A stretch of 64,000 nucleotides of DNA from Cetorhinus maximus (lineage: Eukaryota), in contig NC_135893.1 of NCBI RefSeq assembly GCF_964194155.1, forward strand, positions 24,180,001 through 24,244,000. The letters run 5' to 3'. Under the pieces are notes generated by a model. It did no database searches. It had not been told where the DNA came from and saw only the letters and a list, made by a program, of their open reading frames with translations. The translations under genes were made by a program, and so were the position numbers. How positions within the stretch are numbered: position 1 is the first letter of the stretch; each line of letters opens with the position of its first letter. Below, in pieces: positions 1 to 64,000 of the stretch.

Positions 1-1030
1 GAAATTCTGAAACATGACTGAGATACACTCCTAGCACATCTGCACAATCTCATATCCCTCACCTGGGAAGAGGAGTGCATGCCAGGGATCTCAGGGACGT
101 TGTGATCGTGACTATACTCAAGAAGGGAGACAAGTCTGACTGTGGTAACTATGGTGGAGTTTGCCTGCTGTCTGCCATTGCAAGGATCTTCCTCAATTGC
201 TCCTTCCAGAGTTGCAGTGCAATTTTTGCCCAGAGAGGCACAACAGGCGTGATCTTCACTGTGCAGCAAATTCAAGAAAAATCACGGAGCAGCATTAACA
301 ATTGTACGTGGCCTTTTTCGACTTCATGACAGCCTTTGACTCTGTCAATTGCAAAGGCTCAAGGAGTATCCTCCTCAACTTTAGCTGCGCTCAGAAATTT
401 GTCACCATCCTCTGCCTTCTCCATGATGACATGCAAGCCATGATGACATGCATGCCATGATCCTCACCAACGGAACCAGTATAGACACTATCTCAATGAA
501 GACTGGGGTCAAACCACCAAGCCTCTTCTCTATTTCCTTTCTGCAATACTGCACCTGACCTCCAGCAAATTACCCACAGGCATGGAGATAATTTACAGAA
601 CAGACAGGAAACTATTCAACCCAAAATCAAAATCACTCCAACCCCAGTCAGTGAGCTTTGGCATACAGATGACACGTGTGTGTAAGCTCACTCAGAAATT
701 GAGCTCCAGGTCATTGTCGACTCCTTGTATGAGAAAATGGGCCTTTCAGTAAACACCTGGGAATCTAAGATCCTATTCCAACCAGCTCCCACTGCATAAC
801 ACCTCTTGATTAAGATCAATGGCGAGATCCTGGAAAAAGTGGATCATTTTCCCTACCTTGGGAGCCTCCTCTTGACGAAAGCAGAAATAGATGGCAAAAT
901 TGATCATCGCCTCCAATGTGCCAGCTCAGCCTTCGGCCAACTAAGGAAAAGAGTATTTGAGAACCAGGATCTCAAACCTGAGACTAAAGTCATGGTTTAA
1001 TGGACAGCAGTGATCCCCATGCTCCAAAAT
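1..1030 (+). mobile_element. Decayed RTE-clade (BovB-like) LINE reverse-transcriptase fragment
   Basis: ORF pieces ILKKGDKSDCGNYGGVCLLS (75-329) and INGEILEKVDHFPYLGS...RLQCASSAFGQLRKRVF (806-1000) are typical RTE ORF2 motifs; broken by frameshifts and stops. Confidence 0.85.
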
Positions 1031-2054
1031 GCTACACAAAGATATAATAGTAATAATGATTGATATTTAGATTTGCACAGCCTTCAGATTGTCACGGGGC
1101 ATATTGGGGACTAACACAAAATTGAGAAAATAGCATATCAGTGCCAATTCGCTAGATATGACAACATTGCACACATCTAGTGCATAGACAGATCTTAACC
1201 CAGTACACTTGAATATTATACAAAACCTTGGGTGATATTTTTAATTCTTGATCTCAATTTGGTCGCACCACTACCAACACTAGTAGTGCTTTGTAATAAT
1301 TGAAGGTATAACCTTTCCTACTGCCTATCAGAAGTCATGTGATTGTTCTTGGAGGCTCCGACCAATGAGCCCTAAGTGTGGGTAATTTGGTGGGCAGGCC
1401 TTCCTATTGAGGACCTGGTTCAAGGATGTAGCATCTGAAAAGCTCTGTAATAACGTTCCCTTTCCAGTAGAAGCTTGTCTGGTACTTCAAGTCATTACAT
1501 AATTGTAACTATAAGTCCTTCGTCCTGGCTTATCCAACTTGCTCCAAACATAACAGGAGTTTGTAAACTCAAAATATATTATACTGCTCTTCAGAATTTA
1601 AACAGATATGATACAAAAGTTTTACTCATCCACTATTTATTGTACTTGCTAAAATCCACGTGACAATTATGCATTCCAGCACTTAATATAGTTGAGATTG
1701 CTATAAGGTTTTATACAACGCTTTATGTGACAAATCATATCACGGTTTAAACGAGGAGTATGAAATTTGTGATGTGATAGCATGCAGAAAAACATGGAAA
1801 GAAAAATTACCAGTTAGATTTGCTTTTCTTCTACTGGGCAGTGAGCCCATCTCAACTAAGAAAATTCACTGGTTGCTATGAAATTTAGAGATTAAAAGGA
1901 ATGAAAATAAACCATAAATGGTAAGAGCAGCTGGGTGAGAAAAGTGGCCTCAATGCGACTTAGGAAGGAGCAAAATAATCAGAATTCCGATTCATGATTA
2001 TTCGCCAGCAACTCATGCTTGGAACGCATGTACAAAATGTTGGGCCAGGACAGT

Positions 2055-2216
2055 AAAATAAAAGCAAAATACTGCGGATGCTGAAGATCTGAAATAAAAA
2101 CAAGTGTCATATTGGGCACGAAGAAAAGTCATGTTGGACCCGAAACCGTAACTCGGTTTCTCTCTCCACAGATGCTGCCAGACCTGTTGAGTTTTTCCAT
2201 CATTTTTGTTTTTATT
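2055..2216. mobile_element. Penelope-terminus mini-element with two termini in inverted orientation and a degenerate hammerhead (about 2119-2153)
   Basis: Left part aaagcaaaatactgcggatgctg (minus-strand terminus); right part gacccgaaaccgtaact...ccacagatgctgccagacctgttgagtttttcc matches the copies at 15296-15399 and 21639-21778. Confidence 0.7.
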
Positions 2217-2370
2217 TGGGTCAGTTTATTTATCGTTTATTTGGATTGGGGTTAGCTGGTCTTAATAGTCAAACAGTATACCAACAATCAATGTCTAGAT
2301 CCAGAGGCTGACCACTGAGGAATCAACACCTTGAGGAGAGATGGAGGGAAAATTACATTTTAATCTTTAC

Positions 2371-2396
2371 CTCGCCATTGGTCTCCATCTCCCGCC
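2371..2396 (-). CDS. Candidate first coding micro-exon (ATG at 2388, METNGE) of a minus-strand gene leaving the window; CCDC30 suggested by synteny only
   Basis: Minus strand reads t-tract-acag|GGCGGGAG ATG GAG ACC AAT GGC GAG|gtaaag: strong acceptor, strong Kozak context, phase-0 donor. Confidence 0.45.
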
Positions 2397-2939
2397 CTGT
2401 AAAAAAAAAACTCAACAGGCTCCCTTGACTCCTCCTCCTTCTCTCAGACCGTGACTCGACCTCATCGTGCACGGTCCTTCTGTTGCTGTCGCCAGAGTGG
2501 GGAGGATGCACCGAGCTCTCTGTGAGGCCGCCGAGCCAGGTCCCTGAATCCCTCGCAAGGCTGGAGAGTGAGGAGCAAAGAACCTGCAGCTAGGACTGCA
2601 TTTGTGGGTGTGTGTGTAAGCAGTTTAACAGCTTTCAAACTAAATATGGGAGAGAATTCCCCTCTTGGATGCACTGCTGATAGGTGCAATGCAATCACCG
2701 CCTATAATATATCTGCGTTTATATAATCTGCACATTGTGGACAAAGCAACAACAACTGAGCCTCAGCGACTCCCCCAGTTACCAGGCAGCCAGTATAGTC
2801 CACTCACACTATCGAGGGGAATACCCTTTCAAATGGGTGAAAAACTCAAAATACCCTCGCCTTAACATTAAACTTCACAAATATCATGAATACAAAACTA
2901 TTTTCACTTTCAGTATTAAAATAGATGGCTTATGATCTC

Positions 2940-3300
2940 TGAAATAGAGCGTAAGTGAGACCGTTCCTCCCCCGTCAGTTGCAATGGAATAGTCCCCCGC
3001 ATACCGGAAGTTGTCCGGCTAGAGAAAGATTCCGGGTAAGTGAATGAACACAAAGCAAAATATTGAAGATGCTCTAAATCCGAAAGTAATCAGACAAAAA
3101 TATGGGATCACTCAGTGTGTTAAGCAGTATCCAAGCAAAAAAAAAACAATTGACATTTCAAGCCGTTGGCCCTTCCTTTAAGACCAGTAAGTGAGCTCAT
3201 CACTGGCGCAAGGGGGGAACTGTTATATTTCGCCGATGTTGTTATCCGGTGTGTTAAAGGGAGGGAGCTGTCGCTGATCGTTGCCGTTAGTGACCATGCG
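2940..3300. promoter_or_regulatory. CpG-containing promoter of UTP3, probably bidirectional
   Basis: CpG enrichment, ETS motif ccggaagt at 3004, X-box-like gttgcaatggaat at 2978, immediately upstream of the UTP3 ATG. Confidence 0.6.
3052..3188 (-). mobile_element. Old, degenerate Penelope-terminus copy inside the UTP3 promoter
   Basis: aaagcaaaatattgaagatgct...caattgacatttcaagccgttggcccttc is colinear with 13702-13838. Confidence 0.5.
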
Positions 3301-3309
3301 GAGCCGGCG
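3296..3309 (+). CDS. UTP3: UTP3 coding exon 1 (MRSR)
   Basis: gaccATGCGGAGCCGGCG|gtgaga; phase 2 fits exon 2; resembles human MVGRSRR. Confidence 0.7.
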
Positions 3310-6300
3310 GTGAGAAATAGGCTGGTAACTGGGAGAGGCGGCCTGGGAATGGGAGCAGGGAAGAGGGAAAGGAGAAAGGGCGGGAGCTGGGGTAGGGGAG
3401 AAAGCTTGGGGAATACCGGGTGAGTGAGGCTGTTGTCGGGAAGGGAGGCTGAGCTTTTCCGCTGCTCCGATGCTTACTTTACTTCGAGTCCGTTTGTTAT
3501 CGGGCGTTAGACTCGGAGCTGTTGTTGTATCCAGCTGTAAATGAACGGCGTGAAACTTTAACCTTTCTCTCGGGAAAAGGGCACGCATCCATCCAGTTTA
3601 GACTGATGAAATGAAAGTGCTCTGACCGACGATAGTTAAGATTATCAGTGAAATGAGTTTCAGGTAGTCAGCCTAGTAGTTTCCAATGTGAGGGCTTCAC
3701 AACACACACAAACTCCCTTATTTGATATTCAGAAGACTACAGGGGCTTTATTCTGTAATGAGTTTTTACACCTGGTTCGTGAATGCTTATTCTATGTAAC
3801 TAACCAGAAAATTCCGCAGAACCATATAAATATGGAAAAATGCAAATCCGATTAGTTTCTCCAGCAGTGTCTTCACACTTGGGAATAAGAAGATGATGTA
3901 CATTAGTCTGTATTCATAAATCCACAAATGTCGGAGCTGTCTATGAGTTTATTTTAAATTGAAACAGAAAATGCTGGAAATACTCGGATGGTCTGGCAGC
4001 ATCTTTGGAGAGAGAGAAACAATTGATGCCTGTGACCTTACTTTTAAATTGATGTCTACTTAAAGGGGATCCAGTAGAAAAAAGCCCAAGCAACAGCAGC
4101 AGGTGGACGATGACAGCGATGACCCTCAGACATACAGCAAATTGCCAAATCCAAATATTGTGAGTATGAAAGGGATGAGCATATTTCTTAAGTGCTTTTG
4201 GGAGGGTTTGTATTTTAGTAATTTGAATTGATGACTTAAAATCCTACAGATATATAGAAGAACTGTAATGGAAATGCTTCATGACAGCAATGCAATTGAT
4301 ATACTTATGGACTTTCAAAGACCTTTGACTACCACAAAAAACTTGTTAGCAAAATTAAAGCCCATGGGATTAAAGGAACAGTATTGGTGTGGATATGAAA
4401 TTTGTTAAGAGGCAGAGAGTAGTGGTGAAAGGCCGTGCAATTACCAAGACTGCCTATTTCCACCTATGTAAAATTGTCTGACTCTGCCGCCTCTGCCTCA
4501 GTTCATTTGCTGCTGAAGCCCTCACCAATATCTCTTTGTAACCTCTAGACTTGACTACTCCATCACTGTTAAGCCTGGTTTTCCCACTTTCTACCTGTAA
4601 ACTTGAAGACATCCAAAATTGCTGACTGTATCCTAACTCTCACTAAGTACGCTTCATCCACACCACCGTGTTCCTCCCCAGCCATATTCGCTGACCCTCA
4701 TTTGTCCCCCAATTTAGCAATGCCTCAATTTTAAAATTCTTTTTGTTTTTAAAATCCTTCCATGGTCTCTCCCCTCCCTATCTCTGTAAGTTCCTCCAGA
4801 CCTACAATGCTCAAATATCTGCACTCCTCCAATTCTGACCACTTGAGCATCCCCAATTTTAATCATTACAAGATTGGTGGCTATGCTTTCAGCTGCCTGA
4901 GCCCTAACCTCTGAAATTTCACCCCTTAAACCTCTCTGCCTCTCTACCTCTCTTTCCTGCTTTTCAAGTGCTCCTTAAAATCTACTTCTTTGACTAAACC
5001 TTTGGTCATCTGCCCTAAACTCCCTGTAATTCCTTGTCAACTTCTCTCTGATTACACCCCTCTGAAGCGACTTTGGACATTTTACTATATAAATACAAGG
5101 TGTTGTTGTAGTTGTAGTATGCCATGATGTTCCCCAAGGATTGGCATTGGATCCATTACTTTCAATGTTTGCAGATGACACAAAAGTCCAAGGGAAGGAT
5201 ACACCATCCGTGTTTAATTAGAAAGGTTAAAGATAGCATCAAACTTAAAGAAAAAGTATATAATTGTGCAAAGATAGGTGGAAGGCCAGAAGATTGGACA
5301 GAATATAAGGAGCAGCAAAGGGAAAAATTAGGGTATGAGAGGAAGATAGCCAGACATATAAAAACAGATAGTAAAGAGTTTCTATAAATATCTTAAAAAG
5401 AAACAAGTTTACATAGTGAGTGTTGGTCCTATAGAAAGTGAGTCTGGAGAATTGATAATGGAAAACAAGGAAATGTGAGATAGTTGATGCATTGGTTTTA
5501 ATTTTCGGAAACTTCCTAGATTCGGGGAGGGTCCCGTTAGATTGGAAGATAGTAAATGTAACTCTATTATTCAAAAACGGAGGGAGACTAAAAGTGGCAG
5601 ACTACAGGCCAGTTGGCTTAACATCTGTCATAGGAAAATGTTAGAAGCTATTATTAAAGAAGCTATAGCAGGCACAGGATAATCAGACAGAGTCAACATG
5701 GTTTTGCGAAAGGGAAATTATGTTTAACTCACTTGTTGGAGTTCTTTGAGGAAGTAACAAGTACTGTGGATAAAAGGGAACCATTGGATGTATTGTACTT
5801 AGATTTCCAGAAGGCATTTGATAAAGTGCCATATCAAAGGTTATTGTGGAAAATCAAAGCTCTTGGTATAGGGGGTAACATATTGGCATGCATAGAAGAT
5901 TGGCTGACTAACAAGAAGCAGATAGTAGGCATAAATGGGTCTTTTTCAGGTTGGCAAGACATAACGAGTGGTGTGCCACAGGGATCAGTGCTGGGACCTC
6001 ACCTGTTTACAATTTATATAATGACTTGGATGATGGGATGGTTGCAAAATTTGCTGATGACACAAAGATAGGTAGGAAAGTAAGTTGTGAAGAGGACATA
6101 AGGAGGCTACAAGGGTACATAGGTTAAGTGAATGGGCAAAGATCTGGCAAATGGAGTATAATGTGGGAAAATGTGAAATTGTCCACTTTGGCAGGAAGAA
6201 TAAAAGAAGCATATTATCTAAATGGTGAGAGGATGCAGAGGGATCTAGGTGTCTTAGTGCATGAATTGCAAAAGGCTGGTGTGCAGGTACAGCAAGTAAT

Positions 6301-9300
6301 TAGGAAAGTTAATAGAATGTTATCAATTATCCCAAGGGGAATTAAACACGAGCATGGGGATTATGCTTCAGTTATACGGAGCGCTACATCAGGTGTACTG
6401 TGTACAGTATTGGTCACCTTATTTAAGGAAGGATGTAAATGCGTTGGAAGCAGTTCAGAGGAGGTTTACCAGACTAATACCTTGAGTGGGCGAGTTTTCT
6501 TATGAGGAAAAGTTGGACAGGCTAGGCTTGTATCCGCTGGAGTTTAGAAGAGTAAGAGGCAAATTGATTGAAACATATAAGATCCTATGGGGCCCTGACA
6601 GGGTGGATGTGGAGAGGATGCTTCCTTTTGTGGGAGAATCTAGAACTAGGGGTCACTGTTTAAAAATAAGGGCCACCCATTTAAAACTGAGATGAGGTAA
6701 AACTTTTTCTGAGGGTTTTGAGTCTTTGGAACTGTCTTCCTGAAAAGGCGGTGGAAGCAGAGTCTTTGAATATTTTTAAGGCAGAGGTGGATAGATTCTT
6801 GGTAAGCAAAGGGGGTGATTGAGGGTAGTTGGGATACAGATTTGACATTACTATCAGAACAACCGTGATCTTATTAAATTGTAGAGCAGGCTCGAGGGTC
6901 CGAATGGCCTACTCCTGATCCTTGTTCATATGTTCGTAAAACTAAGGAATTTAGTAAACAATCAGTAGGATATTGTCAGACTTCGAGGATATAGACTGAT
7001 GAACTGGACAAACACATGGAAGATAAAATTAAATGCAGAGAACTGTGCAGTGATACTTTTTGATAGGAATAACGAGAGGCCCTATAATCTAAATGATACA
7101 ATTTTAAAGGGGTTGCAGGAACCAGCAACCTGAGGGAATGTACACAAATCTTTGAAGGTGGCAGGACAAATTGTGAAAGCTGTTAAAGCATAAGGGGCCC
7201 TTGGTTTTATTAAAAGGCGTCGGGTCCAAAAAAGGAATTTATGCTAAGCCTTTTTAATAAAACACTGGTTATGAATGGATAGTTGGCAGTAGATTATTAA
7301 CTTGTCCATCTTAACAAAGGTGTATCTTTGGCAGTAGGGGACAAAAATACTCGCAAAACATAGAGCAGCCATTCTGCACTAGCAACATCCCACAAACTGC
7401 AGGAGGATAAATAACCAGTGATATTGACTGAAGAAGCAACGTTGTCTGGGATAACAACTTGCATTTATACAGTACTAATGTCATCCTTTATTAACAGAGC
7501 TACCCCACTACCTTTTCCTAGCTTCCTGTCATTCCAAAATGTCAAATACCCTTGAATATTCAGGCCCCAGCTTTGGTCACCTTTCAACCATCTCTTTATA
7601 ATGGCTATCAACTCTTATTTATTTCTGTCTGTGCTAATAATTTATCCATTTTGTTACAAATGCTGTGCACAGTTACAAAGCCTTTAACTTTGTCTTTTTA
7701 CCATTTTTGCAATCCCTGGCCTTATCTCCTGGTTGCACTCTTGAATTTATGTGTTCTGTCCCTTCCTGCCACACTTCATTATTATTACCCAATTCGTTGT
7801 TTTGTCACTTCCCTTTAATTCACCACATCATCTCTCACTTGATCCTTTCCCACCCCCCAATTATTTAATTTAAAGCCCTCTCCACCATCCTAGTTATACA
7901 CTTCGCCAAAATATTTAAACCTTGTTCAGGTGAAGACCATCCCAGCTTTCCCCAGTACTGGTGCCAGTGCCCCATGAATCGAAACCCATTTCTCCCACAC
8001 CAGTCTTTGAGCCATACATTCATCTATCTAATCTTATTTAGTCTACGCAATTCACTCGTGGCTCAGGTAATAATCCAGAGATTATTACCTTTGAGGTTCT
8101 GCTTTTTAATTTAGCCCCTAGCTGCTCATACTCCCTAAGCAGAACCTCTTTTCTAGTCATATCTATGTCATTCATACCCACATGGACCACAACAACTGGA
8201 TCCTCCCTCTCCCACTGCAAGTTTCTCTCCAGCCCCGAGCAGATGTCCTGAACCCTGGCACCGGGCAGGCAAAACAGCCTTATGGACTCTTGCTCTTGGC
8301 TACAGGGAAGTGAGCCCTGACTATATTATCCTCTACTACCACTACATTCCTATTTACTCCCCGCCACTTGAATGGTATCCTGCGCCACAGTGCCTTGGTC
8401 AGTTTGCTCATCCACCTTGCAAGGGCTGAGGCTCCTCCACTTCTACCTTCTCGACTCCCTTAACTGCCTCATGTGCAGTCATATCTTCCTGTCCCTGACC
8501 ACTGACCAAATCAGAAGACCCTATCCTAAGGGGTGTGACTACCTTCTGGAATAAAGTGGTCCAGGTAACTTCCCCCTCCCTGATGCATGTCCGAAGCTCA
8601 AACTGCAGCTTGTTAACTCTGAGCTGGTGTTTCTCAACCGATTGACGCTTACTACAGACATTCTTGCCATGGGTCACGTTGGTGTCCACAGCCTCTCACA
8701 TAATACAGCCATCTGCCTTGCCATCTTTATTATGTGTTAGTTTATTTTTTCTTATTTTATAATTAATAAGCGTAACTACTACTAATAAGCTTTACTACTG
8801 CTAGTAAACCTTGCTTTTACCAATAAAACCTTAAGGATTGCTAATAAATTACGCAAGTTTCAGAAGATAAATGAGAAAAATACCACCCAATCACTTACCT
8901 GTTTCAGTGTGATGTCGCCCATTGCTTTTTCTCAGAATTTGGCCACAGACTGGCATTCTCTCGCTCTTTTTAAAATGAAGTTTCACCGCACTCGGTGTTC
9001 GTTTTCAAAATGAAGCCTCTGCCACTCTCTGCGCTGTGTTTGCTTGAAAAACCAAGGAAACTGGGAGGACAAAAGATATCTTAAGAGACCTGAATCAGTT
9101 AAATAATTAAGAATATTCCTCAGGTGTGTGATTGCATAGTATGTATTGCTGGACTGGTATTTCAAATTATCAGCCACCTTTGAACTTGGCATGGTCAGTA
9201 CTGTGCTGCTAGCCAATTGGTTGCCACATTGAGGGTAGATAGGTGTTAACCTACCATACTTGCAGTTGTGACAATGAAGTGGAATGCGGGGCTGGAGCCA

Positions 9301-12300
9301 TTCTGTTTGACTTATTTCCTTTCTTCCCCTTGTAGAACTCTTCAGAATATTTTAACGATGACGTGGATGAATTTCATGAGAAGAAGCTCCAGGTGAGTTT
9401 GAGGTATTGTTCATGACTGTAACTCTGCAGTCAAGAAAAGCGTATTTTACTAACAGATGTGCAGTTGTACGTTAGTTGATCTCCCATGGTATTGCTCATG
9501 GGGAGTCAAGACAAGGATAATCTGCTGATGAAGCACAGTTAAGAGGCTGGAGGAACAATAATTGAAGTTCTGCTGTAACCTATTTAATAGCAAAACTTGG
9601 AATTTGGAGAATAGTTAGGATATAGGAATTTTTCTACAAGCTTGGACCTGCAAAGCCAAATTACTAAAGTGGCACTACTGGAGGAAAGGTGTAGTTAAGG
9701 TATGACAAATAACAATCTTTTATAAGATGATTGACTGAAAAATGACTAACATGTAACAGCAGGAAGTATAGTTTAGGAGACAGTGTGCTCAGAAATCAGA
9801 TTTTTTATACATAGATAGATGCACATATTATGTTCTGTGATTAGATATATGCATTGTTAGCAATTTTCCAAAATGAAACAATGGGCCGTAACTTCCGAGC
9901 TTCAGGATGTTGTAATAGGTGGAGTACCCCAAAGATGCGCTAGGAACCATCCGCAAATTGCAATTTTACATCAATAGTTACCCAAAGTTAGAAGAATTTA
10001 AACCACTTCTAGCTTCTGGATAACTATTGTACAGACCATGCTGGCCTCCACCACAGGGCTCTCCCCACACCCCCGAACACCCCAGGGGACTGCCTCTACC
10101 CCCACGCCCAACCACTCACCGCCACATGGGACTCCCCCAACTACCCCCGCCACCTCCTTTCACCCCCCCCGCCACCGCCCCCAAAACCTGTGACCCAAGC
10201 CGACAGGAACTTCACCAACTGGACCCAACTTTTTGCGTGGGAAGTCTGTGACCCGAGACAATAGCTAGCCTAGGCATAGGTTGTTGTAATGTAAGTAGGC
10301 CTAGGCCTACCGTATTTATGGTAGCTATGTCACATCCAAAGTTATCTGAATACCGATACACAATTGACCCCAAGGGTTTCAGATAAAGGATACTCGGCCT
10401 GTATTAACATGTTGATACTGTCTGTTGCAGACTTTATAAACCTGAATCATCCTTGTTGTCAGTGTTGACAGTGGCATTTTGTGTTACAGAAGCTGCTGGC
10501 TGATGGAGTCATGCTAGATGGTGCGAATGAAGACTCTGAGGATGAGGTGGGTGTGACCAACTCTACTGAGCTGACACTGAATCCTAGGGAGGATGTAACA
10601 GCTCTCAAAAAATCTTCATTTGTTTCCCAATTCACTGGTCTCACACACACACATACACACACACACTTTCACAACCTCCGGACTTACAGCCAATGACATT
10701 CCCACAAACTTCACTATGATACTGAACAAACCTGTTTTGCATGTGATCTTATACGTCCACCTGAGAAGTCAGAGAGGGCTTTGATTTAACATCACATCTG
10801 AAAGACGGCACCTCTGACAATGTAGTACTCTGTCCCTACTGCATGGAAGCATCAGACTAGATTCTGTCCTTGAGTCTCTGGAGTGGGTCTTGAACCCACA
10901 GCCTTCTAATCCAGGAGAGAGCGCCATCAACTGAGCCACAGCTGGTATGAAAGATGGACATGCCCACACAGGGCAAGTCTGGTGAGATGCTTATTTTTGT
11001 CCACGATCAGCGAATACTTACATCTGTGAAATCCTCCATTCTGTTAGATGGTCCAGTTGAATTTCCTGTTCTGTGAGTTATTGATGTTCAGAATGACAGG
11101 TAGTGGAACTCCTTGGAGCACCTGAGGTAGTACCACTACTATTTGTCAAGCCCACCTAAATCCTACAAGAATGCTCCAGTTTCCTGGGGCAGTTGGGCAG
11201 GCCCTTCTATAATTTTCCCTTCCTCTCAGCTGTCTCAGAATTTTTATGTCGGTACTTGATTTACTTCACCTGTCCCTACACATTTCAGCTCTGGTATTGT
11301 CTTGCACTGTAGGACTTGCCTCTTCATTAGGTGTGAATTAAAAGAAAGCTTGCCATGGGTCCTTATGTTGGTTGTTACTGTTTCCAGTGAATTAGTGCCT
11401 TCATCTTCATTTCCCTTGGATTATTATGTGGCATACATGCATTAAGGTAGAAGTTAATAGTGGCAATTAACCAATTAGCATTTTTCCCCTAAAATTTGCC
11501 ATTTGATCTACTTTGTCCTTAAACAGGAAGAGGTGATGCCCTTGGAGATTCCTGACTCTGAGGAGGAAGATGAAGATGAGGAAGATGTTGACATGGATAG
11601 TGACCTTGAGGGCAAATTGGAGGCTGGTGAGTGTACTGCTGCAATGCAGCAGATTTGAAATGATGCATCCAGTTTCAGCAAAACTCATCAATCGCTTTCC
11701 ACCTCCCCATTCTGAAATTCCTTTGGTTGAGATGAACTCCAATGAAGAAAAATCCTGTGCGATTGCAGGGAGGGGTTTGATGAATTATTCCAGGACCTTA
11801 GTGCCACAACATCCAGGATAAGGGTGCACTCAGTTTTATACTCCTCATCAGCACCCCAGAGCTAACTTTGATGGAGCTCTGTAGGGAAATGCTGTAGTGA
11901 CCTCTGGTGGGAATGGCATTCTGCAATACAAGAGGTAAATTGAACTGAAGTACCGTAATCCATCTAACTTTGAACAAGATGCCATTTACCTGTTTGGCTG
12001 CTCTTTTAAGGAACAGATTCTTAACTAAGGAGTGCGATTGATATTCCCATTTCTCGTTGACCAAGTAGTACCAGCTGCTGCATCCACCTCAAATTACTTT
12101 TTAATAAACCCTACAAAGTTATCTTGCCTTATAAATTCTGCAACTTTATTTTTTTTAAAAACTGATTTCTTATTCTGTGTTTATGAATCATCTGACGAAG
12201 TATGCACCCCTGCTTAAAACTGTCCCTGATAAAACATCAGAAATTGTTCTGCTGCAAGTGCTGAATTATTTGATTTTACAGTAAGGTTTATGTTTGCTTC

Positions 12301-15300
12301 ACATGGTTTTTGTTTTGCAGGCCTCCCCAACGAGTTGGCCTGGGGCCAGAAGAAAGCAGCATATTACAATACAGACTATGTCGACGAGCTTCCACGTAAG
12401 TGTAGTAATTTTCCATCTTGAACCAGCTTCAACAAGGAGGGAAAGATTTCCCCCATGCATTGCACGTAATAGAATCGTAAACCTGTTCTTTACAGACAAA
12501 TTTTTGATTTTTGTCGCATGTACTGACAGCTTCTCCCCACTTTAAGAATTAAAAATAAGAAATATATAATAGATCAGTTATCACCAGAAAACGAAAATGG
12601 GTTCATGTTTTGGTTGGCAACCCCCTCATCAGAACTGACAATACTGAAGTCGCTGCTGTTCTCTGTGAGCTGAGCTATACTGGACCGTACTCATTCCGAT
12701 GTCCCGAGGCTGGTTTCTGCTCTTTTCTTGGAATGTGCCACGAGGTGGTTTGTAAGAGCACTGGTGAGAATGGAGTCAGACTCTGTATTGGTAATGTGTG
12801 TTGTGGAAAATTTCAACAAATGGGGACACATTCCCATATTCAGTAGCACAATGGATTTAATGCAGGTGTGCTCAGTTCTTCACATTCCCCTTGCATGTTT
12901 TAGTGCTACATTCTCTACCCTCTCATTCAGCCCATTATCCTCCTCTTACTTCTGGAGCTGTTAAGTTATTGTTCAGTAGGAATCCTGTACTTTCACATTC
13001 CCAGGAAGTTTCCATGTTGGGGCTGTGCTTTTTAAAAGATAGATGCTTGGACACTGGAATCTCAGTGAGACACTAGGCTGGTATTTTGGAAAGATGGAAT
13101 CAAGTGTGACAAAGGAGTTTCATCTGCAGCTGTCTAGTGCTGTGCATCTTAAATAAACTGCAATGAGAATCTGCTTTAGCACACTAGGCTGCAGCCACAA
13201 GTGTCCACTGTCATTCCTTACATCTCTGGCGATACTACATGTTGGATCTGATTTGCAGATTTTCTCACATCCAGCCCTTTGGAAGCAATAGATGTTGATC
13301 TTGGGGATGTCTGGATCAGTGAATGTTTATTTTTGCTTGAAGTCCCTCTTGTCTCTGGGTGACATTCGAGCAATGCATGACTTGTTTGCATTCTCCACTA
13401 GTGATCCTGGGAGCTGTGTGAAAGTAGCTGATTCCAAATACCTTTTTTATCATAGTGGCACAGCTGAAATGTGGTGCATTATATTGAGCTTTGCATCAAG
13501 GTAACCTCTCCCTTTTTACATGAGAACCTCAGCTGGAAAATGATAATCTTGCATTTTCCATTTTGTGCTTCACCATCCTGATGAATATTTACTAGTTAAA
13601 TCAGGGAGGTGTAGGAATTTATCATGGAAACTAGGAGCAGGCCCTTTGAGCCTGCTCCGCCATTCATTATGATCATGGCTGATCATCCAACTCAATATAG
13701 ATATAAAAACAAAAAACTGCGGATGCTGGAAATCCAAAACAAAAACAGAAATACCTGGAAAAACTCAGCAGGTCTGGCAGCATCGGCGGATAAGAACAAA
13801 GTTGACATTTCGAGTCCTCATGACCCTTCAACAGAACTAAGTAGAAATGGGAAAGGGGTGAAATATAAGCTGGTTTAGTGGGGGAGCGGAGAGAAGTGGG
13901 GGGGGTTGTTGGGACAAGCAAGCAGTGATAGGAGGAGATAACCAAAAGATGTCACAGACAAAAGAACAAAGAGGTGTTGAAGGTGGTGATATTATCTAAA
14001 AGAATGTGCTAATTAAGATTGGAGAGCAGGACGAGCAAGGTGGCTCTAGTGAGGATGGGGTGAAATAAACCATGGGTGGAATACATTTAAAAATAATGGA
14101 AATAGGTGGGAAAAGAAAAATCTATATAAATTATTGGAAAAAACAAAAGGGAGGGGGAAGAAACGGAAAGGGGGTGGGGATGGAGGAGGGAGTTCAAGAT
14201 CTAAAGTTGTTGAACTCAATATTCAGTCCGGAAGGCTGTAAAGTGCCTACCATGTCCGGCCCATCTCCTGTGCATCCGCCCTCACGCCTTCTCCTCCCTC
14301 CCAGAAACATGATAGGGTCCCCCTTGTCCTCACTTACCACCCCACCAGCCTCCGCATTCAAAGGATCATCCTCCGCCATTTCCGCCAACTCCAGCATGAT
14401 GCCACCACCAAACACATCTTCCCTTCACCCCCCCGGCGGCATTCCTTAGGGATCGTTCCCTTTGTGACACCCTGGTCCACTCCTCCATCACCCCCTACTC
14501 CTCAACCTCCACCTACGGCACCTCCCCATGCAAATGCAAAATATGCAACACCTGCCCCTTCACTTCCTCTCTCCTCACCGTCCAAGGACCCAAGCACTCC
14601 TTTCAAGTGAAGCAGCATTTCACTTGCATTTCCCCCAACTTAGTCTACTGCATTCGTTGCTCCCATTGCGGTTTCCTCTACATTGGAGAGACCAAACGCA
14701 GACTGGGTGACCGCTTTGCAGAACACCTTCGGTCTGTCCGCAAGCATGACCCAGACCTCCCTGTCGCTTGCCATTTTAACACTCCACCCTGCTCTCTTGC
14801 CCACATGTCTGTCCTTGGCTTGCTGCATTGTTCCAGTGAAGCTCAACGCAAACTGGAGGAACAGCACCTCATCTTCCGACTATGCACTTTACAGCCTTCC
14901 GGACTGAATATTGAGTTCAACAACTTTAGATCTTGAACTCCCTCCTCCATCCCCACCCCCTTTCCATTTCTTCCCCCTCCCTTTTGTTTTTTCCAATAAT
15001 TTATATAGATTTTTCTTTTCCCACCTATTTCCATTATTTTTAAATGTATTCCACCCATGGTTTATTTCACCCCATCCCCACTAGAGCTACCTTGCTCGTC
15101 CTGCTCTCCAATCTTAATTAGCACATTCTTTTAGATAATATCATCACCTTCAACACCTCTTTGTTCTTTTATCTGTGTCATCTTTTGGTTAACTCCTCCT
15201 ATTACTGCTTGCTTGTCCCAACAACCCCCCCTACTTCTCTACCCCACCCCCAACTTTAAACCAGCTTATATTTCACCCCTTTCCCATTTCTACTTAGTTC

Positions 15301-18300
15301 TGTTGAAGGGTCATGAGGACTCGAAACATCAACTTTGTTCTTCTCCGCCGATGCTGCCAGACCTGCTGAGTTTTTCCAGGTATTTCTGTTTTTGCTTTGT
15401 CATCCAACTTAATAGCCTGCTCCTGCTTTCTCCCCATACCATGATTAGATTCTCAGTATCTGGTTGTTTACACACTTTCAGGTGGTAAGGGTCAGGTGGA
15501 GGCACTGGCAGAAGCTGAGGAGGAGGAACAAGAGGCTTTGAATATTCAGAAACGTTTGGCTGAGAATCTCACGGAGGATGACTTTGGACTTGACCTTATT
15601 CAGGTAACCACCAGCTCAAGTTGAGGTGTGAAAGCGGTATTGGCACCAGATTCAGTGCGTAAAGTCAAGTTGCATTGAAGGAAAATTTTTGACTTAATTG
15701 AAGTAATGTTTGACAAATAGGCATCTCTGGTATGTTTCTTTACTAAGGTTTTATTAATTAAAAAGTGTTGATCCAGACTTCCTGCTTTCTGTCTTCCATG
15801 CTACTGGATTTAGGGCACACCTCCATTAGGACTCGACTTTCATCTGCCTTTGCAATGCTTGCTCAATATCAACTATGTTCCATGTCTTTGCACTGCATTG
15901 ACCCACATGGGCAGATGTGATTTGTTCTGGTGGAACTGATTTGTAGAAAATAATGGGGAAGTGGAATGCTTCCCTGAATTAATCTCTGCAACTGCCTGTA
16001 CTACCTGCCAAAAAGTCAGTAGAGGGAGAGGGGTGGGGAAAGAAGATAGCTCAGACTGTTATAATGTGAGATGTGTCATTCTCATATTCACAGAATGCTT
16101 TGCAATCCTCGTTCATTGTATTTAAAAGCTGTTTATGGGTTTATGCTCGGTAGCATTGTCATCAGGGTCTAAGTGTAAGACTGGCTACTGGGTGACCTCA
16201 TGAGCCAATATTTGCTCCCGTGTCCCTTTTCAGACAGTCATTGGTTTGGGTATCGGAGCAGTCCGGAATAATTTTTCCTTTTCCACCACCCCCTCCACAA
16301 TCTCCTGAAAGAAGTTGCGTGGTGTCTGTTTGGTGCATCTTATGCCCTATCTTGGTTATAATATTGAGGTCCCCATCATACTCCTATTCAATGGATTATT
16401 GAGCTCTAGTAACCCTTGGTCGTCTTTTCACCACCAGTCACATATAATGTGGGTTTTCTCCCCAACAATGCTGCACATTACCGAGGAGTGTCCCCTTTAC
16501 AGACTAAACGGCAGACTAATCACCTTAAACTCAGCAAATGATGCTATTGCTTGGCTTTGGGGGTTTGCATTCATTATATAAATAAATAATTTAATCCTCC
16601 CATTATTAATTATATTTTTAAGCTCTCTCTGAAAGTAAGGGATGCATCACACTTTGTCAAAGTGGTCCTAGGCAGCAAATAGCCACCCAGGGAGATGGAT
16701 GTGCAGGAGATTGGCTCATGTGTTTTAAATCCACACTGTGTCTGAAGCACAACCTTTATGTAGCAGCTAGATCAGTTCAGTATTGTCTTGCACCCTTTTC
16801 ACGGTATTTGAGTGCTGTTCCTAAATTTGAAGATTTGAGAAATCTAGTCTTAATCCATGTAAAATAAATAATAGTATTACAGCGCTACTTGAATTTTGCA
16901 CTGTAAACTCGTACTACTAAGAGCCAGATTACAATTTCACAAACTTGCCTCTCTGAGAGCCTTAAATAACTATCCAAAAGGGATCTTCAACCCTCCATTT
17001 TCTCAGCTGCACTTGTCTGTAAATCCCAGCAAAGCTCTATACCTCTGACTAGAGGAGACACCATCTCTATTATTAGTGCTGGATTTGTGATGCGAGTCCC
17101 CAAAAGGAAGGGCATTCATTCCTTAAATCTGAAGTTTTTTTTCCCCCCTCTCCCATCAACTTAATCGCTTTGGAGACTATAATTCTGCTCAGTGCCTGTT
17201 TTGTATAGGCAATCGACCATGATTCCTTTTCCTGATTACTATCCATGTCACAAGTTTTGTATGACTATCAGGTGAGAAGATATCCTGCCAACACGCATAC
17301 ACAACAAAATGAGCAATTGGGTGAGATATCTTGAGAGCTGCCAGCACTCCTGAGACTGTATTTCAAAGGAGGCAGAGTTTTCTGGAAGGGCCGAGGGGAA
17401 GATTTGATAATTTCAGGAGTTTTTACCCAGAGGGTGGTGACAGTCTGGAATGCACTGCCTGGGAGGGTGGTGGAGGCAGGTTGCCTCACATCCTTTAAAA
17501 AGTACCAGGATGAGCACTTGGCATGTCATAACATTCAAGGCTATGGGCCAAGTGCTGGTAAATGGGATTAGGTAGGTAGGTCAGGTGTTTCTCACATGTC
17601 GGTGCAGACTCGATGGGCCGAAGGGCCTCTTCTGCACTGTGATTCAGATTCTGAGTGTTCTTGTTGCAGGCATTTGCCCAGGAACAGGAGGCTGAGAGAG
17701 AGCCAGAAAATGATCTGAAAATCAAAAAGGATTTGAAGAAAATGTCCCACAAAGAGCAGATGAAACTGCTGAAGAAAGAGTCACCAGAGCTTCTGGAACT
17801 CATTCAGGACTTCAAAGCGAAGGTTAGCAAAACTTTTAAAGCCACTCTGCGTTTATTTATCTGTTTTAGTGTTTTTAGTGTTTTTGAGTCTGAGTTCAGA
17901 AGTAGGGATGTCTTACTGCAGTGAGACCCCACCTGGAGTATTGCATGCAGTTTTGGTCTTACTACCTAAGAAAGGATATACTTGCCATAGAGGGAGTGCA
18001 GCGAAGGTTCACAAGGCTGATACTGGGATGGCAGGACAGTTGTATGAGGAGAGATTGGTTCAACTGTGCCTGTATTCAATGGAGTTTAGAAGAATGAGAG
18101 GGGATCTGATTGAAACGTATAAAATTCTAACAGGGCTAGGCAGATTGGATGCAGGGAGGATGTTTCCCCTGGTTGGGGAGTCTAGAACCAGGGGCCACAG
18201 TCTCAGGTAATGGGGCAGGCCATTTAGGACTGAGATGAGCAAAAATTTCTTCACTCAGAGGGTGGTCATCCTGTGGAATTCTCCACCACAGGAGGCCGGG

Positions 18301-21300
18301 TCACTGAGTATATTCGAGAAAGAAATTGATAATTTTTTGCATATTAGGGGCATCAAGGGGTATGGAGAGAAAGTGGGAATATGGCGTTGAGATAGAGGAT
18401 CAGCCATGATATTGAATGGTGGAGCAGGCTCAAAAAAGGGCTGAATGGCCTACTCCTCCTAGTTTCTATGTTTCCGGATGTTGTTGTATATAGTTGAGTA
18501 ATAGTCAATCTCGTGTGTAAGGCAACCCCTGACTTTCGTCCAAAAAATCCTTAATTTTTCATTTATCTCACATAAGGCGACCCCAAGTTTTTGGCCAAAA
18601 ATACCTAATTCTTTCTACTTGCTGCAGCTCTCACTTTCCGCTTTCTCTCCTGAACCTGTGTTATGAACGAGAGCTCAGGAGGGGCAGTGAGAGGGAAGAA
18701 GTGAGCAAAAGGAGGTGCGAGCGGGAGAGCTGAGCAGGGAAGCAGCAAACGGCGAGAGTCAGGCAAAGGCGCAGCTTTGAGAGGTAGTCAGGCATGGCAT
18801 TGGGAGAGTGTGTTGGGCAGGAGAGAGATAGCCGGGTAGGGGCGTGGCATGGAGAGAGTGTGATTCGGGCAGGAGCACGGAGTGGAGAGAGAGAGAGAGT
18901 CGGGTGGGGGGGGGGTGGCGTGGAGAGGGATAGTCGGGCAGGGGCATGGCGTGGAAAGAGTGTGATTCGGGCAGGGGCACGGAGTGGAGAGAGAGAGTCA
19001 GGTGGGGGGAGTGGCGGCGTGGAGAGTGTCGGGCAGGGGCATGGCATGGCGTGGAGAGAGAGAGTAGGGCGGGGGCGTTGCAAAGGGAGAGTGAGGGGAG
19101 AGAGAGTCGGGCGGGGGCGTGGTGAAGGGAGAGTGAGTCTCGGGGAGAAGCTGCTTCAAAATGGTGGCTGTCATGTCACACACTCTCTGCCGTCCCTGGC
19201 GCAAAATGATTTCAACCTCTCAAATATTACTTGTATATATGTCGACTCCCTACTGTTTGCCTAAAAATTTGGTCTCAAAAACTCAACATTTACAAAAGTA
19301 TAGTAAAAAGGATTTAAAATTAAATAAATCTGAAGTACAGTGAAATTGGTTTTAAAGAAAATGCCAGAAGTTGTGGAGCAAAAAATTACTTCACTGAGTT
19401 TTTTATTTGTTCTTGGGATGGCAAGGCCAGCATTTATTGCCCATCTCTAATTGCCCTTTAGAAAGTGGTGGTGAGGTCCTCATTTGGTAAATAAGGGTAA
19501 GTTGATCATTGTTGGGAATGGGACTGTCCTTTTCTGGTAAGGATTTCCAGAGCACTTTGGCGTGTTGATGTGAATTCAGGCCAACTGTCTTTGATGCATT
19601 CCAATTCTTATCAATTCAATTTTCAGGAAAGCACAGATTTAGGGTCACATTTCAATCTATACACTTTTACAAACATCGACTTTCCAGAATAGTTTAAATT
19701 TTTTGAAAAAAAATTATATCCAAAATGCACCCCAGATAAGATGCAAACCTGGAGGTTGACTGTCTCTTTTCATCAGTTGCCACAATTCGGTATGCAGCCT
19801 CTGAAATGTGAAATTATGCTTCGGTAGTACAGTTGCCTGGATTTCTCTTCACCTTTGCAGGAAGATGTGTGACTTTTAACTATAGAAATCTTCCTCTTTT
19901 ATAAGCTGCTTAGGAAGACAAAGGTTGAACATTCCTGTCTTAGATGCTTGCTGCTTGTTAGGATTGTGGAGTGATTGTAAAACCATTGCTGATAAGTTCC
20001 TCTGAGAAGCAGTACATTTGTTTCTGATTTATCTCTTGCAGCTTGCAGAATTGAGGGATGAGCTGCATCCACTGATGGAGATGGTGCAGAGTGGGAAAAT
20101 ACCTGCAGGGAAGGTATGATGGGAACAAAATAACTATTTGTGGCAGGGTGGAGATTGAGAGTTCAGGCTGTCGGGAGTGTATTGTAATAATTGTTCTCTT
20201 TATTCACAGGGTGCCAACTATGTGCAGACCAAGTACCACCTGTATCTGAAGTAGGTTTCTTTGATAGTACCTTGGCGAGTCTGTAACCTTTCCAGAAAGT
20301 GATCAGCTGGGAGACTATGCAGAGGCTTTAAATGTAGGGCGTCCAGTCTGTTAGCCACTAGTCTCCATATGTGGCTAATTGCATTTTTCATTAGTAAATA
20401 ATAATGAATAATGGACAGACATGTATTCTCAATGCTCGTGTTCACAATGCCTGTGTCCTTTGACCTTTTGTGCGTTTGATGGGAAGGGGCAAAAGCAGAG
20501 TGTACAAGTTTTTTTAATTGTTTGTGCTTTACTTCCTTGGTTACTGCTCATTGGTTATCTGCTAAAATGTTATATGATATTGTTGAAAATGTTGGACTTT
20601 AGCACCACGGAAACGCCAGCAACATACTATAGAATAGGGAGCCTGTTATCGTGAAATAACCACCGAGGGAATATGGGTATTTCTTGTATTGTGCCTGAGA
20701 AATATATATTCCATATACTATACAGGGGTGGGATGTGCTGTACATCGAGAATAATTTACACTTCCAATGGGTCTCTGGGATGAGAGGATTGTCCTATGAT
20801 GAGAGGTTAAGTAAATTGGGTCTATATTTTCTGGAGTTTAAAAGAATGAGAGGTGATCTTATTGAAACACAAGGTCCTGAGCGGGCTTGACAGAGTAGAT
20901 GCAGAAAGAATGTTTTCCCCTCATAGAACTAGGGGAAAGTTTAAAAGTAAGGGGTCTGCCATTTAAGACTGAGATAAGGGGGAATTTCTTCTCTCAAAGG
21001 GTTTGTGAATCTTTGTAATTCTCTACACCAGGCGTTGTGGATAGTCCATCGTTGAATAGATTTAAGGCTGAGATTGACAGATTTTTGATGTCTCAAGGAA
21101 TCGAGAGATTATGGGGAGCAAACGAAAAAGTGGAATTGAATCAGCCATGATCATATTGAATGGTGAAGAAGGTTCAATGGGCCGAATGGTCTACCGCTGC
21201 TCTCTTTGTTTTAAATTCTTTTGTCTCACATCTCTAAAATTTTCCTCACTGCTTTTTGTTTAAACTTTCAAACATTGTTTATAATTTTCTTGTTCTCATC

Positions 21301-24300
21301 TATAGCTACTGTACAAACATTAGTTTTTACCTGATACTGAAGGCAAAGCGGATCCCAGTGCACAATCACCCAGTAATTGAGAGACTGCTCACCTACAGAA
21401 ATGTGAGTATTACCTGGTTTAACTGCACCAGGGTCTAGTTTTCCTTGCATCTTTCCCTACCCATGGTTAAGACCACAGGGACAGCCTGGGCTCATGTTTC
21501 TGTTTGTCATTCAAAATCTAGTTATTATGCAGCGAAAAAGATTAGCATAAGAATGCTTCCCTCTGATTTGTTTTATTCTTTCCTACATCCTCTCCCCCCA
21601 CCCACCCAAACCAGCTTCAAACTCATTGAAGTACATTAGTTCTGTTGAAGAGTCATATGGACTCGAAACGTTAACTGTATTCCTCTCTGCAGATGCTGTC
21701 AGACCTGCTGAGTTTTTCCAGGTATTTTTATTTTTGTTTTTGTTTTGGATTTCCAGCATCCGCAGTTTTTTGCTTTTATCATTGAAGTACATTATTCACT
21801 GGGCAGTAAAACCCCAGTGGTTTGGGATAGGTGGTTCCCAGCTTTAAAAAAATGCCTGAGTTTAAACACAACTTGTGCAGATTTCTCCTCTTTTCTTGCA
21901 AGTGACGAATGTGTTTTCTTCTTGCAGCTGATCAATGACTTGGTTGGAGTAGGTGAGAAGCTGTCACCTGAAATCCAACAGCTTTTGAACCCGGTTAGTC
22001 AAGAGCATGGATCAGTTGTGGAAAAAGATCAACTCGCCTCCGAGGTGAAGAAAGCCCAGAATCAATTGAGCAAACAAGCTAAAGCTGAACAAAGAGCAGA
22101 AGAAAAGGTGAGATGTAGGAGGCTTTCCTCAGGTTAGTAGGGACAGAATCCAGATTTCATAGGGTGAACTGATGTTGCTAGTTGTGTCAAGTATAAAAAG
22201 TGTGGACACATGACAGTGACGCTGAGCTATGTCAAGAGTTGTGATCACTATGTTCATACAAGCTTAATATTGAAGCTGAAATGTGAGTTTTATGGTGAGC
22301 TTTGATGGACTGAATCTGTTCCTTTCAGTTCTTCTTATTATACTTGGGTTGGATTTAATAATTAGAAACTTTAATTCAAAACTTTTCCCAGCTCATGTTA
22401 ATTATCCTTCAAGCCTATTTTTCACTTTCTCTTTTGCCCCAGGGAGTGAGTTACGCAAAAGTGTACAGTGTACAGACTCCATCCATGTTGACACCAGACA
22501 GTGGGGCACAAAACAACCCTTAACTGCACTACATCAAAGCAAGTCTAGTTAGGAAAATAACATGAAAGTAGAAGAGATTTGACTTGGATTTTGTTCAATG
22601 CTTTGGGGAGTTAGATGTTAATACGGGGATCCCTTTCTCTAATCGATGCTATGAATGGGTATATTTGGCTCACTTAGTACGATTTTCTGCCTTTCCACAC
22701 GTTAAGTTTACAGGACTAATGTTTTGATGCAGGTCACTGATCAGGAAGCCTCTAGGGACTCCAAGTCTGATGCGGATGAAGAAGCAGCATTCCAATATTA
22801 TAAGGAAATGGAGGAGAGGCTGACACAGAAGAGAAAGCGAGCTCAACTGAACAGGTGCTGATTATTTACATATGAGTATGCATGTATATTATTGTGTTTT
22901 TAAAACATGACCTAGATTGTGTCCCCTCTAATCAGGAGAATGGCTACCTTGTGTGCTCTGCACAGCATGTAAATTGATAATTTATTTAGTGGGGAGAGGC
23001 ATCATGCATTAATTCATATATATCTTAAAAAATTAGCTGCCTTGGGGGTGGGAAGATATGACATGGTGGAGGAGCAATGTAGTAATGTGCATGGGCACTC
23101 AGAATGGCTTTGACAAGCTACCATGTGGGATATTGGAGAATAGAGGATATGGGTTTACAGAAAGGGTAACAACTTAAATTAGAACAGAGGGAATTGAGTG
23201 AAGGAACTAAAGGCAGTTTCTCAAGGTGATTAGAAGTCAGTAACAGTGCCTCACAGCATTCTGTTCTAGTGGGAGTGGCATCCAAATTTGCATACAATAC
23301 TAAAATGGGTGGTATAGCAAGTAATTCTCAGGACCAAAGGGACCTTGATGAGATGAGGGAATGGTCAAAAAAGTGGGAGATGGAATTCAATGTCAGCAGA
23401 TGTGAAGTGGTACATGTTTTTTAAAAAAACAAGTAGTGAGGGAAATTATGGCTGATGTGGGTGAGCAGAGTAATTTGAGGGTTCATGTTCATAAGACATT
23501 AAAAGCAGCATAACAAAAACAGAAAAACTCAGCAGATCTGGCAGCATCAGCGGCGAAGAAAAGAGTTGACGTTACGAGTCCTCATGACCCTTCAGCAGAA
23601 CTGAAGCAGCATCTCAAGTGGAAAAGGCCATAATGAAAGCGAATGTAATATTGGATTTTATTGTGAGAGTTACAAGTTATTTAGTTTGTGTTGTAATGGT
23701 AAATTTATATAAAGCCATAGTAAGATCTCAATTGGAACAGTGTGTGCAATTTTGGGCTGTGCACTATAGAAGGATGTAGAGATAGTAGAGAGGGTACAGT
23801 ACAGATTTGCTGGGATTCTGCCTGGTATGAGGAAATCCAAATATGAAAAGATTTTGAAAAATTGGATTGTTTTTGCAAGAACAGAGGAGATGTAAGTGGT
23901 GATTTGATGCAGTTGTTTCAAATTATGAAGGGGTGGGAGAGAGTAGATAGAAACTGGTTTATATGATCGATGTCTGCTGGTTCTAAATCAGGGATCTGCA
24001 CCCTGCAGCTCTGGAACCACATGTGGCTCCTTAACATCTCATTTGCAGCTCCTAACCTTTTCCAGTTGTATCGCATTAATATGAAAAAGCCTAAAAAGAG
24101 AAAATTAAGTCAAGAAAAGTAAGAGTTGTGTTTTTATTTTTTGGAATTAGGAGCTAATCATTACGCTGCACTTCATGGTTTCAAATGATTCTTTAACAAA
24201 AAACATTGTGCTCTAAATAAACCAGTTTGAGTGGTCATAGGGGTTATAGATATGGTCTTTGCTTCAAGGAACAGGTTTTCTGATTGTGACCATTATAGCT

Positions 24301-27300
24301 GAGATGAATTATTCTGAATGTGCTATTAGAAACTTCTTTTTAACCATGAGAATCAATAGCCAAAGAACATGTCTTAATTTTACGCATCTTAAGTTAAAGT
24401 TTGTTTTAAAGATGACTGCTGACAAAATTATAGTTTAATAAAAGTTTTAAAAGCGATAATTCTACTTCAGTCTACTTTTGGTTTCTCTTTCTATTGACAC
24501 AAATACAGTGCATGTATTGAATTCATTACTTATTCAAATTATGCATTCCACCAGAGACACTTGACAATTTGCCAAGTATTTGGTTTAGAAACGTCGAATA
24601 TTCAACTTTGTGCCTCCCAATAGTTTTTATTGTAGGCAAATTTAGTTTAGAAAAGGCTCTTCAGGTGAAATGAGGCTGTCGACCCCTGTTCTAGACCCTT
24701 CAATGTAAGAGATTTCAGACTAGAAACAAGAGGAACTTTTTTTACACTCTGTGCAATGCAGAATCTCATAACTGAGTTTGTGATTGATGAAGACCATGTC
24801 AACATTTAAGAATAGGTGATAGATGGTTGAAGGAAAGGCAAATAAAGAGAGATGGCACTGGGGTGTACACATGACATTTATCTTACTATCGCAGAAGTAC
24901 TAAAGATCCAAATGAACTGGTTAGGCTGAATGGCCTACTTCCATTTTGTAATTCTTCTATAAGTCCCTGGTTTGATTATCTGGCAAGGATACATTAGGGA
25001 TACAACAACTGGATTTAGTGTCACTGGAGCAATGAGGAGACAAAAAAAAAATCAGCCACATCAGATAAAAGGCTTGAGAAACAAGAATGTAAATTGGTCA
25101 TGAATTTGCCATAACAGGGTTTAGTTCCCCTTCAAATGGAAGTTTCTGGCTTGTCGGTGTTTCTGGTCCTTGCCACTTTGCAGTGACCCCAGCTGGAATA
25201 TTTTTGAACGTGGGTTGAGGGGCAGGATTGGATTCAACTGTGGCCTCTTTCCACATCTCTATCAAATAATCTGCTGTGATTTTCTGCCTGGACTCAAACA
25301 TGAAGAAACAACTGTTTGGAAAAGCTACAGTAAATTCCAGAAGCAGCACCTTTTGGGGAATGGGGTGAAGAACCGGTAATTAATTTGGGAAATAATCTGG
25401 TCATGCTAGTTTCTTCTAATACTGACTTGACCCCAGATAGCTAAAATTTCCCCCGTCTCTTATTTCTTCCACTTCTCTGCATCTCTCCTTACCACCCACC
25501 CCCACCCCACAGCACCATTATTTATTTCTGTAAATGAAATGTTGATGTATTCAAATGCAGTAACATTGGATTTTGTATTTCAGCAATGAGGACAGTGCTG
25601 TGGTAAAGGAAGTGCTTGGTCCAGATGGAAAGAGAAAGATCACGTACCAGGTTTCTATCTTGATTCTAACATATCATAGTTTACTATTTATCTGCTTTAG
25701 AGCTGTGTTTTTAACCTTTTTTCTGGATACACCTGAAGCTATGGTGCTTTGAAAAACTCAAAATTTAACTTTTTTTTTCCCCCTGCTTTCTTGAGATCAT
25801 ATTGATGAGGATTTATTATTCAATTTAAAAAGAACATTTACAATCTTAAATCTCTATCAACCAAAAATGTAATTGGGCAGTCAGAACACAACTCAGTTTT
25901 TGCTGCTGTTTAGCATACTATGTTAGTGAGCAAATATCACTTCAGGGCTAATTTGTTTCCTCTTTGTTCCTTGTGGGAGGGAACCCCATTGTTTTACAAC
26001 TGCCCAGTTGGATGGGAGCTTCCCAAGTGGAGAATCCAAGATCACCACGAACAGATTAATATTTGCATGCAATTTAATAGGACTTTGATACAGAAAACTG
26101 TGGTACTGGATGGTATAAATGTACTGATCACATTCACATTTCGGGTCTTTATGTGCTGCTGTGTGGAAGATAAACTCTGAAACACATCTTAATCTTTAGT
26201 TGAGGAATATGCCCACTGAACTTTTCAATTCACAGTATTTGGTTACAAAGATTTTGTCAATCAAAATTGTCTCTGGATGCTTCTTAAACTCTGTACGATT
26301 CTCTACAGATCGCTAAGAATAAAGGTCTCACGCCCAGGAGGAAGAAGATTGATCGTAATCCCCGAGTGAAGCACCGAGAGAAATTCAGACGCGCTAAAAT
26401 ACGAAGGAAGGGCCAGGTAAGTGAAGGAGACTCTTGGTAGTTGAGTTATTGAGAATTATTTTTATTTAAATAATAAGGGTCATTAACACATTTCAAAAAC
26501 AATTTAAGTCTGGCTGTGGGAGTGTCTCAGCTGCTGCTTACCAACAGGAGAGGAGATGTTAGACATCCTTAAGCAAATAAGATCAGAACATAAGAAATAG
26601 GAGTAGACCATTCAGCCCCTCGAGCCTGCTTCACCATTCAGTAAGATCATGGCTCATCTTCTTGTGTTTTGATTTCCACATTGCCATCTAACCCCAATAA
26701 CCTTTGATTCCCTTGCCTAACAAGAATATATCTACCTCTGCCTTAAAAATATTCAATGACTCCGCTTCCATCACCACCTTCTGAGGCAAAGAGTTCCAAA
26801 ATCACAACCCTCGAGAAAAAATTTCTCCACATCTCTGCCTTAAAAGGGTGACTCCTAATTTTAAAACAGTGCCCCGTAGTTCTGGACTCGCCCACAAGAG
26901 GAAACATCCTTTCGACATCCACCTTGTCAAGGCCGTTCAGGATTTTGTACACTTCAATCAAATCACCCCTCACTCTTCTAAACTCCAAAAATGGCTCCCC
27001 TGGCCCTTGTAGAAATTTCCCTTGGAGATGGTAGATCAATGGGACAACTTAATTGATAAGGGCTCAATTCCAGTTAAGCTATGCAAAGAGGCACTAAAAA
27101 TTGAATTAATTATACTTGAGAAGGCTCAAAACAGATCTTACTTAAGCCGTACAAATTAAAAGATTAGTTATAGTCACTGACTATATGGACTGCAGCGGTT
27201 CAAAAAGGCAACTCACCACCCCTTTCTCAAGGGCAATTAGGGATGGGCAGTAAATGCTGGCCTAGCCAGTGACGCCCACATACCATGAATGAATATATAA

Positions 27301-28496
27301 AAAAAGCTGTTGGCTGGGGGTATGGGGGAGGGTTATAAAACCATTAGGCAAAGTGCTTGGGACAGAACTTCCTAGCTCAATGGAACACAATGGGCCAGAA
27401 TTTACTGTAGTAGTCTGTTTAAAGGTGACTATTGTTAGTTAGACTTTCCCCTGCATTCTTCAGCTCAAAAAATGTTTGCCTGCAGAATTGCTGAAAGTGC
27501 AAGCTATTAACAGCACAGTGAGAGAACATGTACATTTGGGACCTAATTGAACAGGGTATCTCATTAGCCAATGAGATTTTAAAGATTGGGAATTAAACAC
27601 AGGAAGCACTCAGAAGCAGGGTGAAGTAAAGGAGTGAATTCCATATAAATGAGGTATAGAAAGAGAAATAGACAGGGAAGGAGAGATTGGATTTGCAAAG
27701 AAAAAATAACAGCAAGAAAAAGAATGACTTTAAAGTTTGACATTTTTAAAATCTCTGAAAAATTCAAAACCTGAAGGAATGACCCACTTGTTACTTTTCA
27801 TGCCGGAAAGATTGATTAGCAATCATTAATACTTATCACATAATTAAAAAGGTACATATACCTGTTATGATGAGCCTCAACTTTTCGTGGTGAGAATAAT
27901 GGGGAAAGTACAGCAAGTTCCAAATAAAATCTGGAAGACTAAAGGGAAGATGCCATTTTCACAAAGCTACCGGTGCAACTCGGACTGCAACGTTTAGATA
28001 TTTGCATTTAACTCTGCATTTGCTCCTCTTCTGAAGTTTAGTATAATTTAATGCATAAATAACTGAGAGTGTTATAACAAAAACTATGGCCCAGTATTCA
28101 TGTGGGAGACTCTGAAGAACCAAGAGAAAAGAGCTTCCCCTAATGATCCTATTCTGGATGAAACATTTGAGGATCACCTAAGAGTGGATATTTACGCTGA
28201 ATCCATATTTGGAATTGACTCATACCTTCATCCTAGTGTATCATACCATGGTAATATAGTTACCTCAAAATGGGCTATTCTTTCATATTTCCCCCAAAAT
28301 GTAATAGCACATATGCCTCAATATGTTTCTTTGTGTTGAGATTTCTCCCTTAAGCCTAATGCCACAGTTTGTTTACATCAGTCAATGAGAGGTTTTAATT
28401 TTACAGGTACGCGAAGTCCGTAGAGAGGAACATCGATATGGTGGTGAGCTGTCTGGTATCCGTGCCGGAGTTAAGAAGAGCACCAAGCTTCAGTGA
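3296..28496 (+). CDS. UTP3: UTP3/SAS10 small-subunit processome component, 16 coding exons, about 482 aa
   Basis: Exons 3296-3309, 4066-4159, 9336-9392, 10490-10546, 11527-11626, 12321-12395, 15482-15603, 17670-17822, 20042-20113, 20210-20250, 21306-21402, 21928-22107, 22733-22854, 25584-25650, 26309-26416, 28407-28496. All introns GT-AG with consistent phases, 1449 nt total. Motifs WGQKKAAYYNTDY, KKESPELLELI, NYCTNISFYLILKAKRIPVHNHPVIERL and the Sas10 C-terminus KNKGLTPRRKKIDRNPRVKHREKF...YGGELSGIRAGVKKS. Confidence 0.95.
3962..4040 (-). mobile_element. Short Penelope-terminus remnant just upstream of the UTP3 exon 2 acceptor
   Basis: aaacagaaaatgctggaaatactcggatggtctggcagcatctttggagagagagaaac matches the family tail. 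Confidence 0.65.
4066..4159 (+). CDS. UTP3: UTP3 exon 2
   Basis: aag|G GSSRKKPKQQQQVDDDSDDPQTYSKLPNPNI|gtgagt. Confidence 0.8.
4240..7270 (+). mobile_element. Nested CR1 and L2 LINE fragments (L2 about 4430-5115; CR1 RT and 3' end about 5120-6940)
   Basis: [43 protein letters not shown] motifs; L2-type tail tataaatacaag-tgttgttg. Confidence 0.9.
7480..9080 (-). mobile_element. 5' part of a CR1 LINE (5'UTR plus ORF1 zinc-finger/esterase), decayed
   Basis: ORF 8038-8220 DPVVVVHVGMNDI...SRTSKVIISGLLPEPR is the CR1 ORF1 SGNH esterase; 8408-8689 is the ORF1 N-terminal Cys/leucine-zipper region. Confidence 0.8.
9336..9392 (+). CDS. UTP3: UTP3 exon 3
   Basis: tag|NSSEYFNDDVDEFHEKKLQ|gtgagt; matches the conserved DEFH motif. 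Confidence 0.92.
10490..10546 (+). CDS. UTP3: UTP3 exon 4
   Basis: cag|KLLADGVMLDGANEDSEDE|gtgggt. Confidence 0.85.
10642..10666. repeat. (CA)n microsatellite
   Basis: cacacacacacatacacacacacac. Confidence 0.9.
10770..10945 (-). mobile_element. tRNA-derived SINE fragment
   Basis: Minus strand: cagctgtggctcagttgatggcgc (A box) ... gggttcaagaccc (B box). Confidence 0.75.
11527..11626 (+). CDS. UTP3: UTP3 exon 5 (acidic tract)
   Basis: cag|EEVMPLEIPDSEEEDEDEEDVDMDSDLEGKLEA G|gtgagt. Confidence 0.92.
12321..12395 (+). CDS. UTP3: UTP3 exon 6
   Basis: cag|LPNELAWGQKKAAYYNTDYVDELP|gtaagt. Confidence 0.95.
13800..13838 (-). ncRNA. Minimal type-I hammerhead ribozyme motif (Penelope pLTR)
   Basis: Minus strand: AGTT-CTGTTGA-A-GGGTC-atgag-GACTC-GAAA-TGTC-AACT. 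Confidence 0.65.
15296..15334 (+). ncRNA. Minimal type-I hammerhead ribozyme motif (Penelope pLTR)
   Basis: AGTT-CTGTTGA-A-GGGTC-atgag-GACTC-GAAA-CATC-AACT. Confidence 0.65.
15482..15603 (+). CDS. UTP3: UTP3 exon 7
   Basis: cag|GKGQVEALAEAEEEEQEALNIQKRLAENLTEDDFGLDLIQ|gtaacc. Confidence 0.95.
16380..16592 (+). mobile_element. 3' end of a non-LTR retroelement (RTEX-like)
   Basis: TMLHITEECPLYRL...DAIAWL C-terminal motif followed by a (taaa)n tail. Confidence 0.5.
17390..17654 (+). mobile_element. CR1 LINE 3' end abutting the exon 8 acceptor
   Basis: cagagggtggtgacagtctggaatgcactgcct...gggccgaagggcctcttctgcactgtgattcagattct. Confidence 0.85.
17670..17822 (+). CDS. UTP3: UTP3 exon 8
   Basis: cag|AFAQEQ...KLLKKESPELLELIQDFKAK|gttagc. 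Confidence 0.95.
17895..18473 (+). mobile_element. CR1 LINE 3' fragment
   Basis: [18 protein letters not shown]...[10 protein letters not shown]; tail tttctatgttt. Confidence 0.9.
18482..19304. mobile_element. Decayed non-autonomous Tc/mariner (Tc2/pogo-type) DNA transposon with an internal minisatellite
   Basis: Ends resemble taccgtatatactcgagtataa...ttatacacgagtatatacggta termini, with subterminal taaggcgacccc and tatgtcgactccc repeats. Confidence 0.5.
18800..19140. repeat. G/A-rich minisatellite
   Basis: About 11 degenerate copies of ggagagagagagtcgggcaggggcatggcgt. Confidence 0.85.
20042..20113 (+). CDS. UTP3: UTP3 exon 9
   Basis: cag|LAELRDELHPLMEMVQSGKIPAGK|gtatga. Confidence 0.95.
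20210..20250 (+). CDS. UTP3: UTP3 exon 10
   Basis: cag|GANYVQTKYHLYL AA|gtaggt. Confidence 0.93.
20770..21205 (+). mobile_element. CR1 LINE 3' fragment
   Basis: ctggagtttaaaagaatgagaggtgatcttattgaaac...gggccgaatggtctacc. Confidence 0.85.
21306..21402 (+). CDS. UTP3: UTP3 exon 11 (Sas10/Utp3/C1D domain)
   Basis: tag|YCTNISFYLILKAKRIPVHNHPVIERLLTYRN|gtgagt. Confidence 0.97.
21638..21676 (+). ncRNA. Minimal type-I hammerhead ribozyme motif, best-paired copy
   Basis: AGTT-CTGTTGA-A-GAGTC-atatg-GACTC-GAAA-CGTT-AACT: helix I AGUU/AACU, helix II GAGUC/GACUC, palindromic ACGU helix III. Confidence 0.75.
21639..21778 (+). mobile_element. 140-bp hammerhead-bearing Penelope-derived mini-element with a perfect 16-bp TSD
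   Basis: TSD tcattgaagtacatta at 21623-21638 and 21779-21794. Confidence 0.9.
21928..22107 (+). CDS. UTP3: UTP3 exon 12
   Basis: cag|LINDLVGVGEKLSPEIQQLL...AEQRAEEK|gtgaga. Confidence 0.9.
22733..22854 (+). CDS. UTP3: UTP3 exon 13
   Basis: cag|VTDQEASRDSKSDADEEAAFQYYKEMEERLTQKRKRAQLN AG|gtgctg. Confidence 0.9.
23512..23603 (-). mobile_element. 92-bp hammerhead-bearing Penelope-derived mini-element with a 9-bp TSD
   Basis: TSD aagcagcat at 23503-23511 and 23604-23612; minus strand AGTT-CTGCTGA-A-GGGTC-atgag-GACTC-GTAA-CGTC-AACT (23564-23602). Confidence 0.85.
23989..24688. mobile_element. Non-autonomous hAT (Charlie-type) DNA transposon
   Basis: TIRs cagggatctgca / tgtcgacccctg; 8-bp flanks ttctaaat / ttctagac resembling the nTCTAGAn Charlie target. 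Confidence 0.8.
25584..25650 (+). CDS. UTP3: UTP3 exon 14
   Basis: cag|NEDSAVVKEVLGPDGKRKITYQ|gtttct. Confidence 0.92.
26309..26416 (+). CDS. UTP3: UTP3 exon 15 (Sas10 C-terminal domain)
   Basis: cag|IAKNKGLTPRRKKIDRNPRVKHREKFRRAKIRRKGQ|gtaagt. Confidence 0.98.
26586..26985 (-). mobile_element. CR1 LINE 3' fragment
   Basis: LEFRRVRGDLIEVYKIL...GESRTTGH; tail gaacataagaa on the + strand. Confidence 0.9.
27391..28094. mobile_element. MITE-like element with short TIRs (PIF/Harbinger-like)
   Basis: Ends tgggccagaattt / aaactatggccca are imperfect inverted repeats; no clear TSD. Confidence 0.45.
28407..28496 (+). CDS. UTP3: UTP3 exon 16 with stop codon
   Basis: cag|VREVRREEHRYGGELSGIRAGVKKSTKLQ*. 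Confidence 0.98.
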   Translation, partial: VREVRREEHRYGGELSGIRAGVKKSTKLQ

Positions 28497-28580
28497 TCTT
28501 GCTGCCTCCTGTCAAACATCTGCAACTTGGAAGCCAGGGGCACACCCACTCTGCCTCTTTGTGATGTATTTATAGAGTTC

Positions 28581-28586
28581 AATAAA
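28581..28586 (+). terminator. Polyadenylation signal of UTP3
   Basis: AATAAA 85 nt after the stop, followed by a T/GT-rich tract. Confidence 0.75.
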
Positions 28587-29249
28587 TAATTTGTACATTT
28601 TTACTGTGCTTATGATTTATTGATAAAGCAGATGTACTGATAAGTGGACTCATGGGGCTTGTAATTACAGACTATTAAAATATATTTACACCTACATTAT
28701 GGATGGCATTCAATCCCTTTATATATAATGCTCACTACTTTAGGAGCTGCAGCCTAGAAATTGCATTGATGGTGTATGTACACTTTTTTTGTATCAATTT
28801 TCAATCTACTGTTTTAATGGAGGCATGAACTCATCTTTTTAAACTGGTTAACACCATCAAAATAGATGGCAAAGTTTAACGTGTATGTGTGTGTTAAGTG
28901 TTTGCAACAGGGCAGTTTCCATACTTTGCATTGTGTTCTGTTTAATTGTTGCTGCTGAGCTGAATAATATTCCCCTCCGTTCAGAATGCTGCAAGAGTGA
29001 AGTGCACATTGTTTACAAAGTATGAATGTGTCTTTGGTTTGTAAATGTACTGTGCTACAGAATAAGGGGCATTCCTAAGCAAATTGGAGACATTATTACA
29101 TTTCCTGGCAGCTATTTGAGGAGGTAAAGGAGAAAGATGCCAGTCAATTACTGTTTACTATCCTTCACATTGTATAATAATTTCTACCTGTGGCTGTTCT
29201 TGCTTAGGCTTCAATGCTGTGCTGTGAGTGAATTTGTGGAGTCACTATC

Positions 29250-30010
29250 ACAGTATCTTTACAGTGCAGGAGGCCATTCGGCCGATTGAGTCTGCACTGG
29301 CTCGCTGAAAGCTTTCCACCTAGACTCACTCCCCTGCCTTATCCCAGTAACGTTCTGATAGCAATCCAATTCCCTTTTGAATACCTTGATTGGACCTGCC
29401 TCCACCACCCTTTCAGTAAGTTTGTTCCAGATTTCAACCACACTCTGGGTGAAAAATTTTTCCTCACATCACATTTACTCTTTTTGCCAATTATTTTGAA
29501 TCTGTGCTCTCTAGTTCTTGATGTTTTCTTGAGTGGGAACAGTTTCTCTATCACTGTCACACGATCACTATTTACCCTGTCCATACCTCTCAGGATCATG
29601 AATACGTCTATCAAGTTTCCTCAGCCTTATCTCCAGGGAAAAGAGCCCCAACCTCTCCAATCTATCCTCCTAGCTACAGTTCCTTATCTCTGAATCATTC
29701 TTGTGATGATCTCTATTCTCTCCAATGCCTTCACATCCTCCCTCAAGCATGGCACCCAGAACGGGACACAGTACTCCAGATGAGGCCTAACTAGTGTCTT
29801 ATGCAAGTTCAAAATGACCTCCTTACTCTTGTACTCAATGCCCCTATTAATAAAGCCTAAGATACTATATGCTTTATTAGCTTCTCTCAACGTGTCCTGC
29901 CACCTTCAATGACCTGTGCATGTGTACACTGAGGTCCCTCTGTTCTTGCACCTCCTTTAGAGGCTCTCCTTTTATACTGTCTCACCATATTTTTCGTGCC
30001 AAAATGAATA
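29250..30010 (-). mobile_element. CR1 LINE 3' fragment (same subfamily as 47008-47860)
   Basis: KAYSILGFINRGIEYKSKEVILNLHKTLVRPHLEYCVPFW. Confidence 0.9.
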
Positions 30011-31588
30011 GTGCAAAATAAAAATGCTCTGCTCTCAAAGAACAGAAAAATTTTTTTATATAATTTAAGAATGACCAGGACACAGTAATTTTGAGTGGTT
30101 CAAATGATACCATCACCTTTTTATAGTGGCACTCATGAGGTTAATCAGTTATTCCCAAATCTTTATCTATAGTTGAAGGTGACAGCTGAGCCCAGTCTTG
30201 TCCTCAACTTGAATCAATACACTTCCCAGTAAGAGTTGAATAGCAAGGAGGAGCAGAAACCCTTCAAATTTTTACCTACCCAAACCATGAGTGTAATGTC
30301 CCATTTGGCATCCTGGACTGAGATCAATTTCTCAACATTGGTCAGGAGCACAGAGTGCCTGCCAGATGCCTTCTGCAACCAGGACTGGAGTACATAGCAA
30401 ATATTAGTAATATTTCCTTTTTGAGGCTGTTAGTTGCATTCCTCTTTTTAAAAAGTATTCCTGGTTTTTTTTGTGTTTGACCTTGAGCTCAAACTCTTAC
30501 CCTGTACACCATTGCTAAACAATCTATTTTGTGGTTTCACCTAATAATGCATGTTTCACAAGGGTTTGTCATGTTCCTCTATAACATTTTACTATACTAT
30601 CGGTTCAGTGGTAAATGTACTGAGCCATAAAAAACAATGCCAATTTGCCAATGCTGACAGACATGCAGTCTGGAAGGTTGCAGGGTCAACTCCTGACCTG
30701 TGTTAGTTTGCTTACTTATTCCGTCATTAGTTTCAGTGCTTCCTGAATGAAGGTGTATAAACTATAGGCAAAAAAGACTGGATTTAGCTATCAATATTCA
30801 CTTTTTATGTTCTCAAAGAATGGCAAGAATCAGCACCTACAGGAGAGGAGGAAGAAAAGCAATGAATATAGAATGTTTTAATCCCACCCTACTGAATTGA
30901 ATGAACATTTACTACAAATGGGTGTCTTTTCCCCGTAAATGTACTGATGTAGAGTGCTAATAATTACCAAAAGAGGGAAATCACAAATGGCATAATTAGT
31001 ATACATCATTGAATTTTATTTCAGCTTGGGATCAAGAGATCCCTACAACTTTTTCTGGTCATACCTGTGAAAGCTATATCTCTCAAGATTTCTGCTACAA
31101 AAATCTGTTCTAGTTATATTGATAAGAATTGTTTTGTCCTATTCCAGTAATACAGCTGCAATTATTGAGTCCTTCAACCACCTGCACAAGAAACTAAGTC
31201 AAAAGTTACACACACACACTAAACAGTAATCACACCACGCTAAGTGCAATCACCGATTATGTTGCAGTTATGTGCCTTTGACAGTTACAGAAAAGTTCTG
31301 CATTTCCCATTCCAGGCATAAAATAACACATGGAGCTCTGTGGTACCTTTTATCAGTTCATGGAGGAAATTTTAATGCAGTCACGAAGCTAAGTTTTATT
31401 TTTAGCCCAAACTACATCCATTAGTGTTTGTTTTTGAAAACCTTTATCAAGCATAATGCCAGATCTTCCAGCTGGCTTTATTCACATATGCCAAGTTTTC
31501 TTTATTAAAAAAAGTAACATTTTAACAACTCATTTCATTATCGTACAATTATTCCCCTAACTCATCTTGCATCATGGAAAATAGCTAT

Positions 31589-31918
31589 TCAGGACTTGTT
31601 GCTTTTCTCTATAAAATTAGTGTGGCATTCACTCAAATGTTTCACGATCTTCTCTTCGATTTCATGGTGTTGCTTCACTTCATTTTCTGAAAGTGCCAGG
31701 TCAGTTTGAGAGTCGGCAGTTACTATGACAACAAACACCCTTCGCGTTTCAAGGACGTTGGCAACCACAACCTGATGTCTGTAAGTTTCTAAAGCTTTAC
31801 GTGCTCGTGCAACCAGCTGTGAAGGATCAGTCTCCAACTTGAAAGATGTGACAAATGCCTGAGGAGCCCAGTCCTTAACGAGAGGGGTAAGCATCTTGGG
31901 AACCATTTGCATAGTTAG
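31589..31918 (-). CDS. PPCS: PPCS exon 3
   Basis: aag|[31 protein letters not shown]...KSNKS*. Confidence 0.97.
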   Translation of the reverse strand, partial: LTMQMVPKMLTPLVKDWAPQAFVTSFKLETDPSQLVARARKALETYRHQVVVANVLETRRVFVVIVTADSQTDLALSENEVKQHHEIEEKIVKHLSECHTNFIEKSNKS

Positions 31919-34900
31919 CTTTTAAAAAACAAATCAGATTCTGACATTCAATGAACCTAAGAAAACAAAGCTTGCATTATACATACACTTGCAATTGTAA
32001 GACTTTCTCAAAGAACAGCCACTTCGTTTTTAAAATTCTCTATACTTTAAGAGGCAGTCCTCTTAATGGAAAATTGCACAAATGTAACCCTTTATGCAGA
32101 GGGCATGAGAGGACTCCTGCTAATGGTTAATCAAATAGTCCTCATAACATTAAGGATAGTTCATCTCTCACTCACCTGCAGAGGGCTAGCACCTGACTGG
32201 ATTTTGTGTTCTGGCATCTCAGAGGCAGGAATGAAAAAATCTGACACAGCTGCTGCGAGGTAGAACATGGCTTTTGGTCCTGGAGAATAAAAACAGTTAC
32301 AAATCACCTACTTTGTAATGCTATATCTTGTGGATACAAAAAGGTACTTTATGTAAGTTAATCAATAGATATTCTTGTCTATTGAGTAATCTGACTTAAA
32401 TTTTAATATAGAGCACAGCAGCATAGAAGCAATTCTTCATTTAACTGAATAAAGTAGAACCAATTATGTAACAGTTACAGGCATTTGTTCTCTGCTCACT
32501 CAGCATTGGTCTACCTAGCTAAATGTCAGGACTCCTGGCCTCTATTAACACCAAATACTGACCAAAATATAAATATATAATGTTTGTGGCTGGAATGAAG
32601 TGACTGTTCTAGTACAAGAACAAGCAGGGAATATTCCACAACACTTCTGACTTAGTCTTGTGGATAGTGGACAAACTTTAATGCAAATTTAATGCTACTG
32701 AGGCAAAATATATTTTCAGCTGTAATGAAAAACATATTAAAGTCAATCTCCTAGTTTATATTAGTGTACAGAACACAATACTCCATATGCAAATCTGAAT
32801 AGAACAAACAGCTTTCAACAAAATATCCTCTAATTTTGACCAGGCTGTATTTTTTCTGAAGTACCGTTATCGTCTGGTAAGTACCTCAAGACAATCCACC
32901 AGACTGAGTGCTACAATGTTGGAGGATGAGATGATAAACTGAGATGGATGCAAAAGATCCCATGTACTATTTCTAAGAAGAGCTGGTGAGGTATCCCCAG
33001 TGTCCTGGCCAATATTTATCCCTCAACTAATATTACTAAAAAAAAAAGACATCCTTGTCACATAGCTGTGTGGTGAAAGCAAGGCTGCCAATGATGGAGC
33101 AGTTAAAATAGGGGATACACAAAAGGCCAGAACTAGAGGAGTGTAGAGATTTCAGATAGTAGGGCTGGAGGAAGCTACAGAGATAGGAGGGGCAAGGGAG
33201 AAGAGAAATTTGAAAACGAGGATGGGCATTTTAAAATTAAGTAGTTCCTGGACTGGGAGCCAATGCATGTCAGCAAGCACAGGTGTAATAGGTGAACAAG
33301 ATTATGTAAGTTAGGTTCCAGGTAGTGGAGTTTTGAATAAGCTCAGGTTTAGAGAGTAGAATGCAGAGAAGTATTCATTTTGGTAGGAAGAACGAGGAAA
33401 GGCACCATAAAATAAAGGATATAATTTTAAATGGGTTGCAGAAGCAGTGATTCCTGGAGATGTACATAGGAACAGAGTAGGCCATTGAGCCTGCTCCACC
33501 ATTCAATGCCTTTTTCCCCACACTATCCCTTTGTCATTGGTATTTAGAAATCTGTCAATCTCTGCTTTAAACATACTCAATGACTGAGCTTCCACAAACC
33601 TTGGGTAGACAATTCCAAAGATTCACAACCCTCTGAGTAAAAAAAAATTCTCCTCATCTGGATCCTAAGTGGCTTCCGCTTTATTTTGAAATTGTGCCCC
33701 CTGGTTCTAGACTCCCCAAGCAGGGGAAACATCATCTTACCTGCATCTACCCTGTCTATCCCTTTAAATATTTTGTAGGTTTCAGTGGATCACCTCTCAT
33801 TCTTCGAAACTCTTGAACAAAGGCCCAGTTTCCCCAATCTCTCTTCATAGGACAGTCCCGCCATCCTGGGAACAAGTCTAGTGAACCTTCGTTGCACTCC
33901 CTCTGTGGGAATAGTATCCTTCCTAAGGTAAGGGAACCAAAACTGCACACAGTACTCCAGGTACTGTCTAACCAAAGTTCTATACAATTGAAGTAAGACT
34001 TTGCTACTCCTGTACTTAAATCCTCTTGTGATAAAGACTAACATACCATTAGCCTTCCTAATTGCTTCTGCACCTACATGTTAGCTTTCAGTGACTTATT
34101 GCACAAATTATTGAATGTGGCAGGGCAGGCTGAGAAAGCAGTTAAGGCATATGGGATTCTGGGCTTTATTAACAGAGACATAACAGTATAAAAGCAAGGA
34201 AGTTATGGTGAACTTTTCTTACTCAATTCGAGTACTGTGTCCAACTCTGGGCACCAACACTTTGGGAAGGATATGAAGGAATTAGAAAAAAGATTGATGA
34301 GAATGGTTCCAAAGATGAGGGATTTCAGTTATTTGGACAGATTGGAGAAGCTGAGGTTGTTCTCCTTGGAGGAGAAGGTTGAGAGAAGATTTGCTGGAGA
34401 TTGGGGGCCTCGACAAAGTAGAGGGGAAGAAACTGTTCCAATGGTTGAAGGATTGAGAACCGATTAAGGTGAATGGCAATAGGACAAAAAACATGAGGAA
34501 AAACTCCTTTGTATTCCAGATCCTAACCACTTGGCACACACTATGGTGGAGGCAGATTCAATCGTGGCTTTCAAAATAGAATTGGATAATTACCAGAAGA
34601 GAGAATTTTGCAGGGGACCGGGGCAAGTTATGTTGCTCTTTGGCACAGATATGACAGGCTGAATGGCCTTTGGTGCTGTAAACAGTTTATAGTTCTATGT
34701 GGTTGGAAGCTTGGCTCAAGGTCAAATACGACATCAATTAAACAATCTAGTTTGCCTCAGAATAGCCAAGAAGAGAGTCGGTGGCTAGGGAAGAAAGTTT
34801 GTGGTAAGGACAGAATACAATGGCTTTGGCCTTCCTGTTATTTACTTGGAAGAAATCTCTTACAAATTCAGTTCAAATATATAATACATATCTTACATTT

Positions 34901-37142
34901 AAATTTCACACACCCACCCTCTTAGTAATACAGTCATCTTTTATTCATTCTCAATATGTGGGTGTCACTGACAAGGTCAGCATTTATTGCCCATCCTTAA
35001 TTACCCTTGACCACCACCTTGAATAGAACTAAGTGGCTTGCTAGCCTATTTCAGAAAGCTGTTAAGTAACATTTGAGAGTCTAGAGTCACAGATCAGCCA
35101 GACAGGGTAAGGGATAGCAGATTACAACCTGCCGGACTTAATATTGAGTTCAACAACTTCAGATCATGAACTCTCTCCTCCATCCCCACCCCCTTTCCGA
35201 TCCCCCTTTTTCTAATTATTTATATTTTTAAAATATATTTTCTTTTCCCGCCTATTTCCATTATTTTTAAATGTATTCCCATCCATTGTTTCATCTCCAC
35301 CTTTTAGCTTATTTCGATCCCTTCCCTCCACCCCACCCCCACTAGGGCTATCTGTCACTTGCTCGTCCTGCTTTCTATCCTTAATGTCACCATTCGCACA
35401 TTTCTTAGCTAATATCACCACCGTCAACACCCCTTTGTCCTTTTGTCTATGACATCTTTGGCAATCTCTTCTTTGCCTCCACCTATCACTGGCCCTCTAT
35501 CCAGCTCTACCTGTCCCACCCCCCTCAACCAGCTTATATTTCACCTCATTTCTAATTTTCCTCAGTTCTGATGAAGTTATACAGACTCGAAACATTAATT
35601 GTATTCCTCTCCGCAGATGCTGTCAGACCTGGAGTTTTTCCAGCTATTTTTATTTTTGTTTCAGATTTCCAGCATCCGCAGTATTTTGCTTTTATCTAAG
35701 GATAGCAGATTTCCTTCCCTAAAGGACATTAGTGAACCAGGTGGGTTTTTTATAACAATCTGGCAGTTTTACAATCACCATTATATAAAATCTGGAAATC
35801 AGCAATCAATTGACTTTAAATTCCCCAACCACCCTGGTCTCCAAATCATTACTACAGATGAACATATTAAATAGGAGCTACAAAAGGCCATTTAGCCTTT
35901 TGAGCCTGTTCTGTCATTCCATAAGATCAATACTGATCTTCTACCTTAACTCCACCTTCCTGCGCTATCCCCATATTTTTTAATTCCCTTAGTATCCAAA
36001 GGTCTATTGACCTGTCTTGAAACTACTCAACCAGTAAGCATCCACAGCTCAGGTACAGCGAGTAAGCATCTACAGCTCTGAGGGTACAGAAGTCCAAAGA
36101 TTCACAACCCTCTGATTGAAATTTATTTTCATCTCAGTCCTAAATGGCCGTTCCATTAATCGGAGACTGTGACCCCACGATCTAGATTTTACAGCCGGGA
36201 GAAACATTTTCTCAGCATCTACCCTGTAAAGCCCCCCTTAAGAATTTTATATAGTTAATTGAACTTGGCTATTCTGAAGCAAATGGAGCCATTTCACGGA
36301 CTGTTGAGAGAGGAAGTCAATTTGTTACAGTGTGGTCGTAACATAAATACGAGCACTTTAGGTCTGGAAAAGTGCAGAGACGATACAAATATAATTTTAT
36401 ATAATATATATAAAATTATATAATTTTATAATCAATAGACTAGGCAAACACCTAACTCAGAAAACTGAATGGATCATCTCTGCTGACCTAACACAACCCC
36501 AAAGCGAGCTTCTAAAGGGCATATATTTACAGATTAACCACTGAAGTTTCATAAGCACCAGGTGGATAACCACTATGCTCCATACCCAAGTATTTACTTA
36601 ATTTCCCTACCGATGGGGTTGAGCGCCTGAGCCGCCGCCCTCAGCAGGTACAGATAGTCGGATAAGGTGCTGAACTCCACGGGGAGGAGCAGGCCGGCCT
36701 CTCGCACGGCCACATAGCGCTGCAGCACCGGCACGATGTTGGGCAGTACTGCCTGGTCGGCTTCCACCCGCCAGCAGGTGGTTCCGACGTCCAGCACGGC
36801 CTTCAGCGCGTCCAGCATGTTGAGGCCGGAGTAACGCCGGGAGAAGGGGTAGAGGGAGCGCTGACGGTGCAGGAAAACCACGGCGTAGCCCAGGCCGAGG
36901 AAATACTCGGCAGACACGGCGCCGCGCCAGCCGCTGCTGAAATTGTCCAAGAAGCGGACGGTCCGCGACTCCAGCGGTACCTTGGTGCCGCCCGAGGTCA
37001 CCAGCACCACCCTGCGGCCTTGGGCGGCGTGCCGCACCGCGAACTCGGCCATAGCCTTGGCCGAGCTCTCCGCATTAGGCGGCGGGACGCAGTTCGAGAA
37101 GAAGCCGCTCCACTCCGACTCGCACTCCGCCACCGCCGCCAT
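31589..37142 (-). CDS. PPCS: Phosphopantothenoylcysteine synthetase, 3 exons, about 321 aa
   Basis: Exons 37142-36611, 32279-32176, 31918-31589 (966 nt, phases 1 and 0). Motifs [64 protein letters not shown]. Confidence 0.97.
32176..32279 (-). CDS. PPCS: PPCS exon 2
   Basis: cag|[35 protein letters not shown]|gtgagt. Confidence 0.97.
33060..34690. mobile_element. LINE cluster: L2 (-, about 33060-33360), CR1 (-, about 33465-34100), CR1 (+, about 34100-34690)
   Basis: [17 protein letters not shown] (minus strand) and [14 protein letters not shown] (plus strand) CR1 motifs. Confidence 0.85.
35124..35696 (+). mobile_element. Penelope 3' fragment (end of GIY-YIG ORF plus pLTR) with TSD
   Basis: Starts at [14 protein letters not shown]; homologous to 14890-15399; TSD ggatagcagatt at 35112-35123 and 35700-35711. 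Confidence 0.9.
35564..35600 (+). ncRNA. Hammerhead motif with canonical CUGAUGA core; helix II damaged
   Basis: AGTT-CTGATGA-agttatacagactc-GAAA-CATT-AATT. Confidence 0.6.
35870..36255 (-). mobile_element. CR1 LINE 3' fragment
   Basis: ccaaagattcacaaccctctga...ctcagtcctaaatggcc. Confidence 0.8.
36611..37142 (-). CDS. PPCS: PPCS exon 1 (CpG island)
   Basis: [11 protein letters not shown]...[10 protein letters not shown]|gtaggg. Confidence 0.95.
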
Positions 37143-37484
37143 TACAACTGGTCCTCCCCTCAATGAGTGTCCGGGTTCCCCCCGCCCCCTCCCCCCCGCG
37201 CGACCTGCACCAAGAACTCTCATCGCTCACGATAGGAGATGAATAACTTTTCCAAGTTGTCGCACAAAGGACACTTTTTCATATTTAAATATTTCTATTT
37301 TTCTCTTATTCATTCATTTTTAGTTTCCATTTGTGTTTTAATCTGTTTGTTGGGGGAAGCACTACGAAGTGCTCCTGGGTTCAGAAGTCAGAGGCCTTAG
37401 CAACGGGCCAGAGGTCCCTAGCAACCGCAACATATCAGAGGCGGAGGGGTTTTCAAGCAAGGACTGGCCTCCCCGGACACCGAG
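37143..37484. promoter_or_regulatory. Bidirectional PPCS/ZMYND12 promoter with a GC box and two RFX X-box-like sites
   Basis: ATGs are 342 bp apart head-to-head; ccccgcccc near 37180; ggccttagcaac at 37393-37404 and gtccctagcaac at 37414-37425. Confidence 0.8.
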
Positions 37485-37600
37485 ATGCTCAGTTCTCCTA
37501 TTTATCCGCTTTCTAATCCCAAGGGCGTCAAACTAGAGTGTGAGATGTGCCAAAAAACCGCTTATGTTATGTGCTCCCAGTGCAGAGTGACTTATTACTG
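37485..37600 (+). CDS. ZMYND12: ZMYND12 exon 1
   Basis: MLSSPIYPLSNPKGVKLECEMCQKTAYVMCSQCRVTYY TG|gtgagt. Confidence 0.95.
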
Positions 37601-40600
37601 GTGAGTAAAGAAAGCGCCATCATCACATCCCTCAGCTCAAAAACTCATCTTGCACACTACTCGTCAAACTCCAACCTTTTCATTACTGAAATGTATTGTT
37701 GCCTCCAAAATCCGTGTCCATCCTTTGCAACTCCTTTAGTCTCTCTAATTAAGTTTCCACTCTTACAAAAACCTTCCACAGCATGACCATGAGCCATTAT
37801 CCCGTCTTAACCTCTATGCAGCCTTTGATACAGACGACCACACTCTCCTCCTCCAATGCCTATCCTGTGTTCTCCAGTTTGGTGGCACTGCCTTCACTTG
37901 ATTCCACTCTTACCTATCTAGTTTTGCCTTTCTACCAATGGCTTTTCTTCCCATCCTCTCACTTTAGCAATCCCTCAATAGCTATCATTGACCCCTCCTC
38001 TTTTAATATATATGCCACCCTTTCGCAATATCATCTGCTGTCACATATCTGCTGTTGCTATTCCTTAACCTCCCTTAACTTCTCTACTGCCTCTGCCTTT
38101 TCAAACTGCTTGTTTGACATCCCGTCTTAGATGAGTTGCAATTGCCTGCAGATAAAGTGGGAAGATTGATGCTCCAACTGCAATCTCTATACCATCACTA
38201 CTAACCCCCTCCCCCTCCCTTATCACTACCTCAGGTTGAACTGGATTATTCAGTCTCAGCATCCTCCAGGAACTCAAGTTGAATTTCTGACTCCATACTC
38301 TCTCCATCACGAAAAACACTTACTTCATCTCTGTTCCAAACTTCCAAGCACCTACCTCACCACTTCTACCGCCAAAACCCTCATGCAAGCTTTGTCATAT
38401 GTAGACTTAACTGTCAAATGCAGTAGGGATTGCTTTCCTAGGTTTCCATTTTGATCCTTTTCATCTCCTCTGCATCATGCAATGCCTGAGAGGTGAACTG
38501 CTGACTTTCAGCCATTTCCAGACTTGTGCAGATGCTAGTCAGAACTGACTGATGGGTGCGAGTGCTCTGCAGCGTAAGAAATGGTACTTTTCAGAATATT
38601 ACAGAATTATCATTGAATTAGCAGGCACAGTATGAGGCCATCTGACAGAGGCTATTTTTCTCGCTGGAAAAACACATTAACAGTCCCAAACATTCAGAGG
38701 CTGAGGTAAAACAAAGATGTAGACATTCCTGAACTGACAGTAGGGAGTCTTGCGGTGCCTTGTGTACCCTCTTATCTTTACAAGTGTCAGGCATGAGTTA
38801 ACAACTGGCACCCAGCATGAGATGAGCTAAGAGATTACCCCAAACCAAAATGATGGACAGGGGGTGGTGACACCCTGAGTACCTGTTCTTTGGTCAGAGC
38901 TACTCAAAGTGATTGACATTGGGTAAACAATGGGCCCATAGAAATAAAGTATATTAATGGGTGCATTGGAGTTAAAGGGGAAGTCCTCGTCAGGCAGCTG
39001 CCTTCTTCAGCTGAAGACTGGTGAAGAGTGAGGGAGATCAGGGGAAGAGTTTCCTACACTTCAGGTAAAGAGTAGAAGGCTGCTGACAAGCTACAGAGCT
39101 CAACGCTCACTCTACATTATCCATGCTTTCATCCTCCGGGACTGGTAAATCATTCTCACCTGTTATGAGTCAAATGTTTTTCCTATCTATTTAGCTTGTG
39201 CATCATTTTTAAACTGTTGCTTCTTAATAAACTACTTTAAAATCATTGATGAGTTTGACCCCCTTTTTAGGTAATCTGTGACTCCCAAACCTAAAACTTA
39301 CAGGAGTGACTCTGCCTCTGGTTTCTCCCCCTTCCAAATAGAATCACCAAGGCTTTGCTCAGTGCTTCTGTGCAACAGCAGCTTTAAGATCAAGAACCAT
39401 GTGTGTGGAATCGAAGAGACAAGCCCATGTCCTACCATTTTTAAGTGCCAGCTTAGCTTGGTTGGTAGCACTCTTGCCTTTGAAATAGATTGTAAATTCA
39501 CTGCAGGATTTGGGAATTAATCTAGGCTGGCATTTCAATGCACCGCTGAAGATATACTGTATTGTCTGAGGTGTTTCACAGGTCCCATCCGCCTGATTCA
39601 GTTCTGTTGGTTGTCAAAAGATCCCTTGGCATTGTTCAAAGAAAAGCAGAAGGCTCTCCTGACCAATATTCCACTCTCAGCCACATCAAAAACGGATTCA
39701 CCAATCATTTATCTTACTGCTGTTTATAGGACATTGCTGTGCACAAAATAACTGTAACAATTATCTACTGTTAGAACCATATCTACAAGAACTACATTTT
39801 CTTTTAAAATTTGGAAGGACATTGCATTATTTGGACACTTGGGAACTGACCTGGATTTTTTTTTAAAAAAGGGTCACAAATTCATCTTGGACTGGAGCAA
39901 GCATGTCTTTTCCAAGAAATCATCTAACCAGCATAGCACATGGGGTGGGGGAGAGCTGTTTGCTTATTTGAATTGCAATCACTTTAATTGCTGGAAAAAA
40001 AATTGTTTTAAAGGCAAAGGCCCGGTTATTTACTGAAAATCACCTGACGGAGGAGCTTTATGTTTTGGACTTGTTATTTTGAACTCAGCTGAGAATGAAC
40101 TGAAGGGGAAAAGCTGCCCAACTCACGCTCATATTGCCTTGCTTGAAGTACAGCGTGGTTATCAGTATCTAGCTAGGAATCCTCATTTCAGTGGAACTTG
40201 CTTGTATTTGGAAACCCGAGAGGCTGAGACGAGAAGGATTGATCCTTGCTGAAGCTCCATTGGGGAGAACCTCCAGACATCTACTGGGACTAGCAACCCG
40301 TCCTCACACGAGGGAGCACCAGATTGACAGTGTCAAAACCCTGCGAATTTTATCCTTTCTATAAAATTTTTTCTTTCAACCGCTCATCTCTGCAGAAACC
40401 CTGTTTGTTTGTTCTTTGTTGTTTGTGTGTGTGCGTGCTGGGGAATTTTAAAAGGAATAGATAGTTACACTTCCAGATTACAAATTGTGTGTTAACCGTT
40501 TTTTAAAAAAGTTTTGTTTTAAAATAAATCAATCATTCTGAGTTTATTGAAAGAAGCCTGGCTAAAGTCTCTTTTATTCTGGGTCTAATAGTAGTGAAGG

Positions 40601-43600
40601 TAAACAATTGCCAATTTTGGTAAGTGAATTAAACATTTACACTAATGGTATGACCTGTGGAATAGTAGGGCTAGATAAACTGCGTACCCCTCCTGGGATG
40701 GTCATAACACTACATAGCAAAAGTGGTTACCAGAAAGTAATATATTGTTGGGTGTGCATTGGGACATTTCTGAGGGATGGGATAAGACGCAATATAAAAC
40801 AAGTTCTTTCACTGGATCTACAATGCGTTTGTATCTATTAGGCTGTGTTTGCATGTGTATCTTGCCTTTTTAAGGAATATCTCTCAAGAATATGTGCCTG
40901 TAATTGTCTTCTGTCAGTGATGTAGCACACCAAGAGGCAGATTGGAATGGGATCCATGAGAAGATTTGCCAGCTCCTGATTCCAATACGGACAGCACCGA
41001 CATTCCTCAGCTCTGCAAAAGAGAGAAAACACAATGAGGAGCAGTTGATCCAGAGACAGGTAAACATTAAGCAGCTTTCATATTCATTCAGTTATTTTTT
41101 TCTTACTCTAATTTTCTTCTGAAGGTACTGACTCATGCTGGGGATATAGTTTCTTGGCAATTAGCAGCCCTTTGATGCTATTCCACATATTTGATCTTAA
41201 ACAGTCTGTGCTTGCAGGATAGTGACCATGAGGTCAGCACAGCCAAGTCAAATCCTGTTTAGACCCGAGATCCACATTTAGCAGATCTACAGCAGGAAGT
41301 GCAATCATTGTCATATAGGCGAACACAGGCCAATTTGCAAGGTCCCACAGTGACTATAGTGGATGGCCAGGTGATCTGTTTCTAATGGCGTTGGCCAGGA
41401 TATCTCCATGCTCTTCAAGAAGTGCCATAGATAATTTACGTACATATAAATAAGAGACAAGGTCTTGGTTTAATGTCTGATCCAAAAATTGTACCCACAA
41501 CAATGCAGCATTCCCTTAGTACTACACTGGAGAATCAGCTTAGTATATATGTTCAAGTTTTAGTCTTGTCCACAGTCTTGGAGTCATATTTGATCCCAGG
41601 ATGAGCTGCCGATTACATATCCACTCCATAACCAAGACCACCTACATCTACCTCTGTAATATTGCTCAACTGCACCCTGCCTTAGCTCATCCGCTGCTGA
41701 AACCCTCACCCATGTCTTTGTTGCTTCCAGACCTGACTATTCTAACCCCTCTCCTGGATGGCCTCCCATTTTCCACCCTCCATAAATTTGAGCTCATCCA
41801 AAACTGTTGTCTGTATCAAGATTGATTCACCTATCACCCTGTGCTTGCTGACTGACATTGGCTCCCAGTTTGGCAATGCCATAATTTTCTGATTCTCTTC
41901 CTTCATTTCAAATCCCTCCGTGGCCTCATTCCTCCTTACCTCTATAACCTCCTCCAGCCCTACAACCCTTTGAGATCTGTGTGCTTGCTCCTCCAATTCT
42001 GACCTTTTGCATGTCCCCAAATTTAATGACTCCACCATTGGTGGCCGTGCCTTCAGCTGCCATAGGCCTGAGCTCTAGAATTTTCACTCCCCCACCCCCA
42101 AAACACTCTTTCCTCCTTTAAAGCGCTCCTTAAAACCTATCTCTTAGACCAAGTTTTTGGTCATCTACTCATCCATCCTAACATCTCCTTATGTGGCTCA
42201 GTGTCAAATTTAGTTTGATAATACTCCCTGCATGTTTTACTATGTCAAAAGCAGTATATAAATGTAGTTTTGTTGCTTTTATTGCTTGAAAGTGAAAATT
42301 GCTGCAAATTGAGCCAAGCTCCAGACTTTCCCCTTAGTTTAGAGCTTTAACACCAGAGATCAGCCTCATGGCTTTTCTTTGCACTCCCTCCAAAACTCGA
42401 ATGCCTCCCTTTTATTCTGAGAACTGGCATTGGACACAGTACTTAAAATATGGTCCAACTAGAGCGCTATACAGTTTGCCCATGACTTCCTCTGACTTCT
42501 ATTCCACTGATTTGGATATATAGTTTCATAATGTATTAATTTTGCTGATTGTCACACTACAATAGGTATATTGAGTATCAAGTTAACTTAGACACTCTTT
42601 CAACTTCAACCTTAACTGTTTTAACAATATTCATTGAGTATGTTTGTCATCCAATTTTGGAACAATTAGCCATAATGTCCCTGCATTAGTTCACACTTAC
42701 ACATGAGAAATGGCATTTGGTGCACTAATGGACTGTTGCCATGCTGTACATATAGAAAATCCTTCAAGGAAGGTGGTAGTTAAATTGGAACAAACAAATA
42801 CAGTTTCTTTAAATGGCTTTCTTGTACCTGGTGTCTGTCAGTAATTATATTAACTGGTTGCTATGCTAAAATAATTCCATTGATCACAAAAATCTCAACA
42901 TTTAAGGTTGATGTTTCACCTTTGTCTAATGTTTTTGCTGTTTTACAGAAACACCTCATTAATCTGACACGGACAGTGGCCCAGAAACTTCTTTTTGAGG
43001 GTAAACATGAGGAAGCTGTTCCTGGAGCCTTGCAGTCTCTGCGTTTTGCAACTTCTGTTTACGGCAGCACCTCTGCTGAGCTAGTGCCATCTCAATTACT
43101 CTTGGCAGAGGCCAGTATTGGTAAGAATATTGTGTGTATTATTGGGGACTTGTCACTTGTGCAAAACTGTACAATTATTAAACATGTCAGCATGAAGTGT
43201 ATTATATCATCCACTTTGGACTTAAGAAAGATATATCAGATTACTTTCTAAATGGTGAGAAGTTGGGAACTGTGGAGGAGCAGAGAGATTTAGTAGTCCA
43301 AGAACAGAAATCACTAAAAGCTAGTGCATAGGTACAAAAATAATTTAAAAAGTTAAATGTCTTTACTTCAAGGGGAATGGAATACAAAGGAGTGGAAGCT
43401 ATGTTACAGTTTTATAAAGTTGCGGTTTGACCCCATTTAGAGTAGTGCAATTCTGGACACTGTCCTCAGGAAGGATACATTGGAGGGCAGTGCAGAGCAG
43501 ATTCACCAGAATGATACCTTGGCTAAAAGGTTAAATTATGATTACAGGGTGCAAAGACTTATACAGCTGAGTATAGAAGATTAACTTAGACTCAGAACTT

Positions 43601-46600
43601 TCCTATGCCTAGTGGAACATGAGACAGACAAAGCATAATGTTACGTCTGTTTCCATCACTAGTTTTTCCTGGAAAAGGTCATCAGAGGCTATAGCTTGAG
43701 AGACATCACCCCACATCAGGCAATAGCTGACTAGGAGACTCCCCCAGTCTTACCATCTGCCATTGGCATGTTGGAAGGAATTATGGGTTGATAATTAACC
43801 TGTTTGGCCACATTATGAACACACCTTCCATGGCCAACAAGTCCTAGATTGGGACTTGAACCTGGAGCTTCCGGCTCAGAGGCAGGGGCATTGTTCACTG
43901 CCACAAAACCACCTACAGAAGATTAAAGGATGTTCCAATTGAAGTGTTTAAGATGATTAATTGAGATGATAAGGTCAATAGAGATAAACTATTTTCTCTG
44001 GTGATTCAGTCCAGAACAAGGGGACATAAAATTATAATAGAGCTAGGCCAATCAGGGGAAGCTTTTTGTTATATAGAGGGTAGTGAAAATCTGGAAAGAA
44101 CTGTTGAGCCAGTTGAAAATTTCTCCTAAGTCCTTGAGTGGGACTTGAACTTATACCTTCTGAATCAGAGGTGAGAGTGCTTCCAACTGAGCAACAGCTG
44201 GCACCATGAGGAAAGTAGAGGATGAAAAGTTCTGCAATATATCTGGGCCCAATTCCACCTTGAGAGGGGGTCATGTTTTTCTTCTCACATGGTGGGGTTG
44301 TTACAAGAAGGGGGATTTTCAGCTCGGGTAGGGGTGGCACTGAGTTGCATCCAGGTGAATGGCTGGAAGAGGCGTGTTGTTTCATCTCAAGGGATAGAAA
44401 GGGGTTTGTGCTCAGAGGGGGTTGAAGGAGGTCACTATCAATCTCTGCTGGGTGTCTGGAGGCTTTCATGCTCCCTTTGTTTGTCCAAGAACTAGGAATT
44501 TCTTAGCTTGATTGTTAGGGAAGGTCAGATGGTTATTGCTAGTATTCTACTCCTTTGTCATTGACAATTAATTATTAATGCATTCTTGGGTATCCAATGT
44601 TTCAACTCTGGTCCTTGGGAATGCTGAAATTTCTGGTCAGTGTGTTGGGGTTGGGATAGGAGGGGAGGAGAGTTGGTGCTGATCTGCTGATCGAGATGGA
44701 GGGGTTAATGATTCCAGCTCACTGGATCGCTGAAGGGAGATGAAATTCAACCTCTACAGCGGAGAGATCAAAATATTAATTGTGAATTCTTTTCTCAGTG
44801 GTGGCGAGTGAAAACAATTGGTTTTCATTGGTGTGGGGGTGGGTTTGGGATATATCAACTGCTATAATAGCATCGATCTTGCCTCATTATTTTTCCAATT
44901 TCCATGATCTGTGATTTGTTACTGCGCATGGCCGTGGGTCTGCTGAATGATATAGGGAGTGAGTTTAGTAAGGTGTTAGCCAGTACTTGGCTTTTCCTAT
45001 TTCAGCTTGGTGCTTTGAGATTTGTCATTACACAGTGGGATCCTTAGTGAGCCATACTTTCATTGAAAGGAAAAAAAAATTTTTTTTGAAATGTAGTGCA
45101 TTAAAAGTCTTGTCTGCCCCTTCCACAATTCCTTAGGGGATGAATTTCCTCAGGGTTTCTTCCACCATCATGACTTAAGTGGAAACCAGGTTTACACGCT
45201 TAGTCATTCACTGAACATTCATCAAAGTGCAGAGTGGAAGAATTTTGAGGAAATTTGACCATTTAACTGTGTATTAATTTTCAGGTGGCCAGCGGACAGA
45301 CTTTGGCAGATCTGGCATTTTCTTACGACCCGTAACAATACTACGCATTGCCAAGCACTTTCTGATTATTCTTCAGACCTATGTTCTGTTATTTGCACAT
45401 ACATCACCCCCCTCCCCACACTACAACTACCTTCTCCTGAATGAAATACATTGGGTCTAATCTTTCATTCACAATAGTGGCGAATTCTGAGACATTGACT
45501 GATATTGAGCACTGCAATGGCACTTCAAGTTCCAGAAAACCCACTTGCACACCAATCTGGAACTTGCGGTCCACCTGAATGAGCTTCCAGGGGAGCTCAT
45601 GCTGATTGTCCCTCATGTGTCCTCAGATCAGCTCAGGAGGGCAGCCCTTTAAATCAGGAGTGTCAAAAAACTCATACACTCCTACACTGCTCACCACCTC
45701 CTGCAGCCCAAGCATTGCTCAGCTTTTCACCAGCACCCTGCGGCTCTGCACCCCTGGCTCTACTCACCCGCCTCCCACCCCCATTTTACTCACCCTCTCT
45801 AGCTGCCCTCCCAACAACCCATACCTCCACCTCTGCTCAACTTCCCTCAGCACCCCCAGCTCCTTAGTCCCGCGATGTCAGAGCAGAGACATTGGTGCCG
45901 GAGGTGACTGGGGGGGTGCAAAAGGTCAAGGTGATGAACAGAGCTGTGAGTGTCTGGGGAGTGACATAGCTAGAATTAAAAACAGATTAAAGATAAGATT
46001 AAAAATACTTAAAAACACCTGTCATTGGGAAGAAGGAAAGGGGCATGGCTTCAGATCCTGACGTCAAAGGGGTCATAGCCTTGCCTGAATTGCGACTTGC
46101 CACTGGGCCTCCTGAATTACCTCGATGAATCCACACTGTGACCAGGCGAGCAAGTTCCCACTGCAGTCTACAAAATAGGTACCAACGTATTTTTAAATGG
46201 AATCAGCAAAATAAGCCACAGCTTCATCGCTGACAAGAAGATCCAGGCCATTGGGATTTCTGAGGCCTCAGTAAGATGCTCTCACCTGGTTCCAGCAGTC
46301 CTCTATCCTCACCCAAGAGGCTCTTCATGTATGAGCTGAGACAATCAGTGTCAGCAGACTATTGGGCAGTACCACAGAACTTGATGCTGACATCACCTAA
46401 CATCCAAACATGCACACTTTCTGGCAAGTGTCACTAGATGGTAATCAGGAGTGCTGAGACCTCCATGGCTTAGTGCTACCTCTAATAATACCTTCACTGA
46501 CTGAGATCTTAGGGGAGATATATTTATATTGTTTAGTTTGATGTTGCTTTGTGTTCTTGTCTTTTGTTGTTAATAATCACACTTTAAACTTGGAAAGATC

Positions 46601-49600
46601 AGAACCACTTTGTGTAATTTTGCCATGCTACCTTGTACAATAGAAGGATCGGATTGAACTGGTTCTGTACATATTATATCAGTCTCTAGTGCAGGTGTGA
46701 ATTGTCACTCCCGGAACACTTACACATAGCACATTAGTTCCTAGCTAAGTAGTTCCTAGCTATTTACAGATATTTACAAATAATACTATAACATCCCTGT
46801 TTCTTTAAAACAGAATGCCCTAACAATGTAGCTGTTCCAGTCATTAACTTTTATAAACTAAAGAAGATTATCAATCAACTTTTGGAAACAAACTGAACCC
46901 CTTCTTAGAAACTTTTATAGCATGTATTGTTTTATAAAATATTAATCACGGTATTGCTTAAGTGGTACTTAAGTAGCTATCCTCTTTCTGCTGTGTGTTT
47001 CTGTACTTCACAGAATCTTCACAGTGCAGGAGGCCATTCAGATCATCAAGTCTGCACTGGCTTGCTGAAAGAGCAATCTTCCTAATCCCACTCCACTCCC
47101 TTATCCCTATAACCTTGCACATTCTTCCTTTTCAGATAGCAATCCAATTCTCTTGTGAATACCTCAATCGAACCTGCCTCCACTACCCTTTCAGGAAGTT
47201 CATTCCAAACTCCAACCACCCTCTGGTGAAAATTTTTTCCTCACGTCACTTCTACTCCTTTTGCCCATTATCTTGAATCTGTGCCCTCTAGTTCTTGATG
47301 TACTCCTGAGAGGGAACAGTTTCTCACTATTTACCCTGTCCATACTCCTCAGGGTCTTGAATACTTCTAGCAAGTCTCCTCTCAGCCTTCTTTTCTCCAA
47401 GGAAGACAGACCCAACCTCTCCAATCTATTCTCATAGCTACAGTTGTTCATCCCTGGAATCATTCTTGTGAATCTCCTCTGTACTCTCCCCAATGCCTTC
47501 ACATCCTTCCTCAAGCATGGCGCCCAGAACTGGATGCAGAACTCCAGATGAGGCCTAACCAGTCAGTGTTTTATACAAGTTTAACATGACCTCCTTACTC
47601 TTGTACTCAATGCCCCTATTAATAAAGCCTAAGATACTATATGCTTTATTAACTGCTCTCTCAACATGCCCTGCCATCTTCAATGACTTATGTATATCTA
47701 CACCGAGGTGCCTTTGTTCCTGCAGTTTCTTTAGAGTTTCTCCCCTACTGTCTCTCCACATTCTTCCTGCCAAAATGAATCATCTCACACTTCTCTGCAT
47801 TGAACTTTATCTGCCATTTGTCTGCCCAATCCACCAATATGTCTGTCCTTTTGACATACTTCTGGCATATATTGCATGTACACACCATATTTTCAATGTC
47901 TTTATGTATTTTTTTCTTTCATGGGATGTGGGCGTCACTAGCAAGGCCAGCATTTGTTGCCCATCCCTAATTGCCTTTGAACTGAGTAACTTGCTAGGCC
48001 ATTTCAGAAGTTAAGAGGCAGCCACATTGCTATGGGCCTGGAGTCACATATAGGTCAGACCAGGTAAGGATGGCAAATTTGCTTCCCTAAAGGGCATTAC
48101 AACAATCGATCATGGTAACCATTACTGCGACTAGCTTTATATTCAATATTTACTAATTTAATTTAAATTCCACCAGCTGCCATAGTGGGATTTGAACCCA
48201 TGTCCCTAGAGCATTAACCTGGGCCTCTGGAGTACTAGTTCAGTGACATCACCATTATGCCACTGGCTCCTCTCTATATGCCCATCCAGTATACAGCTGA
48301 ACTGGCTTCGAGCTTCATGTATTTTCTGGAGAAGTTCTTCCTGCATTGTTTATTGTTTTGGGTATGAGTATTCTGAATCCAGTTAGCAGAACACCATCTT
48401 CCAATAAGATGTAATCTCTGATAGACCAATACTGCCGTATTACTGACTGTTTATGCTGTATCTTATCAGGCCATCGTTTGATCACTTGCTGAGAGAGCAT
48501 CTGTAACTCGTTGGCTTTGCTGGTCTCATTTCTAATTTGACTCCGTTTCAGTGTGTTACATTCACTAGGTGATGGATCTCTATACCTAGGTCTTCTATCT
48601 CCTGTTTTTCCTGTGGCGACAACCAAGATAGGGTATCTGCAAACACTATTTCTCTTCCTGGCTTGTATTTCAGAGTGAAATTGTAACTCTGAAGCCTCAA
48701 GAGTAACCTCTGTAGTCTTTCTGGTGCTTTTCATAGATTCTGCTTATAGATCTGCTCCAGTGGACGATGATCATCTCAATAATAAACTTTCTCCCATAGA
48801 GATATGTATTGAACTTCTCACATCCATACATGACTGCCAAAAGCTCTCTTTCCGTGTTGGCATACTTGGTCCTAGCTGAGGTTAGAGCTTCGGACATTAA
48901 TGTTATTGGCTTTCCCTCCCAGTCCTTTTGTAGAAGCATCCACTTGCAGAGTGACAATTTTCTTTCTGGCGTAATATGACAGACTTGTCTCCTGACATAT
49001 TACCTTTTTAAGTTTGTTAAAACTCCTGCTGTGTGACTTTGATCACTGGTACTCTATATCTTCTTTCATCAGCTCCCACAGGTTTGATGTATGCTCTGAC
49101 ATATCCGGTATGAAGGAGCTTATGTATTGGATCGAACCAAGGAAGCTCCTCATTTCTCTCTGATCTCTCTTATCGCTTCCATTGCAGAGATAGCCATGAT
49201 TCCTTCAGGGCTCGGCTTGATGCTGTCAGGTGTGTACACCATTCCGAAGAACTGGCATTCGGTCACCTCCGCAATGCATTTGTCTCTGTTTAACTTGGTC
49301 CCAGCTTTCCTGGTTCTCTCCATGGCTTTGTGTAGATGGTAGTCACGATCTTTTTCATCTACCCCGTATATCCGGATAACATCTGCTATACCGATTGCTC
49401 CTTTGTATCCCATGTATGTCTCGTCTACTTTCTGCTGGAACACATCCTGGCTCACTTTAAGGCCCAAAGATAAGATGCAGGAATTTGGACTGTCCAAAGG
49501 ATGGGTTGAATGTTGTCAGCACTAAGATTCTGCTTCTAGTTTCACACTCCAGTAGCCATTTCTGGCATTGAGTTTGCTGAAAACCTTTGCTCCTGCCAGT

Positions 49601-52600
49601 GCTAGTGTGAACTCTTCCAATGTTGGAATGGGGTAGTGATCCCTCTTATAGGCTTGATTAAGATCTTTGGGATCCAGGCAAATTCTTAGCCGTCCATTTG
49701 GCTTCTCTCTCACCACGATGGAATTTACTTAATCTGTATGTAGGCTCTATGATTCTGGTGATCACCCTCCTCACTTCCATCTTTTGACACTCTCTTTCAA
49801 GCTTTCCTTTTAGTTCCATGGGTACTTTTACATGGGGGATGAATCACTGGTTTCATCACTAGGTCAATAGTAATGTGGTACTTCAAAGCATCCAACCGTC
49901 TCATCGAAACACTCTGGATATATTTGCACCAGACCTTCTTTGCAAATGATTGGAGGGCACTTTTCAACAGGTGTACTCTCTTCAACCCTCAATGTTGCCT
50001 CCTTTATCTTGTGGTTTACTGAGATAATCTGCAGCTCTCACAACTGCTCAACCCCAGGATAAGAGGACCATCTGCTTCAGTGATGTAGAACAGTTAACAT
50101 CTTTTCCTTTGTGTGTCCCTCTGATTTGGGTTGTTCCTAGCTGTTGAATCTCAGTTCCCCCATATGCTGTTAGCATGATGTTGCCCAGTTTCAGAACACT
50201 TCTTTGGATAACCATTTTCTTCCAAATTTCCAGGAACGATCTTCTGGTATAGTCTGAGCAGGATGATGTCACTCTGTGCTCCGATATCAATCTTCACCTT
50301 CAGATTTATTGTTGTAGGCTTTTCTCTCACCGTCTTCCTGATCTGAAGGGTTGTGTGAATTTATTTTCTCTGGGAACTGTCACATCCAGCCATTTCATGC
50401 AGTTGTGTGGTTCCTATGTCTATCATGTTCTCAGACTCTCCGTCATCTTCCAGGGAGTGGATATTTTTATTTCTGTTCCTGTCCATTCGCCCTGTTGCTC
50501 TGGTGCCTTGTCTACCAGTTTCTCCTTTTGTTCTGCACATCTTTGCCCAATGATTGACCTTTCCACAAGCGCTGCAGCTTGATCGACATGGAGGACATTT
50601 CCTTCTGCCTGTGAATTCATGTGGTCGTCCACAGCTCCTGCATGTCTTTCTCTCTTTTTTTGTGTACATTCTTTTGTTTCTGCTGCACTGCATCAATCCT
50701 GCTGCCTTTCTCTTGGTTTAACAGAAGGCTAGCTGTTTGGGTAGTCAGTGTCTTCATCTGCCTGCTCGTGGCTTCATGGGCTCTGGCAGTGTCTACAGCC
50801 TGCGCTATTGTGAGCTTAACCTTCCCAATTAGCGCTTTCTGTACTTCAGGGTGTATAGAACCCCAAATTAGTTGATCGATCAGCTTTACATCTGTGTCTT
50901 TAAATTTATGTTTTGTAGCTGCATCTTTTAATCGTGATAGAAAGTTATCAATAGGCTCACCTAATTCCTGTCGGTGGCCTTGAAATTCATTCCGGTAGAT
51001 CCAATGATTCAATTTTGGCTGGAGATGGGTGCTGAATTTTTCAATAATTTTGTCAGGGTTTTTGCTGTCCACTTCAGTAAGCTCTCGGCTGTTAAATAAA
51101 TTTGATCCGAGATCTCCTGCCCACAGAAGGATATAGGTGACCCTCTGTCCATTGCAAGTGCCTTTTAGGAATCTACTGAATATCACTTGAATAGGCTGGG
51201 GGTAATTCTCCTTGGAACAGAGGAGGCTAAGGGGAAATTTGAATGAGATGTACAAAATTATGAGGCCTCGATAAAATGGATGGGAAGAGCCTATTCACTT
51301 TAGAGGTCAGTGACTAAGGGGCATAGATTTAAAGTGACTGGTAGAAGGATTAGAGGGGAGAGGAGGAATTTTTTTTTTCATGCAGAGGGTTATAGAGGTC
51401 TGGAACTCACTGCCTGAAAGGGCAGTAGAGACAGAAACCCTCAACTCATTTAAAAGGTGTCTGGAAATGCACCTGAAGTGCTGTAATCTGCAGGGTTACA
51501 GACCAAATGCTGGAAAGTGGGATTAGGTTGCATGGCTCATTTTTCGGCCGGCGCAGACACTTTCTGTGCCGTAAACTTTCTACGGTCCTTTAATCTCCAC
51601 TTTTATTTAAACTTTGCAAATGCCTCTATAACATCATCAGCTTCCCAATTCATTGTAAGCTGTACCTATGCATTCATTACTGTGCCGGTCGACATTTCTC
51701 TTCATTCTCACACGATTCAGTAAGTTTTTCTTCTGGCACTAATGTGAGTCAATTTTCCAAGTCAGCACTAAATTGATTTAAAATGCTTTGGATTTACTTG
51801 CTGCCACTATGCTATATGTTCTTGTTATCTTTTGGTTCTCAGATGTTGTTAATGATCACACTTTAAACTTGGAAAGATCAGAAACTCTTTGTGTAATTTT
51901 GCTATGCTGCCTTGTACAGTACGAGGACTGGATTGAACTGGTTCTATACACATCTCATCAGCCTGTGGTGCAGCCGTGAAATGTGGCCCCCGGAACATTT
52001 ACACATTAGTTCCTATGTGTTCCTAGCTACTTCCAATATATAACAGTTGTATTAATCTATTATGTTCAATTAATAATTCAACTTTTTTGTGTACTGAATG
52101 TTGCTCAGGCCTTGGGCAGTTAGATGAAGCAGAAGAATACCTCTCTCAGGCTCAGTGGACAGTGATGAGGACCACAGAGTGCGTTAATGCCACCCAATAC
52201 AAATTGTACCGAAACTTGGGCCTCTTGTACACAGCCAAAGGCGACAATGAGAAAGCGCTCTGGTACTTTGCTGATGATGTAAGTAGCTGAGAGTTTTGTC
52301 AGAGAACAGCAGCGTTTTCAGCTAAGCTTTTGGATATGATGAATAGAATGGACTTCTGAATTTTGAAATATTGCATGCATATACACAACATATTAGATAG
52401 TTTTCTTTTAATTCCTCCACAACCTCCCACCCCCACCTCAGTTTCCTCCTTCCCTTATTTTAAAAGTGCTGATTCTATCAGGGATCTGGGAATAACACTC
52501 TGGCTCCTTGGCCAAGAAAATGGCAGCAGGTATTTGATGAGGGGGGCAGTAATCTCTGTCTGGTTGAGAGAATTATTGAAGCTGGTGACAATGTTGAGAC

Positions 52601-55600
52601 CAAACATCTCATTTTCTTCCTGTTAATATTTCTGTCCTATATTTAGGCACTTTTTTGTGCTGCAGGCTGCCTGTGCTGTGGCTCAGTGGTAGACACTTAT
52701 TCCTGAGTAAGAAGGTTTGCACATTCAGAAGTGTGGAGATAGACTATTTTATCTAGATATAATAGGGCTTAGTGCATAATGCTGCCATACACATCAAAAA
52801 ATCCACTCAGTCCTTTTGACTGACACAGGCTGGATGATTTTTCGGCCAAACGATCTCAATTTGCATCACTATTGCAAACCACTTTGCTTGTCCACTCCCA
52901 TTTCAGCCCAACAGTCAGATGCAAAATATCATTGAGGATATTTCTATTTTATTTGCATGTAATAAGATAAAATGCAGTGATGAATGGATCCTGCATTATG
53001 AAAGCTGTCTCATTTTCCATTTGAAAGAAACTAAGTTCAGAAATTTACTCTTGACAGATTTACCATGCTACTCAGGTGTTTAGTGCATCTGATGTTCACA
53101 CAGCTGGTGGGTACTTTCACATGGCTAATGTGTTTTACAGAATGAAAAAGATGGACATAGCAGATTCACTGTACTCGGAGGTAGGTATCAGTATCACACA
53201 CCCCAACGTGATCAACACCTTCAGGACTAAACAACTGTCAATTTTCTTACCTCTGTGTTAGGTTTTGATGGATACAAGAGCACAGTTCCTTGGGAACACT
53301 TGTCTCTTGCTGTTACTTTATCAAACTTGTCATTTTTCCCATGAAACCTGGTATTTGCAATTATTCAACCATAGAGAGTTGTCGCAGCCCCACCTGATAT
53401 TCACATACATTCAGGTGGTTTCTGACAGTGATCTGGAGGAACAACTCTGGATGACTTCCTATGCCCCTGAGCCAGGGGGCACCAATGCCAATTGTAGCAC
53501 TTGATACTATACCCAGGTGAAATGTGCTAACAAGACAGAGCTATACCAGCATCAGGTAGCACAGCAATCCCACTAAGTGGCTGGGGCCCATTAATTTAAT
53601 TCTTGGGCTACATTCATTATTTCAATTTTACTGCAAATAAATTCTCCATTTCAAGAAAAAATGAAGCCATTTCTGATGGAGAGGAAGGTACTCGTAGTCC
53701 GCTTCTTTTTTGAGGTTGCAGGGTAGAGATTTGTGGGAGCTTTATTTATTCTACACCTAACCTGGGAGTACTTGATGTAAATGGGCAGAAAAAGCCCCTG
53801 TATCTATATCTGACCATACTAAATGTGTTTGGTGATTAGATCTGAAATGGGAAAGCAGCTACCCAGAATATAATGAGCGTATAAATTGCCAGAGAAGAGT
53901 GTATTTGATGATAAAATTTATGATCCAATCATAAATTATGTAAAGGGTCCATTTGGATTCTACACAATGGCAGTGTAAGGGAATGAATTTGGCAACATTG
54001 GGATTCAGTGCAGAGGTACTTAATGAGCATAAGAAATAGGAGGTGGCCATTTGGCCCTTTCAGCCTGCTCCACCATTCAGTGAGATCATGGTTTATCTTC
54101 TACCTCAACTCCACCTTCCATGACTAAGCCCATTACCCTCAATTGCCTAGTACCCAAAAATTTATCAAGCTCTGCGCTGGATATACTCTATGATTGAGAT
54201 CCACAGCTCTCTAGTGGAGCGAGTTTCAAAGATACACAACCCTTTGAGGGAGTCCCAAATGTCTGACCTCTTATTCTGAGATTGTGATCCCCACATTCTG
54301 GATTCCACTGGCAGGGGAAGCATTTTCTCAGTGTCTACCCTGTCAAGCCCCTTAAGAATTTTGTATGTATATGTTTCGGTTAAATTACCTCTCCATCTCC
54401 TAAACTCCAGGGAATATAGGCCTAGTCTACTTAATCTCTCCTCATAGAACAGTTCCCCTCATCCCAGGATATAGCCTTTGTTGCACTCTCTCTTGGGCAT
54501 GTATGTCATTTCCATAAGTAGGGAGACCAAAACTGTACACACTACTCCAGGTTTGGCCTCACCAATGCCCTGTATAATTGTAGTAAGACTTCTTTACTCT
54601 TACACTTCAATCCCTTGCTAACAAAAGCTAGCATACCATTTGCCTTCCTAATTACTTGCATGTTAACTTTTTATGGTTAGTGTACAAGGACACTGGAGCC
54701 CCTCTGAATTCAAGCATTTCCCAGTCTGTCACCATTCACAAAAAATTGTTTTTATTTTTTCTAGCAAAGTGGAAAATTCATACTTTGCCTCGTTGTATTT
54801 CATCTGGCATGTTCTTGCCCAATTACCCAACCTGTCTCCATACCTCTACAGCCTCCTGTTCACCACTTACTTACCCATCTAACTTTGTAACATCAGCAAA
54901 TTTGGATACAACAGAAAATGCTGGAAATCCTCAGTAGATCTGTTTCTCACTCCACAGATGCTGCCAGAGTTGACAATTCAGGTTGATGACTTCTCACCTG
55001 ACGAGAGGTCATTGGCCCGAAACATTAACTCTGTTTCTCTCTCCACAGATGCTGCCAGACCTGATGAGCATTTCCAATTTTTGGATACGTTATACTCAGT
55101 CCCCTCATCTAAGTCTACTGCCCCACTGGTTATAGTCTGCTAACCTGAAAATGTCCCGTTTATTCCTAGTTCCTGTTTTCTGTTCATTAAACAATCCTCA
55201 ATCCATGCTAATATTACCTCAATCCTAAGAGTCCTAATTTTGTGTAATAAGTTGCCATGCAAAGGTTGTCAAATGGTTTTTGAAAATCCAAATACACTGC
55301 ACCCTTTGCTCATCCTACTAGTTACATCCTCAAAAAACTCTTAATGGATTTGTCAAACACAGCTTCCCTTCCATACATCTGTGTTGACTCTGCTTAATCA
55401 TATTATGATTTTGTGTCCTGTTACCATGTCCCTAATAATATTCTAGTGTTTTGCCTACTATTGAATTTAGACTAACTGGCCTATAGTTCCTTATTGAGAA
55501 GCGTTTTTTATTCTAACAGTGAGCTGTGTACACTAATTAGACTCGTAAATTTATTAATTAGCGAACAAAAGTATTTTAAATAATTCAAGGTAGTTAAATA

Positions 55601-58600
55601 TCCTGTTGCATTTAAACAGAATTATAATTCATATTTTCAATACAGGTAACTAATATCTGGAACACTTTCCTGGGTGAGCTGGTTGAGACAGAGATACTAA
55701 AAACACTGTGGAAAGCTGGCATCAGTTCACCAGAACCAGGCACCACTGTTTTGGAATTGGAGGATGTTTTCGGTCTGTGCTCTACAACATGGTTTAATTG
55801 TTTCTTTAAAGTACAGTATTTACACACACAACAGTGATTTTGGCAGGAAATAAAACCAGCCACATGCCAGATAGGGTTTACATCTCAGGGTTGGCTTTTT
55901 CAAATTTTCTCCATCTAAAAATCAGTGATTCAGAATAATTGCTGACTAGCCAGTCCAAGCGATGAACAGAATGACTGAATAATGTTTTGGTGTACCTAAC
56001 AAACTGTAATGACCAGTAAACTAGGTAGAATAGTCACCAGCCTACATGTAGGATTATAGCAGTAAGAGTTAAACTGGATTATATCATAGTTTAATATCGC
56101 TGTGTGTCCAGTATGAGAAGTATAGCATTGCCCAAGTGTAGAATGTTTATTGCTGGACAGGCGTACAGATATCTGGTGGAAGGGTTCAAAGAATAGAAAA
56201 AGGTTTCAAGTGTGTTTAGAAAACTCATATCCTTGTCTTTTTAGGATTCTGATGGCCAGTTTTGTCAAACATGCATGTGAAATATCCAGAGAATAATACA
56301 GATAATATTGCTAATGAGCATACACTGAGTCAAGGGAAGTAGCCTGCATAAACACTAACGTGCTAACATACTATCCTCACACACATGCATAACTATACAT
56401 TCATCGGACAATTAACATCATGCTTACCCTGCACAATAAACTGTGTGAAGGCACCACACATCCGTGTACCTCCTGAATTCTTAATTAGTTTTAATAAGAT
56501 TACTGTGAGCAAAGAATGGAGGCCTGATGAGTTTGTTGCTTGTATAATTGACACCACCAATAAGTAGCATGTGTGTGTTGGGTTTGTATTAGTGTATTGA
56601 TAAATAATTATGAATCGGATGCCTCCATCCCTTGGAACCACAAGTGGGTAAGTGAAGGAAAAATTTATGCCACTCCCAACAAAAGCAAACTACATTTGGT
56701 TCCAATTTTGTTCCCTCCACCTCTGGTCACCAATTCTTGCTGTGGTAGTTCCTCTGGGGTGGACAATCCTTTGCTACTTCACAAAAATGACCATTCTTCA
56801 CATATGAACCCAGATAATGAATTCAAAGATTACTTGACATTGTAGGCCATCACAGCCGTGCCTGATCCTTTCAGTATAAGGACAGCTAGAAAGCCAATCA
56901 GCTAGTTCTTTGCAAGAGCAATTCAGAACTAATTTCACTACTTCAAATGTTATCTATTGTTGGTTTCAACTTCTCTCGATGGCATGCATTCCATGCCAAA
57001 ACCATTCTGTATAAACTGTCAAGAAATCCCAACTCACCTGCTTCCTGACCAGGGGGTGTGTGGGAACTGCAACTCTCACTGTGTTTTGGGAATTTCACGC
57101 TTGTGGTTGGGAGCAGGTGGCGCATGTGCAATCCAGCGCTTTTGTGGTTCTTCGGGCTGTGGATAGGCCCAGTGCAAAAGTAAAATGCTGCAAAAACAGG
57201 GTCATAATCAAGAAGTGTCCCAGGCAAGGGACAGGGAGAGGTCCCAATTAAGAAGGAGTAGAGAAAGAGACTCCAAGCAGAAAAGGAGCTGCAGTTGGCT
57301 GTCCTTGAGTGGAGAGGGCTCTGGAGGAGCCCGGGCAATCAAAGGAGGCAGAAGCTTGGTGACTCTATGCCACAGGCCGTTGGGGTGAAGGTAACCCTTT
57401 GGAGCAGTAGTGTTCTGCTTGGCCTGACAAAAAGCTGAAGCTGTGTTTATGAATTGATGCTGGAATGCAGACTCGGGAATCCAGGGAAACAGAGTCTCAG
57501 AAGGAGAGATTGAAACCCTGCAAGGTGGGCCATCATTGAGGCCACCTGGAGAGAATTCCAAGGCTAGACCTTTGAAAATGAAGACTTGAATCCCTCATGA
57601 GAGATAGAGTGTTTCAGTGAGATTAGTTGATTCAGTGTTACAGATGTCAGGGTGGATTGAGAAATCTGTGGAATCTGTCTTGGTTGCATCTGCCATTTAT
57701 TGGGCAAGTGTGTGTTCAGCCAGTTTGCCTGTTAATTCACATACATTTACCTCATATTAACCCTGAATGTTAGAGTATAAAGTAGATATTATAAATTGTT
57801 TTATCTTTCTGACCTTGCATAGTAGTAAAGTTTATTTTTGTTTGTTCAATACTGGTGGAATCATGTGGCTTTCCTCTCTTAGCAAGTGCCTTGAATCTCA
57901 AACTTTGCTACTTTAAACAAAAAGTTAACTGGTCCCTGACAACATCACACCAAAAGATTTGAGTGTCTGATCCAAGATCATAACAAAAGGCACTTATTCT
58001 AACCTCTTCCCTAACTATTGTAAATTGATATTCGCTCATCACTCACAGACCAACCAGAGGAAATAATCTTTCCCTGTTAATTCCATCAAATCCCTTCATA
58101 ATTTAAGACTTTAAAAAAATCACTGCTTATGTGGAAATAGTTCCAATATGTTGTATGTCAGAACTCTAGTTTCTCATCCCTAATATACTAACAAATATGC
58201 ATTGCGCTCTTGTGCGGTTTTAGAGGCTCCATTTTAAACCCGTAGTACTGTAAATATGGCTTAACCATTGTCTTGTGCAATGTTTTAATTACCTCTTGTA
58301 CCCTATGTCCTTTTATAAAACCCAAAATGCTACTGAATTTTTTCATGTCTACCATTTCTCAGCCATTATCCACACAAACATGACTTTCCAGCAATAGTCA
58401 CCACATGAAAACCAGCAAAGTCATCTCATAACAACAAGGGAGGGAAATCTGGCTGATCTTCAGGGAGACTTACAACTAATTATAGAACTCTAACTGACCA
58501 AGAATCAAATCTGAAACTTTCTTGATACAAATTGCCTTTACTAAGTAAGCTGTCAGGAGGGCTGAATCTTACTTTAATGTCTCTTATTAATAGGATATTA

Positions 58601-61600
58601 AATTGGACTTCATGTCATCAGTTATCCTTTAAATAAGGATGCATATCAGCTGCTGGGAGCTATGCAGGTCATTTCTGTAACTTCTATTTTTCCTTCTCTT
58701 GTGAACCTATAGGGTTATGGTTACACCAGCTTTCCTGCACAATGAGATTCTGTTTCTAAATACAACCTCTCTGTGTTTCCTGAAGATGAAGCCCAGGAAG
58801 CAGAAGCAGTTCAAATCCTGCATGCAGTTTTTGACCTGCGAAACCAGGAGTACCTTCCGAAACAAGGCAAAATTGGAAAAATTGCTCTCACCCTGGCTAT
58901 GCTTTATTACCTATTCTTGGATTTTAAAAAGGTAGGCTTCACATTGCCCTTTCAGGAGATGCAACTATAACATATGCTGATGATTAGATGGTCACCAGAA
59001 TAAACTTGATCATTGACAACAGTATCCAACCATGAATTTCTGCACTCATCTATTTTGCCAAATTGCTAGACTAAATGAAGCTTTTGTCAAATTGCTAAGC
59101 AATTAAACCTCAAAAGAGGCCACAAATGATGAGCTAAAAAGATCCTGTTGCGTTATAATAGTACCACATAAAGGTAAATGGCAGGGTGGGTAACAGCATC
59201 ATATACCAAGTCAGGAAAATCTAGAGTGTCAAGATTCTGCACCAGTTTAGCAAATTTCAACTGGTCCAGTGTCCCTACTGAAAATAGCACATATTCAAAG
59301 TGGCATTCGATGTCTGTGTTCATGAGAAGAATTGGCCACATGGGCCAAGAGCTGGATTTGTTTGCAGGTGAGTTAGCATCTTTGGGAAAGGAGGCAAATT
59401 TCTATTTAGGGGAGAGTGCTTTCAATTACATCAAGACATCCCATGAGAAGGGCAGAAGAAATGCCATTTAATGTTCCTAGTTCACCTCCCTATGGCATGG
59501 TTAAAGATTGCACTGTGGAGCACAACCCCCATTCAATCTTCCAACAGCATTGATCACCCATCTGTATTTGGTGTGGTACTGGACTAAATTGATCTGAAGG
59601 TTGGATTGCTAGACTGTTATAGTTAAATAAAAAATTAGACTTGCATTTATTGAATCACTTTCACAACCCTCGGGCATCTCAAAGCACTCTACAGCCAATG
59701 AATTACGTTTTGAATTGTAGTCACTGTTGTAATATAGAAAATGCGGCAGCCAGTATGCACACAGCACACTCCCACAAACAGCAAATATGTAATAGTGACC
59801 AAATGATTTGTTTTGTGATGTTGACTGAGGGATATATATTGATCAGGATACTGGGGAGAACTTCCCTACTCTTCACAGTGCCATGTGTTTTTTTTACATC
59901 CAAAAGACAGTCCCTCCGATAGTGCAGCACGCCCAGTCACGTATCACCATTCACTGCTAAATTCACATACTAGGAATAGCCACTTTGTTTATCAGGAAGC
60001 TGGTGGTGCCTGTGAACCTGTACTTCAACAAGAGTCAAAGAGATGAGGAAGGGACCATCCATGGAGAGAGCAGACAAGTTAATATTTCAGGCGTGCAAAG
60101 TACCCAAGATGTTCATTTGCCCGTCTTCTCCACCGATGCCTTTTCTTTAGAATCCATAAGAAGGCATTGATCATTTTTTAAAAAAAAAATCCAGATCATA
60201 AAGGAAACTTAAATAACAAGTGAAGAGGGCACTCATTTGAACTCAGAAGTGTAATTGCCTGGGAAGGTTCAGAGGTCTCCCACAAGACCCGAGGTTACCC
60301 AAAGCACTTAATTTGTTCAGAGAGAAGAGGAGCTCTGATACACGCTCCTATCAGAGCTGAAACGAGACACCGAAAACGAAAGGAAATAAAAACAAAACTT
60401 CCGGTCAAAACTGCATTTTTATTAGGTACAGAATCAACATATTGATGAATCTTTAAAGTATATCGAAGGAAAACTGCGCAGGAATCTGCATGCAATTCAT
60501 AAAAAGGGCGAATCCATTTCAGGTGGTTAGTGAAAATGTTAATTTAAAACAATTGAGTCTTTCGATTTGAGAAACACGCATGCATTAGTGCAAAAATTGG
60601 GGGGAAAATTCATAACCAAGTAAATCTCTGTTGTTGTGTTATAACCAATCCCATTCATAAAAGTTCCAAGGTTTTGAATACTATAGTAACACCCTTGGTC
60701 AAAAACCTGCAACATTTGCTACAACTACAGTAAATTCTTTAAACGCCATGTGAAAGTATAACTGATCAATGACTCACCTAAGTCCATTGTCCTTTTGTTC
60801 TGATCACAGTGGTAGTAGTTTGTCACCAGTCTGTTTCCCATCCTATTCTTTCTCTATAGAGTTTAGCAACTGGCATAGGATTATTGACCATTGTTACATC
60901 AGGGAATCATAATAGAAATGTTTTCAAAAGAAATCCTGAAATTCATACTGCCCTGTCTTCAAGAGCCATAACACTGACAACATTAACAAAATACACAGCC
61001 TGGTGCATTTTAACAGTAAGCTGTTGATCAATTTTGTAGTATATTTTAATGATCTGTGAGATCATATTGGCAAGACCCTGGTGCTACAAGTAAGTTTATT
61101 TTCCTCTCAAAGATGAAGTGCGAGAGGCTATTTCCCCTGGCTGGAGAGTCGAGAATTAGGGATCTTAGTTTTAGGATAATGGGTGAGCCATTTAGGACTG
61201 TGAATGAAGAATTTCTCCTCATGAGGGTGGTGAATCTTTGGAATTCTCTACATCAGAGGGCTATGGATGCTCAGTCAATGAGTATAAAGATGAAGATTTT
61301 GGGGGCATTAAGGGAAACAAGATCTATGGGAATAGGGCAGGAAAGTGGAATTGATGTAAATGATCAGCCAGAATCTTACAGATTGGCAGAGCAGGCTCAA
61401 AGTGCCACTCTTGCTCCCATTTCTTATGTATTCATAAGCGGGCAAGAATGGACCATTAGAAGTATTGTACTGAAGCAAGAGTGATTCCTTTAGTCCTTGT
61501 TTTTTTTAAGGGAATGTCAGATGTTCCTTTAATGCAAGGTTGTCTCTTTTCTTGTTACAGGCAGTTGAATATGCAAAACTGGCCCTGGAGGACAGCCAGT

Positions 61601-61722
61601 CACTTTCACACAATGAGAAAGAGATTGCCAGCATCTCACGGCTTCTCGAGATGGCTGAAAAGGCACTTTCATATCCTGGAGAAAAGGGACCATCCCCTTA
61701 TGCGTGGGCTAACTCATGCTAA
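37485..61722 (+). CDS. ZMYND12: Zinc finger MYND-type containing 12, 8 exons, about 385 aa
   Basis: Exons 37485-37600, 40918-41059, 42949-43120, 52109-52278, 53058-53180, 55646-55772, 58786-58931, 61561-61722 (1158 nt, phases consistent). MYND finger CEMC..CSQCRVTYYC...H.EADW..IHEKIC followed by TPR-like helices. Confidence 0.96.
37740..38430 (+). mobile_element. Old L2 LINE RT fragment
   Basis: ctctatgcagcctttgatacag (LSAAFDT-like) and ggtggcactgccttcacttgattccactcttaccta. Confidence 0.65.
39447..39768 (+). mobile_element. tRNA-derived SINE interrupted by a solo LTR
   Basis: gccagcttagcttggttggtagcactcttgcc head; body resumes after 40713. Confidence 0.6.
39769..40709 (+). mobile_element. 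Solo LTR (941 bp)
   Basis: Termini TGTTAGAACC...GGTCATAACA (imperfect inverted repeat) with a 4-bp TSD ctac/ctac; internal AATAAA. Confidence 0.75.
40918..41059 (+). CDS. ZMYND12: ZMYND12 exon 2
   Basis: cag|DVAHQEADWNGIHEKICQLLIPIRT...QLIQRQ|gtaaac. Confidence 0.97.
41600..42280 (+). mobile_element. L2 LINE 3' fragment
   Basis: Homologous to 4430-5115; ccattggtggccgtgccttcagctgcc; tail tatataaatgtagttttgttg. Confidence 0.8.
42949..43120 (+). CDS. ZMYND12: ZMYND12 exon 3
   Basis: cag|KHLINLTRTVAQKLLFEGKHEEAVPGALQSLRF...LLLAEASI G|gtaaga. Confidence 0.97.
43230..44110 (+). mobile_element. CR1 LINE fragment with internal insertions
   Basis: tttctaaatggtgagaagttggg...cagattcaccagaatgatacc...ccagaacaaggggacataa. 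Confidence 0.75.
46545..46793 (-). repeat. 3' LTR of the Gypsy element
   Basis: Shares atcacactttaaacttggaaagatcagaa...ggattgaactggttct...cccggaaca with 51810-52045. Confidence 0.9.
47008..47860 (-). mobile_element. CR1 3' fragment nested in the Gypsy element
   Basis: VQRRFTRMIPGM...LEKRRLRGDL...SRTRGHRFK. Confidence 0.92.
47905..48270 (-). mobile_element. tRNA-derived SINE (HE1-like) nested in the Gypsy element
   Basis: Minus strand gtggcataatggtgatgtcactgaactagt...gggttcaaatccc; same family as 63357-63748. Confidence 0.8.
51200..51590 (+). mobile_element. CR1 3' fragment nested in the Gypsy gag region
   Basis: ccttggaacagaggaggctaaggggaaatttga...ggaactcactgcctgaaagg. Confidence 0.85.
51810..52045 (-). 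repeat. 5' LTR of the Gypsy element
   Basis: tgctatatg...atatataaca, adjacent to the PBS. Confidence 0.9.
52109..52278 (+). CDS. ZMYND12: ZMYND12 exon 4
   Basis: cag|LGQLDEAEEYLSQAQWTV...RNLGLLY...YFADD|gtaagt. Confidence 0.97.
53058..53180 (+). CDS. ZMYND12: ZMYND12 exon 5
   Basis: cag|IYHATQVFSASDVHTAGGYFHMANVF...ADSLYSE|gtaggt. Confidence 0.97.
54027..55490 (-). mobile_element. CR1 LINE RT and 3' fragment
   Basis: catcagcaaattt (KFAD on the minus strand); gagaccaaaactgtacacactactccagg. Confidence 0.88.
54910..55079. mobile_element. 170-bp inverted (head-to-head) Penelope-terminus mini-element with a 9-bp TSD
   Basis: TSD tttggatac at 54901-54909 and 55080-55088; plus-strand CTGACGA-gaggtcattggccc-GAAA-CATT-AACT (54998-55030) joined to a degenerate minus-strand copy. 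Confidence 0.82.
55646..55772 (+). CDS. ZMYND12: ZMYND12 exon 6
   Basis: cag|VTNIWNTFLGELVETE...LELEDVF G|gtctgt; phase fits exon 7. Confidence 0.88.
57150..57985 (+). mobile_element. Probable LTR remnant (left boundary uncertain)
   Basis: Ends in gatcataaca like the solo LTR at 39769-40709 and has similar composition; possible start tgtaatgacc at 56005. Confidence 0.4.
58786..58931 (+). CDS. ZMYND12: ZMYND12 exon 7
   Basis: aag|DEAQEAEAVQIL...LAMLYYLFLDFKK|gtaggc. Confidence 0.96.
61110..61435 (+). mobile_element. CR1 LINE 3' fragment
   Basis: RLFPLAGESRIR...RVVNLWNSL; tail ttcttatgt. Confidence 0.85.
61561..61722 (+). CDS. ZMYND12: ZMYND12 exon 8 with stop codon
   Basis: cag|AVEYAKLALEDSQSLSHNEKEIASISRLLEMAEK...ANSC*; ATTAAA at 61856. 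Confidence 0.9.
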   Translation, partial: AVEYAKLALEDSQSLSHNEKEIASISRLLEMAEKALSYPGEKGPSPYAWANSC

Positions 61723-62039
61723 AAGTTGTTATGCCTACGTGTCAGTGTAAAAATGGAGCACTGGTTGCATTTTATATACTCACTTGGCAGTGGTGAAAAA
61801 AAACACATAGGAAGAGATTGTAATAAGTCAGGGGATGCAAACTTCAACTGTGACAATTAAAAGCCGTTATCACGTAGCAAATAACATGCCACTGTGTCGA
61901 AAATATTTATTTATATAGCACCTTATGTCTCAAACATCTCAAAAATTATTTATTGTAAGTGCAGTGATTGGTTTGCAAATACTGCAACCATTTTATGCAC
62001 AGCAAAATCCCACCATGTGTGAAGTGATACAGTTGATAG

Positions 62040-62770
62040 GAAGAACCAGGAATGGCAACATAAAGGGTATAATTTTAAAAGGGGTGCAGGAGTATAGGGA
62101 CCTAGGGGCGTATGTGCACAAATTGTTGAAGATGGCAGGGCAGGTTTAAAACACAGTTAATAAGCAATAATGACCTTTATAAATAGAGGCATAGAATACA
62201 AAAACAAGGAAGCTACCATGAATTTTATAAAACTTTGGTTTGGCCTCAACTGGAGTAGTATGTTCCATTCTGGGCACCACACTTTAGCAAGGATGTGAAG
62301 GCATCAGAGGTGCAGAAAAGATTCACAAGAATGATTCTAGGGATGAGGGATTTCATTTGCACGGATAGATTGGAGAAGCTGGGGATGTTCTGCTTAGAGA
62401 AGCTAAGGTTGAGAGGAGATTTGGTGGGAGGTGTTCAAAATCTGGATAGAGTAGACAGAAACTGTTCCTATTGGTGGAAGGGTCAAGAACCCATTTAAGA
62501 GGAGTGGCAATAGAACCAAAGGCGACATGGGGAATTTATTATTTTTTTAATGCGGAAAGTGGTTGGGATCTGGCATGCACTGCCTGAGAGTGTGGTGGAG
62601 GCAGAGTCAATCGTGGCTTTCAAAAGGGAATTGGATAATTATCTGAAGGGGAAACATTTGCAGCTTATAGGGAAAGGGTGGGTAAGTGGGATTAGCTGAG
62701 TGAATTGCTCTTGCAGACAGCCAGCATGAACACAACAGGCCAACTGTGCTTCAACCATTCTACGATTCTA
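62040..62770 (+). mobile_element. CR1 LINE 3' fragment
   Basis: VQKRFTRMILGMRDF...RLEKLGMFCLEKLRLRGDL; tail ccattctacgattcta. Confidence 0.88.
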
Positions 62771-63356
62771 CTATTATGCAAACACTAACCATTTTATCTA
62801 CAGAAAAATCCCATAAATAGCAATTAAATGAATTTCCAATTACTCTTTTTAGGTTGAGGGAGTAATATTGGTTTGGACACCAAAAAGCTCTTTACTCTTG
62901 GAAAAGCACAAGGGGACTGTGAATTTCCATTAGAAACAACAAGCCAGGTTTCAGTTTAACATCTCATTTGAAACCTAGCATCTTCAACCAAGCACTATGG
63001 AGGTGTCAGCTATGGCTCAGTTCATAGCACCCTCGCCTTTGAATCAGAGGGTTGTGGGTTCATGTCCCACTCCCGGAAACCAAGAACTGTGATTGTACTC
63101 GAAAGAGTTGCAATCTGTGACTGTTGATAACTCGAAAGAATTTCAACCAAGCACTAGTCGGGCAGCACTATGATAACAGCCCAGGAAATACGTAGGAATG
63201 TGTAAAAAGTCAATCAAAACAAACTGAAATCAGCTGACAAGTATATTTTACCAGATTAAGAGCTACAATTAAGGAAAAGTTACATCTAGGAACAGAACAG
63301 TTCCTACTACAACAGCTACTCAATACATGTAAACCTCAAGTTCAATTTATTGGGGG

Positions 63357-63748
63357 AAGGTGATGACGTAGCGGTATTGTCACTGAACTAGTAATCCAGA
63401 GACCCAGAGTAATGCTCTGGGGACCCGGGTTCAAATCCCACCACAGCAGATGGTGGAATTTGAATTAAATAAAAATCTAGAATCAAAAGTTTGATGATCA
63501 CCAGGAAACTATTGTCGATTGTTGTAAAAACCCACCTGGTTCACTAGTGCCTTTTAGGGAAGGAAATCTGCTGTCTAGCCTACACGTGACTCCAGACCCA
63601 CAGCAATGCAGTTGACTCTTAAAATGCCCTCTGAAATGGCCTAACAAGCCACTCAGTTGTAACAAACCGCTACAAAGTCACAAAAAAAATGAAACCGGAC
63701 AGACCACCTGGCATCAACCTAGGCACCGGAAACGACAATGGCAATCTC
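63357..63748 (+). mobile_element. tRNA-derived SINE (HE1-like)
   Basis: A-box-like gacgtagcggtattgtcac, B box gggttcaaatccc, body ggaaggaaatctgc...gactccagacccac. Confidence 0.82.
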
Positions 63749-64000
63749 AAAACAAAAACAGAATTACCTGGAAAAACTCAGCAGGTCTGGCAGCATCGGC
63801 GGAGAAGAGTCGACGTTTCGAGTCCTCATGGCCCTTCAGCAGAACTGAGTATAGTTAGGAGAGGGGTGAAATATAAGCTGGTTTAAGGTGGGGGGAGAGA
63901 AGTTGGGGGGGGGGGGGTTGTTGGGATAAGCAAGCAGTGATGGGAGCAGATAATCAAAAGATGTCATAGACAAAAGGATCAAAGAGGTGTTGAAGGCGGT
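63749..64000 (-). mobile_element. Penelope pLTR/3' end inserted in the SINE, running off the window
   Basis: Highly similar to 13738-13990. Confidence 0.9.
63808..63846 (-). ncRNA. Minimal type-I hammerhead ribozyme motif (A6C core variant, GUC triplet)
   Basis: Minus strand: AGTT-CTGCTGA-A-GGGCC-atgag-GACTC-GAAA-CGTC-GACT. Confidence 0.7.

Follow-up and report, generated by a model that had tools for sequence, protein, structure and literature searches.

According to PMC4209133, minimal hammerhead ribozymes occur in the Neptune elements of fishes, and in coelacanth and Xenopus they number in the thousands. Neptune and Nematis elements have in common a CX2-5CxxC linker upstream of the GIY-YIG endonuclease (PMC8557442), and the termini of Penelope-like elements (PLEs) can carry an optional 'tail' (PMC11167929, PMC8557442). 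In the Anolis element studied in PMC11167929, the enzyme nicks the target and begins cDNA synthesis inside the RNA, at either of two sites flanking the tail, and its main substrate is unprocessed RNA. The minimal template of that element extends to +172 of the ORF, beyond the start sites at 111-118. The promoter of the D. virilis PLE is located in the pseudo-LTR (pLTR) and is internal, with Inr/DPE elements (PMC2377424); the A. vaga PLE promoter also lies in the pLTR and is Inr-like. In the D. virilis element it is an intron, not the start site, that ends at helix I of the hammerhead. The A6C exchange is a natural hammerhead variant that is much slower in Mg2+ (PMC3088659, PMC7151607), and cleavage of dimers is credited to Lunse et al. 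in PMC6765202.

The window analysed here is a 64-kb stretch of shark DNA, for which a sequence-only reading had listed about ten dispersed, related hammerhead mini-elements. All ten are real. BLASTN with the copy at 21.6k as query yielded 10 non-self hits in the window (E<=0.003), and a profile built from eight copies detected 13 segments at E<0.001, together spanning all ten listed positions, plus one extra weak, divergent match at 12.6k (E=0.1). The ten copies correspond to nine insertions, positions 13702 and 15296 being the two arms of one of them, and occupy approximately 3380 bp, or 5.3% of the window. At about nine insertions per 64 kb, a density taken from this one window, the family could be very abundant. 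The designation 'mini-elements' did not hold for four of the ten copies (13702, 15296, 35564 and 63749), which are the tips of longer, 5'-truncated copies.

One of these longer copies is a 5'-truncated Neptune-type PLE on the plus strand (14250..15399), recognised by tblastn and Pfam. It encodes an RT thumb (14254-14433), a CX4CxxC zinc-linker (14529-14555) upstream of the GIY-YIG domain, and the GIY-YIG endonuclease itself (to 14936; Pfam E=1.5e-4, 22.4 bits against a cut-off of 22.6), and ends, after the 3' UTR, with a tail-less hammerhead tip (15296-15399). There is one frame break near 14420, across which thumb and endonuclease are colinear with whale-shark and zebra-shark RT-EN proteins (tblastn 56-68%). 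The other arm of the same insertion (13698..14249, minus strand) is inverted and tail-bearing, with 96% identity over 519 bp. The whole unit (13698..15399) is flanked by a 15-bp duplication with one mismatch and is nested in another repeat; when the empty site was reconstructed, the junction aligned to an uninterrupted copy of this repeat at 18359-18434. The linker and the reported vertebrate range suggest that the parent is a Neptune rather than a Nematis element, an assignment made in a window that does not contain the core RT. No description of this shark PLE family was found in the literature searched. Two further long copies were identified: a 5'-truncated copy with 3' UTR, tip and tail, located inside a SINE-like repeat and flanked by a 12-14 bp duplication (35124..35699, plus strand), and a tail-less copy with 3' UTR that extends past the end of the window (63748..64000, minus strand).

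The short copy at 21.6k lies between two exactly matching 16-bp direct repeats (21623..21638 and 21779..21794, plus strand), the last base of the left repeat being also the A of helix I. In a control with 3000 random 141-bp intervals, end-flanking repeats of at least 10 bp were never found. The hammerhead is followed by the rest of the pLTR tip (21677..21778, plus strand) with stem arms at 21689-21698 and 21754-21763; its final ~40 bp, which hold the 3' arm of the stem, represent the optional Penelope tail. The nearest relative of this copy is the long copy at 35124..35699 (91%). The copy had been described as a discrete unit of 140 bp with a perfect 16-bp target site duplication. The repeat is indeed exact, but an extra piece of the parent 3' UTR, 28 bp and up to 36 bp long, is present upstream of the left repeat (21590..21617, plus strand), and its alignment to the long copies is colinear. 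Of the four occurrences in the window of the 10-mer at 21608, the other three lie in long copies, and the alignment score of the piece was equalled in 6 of 12156 control windows, all within the minisatellite at 18.8-19.1k. The presence of parent sequence upstream of +1 indicates that this copy may be a truncation of ~190 bp with a templated insert.

The other short insertions vary in structure. The tip at 23512..23603 (minus strand) is 92 bp long and tail-less, begins 1 nt before helix I and has an exact 9-bp duplication; its core reads CUGCUGA, and GUAA stands where GAAA is expected. Two decayed tips lie on the minus strand, a tail-bearing one of 143 bp (3044..3186; start at ~+3, exact 8-bp duplication, E=2.7e-7) and a tail-less one of 79 bp (3963..4041; start at ~+10, exact 11-bp duplication). 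The 8- and 11-bp repeats setting the boundaries of two short copies were obtained by chance in 23/1500 and 4/800 trials, respectively, at the slack used. The insertion at 2049..2215 is head-to-head and consists of an inverted tail arm (minus strand) and a tail-less plus-strand tip starting at +5 to +10, with a 9-bp duplication containing one mismatch; helix II is partly repeated at its junction. The insertion at 54910..55079 is a head-to-head pair of tail-less tips, both starting in the 5' core of the hammerhead (~+3 and ~+9), with an exact 9-bp duplication and a 30-bp micro-inversion in the minus arm. In total, four of the six short insertions are decayed (52-79% identity) and three of the nine insertions have inverted arms. 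Empty-site reconstruction supports two of the target duplications. The duplications of 8-16 bp support insertion of the short copies by target-primed reverse transcription.

At 21638..21676 (plus strand) the layout of a minimal type-I hammerhead is present, with a helix I of 4 bp and a helix II of 5 bp. The core is CUGUUGA (U at position 6) followed by an extra A before helix II, GAAA is present, a palindromic ACGU stands in for helix III, and cleavage is predicted after GUU at 21672. The earlier proposal is supported in so far as the motif has this minimal type-I layout and belongs to a Neptune-type PLE terminus of a cartilaginous fish. The full fold motif that had been given for the better-preserved copies matches a single copy, at 21638-21676. 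None of the copies combines CTGANGA with GAAACGTH, and no core is fully canonical: among five young copies position 6 is U in three and C in two, and ACGU is unbroken in three of the five. Hammerhead pairing was satisfied in 81.6% of 87 cells versus 10-47% in slid controls, a contrast inflated by the fact that the structure was drawn from these sequences. A two-sided change was seen in one of nine helix pairs and was matched by 343 of 500 shuffles, and the helix covariation score was reached in 414 of 500 shuffles, both with little power given ten related and partly misaligned copies. A covariance model of the ten window copies recovered its ten training sequences and one new arm (54966-55004, E=0.0046); three further weak matches (E>=0.18) were treated as chance. 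Rfam gave four matches at E<=1 in the whole window and three at E<=10 in 21600-21800, none to a hammerhead family; its models may not cover loopless minimal hammerheads. A 22-nt family motif was also met at two loci in prokaryotic genomes, where the similarity was restricted to 26-34 bp around the motif, and these matches were dismissed as chance.

The lowest-energy fold of the 21638..21676 monomer is an alternative hairpin in which the core is paired (-9.9 kcal/mol, z=-1.9). Two such motifs co-folded into a duplex that is non-catalytic, and pairing of ACGU with ACGU is worth only -1.7 kcal/mol; these two values say little about activity. The hammerhead is probably a passenger: cutting would need a partner copy and possibly a protein, and a copy on its own is predicted not to cut. 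Two plus-strand copies closely precede exons of a gene on the same strand, a position that fits monomer inactivity. One of these exons, at 15484, matches SAS10/UTP3 (E=0.0017), and the assignment of the gene around 21.6k to UTP3/SAS10 comes from this exon alone. The exon at 21928 had no significant structure match (best E=0.66), and Pfam found no domain in 18 plus-strand frames. The host is recognised as a shark by a PPCS exon, whose identity was 93% with Mustelus, 90% with Rhincodon, 86% with Hypanus and 77% with Callorhinchus.

The 5' ends of six of the nine insertions fall at 0 to ~+10, within ~12 nt of helix I. The interval from -1 to -148, if the unusual piece at 21.6k is set aside, and that from +11 to +86 contained no 5' end. 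In simulations of exponential truncation, a simple null model, six of nine ends within 12 nt had P<=0.0043 and five of nine P<=0.035. The truncation points are thus not uniformly random, whereas uniform randomness would have spoken against the sequence-only reading; the clustering comes from only nine insertions in one window. The 3' ends form two classes that differ by the ~40 bp of the tail: four measured arms of the longer class end at +135 to +143 (reference arm +141) and six of the shorter class at +89 to +112. Hammerhead cleavage was considered as the origin of the short 5' ends and rejected, since none of the nine starts at the predicted cut (+35/36). The clustered start coincides with an initiator-like TCAGTT/TTAGTT. 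By itself this hexamer is weak evidence, with 157 matches in 128000 positions and four of its six bases belonging to helix I; this site, with a pyrimidine tract plus AG, can also be read as a 3' splice site. The nearly common start of the short pieces may mark the point where the RNA of the element begins. A polymerase stop at the hammerhead would likewise cluster 5' ends.

We favour the interpretation, with a probability of roughly 55%, that the short copies are pLTR fragments of a shark Neptune-clade PLE, mostly dead on arrival, which arose as run-off short cDNAs carrying the hammerhead as a passenger. The parent's RT and GIY-YIG endonuclease would themselves carry out the insertion of the tips. 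In the 5' pLTR of the parent mRNA, initiation would take place at the tail site, the cDNA would reach the 5' end of the RNA after ~100 or 140 nt and would then be joined to the target, and the product would be a short tip with a fixed start. This start would most likely be a transcription start at the initiator-like sequence, and the longer copies would derive from the 3' pLTR. The two classes of 3' ends match the 30-40 bp tail and the two RT start sites of PMC11167929. Because the Anolis template needs RNA past the start sites, the tips, once inserted, would be missing some of the binding site, although this template-length argument is borrowed from a Poseidon, not a Neptune, element. The open frame of the tip had no match among 156 related RT-EN proteins (best E=0.33), so that the tip as the 5' end of a coding RNA is putative. 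The same comparison led us to discard the idea that the PLE protein begins in the tip, and a database search returned only a horn-shark RNF14 isoform model.

A tentative variant, to which we give appreciably less credence, treats the tips as abortive, strong-stop-like cDNAs: the enzyme would prefer the tail site of the 5' pLTR, copy to the start of helix I and jump to the 3' pLTR to make the longer copies. The preference would follow from the 5' pLTR being the only pLTR copy followed by RNA that the enzyme binds. If this were true, the short tips would preserve, across the genome, fossils of the initial step in Penelope replication, and the 21.6k locus, with its tip, copied target DNA and upstream UTR, would be a frozen jump. 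With position 6 of the source elements drifting to U or C, this lineage would then be one in which cleavage can be dispensed with or is assisted by protein.

Ordinary 5' truncation from the 3' pLTR, without any role for a transcription start, is an unlikely explanation. On the 5' flank of the hammerhead, RT would tend to fall off, or the cDNA would be trimmed and joined. PLEs are commonly subject to heavy 5' truncation, and the minimal hammerheads of genomes are mostly single motifs, probably from truncated PLEs, according to PMC4209133. The microhomology of 1-3 nt at the 21.6k and 23.5k junctions agrees with a preferred stop, and the UTR piece in front of the 21.6k copy shows the availability of template upstream of +1. 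A polymerase moving 3' to 5', however, should stall on entering the hairpin (~+39) rather than past it, and the stretches free of 5' ends on both sides of the cluster (-1 to -148, setting the 21.6k piece aside, and +11 to +86) speak against it as well. We also regard as improbable that the 100- or 140-bp tip is an independent SINE-like element, transcribed from dispersed copies by its own internal promoter and re-mobilised in trans by the Neptune enzyme. Its near-uniform 5' start and the 8-16 bp target duplications would suit such an element, a terminator would not be needed with an RT that initiates internally, the D. virilis promoter is internal, and A. vaga pLTRs can act in trans. Moreover, residues 1-36 of the horn-shark RNF14 isoform model come from a related tip, hinting at transcription that starts in a tip. 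Nevertheless, two young short copies are only 77% alike but 91% and 84% identical to different long copies, which supports the by-product interpretation. Short copies occur with tail, without tail and as inverted pairs, as the long ones do, none of the 13 B-box-like matches in the window lies inside a copy, and by analogy to Anolis the tips would have no RNA downstream of the start sites. No tRNA genes were called in the window, and in a tree of ten copies none of seven branches was supported. Very improbable is an origin as monomers of a non-LTR retrozyme, whose tandem hammerhead repeats elsewhere would give circular RNA to be reverse-transcribed and scattered. The single chondrichthyan sampled does carry both retrozymes and PLEs and dispersed retrozyme monomers have been described in Xenopus (both bioRxiv 10.64898/2026.07.22.740005), and the partial helix II repeat at the 2.1k junction would be in keeping with it. 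However, none of eight tandem-repeat rows in the window overlaps a hammerhead copy, the copy ends neither coincide with the cut site nor show circular permutation, and the cores are non-canonical and minimal, whereas described retrozymes are canonical type-I hammerheads in tandem (PMC7229834). The independent retrozyme- or SINE-like family of the sequence-only reading is therefore not supported, there being no copy in a tandem array of the window and no B-box match in any copy, short young copies closer to different long ones, parent UTR upstream of the supposed target duplication at 21.6k, U or C at position 6 in five young copies, and covariation not above that of shuffles, the last with the little power of ten copies.

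Compared with the described systems, the shark copies resemble non-LTR retrozymes (PMC7229834; bioRxiv 10.64898/2026.07.22.740005) in being non-coding, in the type-I hammerhead, in kinship to PLE pLTRs and in occurring in a chondrichthyan, but retrozymes are defined by tandem hammerhead units and circular RNA, whereas the shark copies are non-tandem and have PLE insertion ends. Counts of hammerheads or of 'retrozyme monomers' in such genomes may consist mostly of inactive by-products. With Neptune-clade PLEs, as described in the available parts of PMC8557442 and PMC3846280, the family shares the RT thumb, the CX2-5CxxC linker and the C-terminal GIY-YIG, the 5' truncation, the head-to-head inverted arm, the one-ended optional tail of 30-40 bp and target duplications of 8-16 bp; those parts do not mention 5' ends gathered tightly where the hammerhead begins. 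Similarly, the metazoan PLE hammerheads of Cervera and de la Pena 2014 (PMC4209133) are of type I with a 4-bp helix I, a helix II that has G-C at its base and is preceded by an extra nucleotide, and a palindromic 15.2-16.2 without loop III, and are mostly single dispersed copies. The shark motif departs from them in its helix II of 5 bp and in U or C at position 6 of five young copies, and sharks are not named in the searchable portions of that text and of one supplement. In the Anolis Poseidon element PAc (Frangieh et al. 2024, PMC11167929) two alternative 3' ends, near a stem-loop, likewise lie ~100-140 nt downstream of the hammerhead, and the insertion ends are independent of the ribozyme cut. 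PAc belongs to another clade, and its ORF begins inside the hammerhead, whereas the open frame of the shark tip matched none of the related RT-EN proteins. Other vertebrates are already reported to hold thousands of single minimal-hammerhead PLE termini, so that the family is mostly ordinary and its presence in sharks was to be expected from known biology. The fixed 5' start is the part that could matter for how Penelope elements build their pseudo-LTRs and tandems: if the short tips mark the RNA start, end counts in any shark genome would test the strand-transfer model.

About ten related copies in 64 kb had been counted by the sequence-only reading, and a profile built from eight of them recovered all 10 named positions among 13 segments at E<0.001. 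BLASTN with the copy at 21.6k (copies are named by position in kb) found 10 further segments in the window at E≤0.003. The 10 listed copies represent nine insertions, because 13.7-15.4k is a single duplication-flanked 1.7-kb unit with an inverted arm. Three insertions are long, 5'-truncated copies of a Penelope-like element (PLE) with 3' UTR (13.7-15.4k, 35.1-35.7k and 63.7k to the window end). Excision of the 1.7-kb unit or of the 35.1-35.7k copy rebuilds a repeat present uninterrupted elsewhere in the window. The perfect 16-bp target duplication reported for the 21.6k copy was confirmed (21623-21638 is identical to 21779-21794). It is one of five exact repeats of at least 16 bp spaced 60-300 bp in the window; three of the others lie in a minisatellite and one within another copy of the tip family. 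Among 3000 random intervals, not one was flanked at its ends by a repeat of at least 10 bp. Head-to-head arms, described as typical of PLEs (PMC8557442; PMC3846280), were present in three of the nine insertions. The 54.9k pair carries, in its minus arm, a 30-bp micro-inversion (54940-54969) bounded by a 4-bp inverted repeat.

The parent fragment (14250-15399) is the end of a PLE ORF, colinear with whale-shark and zebra-shark RT-endonuclease proteins (56-68% identity). It carries a CX4CxxC linker, and its GIY-YIG match falls slightly short of the Pfam cut-off. Linkers of this type mark Neptune and Nematis (PMC8557442), and the clade reported from vertebrates is Neptune (bioRxiv 10.64898/2026.07.22.740005). 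Directly upstream lies an inverted copy of the last 519 bp of the parent (96% identity); a 15-bp duplication brackets the whole 1.7-kb unit, which was inserted in the 3' end of a LINE fragment.

Taking the A of helix I as +1 and scaling to the 13.7k arm, the 5' starts fell between 0 and about +10 in six of the nine insertions: 23.5k (0), 21.6k (+1/+2), 3.1k (+3), 55.0k (+3; other arm about +9 by eye), 2.1k (+5 to +10) and 4.0k (+10). The remainder reach at least 148 bp upstream. Under simulated exponential truncation (means of 50-400 nt, 200000 draws each), a simple model applied to a small sample, the probability was ≤0.0043 for six of nine starts in 12 nt and ≤0.035 for five of nine. For the two most decayed copies, the boundaries depend on 8- and 11-bp repeats, which random sites reached in 23/1500 and 4/800 cases, respectively. 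Ribozyme cleavage was rejected as the origin of the cluster, since the predicted cut site is at +35/36. In four long arms +1 lies within TCAGTT or TTAGTT, which we take to match the initiator consensus; hexamers of this kind turn up often (157 in 128000 positions), and the site is also readable as a 3' splice site. The PLE promoters described from D. virilis (internal, Inr + DPE; PMC2377424) and A. vaga (Inr-like; PMC3846280) are located in the pLTR.

The 3' ends formed two classes, four arms at +135 to +143 (in addition to the reference 13.7k arm at +141) and six at +89 to +112, the last value including some flank. The difference is the 30-40 bp tail, which is optional in PLEs (PMC8557442) and whose presence or absence was attributed to reverse transcription starting at either of two internal sites (PMC11167929). 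A stem pairs a segment directly after the hammerhead (5' arm) with one inside the tail (3' arm).

The 140-bp 21.6k copy had been regarded as a discrete mobilised unit, a description that does not hold cleanly: a piece of parent UTR (21590-21617) lies upstream of its left repeat. This piece aligns with apt spacing (20 nt to helix I vs 28 in long copies). One of its 10-mers occurs four times in the window, the other three all in long copies, and only 6/12156 control windows, all from one minisatellite, scored as high. It could have arisen by an RNA to target DNA to RNA template jump or by later templated repair, or could be an older remnant.

These observations are best explained, with a probability of about 0.55, if the short tips are run-off by-products of a Neptune-type PLE, their start being fixed by the RNA 5' end. 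A PLE mRNA holds the tip twice. Internal initiation, a step borrowed from other PLE work, within the 5' tip copy (at its tail site) would let the cDNA reach the RNA end and run off once about 100 or 140 nt had been copied; starting at, or jumping to, the 3' copy would give longer, randomly truncated copies. The homology, the duplications and the end positions were observed here; the transcription start at +1 and the run-off itself are what we infer. No separate element need be invoked: run-off would explain why the starts are fixed, why there are two 3' classes and why short copies interleave with long ones. Identity between the two young short copies is 77%, against the 91% that 21.6k shares with the long 35.6k copy and the 84% that 23.5k shares with the long 63.7k copy. 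The branching of a tree of copies was not resolved.

That the PLE cDNA merely has a preferred truncation point here seems doubtful. A true SINE-like element, as the sequence-only reading proposed, is also unlikely; the uniform starts and the ability of pLTRs to act in trans favour it, as does a related tip that begins a horn-shark RNF14 isoform model (P0278, residues 1-36; 80% over 30 residues), which also shows the tip family to be shared among sharks. The window scan found no B-box match inside any family copy. Inserted tips would probably template poorly, because the minimal template of the Anolis element reaches past the start sites (PMC11167929). Retrozyme monomers are highly improbable; the tandem-repeat rows of the window contained no tandem arrangement of any family copy.

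Plus-strand exons follow the plus-strand copies 15.3k and 21.6k at distances of about 85 and 150 bp, respectively. Host-gene segments were located at 15484-15603, which matches SAS10/UTP3, 21928-22107, 36594-37151 and 42784-43251; the first exon of PPCS is also in the window (minus strand) and identifies the host as a shark. The 21928-22107 exon gave no significant match in a structure search; it probably belongs to the SAS10/UTP3 gene. The 42784 frame, without a Pfam match, presumably resembles ZMYND12. A second dispersed repeat (63378-63658, 47980-48248, 27212-27293, 19419-19475 and the flanks of 35124-35699), with a B-box-like motif at 63429 and 48189, is probably a tRNA-derived SINE; the 35.1k PLE copy sits inside one copy of it. 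LINE fragments, presumably CR1-like, occur at 5658-6916 (RVT_1 at 5658-6071), 17921-18457, 20775-21194, 26586-26991, 33548-34067, 54023-54657 and elsewhere. Decayed LTR-retrotransposon-like frames (48315-51294, minus strand) include a weak gag-like Arc C-lobe match (50617-51294, E=0.0054). There are also a purine-rich minisatellite (18820-19137; periods 31-33, 42 and 102) and a short 17-bp tandem repeat (421-461). At 62983-63156 two exact 15-bp direct repeats stand 159 bp apart and may be the duplication that another short insertion, outside the tip family, left behind.

The layout proposed for the hammerhead (short helix I, extra base before helix II, palindromic helix III stub) is that of the minimal motif of PMC4209133, but the full pattern is matched by the 21.6k copy only, and the pattern search found no wholly canonical core among the family copies. 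Pairing was present in 81.6% of 87 cells vs 10-47% in slid controls; covariation among the window copies was not above shuffles, and no Rfam model matched at the thresholds applied. Core position 6 is U in three and C in two of the five young copies; A6 is kept in 35.6k and 55.0k, both with other defects. A zebra-shark PLE model (P0002) runs past the 3' end of the element, and its residues 508-522 are compatible, by ambiguous back-translation, with a canonical-A6 hammerhead. A weak divergent motif at 12597-12636 (minus strand, profile E=0.1) has canonical CUGAUGA and a TCAGTT start, yet AAAA replaces GAAA; tail homology is not clear, no convincing target duplication was found around it, and it perhaps belongs to another PLE family.

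A6C is a natural variant with much reduced activity in Mg2+ (PMC3088659, PMC7151607); the accessible parts of these two papers gave no data on A6U. Since published minimal motifs did not cleave as monomers and cleaved only slightly as dimers (PMC4209133), and the Anolis PLE hammerhead requires the element's own protein (PMC11167929), single copies here are predicted to be inactive. The literature covered on Penelope and hammerheads in sharks (most subscription papers, Repbase and Dfam being outside its scope) contained no description of this shark PLE tip family, and none of the matches listed for pLTR strong-stop/template jump and non-autonomous Penelope reported 5' ends peaking at the hammerhead. 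The clustered 5' ends offer one testable lead on PLE replication. Penelope is recorded for whale shark (PMC8455134), and hammerhead retrozymes for one chondrichthyan, such elements being linked to pLTRs (bioRxiv 10.64898/2026.07.22.740005). Minimal hammerheads in PLE termini have themselves been published, mostly as single truncated copies numbering thousands per vertebrate genome (PMC4209133).

Follow-up and report, generated by a model that had tools for sequence, protein, structure and literature searches.

Short copies of a Neptune-like Penelope element in Cetorhinus maximus share a boundary at the edge of the hammerhead motif

In the genome of Cetorhinus maximus, short copies of a Neptune-like Penelope element share a 5' boundary at the first base of the hammerhead motif of the element. 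This boundary is real, and it most likely reflects a defined RNA end. The short copies, here called stubs, are probably run-off copies of an uncleaved linear RNA that likely starts at +1, where a Pol II start is predicted, with a TATA-like box 29-31 nt upstream. Three such copies (21639-21778, 23512-23603 and 54910-55079) are found in the stretch of 64,000 nt referred to as the window (contig NC_135893.1, positions 24,180,001 to 24,244,000). They are TSD-bounded ends of an element of 3.29 kb. Positions in the element are numbered from the A of AG(T/C)TCTG, which is the first base of helix I (+1); core C3 is +5 and the GUH cut falls after +35.

The element and its copies in the window

The stubs match the 3' end of an insertion at 13698-15399, the long arm of which ends an ORF with a GIY-YIG domain (Table 1). 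A pLTR-body-pLTR arrangement with a unit of 3,290 nt was found at three loci (L202, L204 and L063). Both domain matches in this unit were weak: RVT_1 in L204 gave 24.8 bits (E=2e-5), under the cut-off of 29.6, and GIY-YIG, matched at 14400-14933, scored 22.4 against a cut-off of 22.6 (E=1.5e-4). The RT-EN linker carried C-X3-4-C-X2-C in seven of the ten loci scanned; a CX2-5CxxC Zn-finger in this linker is a mark of the Neptune clade (PMC8557442). With RT and GIY-YIG, partial-tandem pLTRs, inverted 5'-truncated copies and an optional tail of 30-40 nt, the element shows the traits of EN+ PLEs and is classified from its sequence as a Neptune-like EN+ Penelope element. The long ORF likely begins at an ATG near +180. 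Extrapolation from 119 hits in 1.38 Mb gives a copy number on the order of 10^5 in the genome of 4.0 Gb.

Table 1. Copies of the element and associated features in the window
Feature	Position	Strand	Basis
Older head-to-head stub, right arm start ~+5..+7 by eye	2058..2217	.	
Older short copy, 11-nt TSD, start within core (~+10, by eye)	3963..4041	-	
Long inverted arm of reference insertion, start ~-485, long tail	13698..14249	-	sequence
Long arm of reference insertion, start ~-1100, short tail; ORF end, Zn-finger linker, GIY-YIG, 3' UTR, hammerhead	14250..15399	+	
GIY-YIG domain in long arm	14400..14936	+	domain match, E=1.5e-4
TATA-like box TATATTT at -29	15267..15273	+	sequence; position conserved in 45/50 long copies
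Inr-like TTAGTTC, A at 15296 = +1, putative transcription start	15294..15300	+	sequence, breakpoint peak
28-nt match to pLTR -58..-29, just left of stub 1 TSD	21590..21617	+	score 42
Stub 1 left TSD, 16 nt	21623..21638	+	exact repeat
Stub 1 minimal type I hammerhead (helix I AGUU/AACU, core CUGUUGA = A6U)	21638..21676	+	read from sequence
Stub 1 (pLTR end, +2 to long-tail site ~+137)	21639..21778	+	TSD and sequence
Stub 1 right TSD, 16 nt	21779..21794	+	exact repeat
Stub 2 TSD at 3' end, 9 nt	23503..23511	-	exact repeat
Stub 2 (-1 to short-tail site ~+101)	23512..23603	-	exact 9-nt TSD
Stub 2 TSD at 5' end, 9 nt	23604..23612	-	exact repeat
Long copy, start ~-494, 12-nt TSD	35124..35699	+	
Head-to-head stub, left arm, start ~+7, internal inversion 54939-54968	54910..54997	-	sequence
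Head-to-head stub, right arm, start CTGACGA = core C3 (+5)	54998..55079	+	sequence
Long copy running out of window	63748..64000	-	

The initial annotation had noted that the first two stubs begin together at the edge of helix I and that the inverted copy has its junction at the CTGA core. Both observations are borne out, with starts at +2 and -1 between exact TSDs for the former and at +5 (right arm) and ~+7 (left arm) for the latter. The junction of stub 1 is ambiguous by 3 nt: the TSD ends in TTA, which equals element positions -2..+1. The head-to-head stub is flanked by a 9-nt TSD at 54901 and 55080; it belongs to a subfamily without a long reference copy in the sample, and its start is placed by the inversion junction rather than by upstream homology. 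Four arms in the window are long, i.e., not of the boundary type.

The minimal hammerhead motif in the pLTR was read from the sequence and from alignments. In stub 1, helices I and II appear in the computed fold and the predicted cut is 21672/21673. Stub 2 has the core CUGCUGA (A6C) plus A13U and a 9-nt internal deletion, with the predicted cut at 23568/23567. Thus, the canonical core (CUGANGA / GAAA / UH) is intact in neither of the two. The right arm of the head-to-head stub retains CUGACGA and GAAA, and its helix III is decayed. An Rfam scan gave no hammerhead at the gathering score, and the fold z-scores were weak (-0.6 to -1.5).

All three copies span the predicted cut site (+35/36). The earlier argument that a cleaved linear RNA could not have templated them is therefore right. 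Spanning the cut site is a property of every copy that reaches +35 and is not special to these three. A pLTR-like piece lies beside the left TSD of stub 1 (21590-21617); its match score was reached by none of 150 random 222-mers (best 41), and the stub model does not account for it.

Insertion ends at the first base of helix I

The 5' breakpoints were mapped in a blind sample of 138 stretches of 10 kb each, taken at round coordinates (1.38 Mb). A profile search with the part of the element behind the cut site gave 130 hits including those in the window and none in reversed DNA. After removal of three of the 119 sample hits at stretch edges, 116 remained; 41 of these were dropped (<88% identity or <40 aligned bases), which left 75 with a close long reference. 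With pairs collapsed, 63 events reached +40. Boundary copies are a minority among them, and 24 of the 63 extend past -55. Between -55 and +40, 19 of the 39 insertion ends fell inside -5..+5, i.e., in 10 of 95 nt (p=2e-9); merging the complex insertion L127, which was counted twice, gives 18 of 38. The peak was present in single copies (11/28, p=7e-5) and in head-to-head pairs (8/11). The hazard was 0.038/nt at -5..+5 compared to 0-0.010/nt in the nine other bins, and only one end was found in -15..-6. In the blind sample no peak was seen at the cut site, where three of the 63 events ended at +31..+40, or elsewhere in +21..+40. Consequently, the peak at helix I is present as the initial annotation had anticipated, and an even spread of breakpoints along the pLTR is excluded.

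Simulated uniform cuts (600) were recovered as a flat distribution, and none of 26 uncut long copies was called at the peak. In the unfiltered blind sample 32 of 116 copies ended in -5..+5. The copies L001-L030 were central copies chosen by a query reaching -16; they were excluded from the histograms and kept as references and in the pair table. For the central copies L169-L198 and L210-L239, private variants of the query enrich junctions at +43..+48, and ends beyond +40 were not counted. The signal was weaker in a replicate that comprised 30 arms (27 events) selected with a downstream 38-mer. Most of its copies were long, three of the eight events within -50..+40 ended at +1..+3 (p=0.05) and none ended at -50..-1.

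Junctions were also counted in the whole genome for the young subfamilies, requiring two non-element bases before the given position. Raw counts were 546 at +1, 79 at -3 and 466 at +5, with 133 at -9 and 288 at +12 as upper bounds that include one-base deletion variants. Correction for capture gave ~1,517 at +1, 152 at -3 and 899 at +5, and, under the same bounds, 257 at -9 and 513 at +12; the anchor used at +12 is shorter and covers additional subfamilies. By comparison, 10,644 copies of the young subfamilies are intact from -5. Much of the +5 class consists of fold-back partners of a +1 arm. Forty +1 loci were fetched, namely 20 from the top of the list with C or G ahead of G and 20 from the top of the list with A or C ahead of A; all 40 were true junctions. 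No common upstream exon was found among these 40 loci. A cap signature was also not apparent at +1: G preceded it in 210 of the 546 junctions (0.385), matching the background of 0.386. Most of the CG class reflects microhomology to the partner arm, and one clean single extra G was seen (L275). Body sequence precedes one +1 stub, L304, as would follow from a jump.

Origin of the boundary

The 3' ends of the copies are bimodal, at ~+100-105 and ~+135-140. In head-to-head pairs the two arms use different tail sites: among 45 classifiable pairs, 43 combine a short with a long tail (p=3e-11). The 54 head-to-head pairs comprised 28 long-long pairs, two long-short pairs and 24 that lie wholly at or downstream of -5. 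Eleven of the 54 contain a peak arm and none of these has a long partner. Among the 40 +1 loci 25 are inverted; their partner arms join anywhere from +1 to ~+100, and a single one passes +1, to -8. A partner past -5 was thus seen in only one of 36 pairs having a peak arm. Conversely, when one arm extends beyond -100, its partner nearly always passes +1 (20 of 21 pairs). These counts are strong but not clean evidence that the boundary binds the template and not the single arm, for the lengths of the two arms are correlated across pairs as a whole, and this exaggerates the lack of mixed pairs. With the limit at +1 applying to both arms, a stop acting arm by arm is disfavoured.

In the Pol II core promoter consensus the TATA box is located ~30 nt upstream of the start. 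A TATA-like match at -31..-28 was present in 45 of 50 long copies, which are kin and amount to about three independent subfamily observations. Of 48 TATA-like matches, 39 had the weak form TATATTT and six TATAAAT; the older subfamily has a canonical box, the younger ones the weak TATATTT. Position +1 sits in an Inr-like motif, in the long arm TTAGTTC, which we take to match the Inr consensus. The box, which the initial annotation had not mentioned, points by its spacing to a predicted transcription start at +1. Runs of T are as a rule taken to speak against Pol III transcription. Such runs occur near +77; therefore, transcription by Pol III is unlikely. A putative TATA box and Inr have been noted in rotifer pLTRs (PMC3846280), and for Penelope of Drosophila virilis a TATA-less internal promoter (PMC4209133, PMC2377424) and an intron end that maps to helix I (PMC4209133) were described.

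The 24 runs listed were all contigs. Their depth rose ~4- to 57-fold at +1 in RNA runs and 3.7-fold in a large run of unknown kind; this rise was not counted as evidence. No canonical splice joint was present among the joints listed (15 of 55 and 15 of 42). An intron from a GT at ~+86 was considered and rejected, the GT being absent in one subfamily.

The formation of stubs may be pictured as follows. The sites at ~+101 and ~+135 would be two internal priming sites, and by analogy to PAc (the Poseidon element of Anolis carolinensis) both nicked target strands would be primed. The templates would carry no sequence upstream of +1, as suggested by the pile-up of ends at +1..+5 and their near-absence at -6..-15. 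If +1 is the transcription start, the hammerhead would be the first thing transcribed. Priming only 100-135 nt from the RNA end would let the RT reach that end, and the cDNA ends, trimmed by 0-4 nt, would be connected either with the target or with one another through microhomology of 1-4 nt or short fillers. The outcome would be a promoterless dead-end stub. Long copies would arise from templates with upstream sequence, namely a 3' pLTR, read-through RNA, a template jump or a circle.

Several observations speak against a start site at +1. Body-spanning copies should often stop there and mostly pass it. Stub 2 begins one base before the proposed start, an excess of cap G is missing, and the TATA-like box mostly has the weak form. 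Only three of the 27 events in the replicate fell at the peak, and the D. virilis Penelope promoter is internal and TATA-less.

The behaviour of the body-spanning copies was followed in 30 loci out of 994 copies with a tail-body junction, a tandem array being left out of the count. Ten of them reached +6; nine of these pass -10, one stops at ~-6 and none ends at +1..+5. Likewise, the unit junctions of 12 deleted mini-units lie at -5..-415 and never at +1. Since body-spanning copies pass +1, copies of more than one unit need read-through, a jump or a circle. At least two tandem hammerhead units, the trait of retrozymes, were found only in L324-L327, a TSD-bounded, retrozyme-like tandem of 267-nt units that are >99% alike; the three window copies are single or head-to-head. 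A circle or a template jump is possible for such tandem copies and for other more-than-unit copies.

A template end at +1 could also be made by processing, either through a 5'-3' exonuclease stalling at the base of helix I or at a bound protein, or through a nuclease cut. Processing fits the sharp edge, the limit on both arms and the missing cap G as well as a start site does, and the edge coincides exactly with helix I. However, it leaves unexplained why the TATA-like box keeps its position at -31..-28 despite indels between subfamilies, and helix I has only 4-5 bp in a weak fold. We regard such processing as unlikely.

Pausing and fall-off of the RT at +1 on a longer RNA, caused by the ribozyme fold or a protein footprint, is somewhat less probable still. 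Many copies do pass +1, as at a leaky stop, and body-spanning ones mostly do so. However, the first parts of helices I and II met by the RT would be their 3' strands; nothing would be left to pair by +1, and no peak is seen at +21..+40. Moreover, such a pause should often combine a +1 arm with a long arm, which was seen in 0/11 and 1/25 pairs, and yet the partner of an arm beyond -100 nearly always passes +1. The initial annotation had ascribed the shared boundary to a defined RNA end or to an RT stop tied to the fold. The first part is retained, with a peak that limits both arms; the second is disfavoured, with no peak at the 3' sides of the helices.

The boundary might instead be a repair hot spot, with mini-palindromes at +1 (CAG-TT-CTG, ACT-C-AGT and AGCT) favouring fold-back or microhomology joining; self-priming has been proposed for inverted PLE copies (PMC3846280). 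In keeping with this, most of the sampled pairs break at the peak, several junctions are hairpins with loops of 1-2 nt, and among the first 100 +5 junctions in the list more than half show the fold-back AA. Against it, non-inverted copies peak too, some with the TSD directly adjoining (21639, 23603, L267, L275 and L303), no comparable peak is found at helix II or at the perfect 6-nt palindromes in +30..+38, and the partner arms of +1 loci join over the whole range described above. We therefore consider a hot spot of this kind quite improbable.

It is highly improbable that the YAG at -1..+2 serves as a 3' splice site and that the stubs derive from spliced RNA. A pyrimidine tract, often CTAAC, and then YAG precede helix I in all subfamilies, as would suit the intron of D. 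virilis that ends at helix I (PMC4209133). Splicing would, however, predict a common exon 1. None precedes +1 in the 40 loci, and a directly adjoining TSD leaves no space for such an exon, so that this reading is largely refuted.

The initial annotation had listed uncleaved RNA and a re-ligated circular RNA, as in retrozymes, among the possible templates. Uncleaved RNA stands and was already known as a template for PAc (PMC11167929). Circles have been proposed for PLEs (PMC4209133); the stubs span the cut site, and a tandem of 267-nt units exists. Nevertheless, closure at +35/36 would give a circle without an end at +1, the stubs occur singly and unpermuted, and hammerhead-dead PAc RNA was copied as well as the wild type (PMC11167929). 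Run-off from a linear RNA end would explain the stubs, so a circle is not needed for them, and we find it barely plausible as their source. A SINE-like family from one or a few short masters starting at +1 has a next to negligible chance and is largely refuted: the stub label is somewhat clustered on a tree of 79 rows (18 changes versus 25.6 after shuffling, with one in 500 shuffles as low), but stubs and long copies occur side by side in every subfamily, supported branches force at least nine label changes, 0% of bootstrap trees have one origin, and 3' ends and junction fillers vary from copy to copy.

Extending the proposal of a transcript starting at +1, we tentatively suggest two RNA forms, a combined reading that we hold to be rather doubtful as a whole. 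A capped uncleaved transcript from +1 would give rise to strong-stop stubs alone, all promoterless and numbering tens of thousands in a genome. Copies with a restored promoter would come from RNA with the 3' UTR upstream of the priming sites, either a unit-length circle closed by two hammerheads or the result of strand transfer at +1, and a protein dimer would prime both target strands, one per tail site. If so, the ribozyme would be a self-decapping, circularising switch between message and template, which would account for the regeneration of the pLTR.

Relation to known systems

A close parallel is PAc (Frangieh et al. 2024). In vitro, it uses two internal priming sites and both strands are cut and extended; unprocessed RNA is the substrate, and a shorter product results when the RNA is truncated at its 5' end (PMC11167929). 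As in the shark element, the two initiation sites bound a tail of 30-40 nt and the hammerhead lies upstream of both. Differences are that the PAc ORF starts at stem II, whereas the long ORF of the shark element likely starts near +180, and that the accessible text on PAc reports no in vivo 5' boundary, start site or one-site-per-arm rule (PMC11167929).

EN+ PLEs of the Neptune clade resemble the shark element in 5'-truncated copies, partial tandems, inverted head-to-head copies, a tail at one end, the CX2-5CxxC linker, a putative TATA box and Inr in the pLTR, and palindromes at inverted junctions (PMC8557442, PMC3846280). Truncation is frequent in the PLEs of Craig et al. 2021 and Arkhipova et al. 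2013 and, in the accessible texts, is not described as peaked at a start site (PMC8557442, PMC3846280). Arkhipova et al. 2013 explained inversions by self-priming on an antisense template (PMC3846280), whereas here the arms carry different initiation sites.

The minimal hammerheads that Cervera and de la Pena (2014) described in metazoan PLEs likewise have a short helix I, a longer helix II and a palindromic minimal helix III and occur as thousands of solo motifs (PMC4209133). In contrast to that description, the young subfamilies here have A6U or A6C, and the motif is placed at the presumed first RNA nucleotide and not at an intron end (PMC4209133). Non-LTR retrozymes (Li et al. 2026, bioRxiv 10.64898/2026.07.22.740005) are similar as non-coding pLTR derivatives with type I hammerheads and many monomers. 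They are defined by tandem units, whereas the three copies described here are single or head-to-head and bounded at +1.

The class of the element and uncleaved RNA as template are known already (PMC11167929); the mapped boundary and the arm rule are new. No report of a breakpoint peak at a start site or of one priming site per arm was found in the open PLE literature, and Supplementary Figure 2 of PMC11167929 may show 5' coverage relevant to this novelty.

The results address where the RNA of PLEs starts, which role the hammerhead has and how the pLTR promoter is rebuilt in each round. The copies record the process at single-base resolution, with a probable end of the template at +1, two priming sites of which each arm uses one, and copies longer than a unit that run past +1. 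The boundary would account for the many solo minimal hammerheads in animal genomes that begin at helix I, and it provides precise positions at which caps could be mapped and circles tested for. In LTR retroelements, minus-strand strong-stop DNA is made by priming near the 5' end of the RNA, with run-off at the start site. The proposed stubs are comparable, except that the primer would be the target DNA instead of a tRNA and that the run-off product is integrated as a stub.

Head-to-head pairs and their junctions

Among the 54 head-to-head pairs from all loci, a short-tail arm (3' end near +101, counted from the first base of hammerhead helix I) was combined with a long-tail arm (near +135) in 43 of the 45 classifiable insertions. 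This one-to-one combination suggests that each target strand was primed at its own single site. The TSDs of these insertions were mostly 12-16 nt long.

Several inversions in which both arms extend upstream (L169, L171, L187, L017 and L057) are joined at -24 to -39, on the TATA-like box, which is itself self-complementary. At the same box stops a 28-nt match to pLTR positions -58 to -29 (21590-21617), which lies just outside the left-hand TSD copy of stub 1, a short pLTR end. The stubs probably sit in introns. An identical junction was found twice, at L051 and L278, with arms beginning at +2 and +1 and CG between them, as if one C had been added to each cDNA. Overall there was no excess of G.

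Hammerhead fold and core

For window positions 15260-15399, in RNA that includes the upstream sequence, a pairing between the CCCCUU tract (approximately -22 to -16) and the 5' strand of helix II was predicted, which would undo the hammerhead; the fold is weak (z +1.1). The ribozyme may fold only in RNA starting at +1. Entire young subfamilies carry U or C at core position A6 (CUGUUGA, CUGCUGA, CUGCCGA), and one older subfamily kept the A.

Features of the window and related loci
Feature	Position or locus	Strand	Remark
Head-to-head insertions	13698-15399; 2058-2217		
A6-variant cores	15300-15306; 23592-23598		examples
ORF	36594-37226	-	presumably PPCS-like
ORF	42784-43251	+	presumably ZMYND12-like
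ORF	21929-22137	+	presumably like a coiled-coil gene exon
LTR element remains	48315-51294	-	decayed gag/pol-like fragments, judged by eye
Internally deleted mini-units	L310, L312, L314, L315, L316, L318, L321, L323, L332, L334, L337		
Tandem array	L324-L327, G000:C1:45239201-45240721		~4.3 units of 267 nt (-11 to +236)

Mini-units and the tandem array

All listed mini-units with an internal deletion retained body sequence up to at least +198. In L312 and in L321 the deletion junction is common to both arms. Such a pattern may point to a region behind the tail that binds protein. The units of the tandem array are >99% alike, every full unit holds a hammerhead and the array has a short TSD. This tandem is retrozyme-like.
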